63,853 bases of DNA, filler included, from Folioceros fuciformis (GCA_049999805.1; 10 parts of 10 records of this genome joined end to end with filler, not necessarily neighbours in it), one strand, 5' to 3'. Counted from the whole stretch's first letter, positions 1 through 63,853 are shown. Translations and numbers: made by a program. The notes: generated by a model not told the origin, from the sequence alone.

Positions 1-122
1 AGGCAAATCTTGGAGTCGGCTGTGGAGGTGTACTTAGACTGATCCACATTTCCTTCGCTCTGGCCGTGCCGCACAAGAATTATGCGAGTCGGCCGCCGCC
101 GGGGAAGGCAATCTTCCGCCAT
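1..122 (-). CDS. 5' end of a histidine phosphatase / phosphoglycerate mutase-like protein (runs off the window start)
   Basis: Manual translation from ATG at 122 gives MAEDCLPRRRPTRIILVRHGQSEGNVDQSKYTSTADSKICL, containing the RHG phosphohistidine motif. Not in the ORF track because it is truncated. The true start may lie further upstream. Confidence 0.85.
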   Translation of the reverse strand, partial: MAEDCLPRRRPTRIILVRHGQSEGNVDQSKYTSTADSKIC

Positions 123-450
123 TCCATTCACCAAAATCACCAATTCTCTGTTACTCCACGCAATTTCCGAATCCGTGCCACTGTTTTCTACGTCGCTCCC
201 CGTCTCATCACCGCGCTGAAGCCTATCGCTGATCCAGCGTTCTCTGCGGCATGGAAGGCGCTCCCTGCCTTTGGCCAGCTCCGGCAGCTCGGCTTCCGGC
301 TCCTGCACTAAACTGCGGCGCGTTAGTTGCGCTGTCTCGGGGAAGATGATGATGGCCACCTGGAGACGCGTTTGCCTCGTGTGAAAGCGGATACCAAAAG
401 TGGTGTCACACGATGGTGTCCACCGCGTGCTTAAGCACTCGCACTATTTA

Positions 451-2295
451 TTAGCCGGAAGCTACATGCGAGCCGTCCAGGGCCTCGCAGGCACAAACGG
501 GAGACTGGGAGAAGGGCACCTCTTGCCTTCCACGCTGATACTGCTGCTTCTCCAGGACCCGGGTCACCCAGGACGCGAGGTACGTTGCATTTAGACCTAC
601 AGTGGCGTCTTTGTGAAACAGGAAGCATCTGAGTTCCTCTGATGGAGGGTGTGGGCAGTCTGGGCCTTGGGGGTCTCGCCACACGCCTTCGTGACGAAGG
701 CGGGACCAGTCTGCCAGCCACTTGTAGATGTACTGCCCGATGCCTGCGAACTCCAGCCATCCTTTGGGGAGCATCTCCATGATAGCACCGCCGGGAGACA
801 TGAAGAGCATGTTGGTGAGCTGGGCTCCGTGGGGTGTAATGAAGACGTCCGTGCTGCTCATCACTTGGACCTGCAGGTGATGGGGGGAGAGTCGTCAGAG
901 TTCAGCAGGAATGGAGCTGAAATGGGTGGGCAAGCAGAGGGTGGTGGACGTGACCTGTTCGCAGAAGCTTAAGTTGGCGACGGGCACCACTTGAAGACGA
1001 CACCCAGCAAACTTCCGGCACTGCTCGTCTATCACAGAGGCCACCCCTGATTCGTTGGTAAAAGCCCTGGCCCCCGATCTGGTGAGCAGGGTGACTGAAA
1101 TCCCCTCCTCTGCAGGGCCCGGACCTTTCACCTTACAGAACTTCCTGGCCCTACACCTGACGATGTCAATGAGGGTGTTGAGATTTTCCAGGGACATGCC
1201 TCCCAGCCCTCGCCTGTTCACAACAGCCCTCTCGAAACACACAGGTCGGTCACCATAAGGAGCTGTGGCATCTGTTCGGAGAGAGCCTCCCAAGGCTGAA
1301 CGCATGATGCTTGCAATCCACGGTCCCATGTCCGTCACAAGCTCTCCCCAGTGGTATAGGACCAACCTGTTGGGAACTGCACATGAATTCCTAGATCTCC
1401 AAGATATGAAATACACCAGAGCCGACATGCTGTGCCAAGGGTTGTGGTAGTCCCAGTAATTGTCAGCCACGAGGGTCAATCCTGGCATAAACACGGCATT
1501 AGATGGTAGGAAATCCTTCCACGCGAAGGCATAAAAGTTCAGAGTGCCGTCATAGGAGTGGTTGCCCTTCAGGCATAACAGCCTCTTGTACGGATCATCT
1601 GCTGGAAAGTCAAATGACTCCGGCAACCCGTCCTTTGACTGACCGTCAATGGAACTCATGAACCAATTGTGGCCAGTTTCACTCAGCCCAGATTCCCGGC
1701 TGTCTTTCAATTTCCGAAACACTGTGGACGCAACCAGCTTGCTTCTCATGTCAGCAACAACTCTCCTGTGCTTCTCAGACAACTCCAACCTGTCACTCTC
1801 GTCCCTCTCCTCCGTCGCCCTCCGATCGGACTCTGCTGCTGCCCTTCCTTCAGTTACGCCTTTCGTCAGCAATGTAATCCTCTCCTTCAAAGTCACTGCC
1901 TCCCTCCTCAGGCTCTCCAACACACTAATCGCCGCGTCCACATCTGCGCTGTTCGGGCTTCCCAGGAACAGAACCTCCTTCAGGCAGGACACTTCTTCAA
2001 CCATGGCTTCCAACGAGTCGTTCCTGCTAGCACATAGCAGAGATGCTCTCATCCGGCTCCGCATGTCACGCAGCTGTGATGCCACACTAACCTCCGCTGC
2101 ACTGGCATTTGGACTGGACATGGAATTGCTCTCAGAAAAGATGTCCACGAGGGGTTTGCTGGCCTTGGAGTAGGAACAGTACCACTTCGTCTCAAAAGCC
2201 CAAAACTGCAGGAAAATAAGAAACCCAATGCAAACAGCCAGGTAGCTCAGAAACTTCTCGTCTCTGCAAAAACTCTGCGGCTTCAGGATGGCCAT
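451..2295 (-). CDS. Glycosyltransferase family 61 (DUF563) type II membrane protein, 2 exons (2295-955, 870-451)
   Basis: N-terminal TM helix, coiled stem, NPWHSMSAL and CFERAVV segments, and C-terminal STDVFITPHGAQLTNMLFM...EMLPKGW. An 84-nt GT-AG intron (954-871) joins LSFCEQ|VQVMSS in frame. Confidence 0.88.
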
Positions 2296-3106
2296 CCCCT
2301 CCCGCTATGCCTCTCCCGAGATAAGGGCAATGTCTTTCATCACAGAAATCAGTTCCCTGCACCATACGTCATCACCTTCATTCATGCCCACTCCCTACAC
2401 TCCAGTCCCAGAGGCCAGCATCCGCAGCTCCTCTGTCTCTGTCCTTAAACTGGACCATACAAAACCGTGCTTGCAACTCCAGCAACCACACAATGTAAGC
2501 ATCAGCAGTAGCAGCCATCTCTGCAAGAACTTCGCGCTCTGTTCCTCAAGAAAGCGTGCAAGCCGGAACGCGGATCTTGTTGCAACCGTTCACGGTCCTT
2601 CGTCTCAATACTGAACCCTACGCTCAAATACCCACTGTCCAATCCAGTCCGATCGGGGACGGGGACGTTTCTTTTTTCAAGAAACCGATTCGAAACGGCA
2701 CAAGACCACCTGGCTTCGCTGCACAGTAGCATGCCTCCCCTGGCTTTACATGTGTCACCGGCTTTGCGCGCAGGATGGAAGCTTGTGTGAATTCGACCGT
2801 GGTGCCACCGCCACACGACACCTCTGCAACCGTTTCACAAGCCTGCTTCCTCCGCCAAGTATGCGCAATCCGATTCCCATTTTTCATTGAAGGAAATGTT
2901 GTGCAGCTGCAGCTTGCGCTTGTCGTCAGTGACTTCCGGTTTGTCACCGATTCTTGCAGCGTGGCCGTCCGTTCTGTTGCATGTGCGTTGTGTTTTTCTG
3001 TTTTGAACACGTCCGCTTTCGTCAACCGCAACTTTGATGTGTTGCAAACTTTGCAGGTGCTGGGAGAAAACTTGAGGCGTAGACAATGCTTGCTGCTTTA
3101 TGATCA

Positions 3107-3988
3107 ATGGACGTGGAAGAGACTTTATTGTGGCTCGTGTTCGGGCGGCTGGACAGCCAGAGCCTGGCCGCTGCATGCCTGGTGTCAAGGGAGTGGCTGA
3201 AGGCAGCGAGGGATGAGGACCTGTGGAAGCATCTGTCGTGCGAGAAATGGCCTTCTCTTGCCACGGACGGTGGGAGGCGCGTGCTGGAGTCGTTCGGAGG
3301 AAGCTACAGGGAGTTTTACGCGCAGAGGAGCAAGGCAGCGCGGTTTCGATCGCATCCACCTCCCGAACTGCAAGTGTATGATCTTATTGTTCTTTTGGAC
3401 ATCCAGTTTAACGGGGACACGGTTGCTTCTGTCATTCGGCGAGGGGATGAAATGACTCCGATCCATAGCTGGGAAGGGAGTATGTTTCGTTTCTCCTTGG
3501 ATATAACGAAGGCAGATCTGGGAAGGACACCGGGGTTCGTTAAGGTCAGTTCTTTGGATCCCGGAACAGGAACTACCCAGGACTCTCGTGGAGCGGCAGT
3601 GGATTGTCATGGCCACGCCCTGAGGAAGCTTAGAAGATCCGAAATCAAGAATTTCGATGTGAGTTGGGCCATCATGGTGCAAGGAAGCTCCAAGATTGTG
3701 CAGGTCCTTCAGACAAGGGGAGGCACTTTTGTGGACAATGTGTGCTCCTTCTCCGGCCGGTTGCCTCGCATTGTTGGATATCCCGTGACTGCAAGCAATC
3801 TCATGGCGGAAGTGGATCTGGTGTTCGAATCCACTCGAGATCCACGAGCAAGCGCCAGTCGCACATTCCTCCGCTACTCTACCTTCAAGGAGATCCGCGT
3901 GAGCGTGATCAATGCAGACTCCTGGCGATACATATCTCATGACGAAGCTCTAGGATATTTGCACCATCTGCTCCAACATCACGACTGA
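3107..3988 (+). CDS. F-box protein, single coding exon
   Basis: 293-aa ORF with an N-terminal F-box motif: LLWLVFGRLDSQSLAAACLVSREWLKAARDEDLWKHL. Confidence 0.85.
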   Translation: MDVEETLLWLVFGRLDSQSLAAACLVSREWLKAARDEDLWKHLSCEKWPSLATDGGRRVLESFGGSYREFYAQRSKAARFRSHPPPELQVYDLIVLLDIQFNGDTVASVIRRGDEMTPIHSWEGSMFRFSLDITKADLGRTPGFVKVSSLDPGTGTTQDSRGAAVDCHGHALRKLRRSEIKNFDVSWAIMVQGSSKIVQVLQTRGGTFVDNVCSFSGRLPRIVGYPVTASNLMAEVDLVFESTRDPRASASRTFLRYSTFKEIRVSVINADSWRYISHDEALGYLHHLLQHHD

Positions 3989-4361
3989 GGAGCGAAAGTG
4001 CAGTTGGCCTTCAACCCTTTTCTTTCAGTTCTTTCTCTGCGTTGAAGTAGCATCCACAGAGAACTATTGGCAGTTCCTCTTAGAACCATTTTCAGATTAG
4101 CTTATGACATGATAACACAAATACCCATATTTATCATCATAACTCTTAAACATACAATTCCTGCCTCGTCGACTTTTTGTAAGAGTCCGGGCGGCTGATG
4201 ACTACACTCCCTCTACACGTCACTGATTCCTCTGGGTGGCATAGGGAAACAAGCAGCAGAATCCTAACCTGAGAAAACCCAAAAGGATCAGACTGCCCTG
4301 CCTGCCTGCCTTCTTCAGACGGTCCAAGCACCAACTGAGCCACAAATTATGTTGATCCGAA

Positions 4362-7300
4362 TTAACTGGAATCTGATCTACCATGGCACCCAAAGTCAAG
4401 CGCAACTACAGATGTATTGTCTCTTGTGCGCATGATACGAGCCTTCGTTACAAGCAGCTCTGCTATGCTTTCAGCAATTCCGTGCCTTCCCTTCATAGCG
4501 TTCCCGTTCTGAGCCTAAACAAGACACAGCAGGATGAATCAGTCCCAACCGCCTTGAGAAACAGTTCATGAACTCCAACAAACGCGTCGAGGAGTTGAAA
4601 TTACCTCCACAGCCAGCTGCAAGGCACGCTTTGGGCTAAGTACATCCCAGAGGCCATCGCTGCATTGCTAGCAAAAGAATCAGACGAGGGTAAAATGACA
4701 CGCTGCATCACAGGCGAAGTTAAGGGAACAAAAGGTGACTGACCTGGCGATGATGGCCACAGCTCTGCTGTCAAGTGGTATCCGCAGGACTTCGCTGACG
4801 TAGGGCTCTGAAGAGAAACTCTCTTCTTGCTCCTTCAAATATTTGTCCCCGAGGGCACGTGCGATATTCATTCCTGGAAAGAACTTAGATTATGTAACAC
4901 AGCCTGAAAACCGTCTTGGATATAGAGTGGATGATTCGACTGGAAGAAAACAGGGAATAAAAGGGCTTGCACACAAACCACAAATACGGGTCTCCCCTTC
5001 TTTGAGCTGCTTTCCCATTTCTAGCAGACGTGAACGCTCTGAGAGACTGGTGACTCTGTGGTCCTCTGTCATGCTGATTTGCTTATCAGCAACACTGCGA
5101 GGCGGAAGGTTCAAAAAAGTCATTTAAACTTTGTCTTTCCGACAGTCTGGAATCGAAAAGACCCATGACAGAACATGACGAGAGAGTGCACAAGACAGCA
5201 TTCACCTGAAGACACAAGCTGAGTCCCCGACATTTGCACATTGTGCATAAAATCCCTGGTGTTCATCAAGCCAAACTAGAAGCACTGTAGCTGTGCAACC
5301 CTGGAAAGAAATGTCAACACCTCGTTAAGATCTTAACGTCAACCTGAACTCTGGTGGTGGGCCACATAAGTGAACCGATTCCAGACAAACCCAAGCCAGC
5401 AGCACAAAGCACAGCATCACATCAAAGCTGCTCCACCTCATAGTCATTGTCAAGAGCGGCCTCTGTTTCTTTGAAAGCGGCTCTTAACACGCTTGCAGCA
5501 TCATGGTTTGAGAGGACCGAGCACCTCTTATCCTCATCCGATAGCAAGTCGGACAACTTCTGTGGCATTATTCTGCACCACAAAAAGAATCGTCAGGCCA
5601 CGCAATCAAGCTTGGCAAACTTGTTGTCCTAGTCTGTCATGTTCACAACAAATGAACATGGAAGTGATAACTTCTTCCACACTTCTCACATGGTGCGGTA
5701 GGACTGCTAACGGTAATACCTCTCTCAACCAACTGTTTTCCTCATGTCTATGCGTGATTCGTCTTCTCTCTACCCCACTTCTTGCCAACAGGAAGACATA
5801 CAGACCATAGGCCACATGAGCAAGCCCAAGAAGGTAAGGGGAAGCAAAGACTGGCAGCAATGTTGCAGTTTGAGAGTATCTGCTGTTAACTCCCACTCAG
5901 CATTTCAGGACAGCTAGAAACGAGAACGACTAAGATAACGCCCAGTGCCCAACAAGGTAAGGATTGCCATACAAATACCTGCTAACAGCCTCTGCAGCTG
6001 CTGCACCACCATGTCCATCAAAGACACAGAATATGCCAAACTGCAACACATTGCAAACATTATTAGATCACATGTGGTAGCAACAGAACATTGAGCAAGG
6101 GGTCACACACTCCACACACCTCTGGAACACCTCGAAGTGGCCATTCACAATGGCATAAATCCTCCATTGGTAGCTTCTTCCCTCCCTTGCGCAGACTCAT
6201 TGGATCAGCCGCAACACCCACTCCAAAAGGCACAGAAGAGATGAATGAGCTGAAGTCTTCAAATCCATTCAGGATGCGCACCTATAGCACATATAGGTGT
6301 CTCAGTCATCCTTGTAACCCCATCACTGAGGAGACAAATTTAATCATGAGCTTTTACCAGCACTTCAGAGCTTGATCCAAGAGTGACAATGTCCCCATTT
6401 GAAAGTCCAATAGGAGTTCCATGTAGCCTGGCTTGACTATTTGAATTCTGAGTGGCAGCAATGGACTGATGGTTCACGAGGGTGCCATTCAGACTCCCCA
6501 GATCCACAATCTCCCATTTCGAGACCTGTTGACGTCCAGGACAGATTATTGGTGTTGAATTCATGTGCGATAGCCTGCCGGAAGCATCACGGGTTTTCTA
6601 TAGAAGACTACGATGAGGGACTTAAACGCGCAAGAAAACTACAAAGGCGACAGAAATCACCTTCGAATTCCATGAAATGAGCCCATGCTTGCCCGAAACC
6701 TCAGGATCATTTAGGACCAAGTCATTTTGTGGGACTCGTCCCAATGTCAGAGATAGCCTTGACCCAGTTTTGGACTCCCGTACAACGCACACTCCAGAAG
6801 AGGGCCCCGAGATCACTTCGAGGGACAACCTGCAATCTGCACACGTGATCTCTTCAGCTAATTTTGCAGCCAGACGCCCAGGCCAACAGCACCTGCAATA
6901 AAGGAAGCCGAACCAGCTCCCAGCGCAAAACCAGAACAGGGCAGGAAAGCGGAGCCGTACTGTGACTCGGTTTGCAAGGAAGGACAAATTTAGGTGGAGG
7001 AGCAGTGGCAGCAGCCGCACTCTTATCTTTATCACCATGCTCAACACTCGGCGCTTGTCTGGTGTCTTCAGCACTAGCTGGTCTAGAGCGCTTATTCCTC
7101 AAAGTTTCACCGAGGTACAACTCTTCCTGAATCAAAGGTTCGGAGGCCTCTGACACCTGCAAGTCCAGCAGCAAGACCACACCGTCACCAGCATCACACA
7201 CCACTCACTTGCCAGCCACATCCTCACCACCGTCAAACCTAAATGACCCACCTCCTTGGCCTTAGACTGCTGACACCAACGGCGCATTGATCTGTACAAT

Positions 7301-7368
7301 CCATATCCCACCAACACAATCGCTACGACAACCAACACCTCTCCAAAAATCTTCTCTGACATTCTCAT
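4362..7368 (-). CDS. KAPP: Kinase-associated protein phosphatase (membrane anchor + FHA + PP2C), multi-exon
   Basis: N-terminal TM (VLVVVAIVLVGYGLY). FHA segments LTLGRVPQNDLVLNDPEVSGKH and WEIVDLGSLNGT. PP2C segments PFGVGVAADPMSLRKGGKKLPMED, VFDGHGG, CANVGDS, MTEDHRVTS, NIARALGDKYLK, SDGLWD and RTRDNTSVVALDF. Stop TAA at 4364-4362. Confidence 0.93.
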
Positions 7369-7732
7369 GCATCGGCCCCACGGAGAGAGCTGGCACCACT
7401 AATCCAGGAACGCCAATTCCGAAAACTCCTAATCCTGCAGATCCAAGGACACACAAATCAAATTTCCAAGCCAACCCAACGGACGATGCAGCGCACTCTG
7501 AGCCAATGCCGCCACAAAACCCACCACACACCTCCTTCTCACAGAATCCAGGTGTAATGTAAAATGCCAGGCACCGTCGATCAAATCCGAAACGCGTCAC
7601 TGTGCAGCAGCGGCCCAAGCACAGAATTGCAAACCTAAAGCGTCCGTGCGAGCTGAGATCGGGTGGAGACGGAACTAGAAACAGCGCAGGCAGGGAGGTG
7701 TGAGAAGCCTGAGGCCGGAGTTGGAGCAGGAA

Positions 7733-7785
7733 CCGGTGCCCGTGCCCGTGCCCGTGCCCGTGCCGGAGCCGGAGCCGGGACCGGA
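7733..7785. repeat. GC-rich hexamer microsatellite (GTGCCC)x~5 followed by (GGAGCC)x2, upstream of KAPP
   Basis: Directly visible in the sequence. Confidence 0.85.
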
Positions 7786-8968
7786 GACGATGCAGATCGA
7801 CGTCGCTGCTGTTGGCAGTACCCGTCCGTCAGCGGGCCTCACAGCCGACGGGCTGGGCAGGACAAAGACGCTGCAGCGCCGTGGGCCACCATGGCCATAC
7901 CAAACCATGGGCCTGGCTGGGCCCTCCTACGTTGGGTGCTCACTGTGAACGGCAACCACATGGAAGTCCTGCCCCATTTCCCCCCAATTGCAAGCCTCCA
8001 GTATACATGACTCCCGTTCTCCATCACTACTTTTTATATCGCTTCCATCGTTTGCCTGCACACACGATTCTACGCCCGTTTTTCTTTCAAGCTACGTGCT
8101 CAATTATCGCGCCACGGTTCTGCACACACGATTCTGCACCCGTTTTTTATTTCAACTCGGTTTTCACCTCGAGCTTCTAACTTTCCACTAAAACTGCCCA
8201 GCACCGTATTTTTTGTCAAACACACTCCTTGCATATGTTTTGAAATTACAGTACTCTCATGAAATTGTATCTAGTTCTAGGTTCCCAGTGTACCAGTTTA
8301 TCTTTCTACAGTGGTTTGCATTTAAAATCTTTTTTTCACAAATATTATGATATATTTATATTTATATTTATGGTGGAAACTTAAGTTTAAATTAAATAAT
8401 TAAAATATGGACACTGTAGCATAAAAAAAGAGATGGAAATGCATATAACCCTAAAACAAAGGTGGGATGACCGGTCACTTAGATTAGGAAGCCTAGCCTC
8501 CATAATCATGCCTATTGCAATGACAAAGATGACAAGATCAAACAACAAGATGTCTGATGTCTGGATTAGATGGGATAATGTTTCTTAACATCTGATATTC
8601 AAGTGCGTCCGAGACAGTGCTCCTTGACATCCAATGTCTAGGACAATGCTCATGGGCCTACATGGACATAGACATAGATAATGCTGAACCACGCAAATTG
8701 GACGTTTGGTGCACGTGGTAGTAAGACGAGGCTTAGAGCTTAATAAAGCCCTTTCAGTCCTCCGATTTGATGAGGCATGAAGAAGAAGAAGAAGAATTTT
8801 ATTTAAGTCCACTAAGGACATATTTCTGTCATGGTACAAAATTGTCAGACATTGAAAAGAAAAAGAAGACACTTAACAGTTAATCTGAGCGTAATGCATG
8901 ATCTGTGAGGTTGAACTTTTACATATGTCGTGCTCTCATCTCCCACATTTGTTTCAAACAAACTCCTC

Positions 8969-9051
8969 CAATAATAGGATCCGGAAAACAAAACCTGCAA
9001 TAATAGGATCCGGAAAACAAAACCTGCAATAATAGGATCCTGAAAACAAAA
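8969..9051. repeat. 29-bp tandem repeat (CAATAATAGGATCCGGAAAACAAAACCTG) x~3, probably within an LTR remnant
   Basis: Copies start at 8969, 8998 and 9027. A second short repeat (GGAAGGCTTGGTTTCCCGGGCTTGGA) lies at about 9312-9365. Confidence 0.8.
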
Positions 9052-9521
9052 GAATCCCCCAATGAAACCCCGCTATAAATAAACATACAAAATTCTATTG
9101 AATATCCTCATATATGGGACCAAGACCAAATTGTTCTTCCGTCTTAACATCCCTATAGCATAACCTACAAATTCGAGACTGCTTTGAGAGCTTTGGGGAA
9201 GCCATCTATCCGTCTTCACCCTAAGATGATGAGGTTAAGACGATGAGAGCCAACCCAAAAATGGCCCATAATTATCCTAAGGTTAAAAGATACATGGGTG
9301 CGAAGATAAACAGGAAGGCTTGGTTTCCCGGGCTTGGAGGAAGGCTTGGTTTCCCGGGCTTGGAGAGGACACAGAAACATTGCTTCCAAGCCTTCCCCGG
9401 CTTGGAGAGCACACAAAACCATTGCTTGTATGTTTCAAACCTAATAGGTAAAGGAGACAAAAGATGACCAAGTGCATGACAGATAGATAGTTTGTAGTTC
9501 ATGGCAATTATTTGGGGGAGA

Positions 9522-9621
9522 NNNNNNNNNNNNNNNNNNNNNNNNNNNNNNNNNNNNNNNNNNNNTTAATTAATTAANNNNNNNNNNNNNNNNNNNNNNN
9601 NNNNNNNNNNNNNNNNNNNNN
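9522..9621. other. Artificial contig linker N44-TTAATTAATTAA-N44 (also at 11853, 14587, 37415, 41160, 48862, 51306, 56326, 61320)
   Basis: Nine identical 100-bp spacers carrying stop codons in all six frames; an assembly artefact. Confidence 0.98.
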
Positions 9622-11852
9622 GCCTCGCAGCCAAACACTCGTAGATGCTTGTATGACAGCTTCTTTCTGGACCACATCTCATTTTGAACCTGTTCATCCA
9701 CAGCCCTATTAGGAGATCTATTAATAAGATGCATCGTGGTAACCACTGCTTCTACCCAAAATCCATTAAGCAATCTAGAGTTTGACAACAAACTACACAT
9801 CCTCTCCTGGATGGTCCTGTTCATTCGTTTAGCCACACCATTCTGGGGAGGAGTATACGGCGCAATCAATTCTCTCTTGATTCCCTTGGAATCATAGAAT
9901 GATTAGAAAGCCTTCGAAACATACTCTCCTCAATTGTTTGTCCTTAGACACTTTAGTCAGAGGTCAAACTGATTCTCCACAAGGGTGATGAATTTCTGAA
10001 ACACTATCAGAACGTCATCCTTTTTCCTCAAAGGATAAACCCACACCTTGCGTGAGAAATCATCAATGAAAGTGACAAAATAGGATGCACTGTCTAACGA
10101 TACAGTGGGCATCGGTCCACAAACGTCACTGTGAACCAATTCAAGAGGTTTACTTTTGTGTTTACCTCTTGCTTCATGTGGTGACTTGGTTTGTTTTCCA
10201 TACAAACAGTGATCACACACGGAGAAATCGGAGAAGTGAAAAGCAAGGACGTAACCAAAACGAGATGGTATCTTCATTCCTTTTTGAGACATATGTCCTG
10301 ACCGACTATGCTACAAGAAAACACTTGGCTGTTCCGTTACACAAATCACATGATCCTTGACAGTGATCACCTAAAGTGAGTACAAAGTGCCACACTTCGA
10401 TCCACGAGCTAACACAAGAGAACCTTTGGAGATCTTCCAAGAACGATCTCCAAACCAACAATGGTAGCCAGCGTCATCCAATTACCCTGCGCTTGCTTTT
10501 GATCAACTTCGGAACATACCTAACATCCTTCAGTACAAATGAAGATCCATTGTTGAACTTCAGCTGCACATCACCAACACCTGCAATCTTGCATGCGTAG
10601 TTATTTCCAAGCTGAACACATCCTTTCCTAGTAGCATCATAAGTGCTAAACCACTTCTTATGCGGATTGACTGGGAAGATGCTCTAAAGTCAATTATCCA
10701 ATTAGAGAATAAGTGACTTTCCACGGCTGTCAGTTGTGCAGAATCAAAGGAAGAAGAGATAAGAACATCTGCATTATCAACAGAGTTCACCTCGTCACGC
10801 TTGACACTCAGACTTGCCTTGTTGTCACTCTGCTTCTTCTCCTTTCCTTTGTCCTTCTTGAACTTCTCGCAGTCCCTTCTGATATGACCCTTCTTGTGAC
10901 AATGGTAACACTCAACATTGTTACGACTACGAGACTTATTACAGAAAAGACTTTGCTCCTTTTACTTCCCCTTTGAAGTGGACCTTCCTCTCACCATGAG
11001 GGCATTGGAACTTTTCGAAGGTTCCATATTCTTCCTGTTCACCTCCTCTGTTAACAGGCTACCTTCTACATTTACAATGCTAAGACCACTGGCAGGAGCG
11101 GAATTACTCAGAGCTGTACGAAAGGTGTCCCAGGTCTCTAATAATGTGACCAACAGAAACATAGCCCTCACGGAATCTGGGAACGAGATACCTTGAGATG
11201 AGAGCTGGCTGAAAATGGTATTGAACTCATTCAGATGATCGGACATCCTTATCCCTTCCTTCATCTTCAAGTCCACCAACTATTTCAACCAATACACCTA
11301 AGAAGCCGCATTTTGCTTCTCGTATAGCTCACACAACTTCTGCCATAGCTCATAACTTGTGGTCTTGTCTTTCACATTGAAGTAGACCAAGTTCGACAAT
11401 GTTAGTATGATGGTAGACCTAGTAAGCTCATCTAGATCCTGCCACTCATCCTGAGTCATGCTAACAGGTTTCACTCCTAGCAGCTTGATGAGCTTGATCT
11501 GATTCTTCTGTACTAGAACATTATACACTTGTTCTTTCCAGAACGGGAAGTTAGTACCATCTAACTTCTCGATATTGAACATGACGTTTTCTGAGGACGT
11601 CATGATTCAAAAATTGATGCAAATCAAGCAAAAGGCTAGTTAGAAAATGGTCAAAATGTAATGTAGATTTTGTTGCCCTCAATCTTGTTGCGAATCGATT
11701 GTCCACAATCCAACCCGACAGGCCTAAATCCTCCAATTGAGATCTCGCCACCTTGTGGCCAGGATTCCAGCTAGCTTGCTTCTTGTCGTTCACACCCTGA
11801 CACCCACGCTCGCGTCGCCCGCGTTTGTGTCGCTCTCGTCACCCGCGGCGTC
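9622..11852 (-). mobile_element. Degenerate Ty1/copia LTR retrotransposon (gag-protease-integrase), Tnt1/Tork-like
   Basis: gag begins MTSSENVMFNIEKLDGTNFPFWKEQ. Zinc knuckle CYHCHKKGHIRRDC, protease WIID, GAG-pre-integrase CDHCLYGKQ, and integrase VHSDVCGPM...YTPPQNGVAKRMNRTI. Stops and frameshifts are present. Confidence 0.95.
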
Positions 11853-11952
11853 NNNNNNNNNNNNNNNNNNNNNNNNNNNNNNNNNNNNNNNNNNNNTTAA
11901 TTAATTAANNNNNNNNNNNNNNNNNNNNNNNNNNNNNNNNNNNNNNNNNNNN

Positions 11953-12149
11953 GCAACGCCTGGACTGTGGGTCTTAACCCTCTTGGTATGTTGTGGCCGT
12001 GTTGATACGTCTAAATTGTGTCTATCCTTATGTTGCAGGTACGAAAAGCGATTCACGTGGGAGTGGAGCATGTGACAAACATTGCGCAACAATTCGATGC
12101 AACTTGCCCTGTCCCTACCAAATGCCCTGTTATCGAAACAACGATCTAA
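11953..12149 (+). CDS. Possible 3' end of an unidentified spliced gene
   Basis: A putative 53-nt GT-AG intron (11986-12038) gives ATPGLWVLTLL|VRKAIHVGVEHVTNIAQQFDATCPVPTKCPVIETTI*. No family recognised. Confidence 0.3.
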
Positions 12150-12674
12150 TTTGACTGTGTCTGTCACACTCTATCTCGGTTGTGAGCATGAGAAATACAA
12201 TACTACTGTATATGGCTGTGGGGTACCCTTCCAATCTTAACCCTGTGAGAGCCTAATTTTTTTGGTCCGAACTGGGCTGTCGGCCGTAAGTCTTTTGGTA
12301 AATTTATAAATACACGACTACATATAATTTCGAGCTGCCTGTGCGCATGTTTGGTTAACCAATCCTATTTGACGAGTTACGGCGACGCAACACACGGAGC
12401 CAACGCTGTAGTCTCGCGTGGTCGCCGATTCTCGGGCTTGGCCCTGCGTCTCCATCTCCCCGCCAGGACGCAGCTAGCTGTGGGAGTGTGTAAGATGCAC
12501 GCCAGGCGCGGCATCTGTGATTTTGTGTTGCCCTTACATCCGCGCAAAACCAGAGGAGGAGCGGCGGGAAGTAGGCAGGAGGAGGAAGCCGCAGTGGCAG
12601 CAGCAGGAGCAGAACGAGCCGGGTGGATCTGCATCCAGGGTGCCCGCTCTTAAGGTCGACTGTCGCTGGGGCAA

Positions 12675-13939
12675 ATGGTTAAGTTAACGATGATCGCCCG
12701 TGTCACGGACGGCTTGCCCTTGGCAGAGGGATTAGATGATGGCAGGACGGAAAGGGACTGGGATGTTTACAAGCAGCAGGGGAAATCCTTGTTTAAGAAG
12801 CTATCGCAGGGCGCGCATGAGCCTTCCCGCATGTCTGTAGAGACGGGACCGTATTTCTTCCAGTATCCTTATAATAGCCTAGGGCAGTAAATCTGGTTTA
12901 GATTTGTGTGCCCGGCATTGTTGTGGATTGTGGAACATGCATGTCCACTCATGGTAGGGTTTGGTGGAGGATTCGTTGGCAGCTCCAGGTGGCTCGGAGA
13001 GGATGTCTGACATAAGCTATATTCTGGAAAATTCCCTGTTTGCCTTGATTGACATTTTCCAGCTACATCATCGAAGGTGGCGTTTGTTACCTAACCTTAT
13101 GTGAACGAGCTTATCCTAAGAAGCTAGCTTTTCAGTACCTCGAGGACCTGCAGAAAGAGTTCGAGAAGGTGAACAGGTCGCAAATAGAGACTGTTGCTAG
13201 GCCATATGCGTTTGTGAAGTTTGGTGAGTACCTTGTCACTTTGCACTCCGAGTTCGCGCCGCTATGCTGGCCATGCCGTTTACAGCAAGGTTTCTTGTGG
13301 TGGTGAATCTTGATTCTTTGATATGGATTGCGGAACATGGCTAGTGCTGTGTGTTACGTCATGACTGTGAAGGACAATGTAGTGGACGTTTTCAGGTTTT
13401 GTTCTTGGCTGCAGACACTGTCATTCAAAGAACACGGAAGCTGTATCAGGATACTCGGACTCAAAGAAACCTTTCTAAGCTAAACGATGATCTGTTCGAA
13501 GTTCAGCAGATTATGACACGGAACATCCAAGAAGTGCTTGGCATTGGGGACAGGCTTGACCGTAAGTATCAGCCAACAGCCATGACTCCGCTCATGCTTT
13601 AGGCAAGGCTTGTTGCTGCATTCGATTTCACTTGCCCGACATAGGTCGTCCTTCATCAACGACCAGAGCGACTTACCGTTTATGAGGCTCTTTGCAGAGG
13701 CGACCCAGAAGTCAAACAGACTAACAAGTGAGTCTCGCTTGTATGTCACCAAGGCGAAGGACCTGAATAGACAGGTAACTGCTACTGCTGCACCTCGACG
13801 TTCCCAACGATCTTTGCGGACCTTTGGTCTCACCATTTTCATGTGTATGCAGGCCTTCATCAGGAAGTGGGCACCAGTGGCCATTGTTTTCGGCATCGTT
13901 CTCCTCCTGCTTTTTGCGAGGAGATACATATGGGGGTAG
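12675..13939 (+). CDS. SEC22: SEC22 longin R-SNARE, 5 exons (12675-12862, 13063-13223, 13415-13561, 13698-13774, 13853-13939)
   Basis: [50 protein letters not shown] motif [20 protein letters not shown] and a C-terminal TM. All splice junctions keep the frame. Confidence 0.96.
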
Positions 13940-16460
13940 CCCACGTAATCGGCAGTCATTGTTAGACAACGAGCTTGTTCAGTCGTCCTGTTCCGGACCC
14001 CGATGTCGCTCTCACTCAAACTTCGTCTAAACTGGGTCCCGAATTATTCGATTAGGTATCTAGTTAGGATTCACCGATATGATTTTCTGTTGAAGATGGC
14101 GGTAACGGCCTCGAGGTCGGCTGAACCCAAACTGGAAATGTGAGAGCGCCTTCACATCTCCTTCTTTCGATCGTCATGGGCCCTCCTTTGCTGCAGTACC
14201 ACCCGCCCCAAGACCCGACACTTGTGAAGGGCAATCCGAGATTCATCACTCTCTATTCCACGACGGTATCGCGTCCCTGCCCTTCACGTTCTGCGTTCAA
14301 TATGGGAAGATGTTGCTCACAAAACTTGCATCCTCTTCCAGTTTCTTCTCCCGGAGAGGGAAGATTATCCCGGGCCGAAGCCAGGACTCGGCTACTACAG
14401 GGCCCGATGGCACCGAAAGCCATTTGATTTTCCCTTCGGAAACACACTGTACAGGTTAGATATTTCTGCGTCTCAGATCGGGGAGAAGAATCCTTGTGCC
14501 TGCCGCAGCCCACAAAGAAGGCAAAAATTACGCGATACCTTATCACTTTCAGCTTGCCCGTCCTGCAGCGAGACGTTCTCCAAGCCNNNNNNNNNNNNNN
14601 NNNNNNNNNNNNNNNNNNNNNNNNNNNNNNTTAATTAATTAANNNNNNNNNNNNNNNNNNNNNNNNNNNNNNNNNNNNNNNNNNNNTCCTAGCGGGGTGT
14701 GAAATTCCACGGCGGGACTGGACGAAAGGCGGTGCAATCCGTGGGTGCCGGCACCGATGGGGCTATTAAGGGGGTGACGACCCGGCAGCCAGATCATCCT
14801 AAGGTATGAAACGTGAGCATGCCAGGTGGGACACATTGGCTGCCACGACGGAGCCAGGACCGTCGGCACGTCGCTTTAGGACACGCGCTGGCTTGCGCCA
14901 GCCTCCCGCGCGCCCCTTCACGACCCACATCATGGGTGTGTCGTCTCCACGCCGTTCTTTTATTATCACAGGCTTTTAACACCGTTTCCTAGCTCCTATG
15001 TGTGTACGTATGTACGAACATATTTCGGTCTTCAATTTCTCATGGTCTTCTCAAATGGGCCGGGTTGAGCAATCTCCTCGAAGAACTTCGCCTCAACAGC
15101 ACGCACTCCAGATCGAGTCAGCAGGTTATGCAATCTTGAAGAAATCGAAAGGTCTGCATATTATATTGAGGTAGTGCATCAAGCGGCATACACTCCAGCC
15201 CCGCCCGCCCTGGTTGTCACCCGCTTGCTATCCCCAACCTCTTCCACGCCTAGGAATCTGTGATTCCTCTCTACCCCAACCTCTCCTGTTTGTCGGAATC
15301 TGCGATTCCTTGCAATCCTCTACTTAGGGTTTTAATGATTTCACCATCTTCCTCCACTTCCGAGGTTTGGGAGTCTTTGGCCCGACCCGCTGGCGCTCCC
15401 AAGTGCCTAAGGCTTCGGATCTCGCGACTCATCGCAGGAAGGAACAAAAGCAAACCTCTGCGACTAGGTAGAGTAGATAGAGGGTTTCGCTGTCCAACAA
15501 GACAGCCGCGGACCCTGCCCCGTCACCGGGCAAGAAAGGCCCGAATCTGATCCCGCTACACAGTCGGGCAGCAGCAGGTCTAGCCCTCTTGTTCAAGAAA
15601 TCAACTACAAGATTAGCCTGCCCGACAGCAAATCAGCTGTGATCTGATCCCACCGCCTAGTGGCTCCGATGCGAGCCCGGCCCCGGAATCCCAGAACTCT
15701 GGGAAATTTAGCGGACCCCGCAGAGCATTGAGATATGTCCATATCGGCGACATCAAGGACCAGCCACAGCTCCAGAGCCGGCGAGAACCCACCGCGGGAT
15801 CAGCTTGTCGCTCTTCAGCCAACAATAACCAGCAGCCGGGGAACAGCCGCTCCACTTCTCAGGCAAGAGGGATCAGCTCACTGGCCAGCGGAACAGCTGA
15901 ACCCGGGCAAGACTGCATGAATTGGAAAATTGGAGAAAACAAACAGGCCATTCCTGGCCTCACTAGCACCCTTCTGGTATCAGCCTAGACCTCCTGAGGA
16001 GTGTTGCAGTGTTCAAAAGACCAAATGCCAGAGCTAGCTTCGCTGTATGCCCATAGAGCGCATCTCTCCATCGGGCGCTTCCATGTCACCTGCGGAGGCC
16101 TCTTCCTTCATAGTAGATCTTCTATTCCACCATGTGTAATGTTTTTTGGCTAGAGTACTTGAACACAAATCCAAGAGACAACACAAGACAATCCTTGCAA
16201 GTCCGAAAAACCAATGTTCCATGAATGCATGGCTGATGGCTTGATAAGTTGATTTTCTCTTTCCATGCGTCTCTCAAGCACTCTATCTTGATGCAAATAA
16301 TGGTTAACAGAGTTTTAACGGCTCAAAATAAAAGGGGCAATACTTACTTAGCAAGGCCTACACAACAGCCACATGGATGTATGTAATCTTACAAAATTCT
16401 CATGGCCTCGACCAAGATATGCATTCAAACAAAGCGATCACAAGGTGAGCAAATACTGAC

Positions 16461-16668
16461 TGTTCCCCTCCTCTATTCCTTCCTCTCCAACAAATCTATA
16501 GGTAATTTGTTCCAACCAATGCAGCCCTTGTTCTCCCTCCTCTATTCCTTCCTCTCCAGCAAATCTATGGGCAATTTGCTCCAACCAATTCAGCCCTTGT
16601 TCCTCCTCCTCTATTCCTTCCTCTCCAGCAAATTTATGGGCAATTTGCTCCAGCCAATCCAGCCCTCA
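16461..16668. repeat. ~69-bp tandem repeat, 3 copies
   Basis: TGTTC..CTCCTCTATTCCTTCCTCTCCA.CAAAT.TAT.GG.AATTTG.TCCA.CCAAT.CAGCCCT repeated; the ORF at 16402 shows the 23-aa periodicity. Confidence 0.85.
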
Positions 16669-17689
16669 TGAGATGTTTATCCTCTTTTCTTGGTAGACCC
16701 TTTTGAGATGCTTCACCTCTCCTCTCCGTCAACCTTCCTTTACCCTTGTCAACTCTAATCGAGTGACCAACTCTCATTCTTGCTACACTTATTATTGCCC
16801 TATAATATATACAAGTGTTTATAACTTTTGAAGTGTTTGTAAATTTTTACCCTGTAGTAGGTAGACCCTTTCTCTTCCAAGAATGTTTTAGATGCTATTT
16901 CTCTTCCAAGAATGTTTTAGATGCTATTGGTAGTCATTAGGTTTAAGGGGTTAGTCCCTAGTGTTCCTATCATAGTTTATCTCCCTCTTGGGATAGATGG
17001 GTTTTTCATTTTATTCTTCTTAAATAAATTAATTAATTTTGAAGTAACTTGCTACTGTGAACCATAATCTAATATAAATATATACATGCATCACTCAAAG
17101 CAGTTTTTATCATAAAAAAATTAATTTAATAACTTAGGTAGATTTACAATATAAAGACATAGCATTTTTAAATTGAACACTAATCACAATATTATTCTAT
17201 AATAGTAACTAAGTATTTTCAACCCTTTGGAAGTTTGGTCCTATTACACAAGCTTAAGTATTCATTCATCTTTGATACCCAACTTGGCTTATGTCAAGAG
17301 AAGCGGTCTCCATAAATAGATATAAAGTACATGGAGGAAGGCATTGGTCTTTCAACACGCCTTCTTGAACCCAAAATTTTGCATGTTGACACTTTCACAA
17401 CTATTTATTCTAATACATCACTCTGGGCTAAGTGAAATGTTTTTTTGGGTTTTACATGGATGACTTTTTTTAACACATGTCCATTTGAGATTTATGATAA
17501 AATATCAAAAATTAGTTGGACTTGCATGTTTTTGGAAAAGTGCAAAATGGGTTTTATGGAATCCAACCATTTGGCACATAGCTTCTTAAAAGACTATCCT
17601 ATGAAAAACCTTGCTACACAAGTGGATTGTGACCACTGCTTCTATTGCCTACTACAATCGCGGGCAATGGATTCTAGCAAGAAATGAGA

Positions 17690-18200
17690 AAGGGCGTTAG
17701 CCTACTTGCACCCTACTCATACACAAGGCCAATAGGTATGCACCAAGGGCACCCACTCATAAAAGGGCGAAGCCTACATTTACCCTTTCTAGGCCATACA
17801 TGACCTTCCACCTGTAGGGTTATTAAAGCCCAATGTGCTTAGGCTAATGTGTTTAGTCTAAGATTAGTGTCTAGTTAATGTGCTTAGACTAATGTGTTTA
17901 GTCTAAGATTAGTGTCTAGTTAAGTATCATTAGTTTAGATTAGCTTAAGCTAATCTGTAGGAAGCTTCTTGCGCAGCTTCCTATGAGCTTCTTGTGAAGC
18001 TTCCTAGGGAGCTCTTATAGAGGGTATAAATACCCCTTGAGCTCCCTTGCCAACCACTCTCAATGTGACCTCTTTTTCTCCTCTCCTCTCTGCCTCCTCT
18101 TCTCCTCTCCTCCACCATGCTCCTCTAGTGTTCCTACACCACCCACCTCCTAGGTAGAAGACCTTCGTAGCAATAGACTACGTTTGCTTAGTAAAGACTT
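17690..18200 (+). mobile_element. LTR-like sequence (45-bp tandem duplication at 17832-17923, TATAAATA followed by a CT-rich tract)
   Basis: Layout typical of a plant LTR; the boundaries are not determined. Confidence 0.45.
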
Positions 18201-19850
18201 CATATTAATGAGAGGCTATTGCTTTGACAATAGTTATCAGGATGGCAAGAGCTATGAGGGCATCGACATGACGCTTTCCCCAAAACAATACATTTGCCGA
18301 AAAGAATTCAAATAGCATTTGGTAAGAGAAGGATCTTTCAGGTGTGTCTCCGCCCGACCGCATTTGTTAAGCTTTATGGTTGGAATCATCAAGAACCGTA
18401 GCAAGGTTTCCTACTTGGCTCTTCTCTTGTTTAGGAATAATTAATTCTCCTCCTCAAAAACATCTTTTGAAGACCACTAGATGCACATTTTTATTGCAAT
18501 AGGTTTGTCCGTAGTCCAAGTTTATTTGTTCAATGTCGCCTATGGCCAACAAGAAACCATATGCTCTTCTCACTTGCATAGGAATGGCAACACTTCTTTA
18601 GTCAACTAAGGTGTTCAATTGTGGCTTTCGATGGAACAACAAAGACTCATGCAAGCAACACCACCTAGAAATTGTCATCCTCACTACCGCTCTCATGTCT
18701 TGAGTTTAGGCCTTGGTAGGCATATCAGGCAGCAAGGCCAACACGACCACATTTCTTGAGTCCCAGTTGCATCACCTCTATACTCCTCCTTCCTATTGCT
18801 TTCCCCAAGATGCATTGCATTGTGTTGGTGAGGTTTATGTTTTGCGGGGTTGAAGGCATATTGTTTATTAAGCGAGAGCGGAGAGCGGAGAGCGGACGCT
18901 CCACTAGCGTACTTGCATTAAATTTAGGAATTGAGTGAAAGTCCTGGTTAAAATTTAATGGCAAACTTCCATGTTCCATTATAGTAGGTTTACTTCTAGG
19001 CCCTTATCCTCTACTTTGTGCACCAATGCTTATGGGATCAATTGCATCGTCCACATGTCGCTTTTCTTGGGGTGCCACTTCGCCGACATTTGGCAGGGTA
19101 GCAGTAGTAAGACATATGGCAAAAATGCCATATCTCATGCTTTCTTCATCTCACGAGTGAACCCTCAAAGCATCATTTGCACCAAACAAGCCTTGGCTAC
19201 CTACTGTGATCGTCACGACCAACAATGTTGCCTTCATCTTATTTGTAAGGCTGATGAATTTGTGGGCAGATTGGATAAGGAGCACCGACTATGGAAGCAA
19301 CATAAGAAGAAACCGCAAGCATCGACAGTTGCAAAGGCAATACCCTTGCCAACCTCAACGTTGAGGACAAGGAACTTGCCTCAACAGAAGGATGAAGTGG
19401 AAGTGACTTACGGAAGGGAGGAGGGGCAATCAACCCGAGTCTTGGGAGTGTAGGCTATGGGCACCATAGCCTTGGTAGTGAGGGATCTCACAAGTCCTAA
19501 GGACTTGTGAAATTTGACCCTCAAGGCTTGAGGTCTGCTGGGAAAGCTCGGCCGTATCCTTCTCCATACACATACAATAGTGCACCTTCGAAAAATTACT
19601 ACCAAGGCAAACACAATCAATATCCAAAAGAAGGATTGGATGGTATTACAGGGTATTAACCCCAAGGTGGACATCGTTGTGTTGACACCACTCCTCACAC
19701 TATGGTTGTACAGCTAAAAGGGATCCTGAGCTACACTGAACGAAATGCACCATTAGGGTGGATTTGGGCCATACATTGTTTGTTAGTGGTTCCAAAGTAA
19801 AGGATCGTTGTTGTAACTATCACATTTACCATGACCATCTACCGTAAGTC

Positions 19851-22800
19851 TATCTGTTAGAGGAATGTATTAGGTCTGCCTCATACAGTTCCTTATATCT
19901 TGCATCCACCATGTTCCGTTTCGTCTTACTCAACTTGTATTGTTGCCTATATATAGGCTCTTGGGTGGTAAGGTTGATACAAAAGGTTGTGACATTGCAC
20001 CTCCTGAGCTTATGCATGGAAAAGGCAAAACAGTCCTTGTACCTAAGCAGCAAGTTACGAATGCGGTCCTGCTGCTCTAGACTGAGTTTTGAACTCATCT
20101 TCCAAGGGAAATTAGTAGCAGACAGCTTGGGTGTAGCTCTTGGATCCTCCTTTTCTACCTTGGCCTGGTCAGATGCTGAGTAAACAATACCTGATGCCAG
20201 TATTGCGTACTCCACCCCTCTAGCATCTGGCCAAAAAGGCAGAGGTATGTATCCTGGGAATGGGAGGTGAATAGCAACTCCACGGCACATGCTAGCAAAG
20301 AAGCTTGGGAGTAGCATGGGAGTGACCTAAGTGTGCAACTAAAAGGCAAGGCACAAACTCACCAACCACATGATGGCATGGAGGTCCATGGCTCCCTAGA
20401 GTGCCCTTGCACTGCCGATTAGTGATGGTGGGGTCATTGTACTATGGGTATGAAAACACATGAGTCACTCTCGCTTCTCAACTATTGGTTCTTCCCAACG
20501 TTGTGTGTCACTATTCAGTAATAAGCCAACTTCTCCTCTATAAGTGAATGATCCCATAAAGCTGACCAACGTGGGCAAGGTCTGCCTTGGCTAACCTGGA
20601 ATGTTGGTCTTGAACCAAGGGGCTTTCTCACTAGCCACCATAGGTCGTGGCCGGTGCTGGGCCTCCAATATAGTACAGAGTTGTAGCCGAGGATCCCTGC
20701 TAGTGTTCTGGAGAGCCAAGTCCAGCATGGAGACAAGGACCAAATTGGTCTAGTAGTTACAAAGCTTGTGGGCATAGCTACCCACCTGCATAGCATCCAT
20801 GAGAAATGGTGGCCCTACAAAATGTCACACAATGACCATATCCTGCTACACCTATGGCCGGGTATCAAGCTGGGCTGGCATGTTCTCGAGCAAGTATGCG
20901 CACTGAGGGTTATTGTCTTATGCCCACGCCAAAATTTGCTGGAGTTTTGTGAAAAGACCAGAACATGGATCTGTCAATCCTGCACCTACACCAGCTTGAG
21001 AGAATCCCTAGCATTCCCAACCAGCCATGACCATGTCAATGGGGCCCAGGGCTTGGCCCTACTGTATATACTGGATGTCTTGAGGTAAGGACGTGAATGT
21101 ATTAGCTACAGCCTCAGCTGGCAGCTGCTGTGGGAAACGATGTTGTAGGCCTTGCAGTCGACATGCAGCAATTTGCTTGGCGATGGGGTCCTTGTCGTAG
21201 TAAAGGTATCTTTGAATGCTCAAACCAGTTAAGAGCAATGCTTCTAGCTTGGTACAAATTCCACCGAACAGTTCAATGACTGTAAGGATTGGTGTAGCAG
21301 GTGCCCATTTGATGACGTGTTGTGCACATGAGATGTGGGACAAGATGACGAAGTCACGACTTCCAACAATTACTGCACCTTGTTAACTCGCTCCTATGCC
21401 CTGGCAAGCAATGCTTCTGCTTGCTATGGACAGACAGGCTGAATTAGAGCTTGCTGCAAACTGGTACACCTAACTTGAGCCTCTACAAAATTGGTCTTCA
21501 GATTCTTCTCCACTTGGTATGTGTCTCAGACAAGCTCCACCACATTGCTACTTTTGATACCAAATGCAACTTGGCTTTTCACCAATGTGGCTACGTTAGC
21601 CTCCACCTAGCTTCCTTGCTTCTAGTCAGGGCTATAGAAGGCTTGCTCAATCCAGTTGTCCACACCAACTCTTAGCGGGAAGAGAAACTCTTGCCCCAAC
21701 AGCAAATCATAGTTGGTGGTTGTGGTTACTAGGCAAGGTAGGGGCAATGTCATGGCATCTGGCATGCTTGGGTTGAAGGTGATGTCTAGGGGTTGGACTG
21801 TCTCACCACACACTGGTTCAATGGCCTCGGACACCGTCCTGATGTTCCAGGGCGAGGTATGCAGTGCATTGCCGTGAAGATGCAACCTTGCAGCCAGAAT
21901 CTTCCCACCAAGTACTGGTTGGGCTCTCGTGTCCAGCAACACCACTCTAGGTGCATACCATTAACTTTGACGTGCCCACCACGATTGTCAACAACCGCAT
22001 TGCTGACACAAGCTTGCAATCAGTTGGTGGGCTGCACTCGCGGTTGGCTATCAACTCCCTCAGCTATCTGTACAATGTAAGGGCCACCAAATGACTCGGT
22101 GCAATCTGCCCACGTGTAGAGTGTGACACTGCTGTTGGCATCACCTACTGTGGAGTGTATGCTGCACCCAGACTAGGATCAACAAATGCAGATGTGGCTT
22201 TTGTAGTTTGAAGAACTTGCCTCAGCTTGATGCTCGTGATACCCATGTCCTGAAAGACTGGCACCTGAGTTAGCTTGGCAGCCAATTTTGTGATTATAGT
22301 GGCTTGAGGTAAGAGATACACATGCTCTGATGTTGGCATGCTCTGGCCAGGTGTTCTGCCTGTATCCAGCTATTCCACATGTAGCGTGAGTGCTCCTAGC
22401 CTTGTACTGGAATTGCAGACCCCGGTGGCAGGCGGGGACAAGGACTTTGGCATGGCAACCCTGGCCCCTCGATTCCTGGTGACAGGCCTTGAGGCGGGCG
22501 TTGTTGTTCCCATGACCACCCATATATTTTGCCCCACCCATGTGGTTGGCAATACAACCCCTCCATGCTGCTATCACCAATTTTGTCAACCATACACACG
22601 TAGTGTGCTGGGTCATAATCCTCATCCTCCTATACTGGTACTAACTTCACCGCATTGGTTGGCTTGGAAGAGGCAGTGATGCTGGACAGGCTAGCTGTCA
22701 GGACTCCAAGTTGAGCTATCATGGCAGCCTTGGAAGCCTCAAGGGAGTTGACCTTGTCAGTAGTGGCGGTTGCCTTAGCCTTAGCCTTGTCACGCTACTG

Positions 22801-25800
22801 CTTACTCCGAAACACCCCAATAGTGCCTGCAGCTCCTCCTGCTTCCACACTCGCAGTTGTGGCTCCTCCATACCCCATGGTACTAGTCGTCTGGTGTCTT
22901 CGTTTGGGGTGCTTTTGGAAGCACACAATAACCACGTGTCCATTCTTTTGGCAATGGGTGCAATAGAGTCCCTTCGGAGGACACTTGCATGCAAGGGATA
23001 TGTGCTTAGGGTTGCCACAATGGTTACACATGGCTGCCACTACTGCTGCTGGAGCTGTTGTTGAAGCTACCTTAACTGGCTTAAGTCTAACAAGTCTTCG
23101 CTCCTGCACCTGTGTTAGCTGCTCCCTTGCTAGAGAACATGGATTGGTAGTGCGTGAAGGCCTTGGAATGCCGAGAGGCATAGGCCAAGAAGGCTACCTC
23201 CTTCTTCTTAGCTTCTTCATGCACTTGCTCCAAGGTGTACTTGTCCCCATATTTGTCCACTAAGGACGTAACCAGCTAGAAATGAAACAACGGGTCTCCT
23301 TGAAGGGTAGTAAAAAACCTCTCCGTTGCTTCCTGATATATCAGCATCTCTGTACCTTCCCTCAATTTCTGTAGCCTCCTGAAGCACATTTGGACTGTCC
23401 CCCCCTTTTTATGAGCAAAGGTAGCAAAAACTACAAGTTTGTCCGGGGTCTTCAACACAAATGCCTTCTCCAAAATATCCAAGAACTCCTCCACTCGGTT
23501 CAGGTATGTGCAGGTGTGTAGAAACTTCTGCACACCAGCTGTGGTAGTAGCCCGATTTGCTCGTGACAAATTCACCGCCGTTGGAGGTGGTGTGGTGGTG
23601 GGGATGGTCTTGGCTACAATCTCCACTTGATGGTCATTAATGGTTGCTGTTAGTTTGGCATAATATGCTAATTGTAGAGCCGAGTGATGGGCAAGGTTAG
23701 GAGTGGCAATTGTGCTCGACAACTCAGCCTGGTGAGCCTCGTACAAATCCAACACCTTATCTGCGAAGTAGCTAGATAGTTTTCCAAACATGTACTGGTG
23801 GTTATGGGCAACACCATGTTTGAACTTCACCTTGCTAATGACTGCATTGATGAATAGGCGAAAATCCCTTACGGATTGGGTGTCTAGTTCTGTGAGAATT
23901 TCTCCTGCCTAAGCTCTGGTGAACCACCCTCCATGGTGTCTGACCCTTCAGACAAGTCGCCTTGGCCTTGCTGCACCGAGGATAGGCTCAGCAAACCCTA
24001 TTTGTGTCTTCTGTGACCCCATGAATGACGGCTGTGAATTGAGAAACCCTTGTTGTCCAGGTCCCTCGTGACAAACTAGTTGCCCTCTGAATCTAAGTTG
24101 GTTAGCACAACATTCCTGCTCAGATATGAGAGGGGTGACCAATTGGGTTGTCCGATGGAAGTTGCTAGTTCTGAATCCTCTCTCACGTCAACTTCACTTA
24201 ATAGTTGGCGCCGTTGAGTTGCCCTCCTTCGCCTGCGTTGTACACGCTCTGGTCATGCCCTAATAGGAACGTCTCGAATCCTCAATCGGTAACGTGGGCT
24301 GGCCTCTTGCTGATCGGGTTGCATGCCCCATGCACCCTGGTAAACCTAGAGTTGGTGATGGGGCACCCCTGTTAAACCTACAGCTGGTGCTTGGCAAAGA
24401 CGGTGAGATGTTGTGCTGCGAATGATAGCACTGGGCTTGGAGCAATAAGTCTCGCTGGGAAGCTATGCACTACTTCAGCTGTACCCACGGAACCCTTCCA
24501 CTAGCTGCTGCTGGCAACTAAATGAAATCCCTGCTTTCAAAGGCTTTCGCCTTTGACCACATGTGGTCTCCAACCAACCATGAGTGCATCACTCAACAAA
24601 TGTCACCAAGAAATGAGAGTTAGTTCCTCCCAAATTCCTAGTAGTGGCCTCCCTTCGTGCCACATCTGGTTGTAGCTGTAAGCTATCCCCCAACCTGAAT
24701 GAGCATGAGCAAAGCTCAGCTACTCCCTACCTAAATAATCCCAATTTTGGGAAAATCCTAGCCCCGGAAAATCTCAGTCCCCTAGTCTTGATAGGCAGCT
24801 GTAGCTACGATTAGAAAGCAAGGAAACACAATGTTCTTGGAGTCCTGAGGGAACAAGAAATCTACCCCTCCCCAGAGCACCTACAATCAGCCATGTCCCT
24901 CCTACTATAGTAATTTGATCTGCACTAAAAATCTAGGATCAGTTCCTGGAATCGACTTAAAAGTTAGCGTAAAGCCTACCAAAATCTTCAAGTTTGCAAG
25001 ACAAATCTATTGATATGTAGATCAAAGGCAACGGAGCGGAATTGCGTCCGTTACATCCTCCTGAAGTTTGGCATACGCACCCCCAAACTCCAAACCTGAG
25101 GCTTAAGTGCGTAAAATGCTGAGCGACTTGCTGGGGCTGCCTCGACGTGGTCTATAAATGGTGCCCTAGATGCTAGCTCTCCTGAGCCCTGTGTATAGAG
25201 CCTTAGGTTGACATGTAGTTACTGAAGGTAGAAAGGTATTTGCTACAGCACTGAGCATGCACCTTCCAAACTCACGGGTACTATAAAGGGAGAGAGGTAT
25301 TCTTCAAGGCTGCTGCCTTCATGCACATGTCTGGCTACGCCCCAAAGTCCCTACAAACCCTAAATCCCTAGCAATGCAAAGGGAAAATGGCAGACTCCAC
25401 ACAAATAGGTCTAAATGGATGCTCCAGAAATGCTGCCCCGCTATAGCTGCTTGGTTGCAACCTAAGAACTCCTCGCCTGTGCCCTCATTGCTAGATTGAA
25501 CGAGTTGTTCAAGTAAGATGTTAGGCTGCTCACATGCACCATAGCTCACTCCATGTCGTAAAACTGCAAAAAAGAGGCTGCCCTTGTTAGGTTGCCCAAC
25601 ATTGGTAAGTCACTTGTGAAATGCCACCATCACCCTTTCAATCACAATCTTGCACCAAACATTGAAAACAACTCTTTCTTTCACAGAAGGGTAGTGAACA
25701 ACAAAGAGGTCTAGGTTTCCTACTGGTTCCTCTAAAAAGCGACTTCGACAACTACTTTCCTTCATTGCCATGTTTGGTCTCCCCACTCCTTAGCTATTGC

Positions 25801-26052
25801 GTCCTCCACGCTTGCCTTGTTGGCTCCATGTTTGGTTATTATCACCAAGCTGCCTTGCATGGGCTATATGAGCCCACGCGCTTTTGTTGGGCAAGTAGCC
25901 CTGGCCAATATTTTGGCCATTCATGTAATTTAGGTTGAGCTAGTCTTTTCACCTATTATTTATCTAATTACCTATTATTAAATCAGCTAATTTAGGTTGA
26001 GTTAGTTTAACTATCTATTATCTAATCAGCTGAAAGTCATTGTGTTCCACTA
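19851..26052 (-). mobile_element. Degenerate, 3'-truncated Ty3/gypsy LTR retrotransposon with domain order gag-ZnK-PR-C5 DNA methyltransferase-RT
   Basis: gag-like ORF at about 23935-23276, CCHC knuckles CNHCGNPKHISLAC and CTHCQKNGHVVIVC, protease VLLDTRAQP...YDLLLGQEFL, MTase domain, then RT N-terminus LSLEQQDRIRNLLLRYKDCFAFS...INLTTQEPIYRQQYKLS...LYEADLI. The 5' boundary is approximate. Confidence 0.88.
20345..21289 (-). pseudogene. C5-cytosine DNA methyltransferase domain (DNMT3-like) embedded in gypsy pol, inactivated by stop codons
   Basis: Manual read-through in one frame: I ILTVIELFGGI; IV GPIDMVMAGWEC*GFSQAG; DPCSGLF; VI AYLLENMP; VIII DAMQVGSYAHKLCNY*TNL; IX WEEPIVEKRE*LMCF; X (with frameshifts) RQCKGTLG.AMDLHAIMWL. 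Confidence 0.9.
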
Positions 26053-27978
26053 AACTATCACATTTACCATGACCATCTACCATAAGTCCATTTTTATGAC
26101 AATTTTACAACATCATGAAAGTAGTGGTGTTCGAGAAGTAAGAGACTTTGAATCCCAAGGAATCAAAGATAATCACACAACATTAAAACATTTAGAACTG
26201 GGGAATATATACGATGGAGATACTGAAGGTATGCTAAAAAATAGCTAAGCTTCTAGAGCATAAATAGTACTTTTAACACATATTGCAATTTGTATTCAAA
26301 AAGTCAGTGACAAAGGCACTCACAATAAGATCTCAACTACTCAAGGATAACCTTCCTTCTCAAGAATGAAAGGGACTTTTAGCAACTCTTAAATGGTGTG
26401 GCTTGGCTTCTTGAGCCCTTGCTTGGTTAAGGAAGATTGTAAAAGCCTTCATTGAGTGTGCTTTTCTCCGGCCTTCACTAATGGTTTCTCTTTGCTAATA
26501 TCTATCAAGTGCTTACTCACAAGACAAGATGGTATCCTTTCATGCCTTTAGCCTCGATTCCGAACTTAAGACATCAAAAAGTAGGTTGAAGGTTCACGAA
26601 TCATTGAATGGTTTGGAAAGCAAATATGAGGTGCCCACAAAGGATGAAGTGGAAAGAGGATGTCCTTGGGGAAAAAGCAACACAAACAAAGATTTCACAA
26701 GCAAAAGAATGAATAGTTAAACTAGCTTAGTAACAAAGAAAATTCCTGTTCTCAACTGATATGAGCTCAACATATCATGATTGGAGGAGCAATATCAATG
26801 TTGCAGCAAGATGAGTGATGCTAGATTTAGAGTGGTGGAAACATTCATCTATATTTGTATATATGGTGGATGCAGCATTTTTCATGTATGGCATTGTGCT
26901 AATTTGGAGTGAAGGACACTCCAATGCAAACGGGAAGATAGTGAGGATTTTTTTTTCAAAGGTCTTGACAAGTGCAAACATTCAAATCACAAGAAATTAA
27001 ACTAGTGAGAGGATTCAACCTTGAATATAATGATGTATACCAATGGGATACAAGTCAAGGTTTCATCTTGTCAAACTTGGTTTGCAACAATCTTTTTGAT
27101 CTCGAAACTACATATTTAAATATGGGTGGCATGACCCAAATCACTCCTACAAAGAATCTTGGTCACATTGTCCTCTAAGTGCTTCCGTGGTTATGCTTTG
27201 TCACTTTTCATGTACAATATCCACTCAAGTAAAAGAAGAGATAAGTTTTTGCAGGTTCTTTCCAAAAAGGTTCTCCCAAGACTTGTGGACAAGGCAAATA
27301 TAAAATTGTAGAGATGCTTGCACATAGGTGACACATGTCGCAACCTAAGCCTTCAGACTTTGGTCTCATTGGAGCAATATAAATAATGGAGCGCATGTAT
27401 CAAGAATGTAGCTACCTTGCATCATACAATGTGGCCTAGATTGTAAGACAGTACGATATGGAGGGCATGGCAATGCATGCAGCAAAGGCCTGGGAACTGG
27501 GATGTGGCTTCGGACAAAATATCTACACTGTTCGATGAATAGCAATTGAGTAGTGTAAAGGAGGCGTGCGAAGACCAAATGTGTCGGATGCGGGTTGGTT
27601 GGTGTCGGGCAGAGGAGGCAGCCAAGGGTACAGTATGGAAATTATGCAAAAAGAGGAGTGTACGAAATGTGCAGGTGTGACAGAGGCATAGCAGGCTTAG
27701 CAGGTGTTGTAGCTCCAGTTACAGCTGCAGAGCCTACAGTCCCTACAGCTACAGCACGTTCAGGATCCAGAGCCCGAGGGTCCGGCCGGGGCCCAAAGAA
27801 TTGGTTGGAACGGCGAAAGCGGGCCCGGGTTTGCGGCTGGGAGCGAGCGCGGCCACACAGCTGTGATTATTCAAAGGAAGCGGTTCCCCCGCCATTGGCT
27901 TCCCCCTTGTGCCCGCCTGCAGTGCCTCCGGACGGGGCTTGCGCAGCAAGCGCGCCGGCACAAAGAGGCTCCGAGGCC

Positions 27979-30514
27979 ATGGCCGCTGGCTTTCGCCCTT
28001 TTCCTTCATTCTTTCTCACCTCTGACACGTCCCCGGCCGCGAATGGAGCCACGGCGCGCCCGGGGTTGGGAGCGGCAGCTGCTGCAGCTGCAGCTGAAGG
28101 GGATCGTGCGAGTCGAGTTGCGGCCGGCGGGGCTGTGGCTATGGCGTCGCTGGTAGAGCCTTCGACGCTGGAGCGGAGGTGGCAGCAGCAGCAGCGGCGA
28201 AAGCAGGTGGTGATGCCTGAATTGCGGTAGCTGGTTGGAGGGAATTGTGGGATTGCGGCTGACTGCGCCGCTGCTGCTGCGGCTTGGGTGCAGAGCACTG
28301 CGGGTGAGCAGGGAGCGGAGGAGGGGAGGATGGGAGTCGGTAGGCAGGGCCGGCCTCGGGCTGAGCGGTCTGCGGCTGTGGATTGCTCTTGTGGGGTATT
28401 TCTCTTGAGGCCCCATATTCTTCGATTGGCCGGGGGGCCAGGGCAGCGTCGGCGGAGGAGGCTGCGGCCCAGCGCTGCGCTGGCCCTGGAGAGTGATGCT
28501 GCCGTGGGCGCTCTGAGGTGGGTTGGGATGTGTGGTGTCGGGGATGTTGGGTTGGGGGAATAATGGGTGTTCGTTGCAGCAGAGGGGTGCGACTTGGTGG
28601 GTTTTTCGCGCTTGGCTGACACGGCACGAGTGAGGCGTGCAGGGTGGAGCTCGCCATGGCTGTAGGAGTCGAAGTGATCCCGCATCCGAAGAAGGTGTGG
28701 GCGCGAATGTATACGCATTTTTGCTTGTTATGAATGTGAATAAGGCGGATGTGGGCGGTTGAGGTGCAATTGGGTCCTCATGGTTCGAAGGTTGGATCCG
28801 TTTTTATGTCTGGGCAGGTGGAGAAAGGTGGGGAGGACGCTCACTTCGTGAGTGATTGTGGGGGTGGTGTCATCGGCGTGGCTGATGGAGTGTCAGGGTC
28901 AGTTGTAGCTGGTTGCTGAACTGGGTTGCGCTGCCCCTAGCTTGGGTAGAATCGAGGTTGTGACAAGGCCGTGGGATGGGTGCCAGGTGGGCCGAGGAGA
29001 ACGTAGATCCGGCCCTGTTCTCCAGGGAGTTTGTAGCACATGCGTCGAAGTTGCTGCAATCTGGACAGGTGGGCTGATCGTCTTGGGCTCACGAGGAGGA
29101 TTGCAGTGACGGTCATGCTGACATGGTTCGAGTGTGGTCTGGCTTCAGGATGTCAGAGACCCAAGAGCTCTCCTCCGGAAGGCACATCAAGCTACCAAGT
29201 CGATTGGTGCGGCAACAGTGTGAGTACACAGGTCACATGTGTTTCATCTGTTAATGTCCTCAGAGGGCTGCTGAATTCCTCGTGGCATGCAGTTGTGTGG
29301 CGGCCCTTGAAAAAAAGGGAACGTTGCACATTGCAAACCTGGGGGATTGTGGGCTTCGAGTGGTCCGCGGCGGTGCGTTCGCAATTCGCTGCTGGCGTCC
29401 TTTCTGGTTGCTTGCCGTGTGTTGATGCTGCACGCCCTTCGGCTTGTCACTGGTGAAAGAGTTTTTGTGTGGATGGTGACAGGTCGCGTGGTTTTCGGGA
29501 CAGCACCACAACAGCACTACTTCGATTGTCCCTACCAGTTCAGCTCTGCTCCTGGTGCCCAATCAGCCGCCGATGCTGCGGTATGTGGGCCCTCCTCGGT
29601 GGGTTTGTGACTCTGCGCCGGCGTGTTCATCCGCTGCGAAATATGACACGCTGTGTCCGTGAATGCTCCACTGTGCCAGGTATACCATCTTCCCGTGAAA
29701 CAAGGGGACACAATTGTGCTGGGTTCGGATGGCCTGTTCGACAACGTCTACGATCGAGACATCGAATACTTCGTCAACAGGTCTTCTGGCACAAACAAAG
29801 ACTCCGCTCAAACCACTGGTAATTTGCTCTCTACATCACGGACCAACTCCAATCTGAGTCTTCAGCAGCGCTTCTGTGTTATCTGCCAAATCCCTGTACT
29901 GACGCCACCTGCTGTCACTCCCAGCCATTGCTCTAGCATCACTTGCCTACAGGCATTCCAGGGACGAAAAATATGAGTCTCCGTACACTCGGGAAGCAGT
30001 TGCTCAGGTTCGATGCAGACCAGCCCGAACCCTATCCCTTGTTACCGTTCCCAACACTCGTGGGCGTCGTCTGTTGCTGTTTGTCTCACGTCGCAAGCAT
30101 TGCGCAGGGCATCGACGTGCCGTTTTGGAAGAAGATTCTTGGACAGAAGCTGACTGGTACCGTTCAATCCTCCTCGCTGTTGCCATTACGTCGACCTCTT
30201 CGGTGTCTTAACAACTCATGCGCAACACTTCTGCAGGAGGAAAACTGGATGATATCACTGTCGTCGTCGCACATGTTGTGGACGCAAGAACATTAGCCCG
30301 ACCAGCGAGCCCACCTGCCGTGGAGGACTCCATGGAACTATCTCAGCCTTTCAGCGGCTCCGATGCTGGCACAGTGGAGGACTCCTTAGACACCTCGTCC
30401 TCGGGCTCTGTGTCCTGTGACTCCCGAACCATCTCCATATCCGTGGACTCGCCTCTGGGTGTGGAATCCGTATCGATAGACTGGCGTACCATTCGACGAC
30501 AGCCTTCGAGGTAA
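27979..30514 (+). CDS. PBCP: PP2C (PTC7-type) photosystem II core phosphatase-like, multi-exon
   Basis: IPHPKK|VEKGGEDAHFVS...VADGVSG|WAEENVDPALFSRE, HIANLGDCGLRVVR, PQQHYFDCPYQFSS, GSDGLFDNVYD, GIDVPFWKKILGQKLT|GGKLDDITVVVAHV. Transit-peptide-like Ala-rich N-terminus. Confidence 0.9.
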
Positions 30515-31184
30515 CCAAAGGGGTTCCGACTGTTTTCTCAACTTAGCACAGGAAAAATTATTTGGAAACTTGCCAAATCTGTATTCTAGAATCTGTAGAT
30601 ACATAGCGCCCCTCAGGTAACACGACGAGCCGTCACCTAAATTTGGATGGGAACCTGGAGCCTGGCAGTGTATCCTACCGAGTCTGTCAATTCAACTTAG
30701 TCTGTATCCCGCTAGACTATAATATGGGCGCAAAGAAAACCGTAGGCTACCAGAGGATAAACATATCCGGCCCACGATGTGTGTTCCTAGCTCTACAAAT
30801 TTCTGTACTGTTGTGTCTTGATGCTGTCTCCTTCAGCACAGAGAAGCGCCAAGACTGTTAACAGACGGTTGTCGTGGAGTGAAAAGGTGCATGGTCGAAT
30901 CACTGTTGTCAAAGAGTGTGCATGGCACCATGCTTCAGAATCTTACTGTGCAGTGCACAAGCGCGGAGGCCCCTACAGTGTAACAAATAGAACATTATCC
31001 TTCCAAGGATTTGCACTGCTGTAAAGCACAGCAAATCAGTTCTAAGCATGCTTCTCCAAACCCCACACTCTGAGACCAATAAGTATAACACCTCTGGATT
31101 GCGTGAGACGTTTTGGGTCAAAGCAAGCGGGTAAAGACGAGGTCTCCAGGCCGCCATCCCGGCAGTTTTGTCAACTGGGACTTG

Positions 31185-32362
31185 TCAGGGGTTCACATAG
31201 TCGTCCTTCCAGTACACACTCTGATCAACTCCTTGAACTAACCTACTGTAGACGACCCTCTTGTTCTCCTTCAAATGCAGGTAGTCAACCTGCAAAATAC
31301 AGGAGCAGAGCCAGCAGTTTTGGACTAGGACAACATATTAAAAGGCAGCGGTGACAACAAGGAACATGTGGTACCTCCTCTGCATCCAGAGTGACGAGAC
31401 AAAATGTATCTAACGGCCCTTGGTCGGCTTGAACTTCTGGGCCAGGACTGCTCTCTACCCATGGTAGCCTGGGGTGTGGACCTGCAAACTGGGATCTGGA
31501 TTTCGGGGAGCTTTCAAACCAGACTTTTTCCCGCAGCTGCAAGCCGTCAAAGAACATTCATGCAGTTTGAGACCAGCATGCACTTGCAATCTAACACTTG
31601 CAAACAAGGTTAGAGATTGTTATGTTCAGTTCAGGAAAGTGACAGGAAGTACCGAAAGCCTTGTGGGGTCGGTTGTGGTACTGTCGATTATATCAAGCAC
31701 GCCGAGTAGACGAAACTGTTCCCAAGAATCTGTGAAGTACCAACATATCTGGAGGCACCGGTGTCAGTCGTCGTGGCAGTGTCCGAAGCAACGTGTTTGT
31801 GGTCCCGGTTGCCCGAGCATACCTCACCGTAGTTGTGAGCCTTAATCTGGTCTACCTGAAGGATAGCGAGTTTGTGGGGGCGTTAGCTGATGACCCCGCC
31901 ACAGAGTAAACCTCCTGATGCTGTCAGTGACGAGGGAATTTGAGACGAGACCTCCTTACCTTCGCGGTCCGGGAATCTGTGGTGAATTGCAGCTTATCGG
32001 TGCCGTCTACGAACCCTCTACAGTCAGCCGGATTTCTAAAATCAATGCGGCCTTCGCGGCTAGACAGATACCCACTACCTCAACAGGATCACTCTTACAA
32101 TCCGTGACGCACCTGAACACTACAGTTCGGTTGGCAGGCTTTCCATCCGACCTAACAGTGGCCTGATTTCACATCGTCAAACCACGAGATTTCAAATGAA
32201 CAAACCACACGTTAGCAAGGTGCGCAGATGGGACCGTGTAGAGAAGAGATGATGAAGGAAGTAGCACAGACATACCAGCTGAAACCACTTGCTGTGCTTC
32301 AAGTGTGCGTTGCTCTCCATGGAGTTCAGAAGCAGCTTACGCCACGGCGCCTGCGTGCCCAT
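31185..32362 (-). CDS. Pyridoxamine 5'-phosphate oxidase-like FMN-binding protein (PPOX2-type), multi-exon
   Basis: MGTQAPWRKLLLNSMESNAHLKHSKWFQL|ATVRSDGKPANRTVVFR|GF...TTDSRTAK|...ICWYFTDSWEQFR|...VDYLHLKENKR...WKDDYVNP*. Confidence 0.9.
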
Positions 32363-32847
32363 CTTGTCCGCGACGATTGGGAGTGAAATCGACAAAGGAG
32401 CGACAAGCTCGAGAAACTGGACGCCTTTGACGACAGGATATGAGATATGAACCGGACGGGCTCGTCACGGAGGCCAGGGAAACTGGGCCCGGAAAGTTGG
32501 GATAAGTGAATGCAGAAGACTTCAAGCAACCGCGCATGTGACTGATTGAAGAGAGGCATGAAGACTAACAATGAGCGTGAGCCAAACGACTCAAGACTTG
32601 CACGCTTGGAGTTGAGTCAGAAGCATTTCTACTGCCCTGCACTTGCCGCTGGTGGTTCATTCTCCCTGCTCCTGGTAGCTACCAGTTCCTTTCCGAGCAT
32701 CCACTTGTGGACAAACAGCGAGGCTGAATGCTGACTAACGATAGAATCCTGTTCGGAGGCAACCGAAAGTTTGGAACAAGAGTCTTCATTGAATCCCGGC
32801 CGGAGACAAACGAAGTTTGGAACAAAAGTCTTCAGTGAGGCAAATAG

Positions 32848-33710
32848 TCATTCGCTTTCTTTCAGGCAAAGGGTCACGACTCCAGCCAGCTTCCTGCAAG
32901 CGTCCAGACATAGTTCCATCGACTGTGATGCCCGTTGGGCGCTCCATTCCCCATTAAGATGGAAATAAGTGATCTCGTTTCGCGAGGGCATGTAAGCCAG
33001 AGTGATGCCACCATCCTCCCACTTCTCTTCTTGCGCCGTGGAATCCAGCAGCAGTTGTTGCCCCACGCAGCTCGCCGAGATGGCCGTCACCAGGTCATTC
33101 ATAGCAATGCCCGCATCCGCCAAGGCCATGGAGGCGCAGGAAATGAGTGCAGGCAATTCCCCACCTCCAGACTGCAAAATCAACGCAAACACATCCACTG
33201 TGGTCTTCGGGAATGTGTGCAGCTGCACGGCCCCCTCCAGCGCCTTGTGCAACAAACTCGAGAGCTCCTTGTCCTGGCTCGCCTTTCCCCTAGGAGAGGT
33301 GGCGAAGGGAGTGAACTCCACAGCACAGTTTAGCCGGCCCTGGTCGCTGAACGCCTGCGCTTTCTTGCTCTCCCTCGGGCCGAAAACAGACACAATAACC
33401 TTGGTCTCCCCAAGCTCCACATATCCCGATCCCGCAGCTCCACTCACCGCTCCCACCTGCATAACTGCCCATCAAACCGATATCCATCAAACAATCTGAA
33501 TCACAGACACTGTGTCGCAGCAATTCGGAAGCCAACACAAGGAAAGCACAAAACCCTAGGATGCAGATTCTCACAGGCAGTGCGGCACTCCCTGGCTGCT
33601 CTGCCGTCCAACCTGGTGCCATCGGGGGAAAGCAGGACAGGACGACCCGCCTTGGACGATAAGTCTGCTCGTGCAACTGCGTAAGTGGCCCCCGCTCCTC
33701 TGCTCGCCAT
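32848..33710 (-). CDS. RRP41L: Exosome RNase PH-like subunit RRP41-like/MTR3, 2 exons (33710-33575, 33464-32848)
   Basis: RLDGRAARECRTAF, GSGYVELGETKVIVSVFGPRE, FPKTTVDVFALILQSGG, ASMALADAGIAMNDLV. Confidence 0.88.
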
Positions 33711-33810
33711 CGCAACCTAATTTCCGCAAACCCGATTGTTGAATGTGCTCTGGTTTTAATCTCTAAAACGACCATTCGGGGCAAAATTACCCAACAATCA
33801 CAGCTCGCGC

Positions 33811-34750
33811 TTAGATGAGCAGATTGAAAGAGTTCACGATCCGCTGCAACGACACCGCCAAGTCTTGAGGGATCGGCTTGGAAGGTGCATCGTTATAGGA
33901 GACGTTGAGGATGTAGAGCTTCCTGGCGGCTATGGTAACAGCCGACAGGACCCGTTTCTGTCCTCTGGAGCTGTCCAGCGAGTACTCCACCTCGTACAAA
34001 GGTCTACCGTTGGCGTCCCTCTCCCCCACGCGGACAAGCTTGGCGTCGTTCGTGCTTTCCTGGAACATTCATCACTCAGCATCAGGCTCCATCCCGAATC
34101 CTACACGCTGCCATATCGTCGGGCATCCAGGTTGCCTAACCTTCTTCTTCTCCGCTTGGATGAGCCTCTCGGCTACCTGATCCGGCGTTCCGAAATCCCT
34201 TAAAGACGCAATTCGCACTGGATTCACCACCACGCCCACCGTGTTGCTCCTAGTCACCGGGTCCTCGAACAGCAGAGTGGCTCCGGCCTTCTCCACCTGA
34301 TGCATTCAACGTCAAGATCTGTGTCTCTCAAGCCAACTTCCAACCAAGACTGAGCTCCCGTCGGTGTTGAGCACTTGCCTTGTTCCAGTCCGCGGGCCGG
34401 AGCAGCGTAAACCCTTCCCTCTCATCGTCGTACCTTTCCAAGCTCAAGGCCCGAGCATCGGCATTGTCCTCCTGCTCAGCCAGAGAACGCTGTGCTGTGC
34501 TGGTGAGCAGCAATCCTGCCAGTGCCGTGGCTATCCTCCGGCTCACCACAGGGTTTCCATCAAGCAGGCCTTCATCAGCAAGTGACGTTCCCCTTGAGCA
34601 TAGCGCAATCACCATTGCCCGCCGCGCCTCTTGCATCGACGCCCTCCACGGGGCTTCCCGGCTCCACGTCCTTCTCCGTCTTGCATCCAGTAAGGGCTTC
34701 ACGAAGATCAGGCTGAAGCCTCCGGAAGAGGATAAAACGCCTGACGCCAT
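33811..34750 (-). CDS. PPD2: PsbP-domain protein 2 (thylakoid lumen), 3 exons (34750-34379, 34296-34141, 34059-33811)
   Basis: Twin-Arg lumen signal SRRIATALAGLLL..SLA, EGFTLLRPADWNK|VEKAGATLLFED, VGVVVNPVRIASLRDFGTP, LYEVEYSLDSSRG. Confidence 0.9.
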
Positions 34751-35003
34751 GGTCACTTTCGCAGGGGTCTGTCAGGTGAAAGAATGCTCGTTCCAATATG
34801 TGTTCCTCATCCCTGTACCAACTGCATCCTTGTTGCTGCAAAAACACAATCTTCGATCGGATCTCGCATTCAGCCTCGAAGCATCATCTGTTCCTTGCAA
34901 TCCTCACCTCCACGATGCAAAAAGCCCTAACCCTAGCCAGGAACGCTGGAAACAGGAAGTTGGACGCAAAGCAATTTACCCACCCAGATTTGAGATCGTG
35001 GCC

Positions 35004-35828
35004 ATGGCGGAGGGCGCTGTGAGGATCTACGGGCCCATGGTGGCCGCGGTTGGCAAGGGGGATAGCGCTCGTTCTCGTCTGCTGCCAAGCAGGAGCAAGC
35101 AAATGCAAATCCTTTCCCAACAGCCATCTCCTTCAGCAATGTGCTTTGCTTCGACTTCTCCTCCCGCTTGCAAGTGCTTCCGCACAGGTATGCAAGGTGC
35201 TGCTTCTTGGTTGCTGGGTCGTGAATTTGGTGTGAGGAGACAGAGCTGATGCGGCTACTGCACCTACTGCAGCACAGCTAGCACGGACAGAGGTGCGAGG
35301 AAGGGCCTGAGAAGAAGCTGCAGTGCATTGGGCAAAATAGAGGCACAGGAGGGCTACCCCGACGACGACCTCCTGGCACTTCAAGCGGCGTTGCATTCGG
35401 CGATCAAGTATGAGAACTACGAGCAAGCAGCCGTGCTGCGTGACAAGATTAGACGATTGCACAAAAACGAAGTGGCTGCGGTACTTGCCACCAATGCCAT
35501 GTTTTACGAGGCATTTGCTCAAGCCGATATGGAATTGATGAAGAGAGTGTGGCTGAACGCAGACACAGTGTTCTGCGTGCACCCAGGGTCGGCTTGCATT
35601 ACTGGCTATGACATGGTGGTGAAAAGCTGGAGCCTGGTGCTGCTGGGTCCTCTCAGATTCGACCTGCAAGACATTCAAGTGCATATCAAGGGCGGGCTTG
35701 GTTACTTAACATGCGTCGAGATGGTGCGATCCCAAGGGAGCAGCTGGGGGAGACAGGTGGCCACCAACATCTTCGAAAAGCAGAATGGAGAGTGGTTCAT
35801 ATGTGGCCATCACGCGTCTCCTGTGTAA
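35004..35828 (+). CDS. UVR (UvrB/C-motif) + SnoaL/NTF2-like domain protein, probably plastid-targeted, 2 exons
   Basis: LHSAIKYENYEQAAVLRDKI (UVR) followed by NAMFYEAFAQADMELMKRVW...CVHPG...ATNIFEKQNGEWFICGHHASPV. Putative intron 35188-35277. Confidence 0.85.
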
Positions 35829-36192
35829 GGAATTTGTGCTGCGATCTCTCACTGCACCAGCCACCGTAGATTATGACGAGTTGCTTCGGACTTTGAGGAT
35901 TCCACGTGGCGGAATGTCCCCAATACTCTGCATCCCGTCCAAGAAATCGTAGTGGTACATTCGTGGTTGCCTGCTGCTCGTGCATAATACAGCAGGCAGG
36001 ATCGTTTCCTTCTTAGTGAGTTACCCTGCGAGGAAGTCGCTGCTTCACAAACAAAGCGGCCCTTTATCGGTTCCTAGCAACAGGGTATCCTTGCAGTGTC
36101 TTCCCAAACAGTGAAGGCGTGCATAGTTGGTTGCAGCTCCGCTGCCTGCATCTGAAGCGGGAAAACTGTGGGCAAATGTTGAAATAGGTCCC

Positions 36193-37414
36193 TCAGTGGG
36201 GAATCCAGTTGGATTTGATGCCTCTGGAGCCCTTCATGCTGAGCAGAGTTCCCTCCAGCGGCCGTACTTCAGCGAAGTATCTCTCGGCGTTGTTCTGGAA
36301 GCAAACTGGGTTAGTACTGCGAACTCTCTCAAGTGACCTCTGCACATCGTCGGTTGTCTCTTACAGCCAATTGTAACTTACTAATCCATTCTGCGAAATG
36401 GTGTCGTTTGTCCCTGCACTGAAGAATCCCTTAACTCCCCGCAATACCTGTGTTTGTGAACAAAGCAGTTTGCAGATGAGCAAATCAGGCATCCAAGCAC
36501 AACTTCGCTTTGTGATAACACAGTTCCACTGACCACATAGTCATCTGCAGTCGTAATCGGGCATGACTTGTCCCTATAGTTCTCTTTTCCTCGCACATAC
36601 ACCTTGGGCTGCTCTTTCTTTGGCCACAATCCTTGCTTCGCTTCCTCCTCCACCTTGAGGAATAGGCACCACAAGGTGAGGAAAAAACTTCTTGCCTTCC
36701 CTGTATAGTTAACTTACACACGCCCCGGCCCATTAGTGAACCTTCTTCTTAATGCCTGCATAATCGGAGAAGCAATGGCGGCCGGTGTACAGGTCACGTT
36801 TGAGATATTCCAAATCCTTCTGGGGAGCTGGCTCTCTGCCTGGCATGAACAGAGGGTGGCCTGGCATGTGGTATCGCATGGACTTCGGCTGGATGGACAG
36901 ACGGCAACACGTTCTCACAATGCAATGTGTGAAAAGATCGTCAAACGGGGCTAGAACACAGGTCAAGGCTTACATCCAGCATAGAAGGCATACATCGTTG
37001 CGTGTTATCCAACCTGTCAAGGCAAGTGACATCACGAATCACACTACTTGTAGTTACTTCGTCTCTGGAACAACATAGCATGACGCAGGTTGGATGAAAT
37101 GAGAACTACCACGAACGTTCAGGGGCACGTCTGACAACCTCCTCATAATCTCCAGTGACAGGTTTGGGAATCACAGGATCCTTGGGTCTCACCCTCGGGA
37201 TAGGAACCCCAAAGTCATCGGCCTTCTGATCAGGCGGGAACTTGAAACCGGAGCCGAATCCTCCATGGCCACTATCCACCATCGGCATCTATTTCCGTCA
37301 CGGGCAAAGGGTCACCTCCATCAAACCACCAGGTCCTTGCCTCTCAGATTGTTCATCAAATTTCTTGCGTCACGACCTTACCCACCTTGGATCTCAGCAG
37401 ATTCATATCGCCGT
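36193..37414 (-). CDS. 3' part of an uncharacterised multi-exon gene (cut by a contig end)
   Basis: Series of short exons bounded by GT-AG introns, ending ...GFFSAGTNDTISQNGL|RSLERVRSTNPVCFQNNAERYFAEVRPLEGTLLSMKGSRGIKSNWIPH*. Confidence 0.6.
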
Positions 37415-37638
37415 NNNNNNNNNNNNNNNNNNNNNNNNNNNNNNNNNNNNNNNNNNNNTTAATTAATTAANNNNNNNNNNNNNNNNNNNNNNNNNNNNNN
37501 NNNNNNNNNNNNNNAAGGTAGTTGAGGGGGTCGGCGGTAGTAGTCGAGTCGTGATGAGGTTGAGGTAGCTAAATAGGTGATGGGTGAGCGGAAGACTGAC
37601 CTAGGTGGTAATTGATTTTTAGAAGAAACATGTGTTAT

Positions 37639-38267
37639 TTAACACAAATCATTCCTTTGGGATCGAATCCCAATGCTATAACGACCAACAGGGTTTGTGT
37701 AGACCTCACAGCACCCCTGGGTGCAATATTTTTCCCCCACAGCTATCAACCCACTGAACCGTCTTAATGCCGGTGGGTCCAAGCGCACTCGTTTCAACTT
37801 GAGCGTGCTCATGCCCTCAGCTAGGGTTGCGTGAAGCCCTGCCAAGTCGATTGCGTCCACATCCGCGTCGTCTTCAAGCAGTGCGGCATGCACCACAATG
37901 TCGGTGACCTTGGGTCGTTGGGATCAAAGCGTGCATCGTACCCCAGCTTCTTCACCATCGCGACAAGGTTCTCGCAAGCACCATTCTGCTGCTTGCGCGA
38001 TGCTGGTCCTAGCATGACCACACGCCCTATCCAAAACACGCGCAGCGTCAGGTAAGGCCCCAAGGACCCGCTGAGTTGCACCCTCACCGTTGCCATGGCT
38101 CCACTGTTTTGCTCAGGATGGTACACCACATTGGGAAGGTGGAGAGCCAAGTGAGTCAAGTCGATTTTTTATTATCAAGGAGGATGCTTGTGCACTTGGA
38201 ACATGGAACGGGCAATGGAAGATGGTTCCATGTTATCTATAAGAGCTACTTCATCATCGCTGCACAC
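37639..38267 (-). pseudogene. Highly divergent TATA-binding-protein-like pseudogene (no intron within the visible domain)
   Basis: KIDLTHLALHLPNVVYHPE...LTLRVFWIGRVVMLGPASRKQQNGACENLVAMVKKLGYDARF parallels TBP repeat 1. After a frameshift, KVTDIVVHA...IDLAGLHATL...FSGLIAV parallels repeat 2. Three in-frame stops lie upstream. Confidence 0.62.
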
Positions 38268-39689
38268 CTGATTGTGTACAGATAAAGGGATTTTAATTGA
38301 TATGATAAATAATTGTTGAATAAAAAGCATACTTTAGTTTGATTCTTCAGATAAGTACATATTATTGGGTGTTGTGGCCTCGGGAAGAGTGATAGTGTGA
38401 AATAAAATAAACGAGAAGGCATGGACACACAAGTTAGGACAAGCCAGCGAGTGGAACGGTCACTATCGAATATGAAAGAAAGACCGCAGACAGGTTTGGT
38501 TTTCGTTATGGAGCTCTAATTTACGAAACGTGATGTCTGCTAAATTGACGTTCAACCCAGTAACGGTTAAACCAAAAACAAAACGATACCTTGCACTTCT
38601 CTGGAAAGAGACACCTTACTGACAGATCTGGGTTATATCGGTCCTCATCTATGCTGAAGTGACTGCTAATTTGGCAAGACCGTTGATTGTTAGACTAGAG
38701 ATGAGGCATACACCGTCTAACATGCTTTTGTCACAAGCCCGAGCTACCGCGCGCTCTCCTGACTTTGGGACAAGGCTACCTCGTTATCCCTGGCGCCCGC
38801 TCATCGTATGAGACAAAGACTACCACATGTTGCGGCTTCACACAGGGCCAAGACGGAACATAAACAAAAACGACCACTCATACTTCCCCCCAGTGCCTTC
38901 CTCGCACCAATGGACACAAATCCTGCACGGCCCCATTCTAGCTTGCCTACAAGTGAGAACACACTAAGTCAAAATTACAGTCGGCCCCCAATAACCCAAC
39001 CCGTTCACACAATCCTTAGCACATTTTGCCCATCAGCGTGTTGGTAAATAGCGTCTTGTGCTCCACCAGCCAACCAACCAACCAAATGTGAAGTTCTTGC
39101 CGTAACCTCTCATAGCCTGAACTCATACGACCTGATGCAAGAGCAATATTCACATAATACAGCGCAATTCCAAGGCCAGCCAAAGCCAAGTGCCATTCCA
39201 TTTCGATAAGCGAATGAGCAATTGCGCCAGATATTGCCAATAGAGATTCTCAATACAGTAACAAGTAAAGCCACTAATCCAAGGTGGCGAGCAATTGCTG
39301 ACTCCTCTGTTGTGGCATGTCTCCTGCCTTCAAGCTCATCTCCACCACCGTCATCCTACATGTTGCCCCGAATCGCAGTGACATACAGGCTCTTGGCTTG
39401 CTCGTGTTGCTCGGGACTCTGTTCCGCCCTTACTGATTGGAGTTTCGATTTGAAGTTCCTTCAGGACTGCGTCACAACTTCACAATGCCTCGAAACCTCT
39501 GGAGTCTTGCCAGCCAGGCATCATCACAATGACAGCTTTAACCGTGCTTCCATGGCACAGCCTGAGAGACAACACTGCAGCCTATCCAGCCTCTGGCATG
39601 TCCTCTTGTCAAAGATGTCAGACATGTGAAGAAAGTCTTCCTTGAAAGGGATGCATAGTATCCTCAACAGTTCCAAGCTAATAGACACA

Positions 39690-41159
39690 CTATGGGCCTG
39701 TTCCTGCTTTCTGGACAGCAACCCATACCTGCTTCTCACTCCCTCCAAGTGCAATTGCACCCCCTCGCTTCACACCTTTGCCAACATCAGGCACCCCAAG
39801 AAAGCTTTCCGCCTCCTTCAACCCTTGATGAAAACTGCGGTCCCTTCTGCCAACCTGCTTGGGCGTTCCGCCTAGCTCATTCCAAATTGAAGGAGCCTCC
39901 TGTTTTTTCCTATCCTTCAGTGTGACCGACTGGAGCACCGGACAGCTGATAGTTTCACCATTATCCAAATGGCCTTGACCTGACAGACCCTTCAAGTCCA
40001 GGATGCTGGGCTGGTTTCTGCCTTCAGTCTCAATAGGTGTCAAACTGTCTTGACCAACGTGTGGAACAATGGCCCGTGCCCCTCGAGACAATCGGAGGAA
40101 CTCTGGGTACCTGCCTTTCCTAGAAGAGGGCGAGAACGTTTCCGACAGGGGGTCAGATTGATTAACAGTATCTCCTTGGCCAGTTTCTGCCCCTCGGTCA
40201 ACCGTGACAAACATCTGCCCTGCAATAGACTTCCCTCCCTGGCGAGGATGTGGACTGCGGATGCTCCTGTCTGCCTTGGAAGTCACATCAGTCGAAGGCT
40301 GAGAGACCCCAGCAGCTGCGCCAGCCGTTGTTGCTGACATTCCGGAAGTGGCAGCTGGTAATGACGCTGATCCAGAGGGAGCACCGGTCAGCGCAGGATC
40401 TGGAACACCATCAGCACGGCGGCGAGGTGTCCAAACAGGACGATCAGGCCTGTCCTTGTTCCTGACCCTCCTCGCATCCTGTTTCTCCGATCTAGAACCT
40501 GCCAAGAATGCATCGGCAGACCCATGATTACATGAAGTTCCGTTCCTCACCCCATGAGAGGGGCTCTGCTGCACATCCCCATCCTCAGGAGTGCCGGCAG
40601 ACAAAGACAAAGTAGCAAGGTGTTCCTTGCCAGATACCCTAACGCCTGGCCTGGGAGGCCTCTTACCTTTATCAGCCTGCTGAAAGGGCTGTTGCTGTTG
40701 TGGCTGCTGGTTCTGACTCTCTTGCAAGGGCGTGTGCGGGGAACTAGGCTGCAGAAGAGACAGCTGGTTAGATGCCATACCTCGAAAACCCCTCGCCCCA
40801 GCTTCCTTGCCGTGGCTTGGTTTCGAGTTGGCGGAGACAGAACCTGCTCCTCCTAAGTGGGAAACCTGCAACGAGCCATGCTTGGGAGATTGTGGTGGAC
40901 GACTGCGATGAGTGTATGAACCACTGCCTGCTGCTACACCGCAAAGCACAACGAGGGTGAGGCAAAAGAAAGAAAGCCCTACACCACCGTCTGCAATCTG
41001 CTCAAGCGAAAAACAGAACAGTCAGTCCTCGAAACCCTACCTGGAGAAGGGCCCCGAGAGTCAGCATCCGGCAGGCCATCTTGACCAGACTTGGTACCCT
41101 GAACATGGTCGCCGCTACCGGAGTCCGCGCGCAGACTGGTCCGGGCGGACGACAAAGCG
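39690..41159 (-). CDS. UPF3: 3' part of nonsense-mediated decay factor UPF3
   Basis: RRVRNKDRPDRPVWTPRRRADG and the C-terminal GVKRGG...GGSEKQVWVAVQKAGTG match plant UPF3 C-terminal motifs. The RRM/Smg4 domain is outside this contig. Confidence 0.78.
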
Positions 41160-41259
41160 NNNNNNNNNNNNNNNNNNNNNNNNNNNNNNNNNNNNNNNNN
41201 NNNTTAATTAATTAANNNNNNNNNNNNNNNNNNNNNNNNNNNNNNNNNNNNNNNNNNNN

Positions 41260-41759
41260 ACGCTCCTGGACAGCCCGCTGTCAACCTCGACTTCTGGGGT
41301 CAGCTCTCCCTCCTCCCTCTCGCTCTTGTCCGAGCCCTCCCTCAAAGCCCCCACCTTCATGCCAGCCTTGTCGTCAGCCGCAGGCAGGGCCGGAGTCGGA
41401 GCTTCCCTCCCAGAGAGCTGGCTCACATACCTCACCTTCCCTCGGTCCTCCCTCTCGGAGCGGGTTCTCTTGGGGGCAGAGCGGTGCGAGTGAGGCCTAG
41501 CGGAGCCGTGGCTGCCGTGCCCGTTCCTGTCTCGGTCCAACCCATCCTTGTGCCTTCCGAGGTCCTTGATGGAGCGGGTCTTAGAGGGAGGCACATCCTC
41601 CTCCTCCCCGCTGCCGCAGCCCTCCTCCTTCACCCCACCACAGCCGATCCTCCCGTCCTGCACCCGCTCCCGCACATGTTTCTCTCCTCTGAGCGCATTG
41701 CCACTCCCGGGACTCGAGGAGCCCCCCACATGCTCAACACCCGACCTGGCCCGCTTCAT
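41260..41759 (-). CDS. 5' end of a nuclear protein, possibly OBERON4/TITANIA-like PHD protein
   Basis: MKRARS start, DRDR...RSERED and SEREEGEL motifs reminiscent of OBE4 N-termini. The PHD domain is not visible (contig end). Confidence 0.45.
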
Positions 41760-43526
41760 GAAGGAGCCCAGACACCCAATTCCACAATCACATGCGGCGG
41801 GTCCGCATCCCCATGTAGCCAAGAATAGCAAAGAAATCGGCGGCGTTCAGCGTGAGCTGGGCGAGTGGGGATTCTTCGCTCTGCTCTACCACTATGAGCG
41901 AGAGCGGACGGTTCGCAGAGCGCGCAGATCACAAATCCTCACGGCCTGAGGGGGAGAAGCAGCAAGAATCAGGGGGGATCGAGGACAGCGGCAGCGTCGG
42001 CAGGAGGATCCAGAGAGACCGAGGACGGTCCAAGGCAGCTGTTACTGTGAAACAACCGGTGACCGATGTACTGGTATTACCAGATCACCCAAATTTTTCA
42101 CCCCTTCATTTTCTGCCGCGTCAACCCAATATCGTAACCACTCCTTACCGCCACCAGGGTTCCTCATCAATTTTGGTTACAACCCGTTTATAAAAATGCG
42201 CCAACCATAGTACACCTTGCTTTATCATACGTTAAGATGATGATCACAATCACAATTATTATTCACCATATAAGTTTTTATAATACTATATAATATAAAA
42301 ACTTAGTACTAATGAACGGAAATCCTCTTTGAACTCAAATAAGGAGAGAAAGAGTCCAAGTCCGACTATAATAACTCCACTAAACACAGAACTAAGGACA
42401 TAAGTCATCCTTTTTTTCTGAACTTCTAAATAACTTGTTAAGTAAAGAAAAAAATAGTTGTATTAAAAAATTAAATATTATATCAAATATTTAAATATTT
42501 AAATATAAAGAAAATTTTATTATATGCTATTATACTATAAACCAACGTAAAAAAGGCTCTCATAGAAGAAAGCAAAGGGAGAACCCAAAGGTACCCAAAA
42601 CGAGGCAGATAGAAATGGTCCAAATGAAAGACAAGCATTACCCGTGTCCCTAGTCCCTGATGCAAATGTCTGGGGCGTGATGTTGTCAGCTTGCCTGTTA
42701 GTTCGTTTCGAGGTCGACTGCTGACTGAATTTCCCTTGTCCGTGGTCGAGGCGTGGAGTCAGATGTTTCCTGTAGTCGAGTGAAAGCCCCCCTCAGTGCT
42801 TCCATCTCTGGAAGCAATCTCTGTAAGGGAACCACTGGTGCAAGTTTTTTGGGCAGTGCCTACAGAGAATTCCTGGGGTGATCGTGGTTCGAAACTTGAT
42901 TTGTTACATTGTGCAACGGGACAGCTCTTGGAGTGTCGCATGTTTGATGTGCTCATGGGGAGGCACTCTGTGCTCGCACCCTTGTGTCCACACCCTTGTG
43001 AGAAAACCACCACAGATTGAGGAGCTTGCCAGAAGAGGAGCGTGTGGACTCCTGCTGGAAGAGGAGCGTGTGGATTCCATTTTGGTTCGCAAGGAGGAAG
43101 TGTCCAAGCGTGTGTTTCACGTCGGAACTCAACGTTGGATTCATCCACATTCTCGACCCAGCTCATACTAACATAATCGAAAAACCTGAATCCACGTGAG
43201 TGGAGACAACGGGCATCCATGTGCGTGGAGATGAACGTGAATCCACGTGAGTAGAGATAGCGTTCAAAATAAGCTAGACATCGAGCTGGCAACAGGCGGG
43301 CTTTTATGTCATTGAATACAAGAATACAGGAAAGGTAATAGGTATCTACCTATTAACCATGATCATAGAAAAACGACATGTTGACTTACAGTACAACAGA
43401 TCAAAACCTACAATCAACAATACCCTACATAATCTGATGCTTTGTTCCAACGTCACAGCACTCGACCCCTTCGATGGTCGGGTTAGATTAGAACCACCTA
43501 GGACAAGGATGGAAGTACTGAGCAAC

Positions 43527-46500
43527 TTACTTAGGATCTGTTGGGCTAAAGCATTGGCAACTGAACATGGACCGCTTCGCCCTAGGAAAAGTTTCCGCAT
43601 CCTCATTGCCGGTCTCCTTGGCCGCGTTCTCAGCCACGCTCGGTGGAGAACTTCTCACTCTCTCAATGATCCTCTTCAGGAATGGACTTTTCGGAGACGC
43701 AACAACCTTTGTTTCCTGGGAGGGCTGGACCTCCAGGTGCTCGGCCACATGCTCCTCTTCCAGCAAATTCCTCAATCTGTGGTGATGGGGCTTTTCGACA
43801 GCCTGGCCCCCATTTTCTACACTTACCTCACACTTTGAAAACCCTTCGCTCGTCACTGGCTGCACTCGAACTGGGGAAGCAGCATGCTCTGCTTCACCGG
43901 AATCTTTGTGTGCAGGTGAAGCCCTCCCTCCAGGTATTTCGGTACCAGCCTTGGCATCCCCAACCACAGGTGCAACTGTTTCAGTTTCGGACAGTTCTTT
44001 AGCCGTCTGATTCAGAATGTTATGCTCAGAAATTGTAGACGCCAACGATGATTTTGCCTCAGGAGCAGCATTCCTGTCCACTCCTTCCTGGATATGTGTC
44101 TCGTCAAGGACACCTTGTCCTGGTACAATGCCAACGGCATTGTTAAAAACCGTCCTTGGCAGCAGGCGAGCGAACTATGGATCTACACAACCCTTGTCTA
44201 CCCAGCAAAAAGTATGTTGTTAGGAATGGAAATTCCTACCTGTGATTGATTCGGTCACACCGGATTCTGCGTGTGCACTGCGGTCATTCGTCATCTCCGT
44301 CTCTTGTTTACTATGTTGTCGAATATCATCACCTTGCAAGTCAGCAGTTAACCTTCCACTGTTCTGCAAAAGCTTTTCTTCAACCTCTGGTTTCCAAGAG
44401 TCCTCAGCAGGAAAGACGTCTGATCTGCTTTCTGCTGAATAGTGCTTCAGATCATTGTCGAGAAGCTGTTCCCACAATTCCTTCTCACGACTTTCGGTGA
44501 TGCATGCTGCACCCAAACGATTCATTACTACTCAGACGAAACAGGGGGCCAAGGACGGCCCTCTTGACGACATAGCTCTTTGATCAAGACACATCTTCCC
44601 ACACATCTTACTGGAAAACTGCCAACAAATTCCGATGTGAAACCAAACTCGTACCTCCGGTTCCGTGCTGCACCTTCCTTAAGGGCTGAGTTACTGGAGG
44701 TTCGATCTCAGGGTTTGCCTCGGGTTCCACTGTCTGGCTTTGGACAACAGCAGCATCAAGTCCGTCATTTTCACCCAGCGCCTGCTCATGAAAGTCTTCT
44801 TGTTCGACAGCTGATGTATCAGACTGTGCAGTGGATGATTCAACTCCCGATTGAACCAAGTCAGCCTCCGAGGGATCCCTTTCCATCGCCAGAGCCACTG
44901 AACGCGAGGAATCCACATCTTCATCAGATACGCCATTCCCTGCGTGCAAAACAACAGGATCACAAGAACTAGGCTCCGCCATAGAACTGGACAATTCCTG
45001 AGCAGACTCAGGTTCAGAAGGCTTCATAAGATCCACGTCGACGGACAAGCTAGAGGCATCATCCCTGGGCCTGTTATCTTCCGCCGCTTTAAGGTCATCA
45101 GCGAATGTGACCTTTCTGGGAGCTACCTCTGGTAAAGGTTCCTCTCCCATGGCAGCCCTTGTACTCAAGATTTGCTCGCTATCAACGACAGGAGGCGCCG
45201 GTCTAGCAGGACCTTCGTTACCGGTGTCCTCCAACTGCGAGGCAATCCTCACATCCGTGTGGTGTGCTTCGTCCTCACACTCAAGCTGGCGGTCAACTGC
45301 AAGACTTGGTTCCAAATTCTCAGTAATGCTAGCTGGAGGTTGAGATCCCTTCGATAGGTCTGAAACTACTTCAGTAGTAAGCTCTGGGTCCAATTCCACA
45401 CCAGAAATCTCCAAAGGTGCATCATGATCCAGGGCCTCGCTAGGTTCCAAGATACCATCTGCTTCTCCGCCACGAACCTGAACTGTTTCGGGAATAACAG
45501 AATCAAGTGAAGGTTCGTCGGTTGAGGTCCCAGTTTCCGCCCCGACGGAAGATAGTTCATCGAATTGGACTTCGTCATGGGACTCGGCCACCCCAGGAGC
45601 AAATACCTCATTACCGGATTCCGGTAAATCTTTCTCCATGTCGTCCTTCCGAACCACCTCATCGTCTTCGGCTTGAGTTGCCAGTTCGGGTTCAGAATCT
45701 ACCGCCTGACTCAACTGAAGAATCCGCTCGTCGTGAGTATCACCGGGCACCTCACTTTGTGCCTTTTGAGGTGTATCTGCTGTCGTACTCTCCAACTGCT
45801 CGGCTGCTCCACCTTCGATAACTCCAGGATCACAGCCTCTGACTTCGGTAGAAGACTTCTCAGCACCTCCACCCTGTAAATCACATGATTGGAGTCCCTT
45901 CGACTCTTCAAGTAGCACCTCCGTGAACTCTACATCGGCATTCGAGCTTAAACCCTGACCTGCAGAGTCCAAAACGTTGACCTCTCCAGTGTGTACCTCT
46001 GGTAAGCCTATCTCGAACTCTCCGGTCTTAGCTTCAGGGGCAGTAGATGTTTCAGGTTCTTCCAACTTCTTACAGGCCTCTGGTGCATCTGAGAAGCTAC
46101 TTTGCAAGGCCTCATCTTTCAACGCCTCCCCAGCTCCTGAGGAAACAACAGTGTCCAAGGGCTCTCCTTGCAGATGGCGATCATCAAGAGCCCCAGGATT
46201 GCTCGTCGCTTCCGCAGGTTGAGATGCGACTTGGTCTTCAGGGCCACTGTCCGCAACATGATCAAGCGGTGGCTCCAAGATAGGCACCATTTCCGGGAAG
46301 AGAAGTCTCTTGGCAGGAGACGAGTAGGGTGAGCCTCTTGGAAGAACATTCTTCTTGCCAGGCGTCCTGGGGCTGCTCTCATCGATGATAATTCTTTTCT
46401 CGTAGTCCTCCACCCTTGCTTTCACACTGAGCGAACGGAGGGAATCCTTGTCCAGACGCTGGGCTTGGATACCCTCCTTCGGAAGCGCAGTGTCTTCTTG

Positions 46501-48119
46501 CCCATCACTGCTCAGACCTGATAGCTGGACATCATCCACTACACGCACTCCAGAATCTGTTACTGGTGGGCTGGTTGTCACATCTCCTGGTTCCACAAAT
46601 GGCAGAACAGGCTTCGCACTTTTCCCTGCCAAGGACGAGGATAAGCAATCAAATGCGCACAAGCCGACAGATGTACATCATCGCCAGTTTTATCGCACGA
46701 AAAAAAGGTTGGGGGAAACCTCTTTCATGTGGGGATTCATCATCAGAGGAGGCATCCGAGGAAGAGCCCCCGTCCAAATGATGCCCTTTCTCCTTCTTCG
46801 CCTTTATCTCAGAGCAGTGTTTTTTATGGTTCCGTCTGTGTTTGGCACTGGGATGCGGATTAGGATACGTCCACCCACATTCACGGCAGGTCCACAGGTC
46901 CTCCTCAACGGACTTCCCTGTTGCACGAGGGGTCAGATTTTATGGACAACCGAGTATACCTCTCCAGGCAAGGGACAAAAAATCAAGTTAGGTTTTCGGA
47001 CAAACGAAAAACAGTTAGCCAGCAAGAAAAAAAAAAATCCACACCGTGGGAGACATTCTTACCTGCCGAGGACTTTGGGACGACTGGAGATTGAACTTGT
47101 GACTTTGAGGCACTGCTAGGACTGAGCATTTTGGACACTATTCCCTGACCTTCAGGAGGTCCTGCCATCCCATGAGTTACCCTCAGTCTATTACTTCTCC
47201 CAGTTGCTACACTAGTTTTGAGAAACAAAAAAAATTGTCAAGCAAACGTGCTCAGCTGCCAAGAGGCTTAACTGAAAAAAGTATCTTCTGAGACCCTGTA
47301 CGGGAGCTCGTTACGTGCATCGTTCAACAGGGGAGAAAAGAAGCAGGTGGTAATGCGGCAAGCAGATCGCTAGTTCAAAAAAAAACATGGACTGCGACGA
47401 AGGATGATCCAGCATCAGTTACCTCCGGGCACAGTGCCGACGGGCTTGGTTTTCTGACTGCTGGACACAGGAGACGGACTCTGGTGTTTTTTCTCCGACG
47501 AACCAAGTGGCTTCCTCTCCGTGGGTTTAGCAACTGGGGTCTTGATGACGGGGGACTTGGCGTCGGGCTTACCAGTGACTTTCCGCTCGTCCGACTTCCG
47601 GAGGTCCTTCTTGATATCGTGTCTAAGAGGCTGCTTCTTGGCATCCAGCTTGGGCGACTGCTGCTTCCGTTCCTCACTCTTCAGTGGCTGCTTCTTGTCA
47701 TCTGAGTGAAGTGGCTGAACTTTTTCATCCTGTTTGCTGACGTTCTTGTCATCCATCTTAGTTTCCGATTTTTTCTCATCCACTTTCGCAGCTGCTGCCG
47801 GGCTAGAGTTGAGTCCCCTGGTAGTTTCGTCCCCGACTCCCAGCGAGGATCGCACCCTGCGCTTCACCTGCTTGTCTCCAGAAGTCGGCGAAGGGGGCAA
47901 AAGGTCGGCAGCCGGAGTAACGCCCTTGGAAGGGCTCTTCACATGCGGGCTCTTCGCCTCCGTCTCCTGAGCTGCACCATCCTTGGTCCGCGGAGACTTG
48001 TCCCCAAGACTGGAGGGAACGCTCCGTTGCCTCGCCTTGGCGTCACCTTTCGGTTCAACTCTGGATCTTGGAGACTGAGACTTGGGGGACGGGGTGGACG
48101 GTTTCCCTCCAAAACTCAT
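43527..48119 (-). CDS. Large multi-exon low-complexity protein (basic S/P/K N-terminus, long acidic centre, C-terminal FSCQCF)
   Basis: Co-oriented ORFs 48119-47415, 46662-44608, 44525-44220 and 44081-43527 with plausible GT/AG ends. No recognisable folded domain. Confidence 0.7.
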
Positions 48120-48961
48120 CCTGGACGCCCCAGACTAGATCTGTCCGCGCCAAGAAAAAACGCGTCTGCAACTCCCAAGCAGCGACGGCATTGCGCAAAT
48201 ATCACACCTTCGCCCCAACGCCCCGACAGCTGTGCACCAACCGCGAACAATCAGAACCACACACACACACTCTCTCTGCAGCACAAAAAGCACAAATCAA
48301 AAAATACGAAAGGGCGTCGGGGATCCTTGTCAACCGCATCAGCCAAGCTGAGCGACACTGCTTCCGTAGAAGCGACGACTTGACAAAACAAGCAGCTTAG
48401 GTCAAACAAACACACAGCCATCAGTGCTGATCGCCGCAAACAATTCTACTGATCCTCAACCGAGAGCACCCGCTCTACGGTTCCTCGGCCACCATCGTTG
48501 AACCGGTCTAACCAGCCGCACACAGCTCCCAGGATCTCAAATGCTGCGACAAATCTTAAAATGCCAGCCTGAGGCTCCATACTACAGTGCATCAACCGCG
48601 TCATCCCACTCCACATGATAAGCAACGTCCGCTCCGGCACCGCAAGCTGAATAAACGCAGAAACCGACTCCAAACGAGCCACATTTGTGCGGCCCTTCCA
48701 GCACAACAAATGACATGATGTGGCTCAACAAAGCCGTCACCATTTCCGCTCCTCGGCAACGATCCCTGTAAAAGAACCGGCAGCGGGAGCAGATCCTACT
48801 CCCGGCTCCGCCCCACGGCCCCGGAATCCGCCAGACCCGGGGACAGCGGCAGCTTCCGGGCNNNNNNNNNNNNNNNNNNNNNNNNNNNNNNNNNNNNNNN
48901 NNNNNTTAATTAATTAANNNNNNNNNNNNNNNNNNNNNNNNNNNNNNNNNNNNNNNNNNNN

Positions 48962-50115
48962 TGGCCGAGGAACCATTTTGGCTGGAAGCTGATTCCGCTG
49001 AATAAGCTCCCGTATTCAGGCCAGGTTCCGGCTGCTGATCACATTGCTTCTTACCTCCTCTCTATCTTTCCCACTACTCATACTCCTCCCTTGGAGGCTG
49101 GCTCAGCCACCAAGGGTGAATAGTTGCAGGGGAAGACTTAGCGGGCGGCCATCCAGGAAGGAAGACCCACCTCATTGGTGGCAGGATGTGCTAGAAGTCT
49201 AAATAAGTGGCTGGTGACAGCCGGCTAGGCTAGTGGTCCTATTAAAATAATATTTGTCAAGTTAGAGAGAGGTGAAGTCAGAGAGAGAGAGAGGCTCCTA
49301 TAAGATCAGGTGAGCCTGTAGGAGGAGGTAGTCATTTAATTTGGGAGTCAGTCTATCACTTCGTGAGCTCTTGGAGGTACTCTCTTCATGAGCTCTTGTG
49401 GTTTGTCCCTGCTTGGTTTAGGACCTGCAGTGTGTTGCCGGCTGTGCAACGTCTGGTAGGATCGCAAGCCGCGTGTTGCCAGTTGTACAGTGTCTAGTAG
49501 GATCACAGGGTGTAATGACCAAGGTGAAGGGGCTTGCCCTTAGCTCTTGATTGTAAAGGATGTGTCTTTCTCTCGACCTGTCCACTCTTGTTCCTTGTTT
49601 GGACATGTGCTGTAGGCCGGTCATGTTTCATGGCGTCTAGTAAGGTTGTGGGGAGGAGATATCCGAGAGGGGAGTGTGTTCCCTTCTTTCTTTTCTTTGC
49701 GGTTAGTCTAGTGCCTCTTGCCGGGTAGGAGGAGTTAGTAGGGAAGTGTAGAAGGTAGTGGTGTCGTTGTTGGTTGCTGGTGTTGGTGTTGGAGCGAGAG
49801 AGTGAGTGAGTGAGTGAGGGAAGTCGCAGATCTAAGAGGTCAGGGTCGTTGTAGTGACTAAAGTGAGTTTGTGGGCACCAAGAGAGGTGCAGTTGACCGC
49901 TGGACAGTGAGGCCTGTCCGACGCCTGATCGGAGCTGGAGGGGAGCCCTCGAATCCATCATCGAGTCGATTGAGTCCGACCCTCCATCCACAGGAGCAAG
50001 GAACCCCATCGCTCCTTCGTGGGAACAAAACCCAATGTCTCAACGATAGTGGGATAAGTGTGGCCACTAAAGGTGGAACCCGTCGGCAATCAGTGCCCGG
50101 GGTTTTGCCTCCACA
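48962..50115 (+). mobile_element. LTR, family A, copy 1 (ends ...GGTTTTGCCTCCACA)
   Basis: High similarity to 51406-52112 and to the reverse complement of 55053-56325. All three share the same CA terminus with unrelated flanks. Confidence 0.85.
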
Positions 50116-50129
50116 CTTTTCACAAAACC

Positions 50130-50513
50130 TAAGGTAAGTAATTCTTTATCCAGAACTAGATTCCACTCTCTTGCAAAGTGCTTAAGTCCATAAAGCGTTT
50201 TGATTCATTTACAAATCAACTGCTCTTTGCCTTTCACCTCATATCCAGGAGGTTGCTGCATGTAAATTTCTGTGTCAAGTTTTCCATACAGGAAAGCTGT
50301 CTCAACATCTAACATTTGCAGTTCATAATCCTTGCAGGCTGATATGGCACATAGGATTCTAAAAGTTGACAGCTTAACAACAAGAGCAAAGGTTTCCAAA
50401 TAGTCCAATCTAGGTACTTGAGTAAAACCTCTTGCTACAAGTCTTGCTTTATATCTGTAAAAGGTGCTATCTGCCTCCACCTTTGTTATGGACAATAAAT
50501 GATATCCTAACAC
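50130..50513 (-). mobile_element. Ty1/copia reverse transcriptase fragment
   Basis: RYKARLVARGFTQ...DYLETFA...LDVETAFLYGKLDTEIYMQQPPGY. Confidence 0.92.
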
Positions 50514-50519
50514 AGATTA

Positions 50520-51305
50520 CCAGTTATAACCTACTGGTAGTTAGGTTAAAGTGAATAGACACTTTAGTCAGTATTTAAAATTTACACGATTTGTATTTTA
50601 ATTAATTCATTCAATGTTTACAACAAGCTTTTGCTTATTATCATGGTATCAAAGCTCTGGCTCTTTGATCCATGCTGCTTTGTTGTATATAGATTTAGGC
50701 TACTCTATAAAATAGAGCATATGCTGTTCTCTAGATGAGACAAGGTGACTTTTTAATATAGCTTAGTGTGCATTCATTTATGCACGTTGAGCAATGTTGG
50801 AATGTTCACTAGACAACATTTGATGAGTCTAGCATTGATGGGATCACTATACATATTTGACTATGTTGGTCTCATCTAAGCAGCAGGGATGACGCGTAGG
50901 TCTGGAGATAGGCATCATGTTCCGTGTGTAGGGGAATTTAAAACTGAATTGACTTCTACCACAAAAAGACACCTTGAGGATCCTTCAAGGAGAATCTCTA
51001 GACAGATATTACGCAAGTCAGTCATCCCCATAGTATCTAAAAAATTGAAGATATCACATGGTGAACAAAGGAATCAGCGTTCCTGTATCTGCTGTGCAAA
51101 TCTATGCCCAAGCTCAAGATGAGGATTGGCAAGACGATCATCAAGAGTGTTGTCACCCTATGAAGATGAAGATTCAATCCTGAAAGCGACTCGTCCAGCA
51201 ATCGATGGTTGCATTCGAGACACTCAGCTTCTGCTGTTTAGAACAAGATCTGATCTCACCTTACAGATGGATTCAGCGATTCGAATGATTGCCACTCTTA
51301 CGGAG
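50520..51305 (+). mobile_element. LTR end, tRNA-iMet primer-binding site (TGGTATCAAAGC, 50644-50655) and leader of an LTR retrotransposon
   Basis: ...TTATCA|TGGTATCAAAGC is a near-canonical Met PBS directly after CA. A similar PBS lies on the minus strand at 56676-56687. Confidence 0.65.
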
Positions 51306-51405
51306 NNNNNNNNNNNNNNNNNNNNNNNNNNNNNNNNNNNNNNNNNNNNTTAATTAATTAANNNNNNNNNNNNNNNNNNNNNNNNNNNNNNNNNNNNNNN
51401 NNNNN

Positions 51406-52112
51406 TAGGACCTGCAGTGTGTTGCCGACTGTGCAACGTCTGGTAGGATCGCGGGCAGCGTGTTGCCGGTTGTATAGTGTCTGGTAGGATCACAAGGTGT
51501 AATGACCAGGGTGAAGAGGCTTGCCCCTAGCTCTTGATTGTAAAGGATGTGTCTTTCTCTCGACCTGTCCACTCTTGTTCCTGGCTTGGACAAGTGATGT
51601 AGGCCGGCCATGTCTCATGGCGTCTGGTAAGGTTGTGGGGGGAGATATCTAAGAGGGGAGTGTGTTCCCTTCTTTCTTTCCTTTGGGGTTAGTCTAGTGA
51701 CTCTTGCCGGGTAGGAGGAGTCAGTAGGGAAGTGTAGAAGGTAGTGGTGTCGTTGCTGGTTGCTGGTAGTTGCTGATGTTGGTGCTGGAGTGAGAGAGTG
51801 AGTGAAGTGTGTGAGGGAAGTCGCAGATCTAAGAGGTTAGAGTCGTTGTAGTGACTGAAGTGAGTTTGTGGGCACCGAGAGAGGTGCAGCTGACCGCCAG
51901 ACAGCGAGGCCTATCCTACGCCTGATCGGAGCTGGAGGGGAGCCCTCGAATCCATCATCAAGTCGATCAAGTCCGACCCTCCATCCACAGCAGCAAGGAA
52001 CCCCATCGCTCCTTCGTGGGAACGAAACCCAATGTCTCAACGACAGTGGGATAAGTGTGGCCACTAAAGGTGGAACCCGTTGGCAATCAGTGCCCGGGGT
52101 TTTGCCTCCACA
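51406..52112 (+). mobile_element. LTR, family A, copy 2 (partial)
   Basis: Same sequence and same ...TTTGCCTCCACA terminus as copy 1. Confidence 0.85.
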
Positions 52113-52790
52113 AAGTGACTAGACATTTTAGGAAGCTCTCAACTCCTTCATGAGTGACAATCCAAAAGTGGTAGGCATGGCCAACTCTCATGACCCTAGA
52201 TTTTTAGAGTTGATTGAAGCAACTTCTTTTCATGTAGCAAGTGAAAGCTCTGCTAAAGGGGTTTGAGAGCATACACAGAGTGGATCACCCTATGTGCCCT
52301 CATGTTCCCATTGTATCCGCACCAACATCATCTTCACCACCATCAACACTTGCTAGAGGTCCTCCTCCACCTTCTACTTCTTAAGACAATGAGACTTGTG
52401 AGTCGCTGCTTACTCAAGTAACAAAATTGAAAGTAGTAACAGCAAAGAAGGTGTCCAAACAAGCAAAGAGGAAGCTTCAAGTAGTCGGATGGATAAGCCT
52501 TGGCAGTGGTTGGTTCCCAACCACTGCCAAGACTTTGTTGTTGAGTCTTTGCTAACAAATTAATATACCCAAATCCTGGTATAATTGTCTCTCATTTAGC
52601 CTCCTTTTTGGCTTGAATGAGACCCTTGTATTGTGATTTCATTGATCAAAGGGAAACTTTTGTGCCTTGCTTCTTTTAGGACTAGTGTACTCTGTTGCTA
52701 TACTTTTTTAGGAATATGCATCGAAAGCCTAATCTAGGTTGACATAGCATGCAAGTAGTATGCAGTTCTTGTTAAGATTGAAGTTTACAC

Positions 52791-53500
52791 TGTTGAGGAA
52801 GCAGCTTATTGAGTTTGATCAGTTGAAAGTAAGAGGCTAATTGAGTTTGATAATTAGGGGTAAGACATAATTAAGTTGCTAAGATAAGTGAGAAGATATA
52901 TACCCCACATTGTCTAAGGAACACGAGTTCCAACATATGTTTATATAAGGCAAACTTGGGCTTACTAGAATGGGACTTAATTGGGATATATAAGTACTTG
53001 AGTGATTTTGGCTTATTTGTTTTTCCTTTAGATTTTGCATTACATGATCGACTTCCTACTTGGTGGCTTTGGTGGATGTCATGTACCTAGCCCTCCTAGG
53101 TGGCAGTGGATGTCATGTACTCAACCCTCCTAGGTGGTGGCTTGGGTGCATGTCATGTACTTGGTGGCTTGGGTAGGTATTTGTCTATAGTTGGTTGTTT
53201 AGGGTTGTTTGGCCTTGTACTTGGTGGCTTGGGTAGATATATGTGTGTTTCTTGGTTTCGTTTCTTGCTCTTGCTATTCCAACTGATGGTGGCTTGGGTA
53301 GACATTTGTCTGCAGTTGGTTGTTTCTTGTTGTTCCAGCTAATGGCACCTCTACTTAAGATAAAACATACGATGTTGGGAACCTTCTATCATCAAGATTA
53401 TTGGTTGTTTCTTACTGTTCCAACTAATGGCACCAGTACAAACACACCCTCTACTTAAGATAAATACATACCTTGTTGGGGACCTTCTATCATCAAGATC
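52791..53500 (+). mobile_element. LTR-like remnant, family B (starts TGTTGAGGAAGCAGC), with internal short repeats
   Basis: 52791-52975 is similar to the reverse complement of about 54255-54442, and both copies begin TGTT. The 3' boundary is uncertain. Confidence 0.55.
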
Positions 53501-53539
53501 ACTTCCTGAATTAGAGTCATAATATACCCAATGAGTTTA

Positions 53540-53850
53540 TAATCTTTACTTGGTACTATAAGCACATATCTTGTGCACTACCCAATTACCTCAAAGTGTG
53601 CCAATCCAAGGAACTTGGATTTTGCATGAATTGGCTCACAATCCCAATTGCCTTCTCCAAGTCTGGTCATGTCCCCACCATAGCAAACATTAAACTCCCA
53701 ACTGCTTGCCAATAAGGGATGACCCTTATCTTCTCCTCTTCATCATTATTAGAAGAACATTGGTCCTTGCTCCACTTCAAATTCAAGCCCAAAGGACTTC
53801 CAATAGGCTTGCAATCAACCATTTCAAAGCAATCCAGAAGTTCTTCCATT
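53540..53850 (-). mobile_element. Ty1/copia RT C-terminal fragment
   Basis: FEMVDCKPIGSPL...IPYWQAVGSLMFAMVGT. Confidence 0.85.
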
Positions 53851-54254
53851 TACCTTTGCTAGCTAACACTACTAGGATGTGGCCTAATGTATTTCACGTT
53901 TTGTAATGCATATACAATGACAAAAGGGGCTATATAATCAATAAAATGATTTGATGTTTTTGTTGGAAGCACATTATAAAAAAACCTTCATAAGCTCCTC
54001 ACATATAAAAAAACAATCATATGCTCCTCACATAAACTATCATAAGCACCTCACATAGAATGCAAAACCAGAGAACTTGTTGTAGGATATGGCCTTGCTG
54101 TTGAGATGGAAGATTAGACATGCTTCAATAACCGAAAACAACACCACTTAGCAAGTGCTCAGATCAAGAAACTAAGAGCAGCTAAATGGGACTCCAAAAT
54201 GTAAAGGAAAGATAAATAAGACACAATAACACAACCACTAAGATGTCCAAATCG

Positions 54255-54442
54255 AGACCATTCTAATGAGCCTAAGTTTGCCTTATATGGGCCTCTATGA
54301 GAACTCATGTTGCCTACACAATATGGGGTATATATATCTCCTCACTTATCTTAGCAATTTAATCATGACTTACCCCTAATCATCAACTACAATAAACTTC
54401 TTACTTCTAAATCATCAAACTCAATCAGCTACATCTTTAACA
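54255..54442 (-). mobile_element. LTR-like remnant, family B, inverted copy
   Basis: The reverse complement begins TGTTAAAGATGTAGCTGATTGAGTTTG and tracks 52791-52975. Confidence 0.55.
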
Positions 54443-55052
54443 CTTGCACCCTAGCGGTTGGACACTGCTCTCAAAGCCATGTGCAGCCAATCATAGAGGG
54501 TTGTGGGCACAAGGACTTTTGCCACAACTCTCCTGCATGATAACATAACTTCCACAATCCCAATCATCCCATTATCTTGCAAGCAAGGGTTCTGCAGCTT
54601 TAGTTATGATGCCTTTCTCCTACTCTCAACACTCCTTTGCTCATAGCTCTCAATTCACCTCATAGATAGCTGGCAGGCCATAGGCACAAGGAATGTTTGA
54701 ACCTCCCTAAGGATTGTTGTAGGATTCCATTTAAAAAGGTAAAGGAAAAAAACACCATCTGCATTCAATAATGTGCAAGTTGGACTTGGAGTGATCAAGG
54801 CCCCCTCAGTTGGTGAGTGAACTCTCTACCTTTCACCCACATGCTCCACACTAGTGGCCTCAATGTCTAGCACCTTCTCCATATCAACGCACAGACTATT
54901 TAATCCTAGTATACATGTATATATATATACTTAGCATGGATTCATGTGTATATGGGGTGGCCAGCCCCCAATAGTGGTTCCAGACAAAAAATGTGTCATC
55001 CATCATTGCATCTATCACACGACAACATGCAATGATCACAACCTGGATCTCC

Positions 55053-56325
55053 TGTGGAGGCAAAACCCCGGGCACTGATTGCCAACGGGTTCCACCTTTA
55101 GTGGCCACACTTATCCCACTGTCGTTGAGACATTGGGTTTCGTTCCCACGAAGGAGCGATGGGGTTCCTTGCTGCTGTGGATGGAGGGTCGGACTTGATC
55201 GACTTGATGATGGATTCGAGGGCTCCCCTCCAGCTCCGATCAAGCATAGGACAGGCCTCGCTGTCCGGCGGTCAGCTGCACCTCTCTTGGTGCCCACAAA
55301 CTCACTCCAGTCACTACAACGACCCTAACCTCTTAGATCTGTGACTTCCCTCACTCCCTCTCTCACTCCAGCACCAACACCAGCAACTAACAATGACACC
55401 ACTACCTTCTACACTTCCCTACTGACTCCTCCTACCCGGCAAGAGTCACTAGACTAACCCCAAAGAAAAGAAAGAAGGGAACACACTCCCCTCTTGGATA
55501 TCTCCTTCCCACAACCTTACCAGATGCCATGAGACATGGCCGGCGTACAGCACTTGTCCAAACAAGGAACAAGAGTGGACAGGTCGAGAGAAAGACACAT
55601 CCTTTACAATCAAGAGCTAGGGGCAAGCCCCTTCACCCTGGTCATTACACCTTGTGATCCTACCAGACACTGCACAGCCGGCAACACGCGGCTTGCGATC
55701 CTACCAGACGTTGCACAGCCGGCAACACACTACAGGTCCTAAACCAAGCAGGGACAACAGACCGCAAGAGCTCATGAAGCCTCTAGGACCTCCAAGAGCT
55801 CACAAAGAGATAGACTGACTGCCAAAGTGAATGACTCCCTCCACCTACAGGCTCACCTGATCTTATAGGAGCCTCTCTCTCTCTCTCTGACTTCACTTCT
55901 CTCTAACTTGAGAAATATTATTTTAATAGCCTAGTCGGCTATCACCAGCCACTTATTTAGACTTCGAGCACATCCTGCCACCAATGAGCTCCTAGCCCTA
56001 CCAACACAAGGATCTACCACCTCTTAGACTATTCTGAGACTTCGGAGGATGTCTGATCTTCAAAGATCTGCGGACGCCGCCTCTTCCTTGCTGGGTGGCC
56101 GCCCGCTAAGTCTTCCCCTGCAACTGTTCACCCTTGGTGGCTGAGCCAACCTCCAGGGGAAGAGTATGAGAAGTGGGAAAGATAGAGAGGAGGTGGGAGG
56201 CAATAGGATCAGCAGCCGGAACCTGGCCTGAAAACGGTAGCTTATTCAACGGGATCAGTTTCCAGCCGAAATGGTTCCTTTGCCATGGAAGACTGACCTC
56301 AAGGTGCTGGAATAGGCCCCAAACT
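55053..56325 (-). mobile_element. LTR, family A, copy 3 (inverted)
   Basis: Begins TGTGGAGGCAAAACC on the + strand, the reverse complement of the copy 1 and 2 termini. Confidence 0.85.
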
Positions 56326-56425
56326 NNNNNNNNNNNNNNNNNNNNNNNNNNNNNNNNNNNNNNNNNNNNTTAATTAATTAANNNNNNNNNNNNNNNNNNN
56401 NNNNNNNNNNNNNNNNNNNNNNNNN

Positions 56426-56950
56426 AGATTAGGTAGTTGTCCTAGCGCATCCCTGCTGATTTTGCTAAGGTAGCAAACCAGAGGGGATGCGTCGAGATCA
56501 CTTCCTTAATCTAGTAGAAATTACAAGTGTATCTTCATAAACAATCAACATTATATATACTTTCTATTCTTTATTTCTTGATGAAGAAACTGAATTTCTA
56601 GATCAAAATAAACAAGAAAACTATATAAATGCATTTTTAAATGTGCATTCATTAATGCACAACCTGCATCCTATTGCTTTGATACCATAACAAATTTAGG
56701 TAATTACAGATCAATTAAACATATCAGAATAATCACATTGTGTCAAGAATACAACAATGATAATGTATAAGTTCATAAGAATAACTTAAGTCACCAGTGA
56801 AACGTTGTGACCTAATCAAAGGACGTAACCCTAATGAAAAGGTGTGTCTTTTAAAGCTCTTAACTTAACTAGACTACTGAACCCTAATCATCTATCCAAC
56901 ACATGTATTCCTTTACTCGTGCCCAGACCACATGACAAGACGCAGAAAAC
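56426..56950 (-). mobile_element. LTR end plus Met PBS (56687-56676) of an LTR retrotransposon
   Basis: Minus strand TGGTATCAAAGC. The downstream CAGCAGGGATG segment is shared with the element at 50520-51305. Confidence 0.5.
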
Positions 56951-57984
56951 ACTCCTCATCACCCTGACCCTAGTAGACTGCTAAGACCATTCACCTACTA
57001 AAGCCATTTAGATTTAAACCTCAACTTTACCCGAAGACCATGGGAACTCACCTTCCCCAAGGGCAGGCGTGATTCCAAAGTTGTTCATTCCCAGGAACTA
57101 GGAAACCTGCTGACTTCTACTCCCTCCGCTTGAATCACTTCCGATGGGACTGCCTCAGACCTTCTGCTGCAATCAATAAGTGCTCTTAGATGCGCCATAG
57201 CAAAGCCATAGCATAGCCGTTGGGAAGTTGAAGAATGACCGGAGGCTATTCACCTTGCACCCGAGGAGGCAAGAGAGGAACTAGCGTGGGAGGTTTTTGA
57301 ATGAAGAAGGCATCTAAAAATTGTGCAATGTTAAAACATCTTATCGTACATCATAGCAACGAGGGGTTAAGCAAGCGGTGGCAACTTGCACTAGCTTGCT
57401 TGCAAATTCAGTATATGTGTTCATGTTGAAGTTTGCTATGAAGGTCTCAAAAGTTGAGGGAGGGCCCCCATGGATTGTTCGGGCCCATCAACTTGATGTG
57501 AAAGGGACTAGGCCCTCCTCTGCTTTTCCCAGTCAAAAGAATACAGTTGCCATAAAAGATGAGGAAGGTCGCGACTGAGGGTAGGAATGAAGCCCTATGT
57601 ATAGTTGGTTGCCTCCATATACTATGCATAAAAGATATTACTTTTGTGCACTATTAGCAATGACCTACCATTATGCACAAGGTCAAAGTAAGTATGTGTG
57701 AGACTGTTCCAAGTGTCCACCATAGGCACTTTTGTAAGTTTGTTATAGCGTACTAGGTGCATTAATTGAGTTGATGCCCGGCTCACCTAACAACCCCTCT
57801 CAGAGGGTTGCTACAGTCTAAAAGGAAATTTACAATTTTACATTGTTGAATGTTGGCAACCACACATTGAATGCGGGATTGGAGGTAGAAGTATAGTTTA
57901 CCATAAAGGTTGTTGTGAGGAATGTTGAAGCCATTGTTGCTCACCATCTTGTGGCAACAACATGGAAAATTGTACATGTGTTGG

Positions 57985-59090
57985 GTATGCAAATTATAGG
58001 TTGCTAAACCTTCTCATTGTACATCAGAAAAACGAGGGAGCGAGGGGGAAAAGGATGAGTGCGTGAGGGGCGCTCTAGATCATACCTTCTTATCATACGT
58101 CGAAGCAATGAGAGAGTGAAGGGGTGAGAGAGGCTTTGGATGAAGAATGAGTCTAAAAACTATAAGTTGTAAAACCTTGTCGTACATCGAAGCAACAAGA
58201 GAGTGAGGGGACGAGGGAGGCTTTACATGAAAAAAGGTGTCTAAAAATTATGGGCTATTGTACCTTATCGTTGTACATCAAAGCATCGAGAAAACAAGGA
58301 GGGGAGGGGGCAAGGGGGTTAGCATGCAAGGGAGGCTTTAGATGAAGATGGAGACTACAAATTATGGAGTGTTAATCCTTATTTTCATACATCAAAGCAA
58401 TGAGAGAGCAAGAAGACAAGGGAGTAACCAATGAGGGAGGCTTTGGATGAAGAAGGCATCTAAAGATTGTGGGCTACTAGACCTTCTCATCATTTATCAC
58501 AACAGCAAGGTAGCAAGAGGACGAGAGGGTAACTGGCGAGGAAGGCTTTAGATAAAGAAAGCATTTACAAATTATGGGTCGTTAAACCTTCTCATCATAT
58601 TACATTATAGTAGTGAGGGGAGAGGGGCCAACCACAAGGGTGGCTTTACACTTCGTGTCATTGCGAGAAGGGTAGCCACACATTTCGTGTGGCTACCCTT
58701 CTCGCAAGTGTCCACAAGGGTGGCTTTACACAATGATAAAAAAGGTGTGTACAAATTATAGGCTATTAAACTTTTTTATCGTCCATTATAGCAACAAAGG
58801 GGCAAGCAGCAAGGGACGTTTTAGATGAAGAAGGCGGTTACAAAGTATGAACTACTAAACCTTTTCATTGTACATCATAGCAATGAGGGGCGATGGGGCA
58901 ATCAACAAAAGAGTCTTTAGATGAAGAAGAAGTCTAAACATTATGGGCTGTTAAACCTCCTTATCATACATCACAGCAACGAGTGGACAAGGTGGTGATA
59001 AGGGAACTAGCAAAAGAGGATTTAGATGAAGAAGGCATGTACAATTATGTACTATCAAACCTTTTCATTCTACATTATATGTAGCAACCG
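57985..59090. repeat. Degenerate minisatellite of ~9 full and 2 partial units (period about 87-115 bp), plus an outlier copy at about 57288-57365
   Basis: Core GGCTTTAGATGAAGAAGGC.TCTA.AAATTATGGGCT.TTAAACCTT.T.ATC.TACATCA.AGCAA repeated, separated by purine-rich linkers. Confidence 0.85.
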
Positions 59091-60839
59091 ATGTTGACCT
59101 TCAAGTTGTTCTTGTTCTACAAAAGGCCACAACCACAACTAGTTATGTAGCAAGGTACACTACCTACTATGAGCACACCTCGTGGATACTACAATCAAGT
59201 CATGCTTACAACACTAACCTTTACTAAGGTGATTGTAGAACTTGAAAAGATTGGTTGCTAAGTGTAATACTTTTTATTTGATTGAGGGATCTCATGATTA
59301 CTTCTCACTTAAAACATCAATTCGTACGAAGGGTCATAATAAAAAAATACCCTTTACAAACCCTCTTGTCCATTATCCTCCCGCAGGCACCAACAACATT
59401 TGTAAATCTTAGCATGTCTTGGATTGCTTTCTACCATATCTAGGTGGGGCCTCGTGCCGACTTCCTCCCCTTCCCTTGCATGGCACATTGCAGTGAAGCG
59501 ACCTAGGAGGGTGTCAGCATGCTTTGTCCCATTTGTGTCGTGCTCATTGTCTTCTGCATTTGTGATTTCTTGGAAGTCTTTTTATGCATGCAAATATTAG
59601 GTTATTGTAGATGAAAAACTACATTTATTAATAATTTTTTAAGTTTACGAACATTATGAGGAGGCTGTAGCTACTTAGGGTATTGTGACCCTATGGGGCA
59701 ATAGCTCGATATGTTATCACAAACAATATTGACACCTTCGCAAACAATTCGCTCACACGTTTCAATGGATAACATCCTTCGACTCCACATTTAAGTTTTT
59801 CTCGAAGTTGTTTTTGAAAATGACACTAGAGGGCGCTAGAATTTAGTGCCACATGGAAAGGGTACTATTGACTGTCTTTCTTGACATATTTTTTTAATAT
59901 TTTTTAATTTTTTATTCCTTTTATATGTCTCGTTTTATGCAGGTTTTTTGCTTGGTGAAAATGGCCTTTTTCAAAACACGATTCTTTCATGAACTGTATA
60001 GAGAAATGAGTAGTGCTTTCAATTGGCTATTAAGTGTGTGAGGCTTAAAAATGAAGGTTGAGTGAAGTTTGGCAAAGTTGGGTATGCATGTTTAGCGACT
60101 CCAAAACCATCGATGTGCCAAATTTTCCTTTAGAGATGAGGCTTGCATATTGCTTGTGCTAAAGTAGACTTGAGGGTGTTGGCATGTTGTCGCCATGTTG
60201 AGGCATTGTCATACCAACACTACTAGTCTCACTTCTTGGAGGAGACTAGAGTGTCAGAATGTCGTCGCGAGGCCCACCCTACAAGAAGGCTTAGGCGCCA
60301 GCATACCCATAACTGAGTGTTCTAATTGGCAAATGTTTTTCGAAGGAACCTTAGTGCTGTCAATGCATTCTTGCTATTGCGTTGATTGTGGAAAGAACAT
60401 ACTGATGCATTTGAGGGTGGCTACGTTGACAAATACTTACACGCAGGAGAGACCTTGAGGAATAGAAGGGAAAAGATTGAAGGTCCTAAATATACAAAAG
60501 TTGTATGTTAACAAAACTTGGCATATGATTCATCTTATACTATCTGTGTGAGAAGTGATAAAAACTATCGGGTGCTCTTAAGTTGAGTCATTACGGCTTT
60601 CTTTATGAGATTGACATAACTGGAAGTCTGCCAACTAGGGCTAGTAAAAAGTGGCACCAACAATCTATAATAGCTATGTCAAAAAAGTGGCCACACCTTA
60701 ATGCAAAGTGACTACCAAGTGGTGGTGGCATGTAGTCTATGCCCTTAATTTGTTGCCTAGCTTTGCCTTGAGTGTTTGTTTCTTTTCCTTTACCTTTTTG
60801 TCCAGTTTGCCACACACATGAGCATTGTCGAGTGCTATA

Positions 60840-61065
60840 GGTGCTGCAAAGGTGGACACCATGTTTCTAATAATGCTAGTTGATCGTACCCCATGCATGT
60901 CTCATTAGTGGCTACAATTATTTAAACCTAAATTCATAAAAACTCATGTCAACGATTCCAATGGGTGTTGCAAAGGTGGACACCAGGTTTCTAACCATGC
61001 TAGTTGCTTGTACCTCATTTCCCACTAGTGTCTACCATTATTTGAATCCTAAATCCATGGAAACA
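60840..61065. repeat. ~123-bp diverged tandem duplication
   Basis: GGTG.TGCAAAGGTGGACACCA.GTTTCTAA..ATGCTAGTTG occurs at about 60840 and 60963. Confidence 0.7.
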
Positions 61066-61881
61066 CCCTTGAACAACCTAGTTTGTACATGGTTCCATGA
61101 CCCTTGCGCGTCGTCTTTATATTGCTAGCAAAATACCCTTTTAGTTGTTTCTAACTCTTTGTAGGAATTGGTGTCATCAAGCTTTGATTGGATTTGTTAT
61201 TGTAATAACAAGTTATTACAACCAATTATAAATCTCTGATTTATCATAATTTATGACCATTATTGTTTGTGGCAAGTGATAATAGTGATTAGTAATCAAT
61301 AATTGCCGCTTGGTACAGANNNNNNNNNNNNNNNNNNNNNNNNNNNNNNNNNNNNNNNNNNNNTTAATTAATTAANNNNNNNNNNNNNNNNNNNNNNNNN
61401 NNNNNNNNNNNNNNNNNNNCCCCTGCCTCTAGCTCTAGCTAGGGCATGGCCTCCATGGCCGTTCATGCTAGCCAAGCAATCAGCCAGCCTATCGTCAGAC
61501 CTTGACCCCTGACACTGACATACCCAGATACTCGTTCCTATGTTCAAACCATTATTTTATTATTTAATTATTATTATTATATTATAATTTAATCATTTAA
61601 TATTATATATCTTTAATTAATATTAAACTAATCACCCAACCCTATGGCCTGGTACCGAACCTAGACCTTCCCAGGTCTGGGACCAAACCTATACCCACTC
61701 TTATAACCAAACCAACTATTTCCTGGTCAATTAACCTAATTAGCACAAAGAAAAATAAGAAAAATGACCAGAAAATAAAGAAAAATTTAGGAAAATAAGT
61801 TGAAAAAGAAAACCAAACCATACCACTATTAACCCTTTTTCAACCAAAACAAACTACTACCCCAAACTTTGGAGGTTCACA

Positions 61882-63456
61882 ATGGGATACCGTCTATGGG
61901 ATCCAAAGGCCAAGAGGGTTGTACGCAGCAATGACGTGTTCTTCAATGAGACCAAGATGCACAAGAAGCCTACTCCAACTGTGGAGGTTCGACGGGTGGT
62001 CTTCCAAGAAGATGGACTTGACTGTCACGAGCAAGTTGAATGTTGTGATGTGCAGGAACCCATTCCTCCACTTATAGAAGAGGAGAGAGTGCAACAAGCT
62101 CCAGTTGAGGCGCCTATGCTTCGTAGGTCATGAAGGATTTCCCGTCCTCCTAGCAGGTATGTTGCATCTCTTGATTATGTCATGCTGACGGATTGTGGGG
62201 AGCCTTCTTGTTACCAAGAGGCCATGTCAATGATTGACAAGTGGGAGAAGGAGATGCAATCGCAGATGGATTCGCTCCATAAGAACCAAACTTGGTAGTT
62301 GGTTCGGTTGCCTAGGGGTAAGAAGGGGTTGCCATGTAAATGGGTGTATAAGATGAAGGACATACCCCATTATGGCAAACCCACATACAAGGCACGATTG
62401 GTTGCTAAGGGTTTTAACCAACAGCAAGGTATTGACTTTGATGAGATTTTCTCACCAGTTGTCAAAATGACCACTTTGCGATGTGTTCTTGCTTTGGTTG
62501 CAAGGAACCACATTGAACTTGTCCAGATGGATGTGAAGTCGGCATTTCTGCATAGTGATCTCTAGGAAGAGGTATACATGCAGTAACCAGAGGGTTTCAT
62601 TGAGAAGGGCAAAGAGAATCTGGTGTGCAGGTTAAAGAAGAGCCTTTATGGTTTGAAACAGGCACCCAGAGAGTGGTATTACAAGTTCCACTCAATTATG
62701 CTTTCTCAAGGCTACAAACGTAGCGAGGAGGATCATTGCCTCTGTATGAAGCAAGCTAAGGATGGAAGCTTGCTCATTTTGGTCCTCTATGTGGATGATA
62801 TGTTAATTGCTGGGAATAGCAGTGATGGGATTTCAGCATTGAAGTCAAAGTTGAATGCTCGGTTTGACATGATACACTTGGGAGAGGCAAGCCATATTCT
62901 TGGCATGCGTATTCATCAAGACAGACAGAAGCATTTGCTTTACTTGTCTCAGACTGAATACATTAACGGGTGCCTCAACGTTTCAACATGGAGAAGGGGA
63001 AGATATTGAGTACTCCATTGCATCCATATGTGAAACTTTCGAGCAAGGATTGCCCAAGGTCTGCGGAGGACAAAGCTAAACTGGAGAAGGTTCCATACTC
63101 ATCAGCTGTAGGGAGTTTGATGTATGGAATGATTGCTACATGTCCTGACATTGCTTTTGCAGTGGAAGTGGTTAGCAGGTTTATGTCAAACCCTGGAAGG
63201 AAGCATTGGGAGGCAGTGAAAGGAGTTATGAGGTACTTTAATGGTATAAAAGCTTTGTGCTTATGTTTTGGCAGTGAAGATGCATCTGTCGTGGGATATA
63301 CGGATGCTGATTATGCAGGGGATATGGACAAAAGGAGGTCCACATCATGTTATGTCTTCATGTGCACTGGAGGGGCAGTCTCATGGCGATCTCGTTTGCA
63401 ATCGTGCATAATGCTATCTACCATAGAGGCCGAGTATGTTGCAGCAACTGAGGCTT
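61882..63456 (+). mobile_element. Degenerate Ty1/copia pol fragment (integrase C-terminus, RT, RNase H), bounded on both sides by LTR-like insertions
   Basis: GYRLWDP..VRSNDVFFNE, YKARLVAKGF, QMDVKSAFL, LKKSLYGLKQAPR, LYVDDMLI, GYTDADYAGD, STIEAEYVA. Flanks end ...TTCACA (61881) and begin TGTGGAG (63457). Confidence 0.95.
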
Positions 63457-63853
63457 TGTGGAGACCACATGGTGGATAGGCCCCTTAGAAAATGGGTGGT
63501 ATTTGTTTTTTTTGGAGTTTTGATAAAATTCCTTGGAGAGGTAATTAGAAAACTATGTTAGATAAGGCTAGATTAAATAGGATGATCAGAGATAGTGGTG
63601 GTGCAGTTCAGAAAGTCAACAATCGTCTAACTAGAACGGGGCCGTGGAAAATGTGAAGTAGGGGGTAGGTGTGCCCGTGGAGAGGGACGCCGGTGTGTAT
63701 GGAACCCTAAGTCGGGCGTGTGAGGGTGAGTTGGGGCCTCGGGAGCATGCGGAAGGCGGTTGGGCATAGTCATGGGGGTGGCGTGCTTAGACTTGCCATG
63801 GCCTTCCCCAGGTGCGCTGGGGGCTGAGGATCTTGAGAGCAGGCAGGCTGGGC

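Follow-up and report, generated by a model that had tools for sequence, protein, structure and literature searches.

Organization of the locus

The minus strand of the window (the whole 63,853-nucleotide stretch analysed, filler included) carries between positions 23935 and 19856 a gag region, two CCHC knuckles, an aspartic protease (PR), a DNMT3-like C5-methyltransferase (DNMT) and a conserved pre-RT stretch, in that order. We read this as what is left of the 5′ part of an LTR-type retrotransposon, old and no longer active, that had Ty3/gypsy domain order and a DNMT3-like domain in its polyprotein, with a probability of roughly 0.85. Most of the parts were located by tblastn with P0178, a protein of 1214 aa in one ORF that is collinear with the window and whose methyltransferase segment maps to 21322-20531.

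23180-23935, minus strand: gag (capsid-like); P0178 residues 21-247 on 23875-23180, E 2.9e-29, 32% identity (tblastn)
22897-23028, minus strand: two CCHC zinc knuckles; P0178 residues 290-333, E 1.5e-10, 48% identity (tblastn)
21957-22298, minus strand: nucleocapsid-protease spacer; P0178 residues 619-725, 21% identity, joined with the protease segment (tblastn)
21625-21951, minus strand: retropepsin-type aspartic protease; P0178 residues 728-836, 48% identity (tblastn)
20327-21322, minus strand: DNMT3-like C5-cytosine methyltransferase, pseudogene; PF00145 18.5 bits, P0001 E 9.4e-80
19856-20326, minus strand: linker and conserved pre-RT stretch; P0001 residues 84-572 on 21313-19925 (tblastn)

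Gag, both knuckles, protease and methyltransferase block were thus found on the strand, and at or near the positions, given by the initial annotation. The gag ORF (23908-23276) is open for 210 codons, and the aligned stretch holds one in-frame stop. The knuckles, CNHCGNPKHISLAC and CTHCQKNGHVVIVC, lie in a frame other than that of gag and show in translation the spacing C-x2-C-x4-H-x4-C. The spacer that follows uses the third frame, contains three in-frame stops and is weakly similar to P0178. The protease is stop-free over its 109 codons and is also matched by P0028 residues 1021-1133 (E 6e-13, tblastn), with an active-site triplet of D-T-R as compared to D-T-G in P0178. The linker and pre-RT stretch share the methyltransferase frame and run for 157 stop-free codons to the point where the element ends.

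Pfam returned no gag family in the window copy, zf-CCHC at E 3.5 at best, no protease family in a three-frame scan and no match for the pre-RT stretch in the methyltransferase frame (19850-20326). Because Pfam is blank or at E 3.5 in these parts, gag, knuckles, protease and pre-RT stretch were assigned through homologues; the Pfam check suggested earlier for retropepsin and RVT_1 found neither family in the window copy. The counterparts of the protease in P0178, P0085 and P0105 do match Pfam Asp_protease_2 or gag-asp_proteas. What had been described as the RT N-terminus is the conserved pre-RT stretch and not RT itself, as the alignments of P0105, P0113 and P0162 halt at 19856-19859, 14-23 residues ahead of their RVT_1 start. 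RT, RNase H and integrase are absent from the window element, and a six-frame Pfam scan of 14990-19851 gave no family. The 3′ half is missing, and direct repeats of at least 40 nt flanking the element were not found within 8000-32000. The Ty3/gypsy order PR-RT-RNase H-integrase occurs in relatives, and of the gypsy parts the window copy has gag, CCHC, PR and pre-RT only. For this copy the ends are putative, as is an LTR or DIRS-like nature.

The methyltransferase block and its decay

Alignment A1 places the methyltransferase motifs in canonical order: ELFGG (I), GWEC-stop-GFS (IV), LLENM (VI), DAMQVGSYAHKLCNY-stop-TNL (VIII), LPTLVS (IX) and G-AMD (X). The catalytic Cys lies at 21013-21011, exactly as first claimed, and corresponds to C186 in P0001 numbering. 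All nine invariant family positions are kept, C186 and E228 included, as are 18 of 25 nearly invariant ones; the differing seven comprise five losses (Q187, R268, W273, G372 and R388) and two positions where the reference P0001 itself departs. The residue before the catalytic Cys is Glu in place of the canonical Pro. Glu is frequent here across the family, with motif IV reading E-C-Q in 65 of 123 members versus P-C-Q in 38.

A search with the window block matched P0001 at E 9.4e-80 among 5.8 billion proteins, and 954 cluster representatives at E<=1e-3 among 1.84 billion, which puts the block far beyond chance. The proposed PF00145 check did yield a match (E 0.0015), at a score of 18.5 bits (15.1 bits in the long read-through) that falls under the gathering cut-off of 22 bits. 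Relatives pass this cut-off (P0105, 46.1; P0028, 45.5; P0001, 36.6; P0178, 28.5 bits), and the shortfall fits decay of the window copy, with its 12 stops, rather than membership of another family.

The earlier observation that stops break the frame holds for 16 in-frame stops in 988 aligned codons, but stops are not the sole cause, with at least four frame changes also present. Twelve of these stops fall within the 332 codons of the methyltransferase (nine TAG, one TAA and two TGA), at sites occupied by Q, W or R in the family; one directly follows the catalytic Cys and another replaces the conserved Trp of motif VIII. The CpG observed/expected ratio is 0.31 in the element versus 0.66-0.70 in genic contigs. 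The window copy is dead and incapable of any activity: a stop-riddled, frameshifted 5′ fragment. A domesticated or working host methyltransferase gene that happens to adjoin retroelement debris could account for the conserved positions, catalytic Cys included, yet the stops refute it and we give it virtually no credence. Both flanks are element parts in collinear order, and reassignment of stop codons is unsupported, as the standard code gives normal ends to the host ORFs of this contig. None of the runs recorded as RNA contains the stretch, which counts neither for nor against this reading.

Affinity to DNMT3

When the family profile A1 was compared with solved structures, 57 sequences matched at E<=0.01. 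The best 29 are DNMT3A, DNMT3B and DNMT3C (7e-28 to 7e-21), led by a solved DNMT3A at E 7e-28, and the DNMT3 matches are collinear from motif I to motif X. Six DRM entries follow at 8e-15 and weaker, then bacterial M.HhaI and others, and DNMT2; neither DNMT1 nor chromomethylase is among the 57. Plant DRM was considered and rejected, as the order here is an unpermuted I, IV, VI, VIII, IX, X, as compared to VI-X before I-V in DRM. As a permuted enzyme would lead one to expect, the DRM match is confined to its C-terminal half (DRM residues 221-352, on A1 positions 89-227 only).

The AlphaFold model of P0001 has pLDDT >90 over approximately residues 90-410. All 32 Foldseek matches listed for this model are DNMT3A, DNMT3B or DNMT3C (best 6w89_A, E 3.4e-17, TM 0.81), with ~19-21% identity to DNMT3A in the fold alignments. 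Alignment A1, the structure profile and Foldseek bear out the initial description of canonical, unpermuted, DNMT3-type motifs. Judged from profile and predicted fold against solved structures, the nearest characterised enzymes appear to be DNMT3, and we class the unpermuted domain as DNMT3-type.

Related elements share the domain order

Intact relatives show the architecture of which the window holds a part. P0178 encodes gag, two CCHC knuckles, PR and DNMT in its single ORF. P0105, one ORF of 2188 aa, continues through the whole polyprotein (CCHC-PR-PF00145-RVT_1-RNaseH-integrase): zf-CCHC at 530, Asp_protease at 796-888, PF00145 at 978-1226, RVT_1 at 1421-1575, RT_RNaseH at 1638-1766, Integrase_H2C2 at 1895 and rve at 1967-2061. 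These two proteins support the claim that the methyltransferase is intronless, co-oriented and in the polyprotein frame between protease and RT. The window order also occurs in the intact ORFs P0162, P0113 and P0028. DNMT directly follows PR in 15 of 20 P0178-related metagenome loci (several of the 20 being near-duplicates); eight of these 15 also encode pre-RT, RT, RNase H and integrase further on. The PR-DNMT order recurs in proteins too: of 183 fetched, 180 gave a probe match, and 26 of those 180 show it.

These counts bear on whether the window holds a one-off chimera, in which a piece of a host DNMT3 gene or of some other element inserted into a typical gypsy element here and nowhere else. 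Three of the 20 loci (L002, L003 and L009) do run from PR to RT without DNMT, a further one (L006) is gag-PR only, and the window copy has no second at its own depth. In the three DNMT-less loci the gap extends over the pre-RT stretch and residues 1-74 of the RT probe as well, which makes them internal deletions, not the original state. In the window, DNMT and pre-RT form one frame over 21322-19856, and contigs from the same sample that are 90-99% alike cover gag, PR, parts of DNMT and pre-RT. A tree of 123 DNMT domains separates all 15 PR-DNMT-RT rows from all 81 RT-DNMT-INT rows with support of 91; the methylase has accordingly evolved along with its element. A one-off nested insertion, which the initial annotation had named as an outcome that would overturn its reading, is thereby all but refuted, and we consider such a chimera highly improbable.

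These like contigs, other copies in the same sample, have a word depth of 70-290 as compared to 10-19 at the locus; the depth values pool all contigs and do not give a copy number. The possibility that assembly error fused an element with an unrelated methylase was also weighed; the single DNMT/pre-RT frame opposes it, as do contigs of runs X1 and X2 that bridge the element's break.

Selection on the domain was measured between diverged metagenome copies, where dN/dS of DNMT is 0.12-0.36. Purifying selection therefore acts on DNMT among the relatives. All three related loci in which both ends are present (L002, L003 and L014) have A-coding-B-A-B repeats, with plain LTRs absent there. Pfam scans of the relatives showed no companion PWWP, ADD or DUF3444 domain.

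Host of the contig

An RNase PH gene on the same contig points to a non-seed land plant as the probable host. All organism-named matches among the best 120 for RNase PH are land plants, algal names being absent. In the RNase PH tree, which is unrooted and contains no algal outgroup, a 99* split groups the gene with the non-seed plants. There it forms a polytomy with lycophytes, liverworts and mosses, a position that would suit either a hornwort-like lineage or an alga.

It is less probable, though a serious alternative, that the element is real but sits on a contig from an alga growing on the plant or associated with it, or that the host is itself a streptophyte alga, so that nothing is extended to land plants. 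An outgroup would branch from the unrooted tree at the very point where RNase PH does, and the protein is about equidistant (59-68% identity) from all named land-plant groups, with P0184 (74%) as its sole close relative. The closest intact relatives of the element are metagenome records of unstated host, the assembly is a chain of short contigs, and the only Gypsy-DNMT3 host described in PMC5890265 is a charophyte. Against an algal source stand the named RNase PH matches and the contig itself: contig 14687-37414 holds an RNase PH exon and the element together, without a linker between them, and its word depth is steady at 10-19 across 18251-25500 in two runs. The proposed extension to an embryophyte is accordingly probable, with the named matches behind it and an unrooted tree that fits an alga as well.

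Comparison with known systems and proposed role

The initial annotation placed DNMT-carrying retrotransposons in charophytes and dinoflagellates, and published elements of Klebsormidium and Symbiodinium correspond to both (PMC5890265). Very likely the window element belongs with the Gypsy-DNMT3 elements that de Mendoza et al. (2018, PMC5890265) reported from the charophyte Klebsormidium nitens. The kind of element is already known, and this member of it is new. As described there, KnitGypsy-Dnmt3 shares an intronless, unpermuted DNMT3-type domain in Pol and Gypsy domain composition; purifying selection (Ka/Ks of DNMT <0.2, versus 0.12-0.36 among the relatives here); DIRS-like A-coding-B-A-B repeats (Fig. 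4c legend), seen here in L002, L003 and L014; and copies silenced by methylation, beside which we set the low CpG ratio of the window element. It differs in its charophyte host, as compared to a probable non-seed land plant here, and in that the window copy is a dead 5′ fragment. This kinship rests on the printed description and not on a tree; the order in KnitGypsy-Dnmt3 may be PR-DNMT-RT or RT-RH-DNMT-INT.

SymbioDIRS-Dnmt3 of Symbiodinium likewise has a DNMT3-type domain in a retroelement Pol ORF and A-coding-B-A-B repeats, and its DNMT methylates CG de novo in yeast (PMC5890265). It carries a tyrosine recombinase in a separate ORF, whereas in the present relatives a DDE integrase (rve, Integrase_H2C2) and a retropepsin belong to a single polyprotein. 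The same source treats SymbioDIRS-Dnmt3 and KnitGypsy-Dnmt3 as independent captures. The KnitGypsy-Dnmt3 domain produced no methylation in yeast, a result its authors call inconclusive (PMC5890265, section 10). Because of this null result and the mostly E-C-Q motif IV, DNA methylation by the present family is putative.

In active ancestors, as distinct from the window copy, DNMT would have been made within the Gag-Pol polyprotein, cut free by the element's own protease and enclosed in the particle with RT and integrase, and it may have methylated new cDNA or the DNA around the insertion site. Processing, packaging and cDNA methylation, all raised by the initial annotation, are inferences for such ancestors and lie beyond the capacity of the window copy, which cannot methylate its own DNA because of its stops and frameshifts and its want of RT, RNase H, integrase and terminal repeats. 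After insertion, this copy would have been methylated by the host, decayed by C-to-T changes and lost everything from RT onwards.

Tentatively, and at somewhat less than even odds, we propose that a land-plant lineage, possibly as deep as hornworts, hosted multi-copy retrotransposons with their own DNMT3-like, putative de novo methyltransferase, mostly of the Glu-Cys type. No report of such a DNMT-carrying element from a land plant was found in the literature searched. If the proposal is true, element-borne DNMT3s are no mere curiosity of charophytes: they belong to an extensive, ancient group (954 clusters at 50% identity, with two architectures) that made the transition from water to land, and they may have influenced the methylation machinery of plants or traded genes with it.

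Host DNMT3 enzymes, represented by animal DNMT3A, DNMT3B and DNMT3C, share the catalytic fold and motif order and are the best solved-structure matches. They differ in motif IV (P-C, versus mostly E-C-Q in the family) and in companion domains, which Pfam did not find in the element relatives; plant DNMT3 is described as carrying DUF3444 (PMC6453930). The element domain is also distinct in being embedded in a polyprotein. EpiLTRs are likewise LTR retroelements with a C5-methyltransferase; because their DNMTs are described as sister to DNMT4 and come with an adenine methylase (bioRxiv 10.64898/2026.05.21.726589), they represent a different capture. The RT-RH-DNMT-INT-PHD LTR elements found in the present analysis have a related DNMT (33-39% identity, E 1e-40 to 1e-55), but it sits between RNase H and integrase with a PHD finger after, and it falls on the other side of the DNMT tree.

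Domain order of the element

Taken by itself, the window copy is only suggestive of a DNA methyltransferase (DNMT), since its PF00145 score lies under the cut-off and its match to solved structures is weak. When the minus strand of 24500-17000 was translated in three frames with X at stops and compared with Pfam, the sole match was PF00145 (E 0.016). The DNMT block alone (21382-20327) matched PF00145 at E 0.0015, with 18.5 bits against a cut-off of 22. A phmmer search of the block against solved structures gave a best DNMT3A match at E 0.27, spanning motif I to motif VIII, with a chance GNAT match (0.033) ranked first. These weak results make a family profile necessary.

Homologous proteins fetched from databases were then compared with the window copy. 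P0178, a single ORF of 1214 aa, is collinear with it by tblastn, and P0001 (574 aa) matches it from the DNMT into the conserved stretch ahead of the reverse transcriptase (pre-RT).

Segments of the element and the proteins that they match
23875-23180, minus strand, gag, collinear with P0178
23028-22897, minus strand, two CCHC knuckles, collinear with P0178
22298-21957, minus strand, spacer, collinear with P0178
21951-21625, minus strand, protease, collinear with P0178
21322-20531, minus strand, DNMT, collinear with P0178
21313-19925, minus strand, DNMT, then linker, then conserved pre-RT stretch, match to P0001

The Ty3/gypsy order first read here, with a methylase between protease and reverse transcriptase (RT), is borne out by P0178, P0001 and P0105. 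The last of these is a single 2188-aa ORF carrying zf-CCHC, an Asp protease, PF00145 (978-1226), RVT_1 (1421-1575), RT_RNaseH, Integrase_H2C2 and rve. At the nucleotide level, comparison of 14687-28000 with 20 metagenome loci related to P0178 yielded two short matches only (the protease active site and DNMT motif IV), and homology did not delimit the 5' leader.

DNMT3 type of the methylase

In a protein search the block matched P0001 at E 9.4e-80 with 43% identity; it also matched four other proteins, and PF00145 is present in three of these four. When 1.84 billion cluster representatives were searched exhaustively, 954 matched at E<=1e-3, a number that falls to 494 at <=1e-10 and to 137 at <=1e-30. 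Among the matches are many polyproteins of 1000-3400 aa. In an alignment of 32 family members (A1), nine positions are invariant, including the catalytic Cys and the motif VI Glu. With the A1 profile as query, 57 solved sequences reached E<=0.01. DNMT3A, 3B or 3C entries take the top 29 places (7e-28 to 7e-21) and are collinear across motifs I to X. They are followed by six DRM entries (8e-15 and weaker), and after these by M.HhaI and other bacterial enzymes and by DNMT2; neither DNMT1 nor chromomethylase is among the 57. A DRM identity was considered and dropped, as DRM is a permuted enzyme and the profile covers only its C-terminal half, as expected of such an enzyme.

The fold of P0001 predicted from A1 has pLDDT >90 over about residues 90-410, and the best fold matches of the model are all DNMT3A/3B/3C (top 6w89_A, E 3.4e-17, TM 0.81 by target). 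Profile and model thus identify the predicted methylase of the element as DNMT3 type. In a protein atlas the nearest PF00145 cluster is labelled 'Eukaryota, commonest Streptophyta' (0.80 whole protein, 0.96 domain). Phage methylase clusters score equally and the resolution stops at phylum, and this affinity is taken as a lead only.

In most members the catalytic loop is non-canonical. As far as is known, nearly all C5-methyltransferases have a Pro-Cys pair here. Among 123 family domains, motif IV reads E-C-Q in 65 and P-C-Q in 38, and in the window (21016-21008) it reads Glu-Cys-stop. The predominance of E-C-Q poses a concrete question for biochemistry.

Recurrence, architecture and selection

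A total of 183 fetched proteins, near-duplicate cluster members included, were sorted by BLAST with probes from P0178, P0001 and P0031, and 180 matched. The methylase stands after gag or protease, or before pre-RT or RT, in 26 of the 180; in 90 RNase H precedes it and integrase follows, in many cases with a PHD finger after that, and in the other 64 it was found alone. P0031, P0036, P0043 and P0041 are examples of the larger group of RNase H-DNMT-integrase LTR polyproteins. In a FastTree phylogeny built from 123 DNMT domains, a single branch (SH-like support 91, not starred) separates the 15 rows labelled protease-DNMT-RT from the 81 labelled RT-DNMT-integrase, and the window clusters with P0001 and another fetched homologue, P0008 (98, starred).

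Scanning metagenome contigs with P0178 returned 20 loci, several of which are near-copies from different records, leaving about 8 independent ones. DNMT follows straight after the protease in 15/20, and in 8 of those 15 the order goes on with pre-RT, RT, RNase H and integrase. A one-off chimera, in which the block would be peculiar to the window copy, was dropped on this recurrence of the protease-DNMT order. Elsewhere among the loci, L007 is a short contig with DNMT only and L006 holds only gag and protease. In L002, L003 and L009 the protease is followed by residue 75 of the RT probe; DNMT, pre-RT and the RT start are missing together, which identifies these as internal deletions.

The sample from which the window comes also appears to contain other copies. 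Contigs with 90-99% likeness cover gag, protease, pre-RT and two stretches of the DNMT (20510-20760 and 21012-21262) at a word depth of 70-290, against 10-19 for the window locus itself, where summed word depth does not equal copy number. This indicates further diverged copies in the sample.

Between L007 and other copies, dN/dS of the DNMT is 0.12-0.16 (dS about 1.0-1.2, near saturation); between subfamilies it is 0.33-0.36 at dS about 0.3. All 8 of the compared copies hold 1-9 stops, by which the ratios are raised. As judged from these codon comparisons, the element-borne DNMT3-like family is under purifying selection.

The window copy is dead

The window copy is dead and its locus inert. 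The frames of its five aligned segments are -1, -2, -3, -2 and -1, where P0178 is a single ORF, and at least four frame changes are therefore required. The 988 aligned codons contain 16 in-frame stops. Twelve of these fall in the DNMT (9 TAG, 1 TAA, 2 TGA), mostly at family Q, W or R positions, one directly after the catalytic Cys and another in place of the conserved Trp of motif VIII. A working host gene was dropped as a candidate on account of these 12 stops. R268, G372 and R388 (P0001 numbering) are also altered, the nine invariant positions are all kept, and the protease triplet is D-T-R.

Observed/expected CpG is 0.31 in the element (0.24-0.37 in each segment) compared with 0.66-0.70 in the genic contigs, the pattern that prolonged methylation and deamination leave behind. 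CpG depletion is even along the element despite the stop excess in the DNMT. Stop density is sixfold higher in the DNMT block (21322-20327; 12/332 codons) than in gag, CCHC, protease and pre-RT together (4/656; Fisher p 0.0008). The copy may, as one idea, descend from non-autonomous elements whose DNMT could already decay freely.

The copy ends at 19856-19859, 14-23 residues short of the RVT_1 start in P0105, P0113 and P0162. No RT, RNase H or integrase was found anywhere in the window by tblastn with these three proteins and P0031, or by Pfam in the six frames of 14990-19851, and no terminal or direct repeats were found flanking the copy. The break is spanned by contigs from two public runs, both made from one sample (X1 record 2, 18775-20088; X2 record 11, 18899-20088). 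The truncation is therefore real in the DNA, although the sample may be the assembly's own source. No run catalogued as RNA was among those containing the stretch. A further run, X4, guessed to be RNA, contributed two pieces only (18080-18139), which lie outside the element and have no bearing on expression. Just past the truncated end are tandem repeats of 69 nt x3 (16466-16672) and 45 nt x2 (17832-17921). At 18000-18250, summed word depth reaches ~11,000 in X1 and ~8,000 in X2, runs of the same sample, versus 10-19 nearby, which marks a short repeat of very high abundance whose translation is purine-rich.

Resemblance to described elements and proposed working

The DNMT3 domains of the charophyte Klebsormidium nitens are described as intronless, unpermuted and located in a Gypsy Pol ORF, with Ka/Ks <0.2 (de Mendoza et al. 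2018, PMC5890265). The Fig. 4c legend of that paper gives the repeats of the K. nitens element, KnitGypsy-Dnmt3, as arranged in the manner of DIRS elements, and its text gives the arrangement in the Symbiodinium counterpart, SymbioDIRS, as A-coding-B-A-B (PMC5890265). All three metagenome loci that hold both ends carry A-coding-B-A-B repeats, not two plain LTRs: L002 (A 8162-8461; B 15336-15496; A 15513-15812; B 15803-15963) and, in a like layout, L003 (1639-9335) and L014 (8285-18353). Compared by published description, these three loci share DIRS-like repeats with KnitGypsy-Dnmt3.

The window locus is a new, dead member of an already described kind of element. The streptophyte cases in print amount to one, in a charophyte alga; searches of open-access main texts turned up no land-plant case of a Gypsy element with a DNMT. 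Passages of later papers mention 'streptophytes (Gypsy-DNMT3)' with a citation of the 2018 work (PMC5890265).

The observations are the domain order, a single frame from DNMT to pre-RT, polyproteins that are intact in relatives, and a DNMT under selection. By analogy with Ty3/gypsy elements, an active element would be translated as Gag-Pol, its own protease would cleave the polyprotein, and the Pol products would be enclosed in the particle, the site of cDNA synthesis. The methylase may then act on fresh cDNA or near the integration site, as section 11 of the 2018 paper proposes for DIRS elements (PMC5890265). In the yeast experiment described there, the KnitGypsy-Dnmt3 domain gave no methylation, a result that its authors treat as inconclusive because human DNMT3B failed as well (PMC5890265).

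Host placement and surroundings

The window is a chain of 11 short contigs linked by N44-TTAATTAATTAA-N44, not a single genome piece, and genes that flank a linker are not implied to be adjacent in the genome. The element sits together with ordinary host genes in contig 14687-37414.

Linkers and host-like features of the window
9522-9621, 11853-11952, 14587-14686, 37415-37514, 41160-41259, N44-TTAATTAATTAA-N44 linkers, stop in all six frames
48862-48961, 51306-51405, 56326-56425, 61320-61419, remaining linkers, stop in all six frames
32848-33471, RNase PH exon (host gene), contig of the element
35250-35828, UVR plus SnoaL_3 ORF (host gene), contig of the element
3104-3988, plus strand, long open host-like exon
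895-2304, minus strand, long open host-like exon
44608-46677, minus strand, long open host-like exon

The RNase PH exon has 323 protein matches at E<=1e-20, and all organism-named entries among the best 120 are land plants. Within this best 120, identity is 63-68% to liverworts, Sphagnum, Diphasiastrum, Ceratopteris and conifers, 61% to Selaginella and 56-64% to angiosperms; the single closer match is P0184 (74%). In a quick IQ-TREE analysis (40 rows, unrooted, without an algal outgroup), the host sequence and P0184 (98, starred) fall on the non-seed-plant side of a split (99, starred), in a polytomy with lycophytes, liverworts and mosses. This joining point would fit either a third bryophyte lineage or an algal outgroup. 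We regard a land-plant host as moderately probable.

Hosts rely chiefly on DNA methylation to keep transposons in check, and a transposon with its own de novo methyltransferase reverses that logic. Plant DNMT3 genes were lost in flowering plants. If the host is a land plant, such elements lived in embryophyte genomes too, which matters for how plant DNMT3 genes evolved and for how retroelements may mark their own cDNA. This possible embryophyte extension is worth following, as are the large size of the family and its two architectures; with a large membership and a split into two domain orders that agrees with the DNMT tree, the wider family result may outweigh the relic.

The window was also searched with Rfam (gathering scores) and ARAGORN, with no match, and host-like ORFs of 469 and 689 codons matched no Pfam family at E<=0.001. 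One of the three long host-like exons matches F-box-like at E 5e-8 and encodes an F-box protein. A Ty1/copia RT fragment lies at 62587-63479 on the plus strand, with RVT_2 at E 1e-29 over 62587-63009 and a frame that stays open to 63479.
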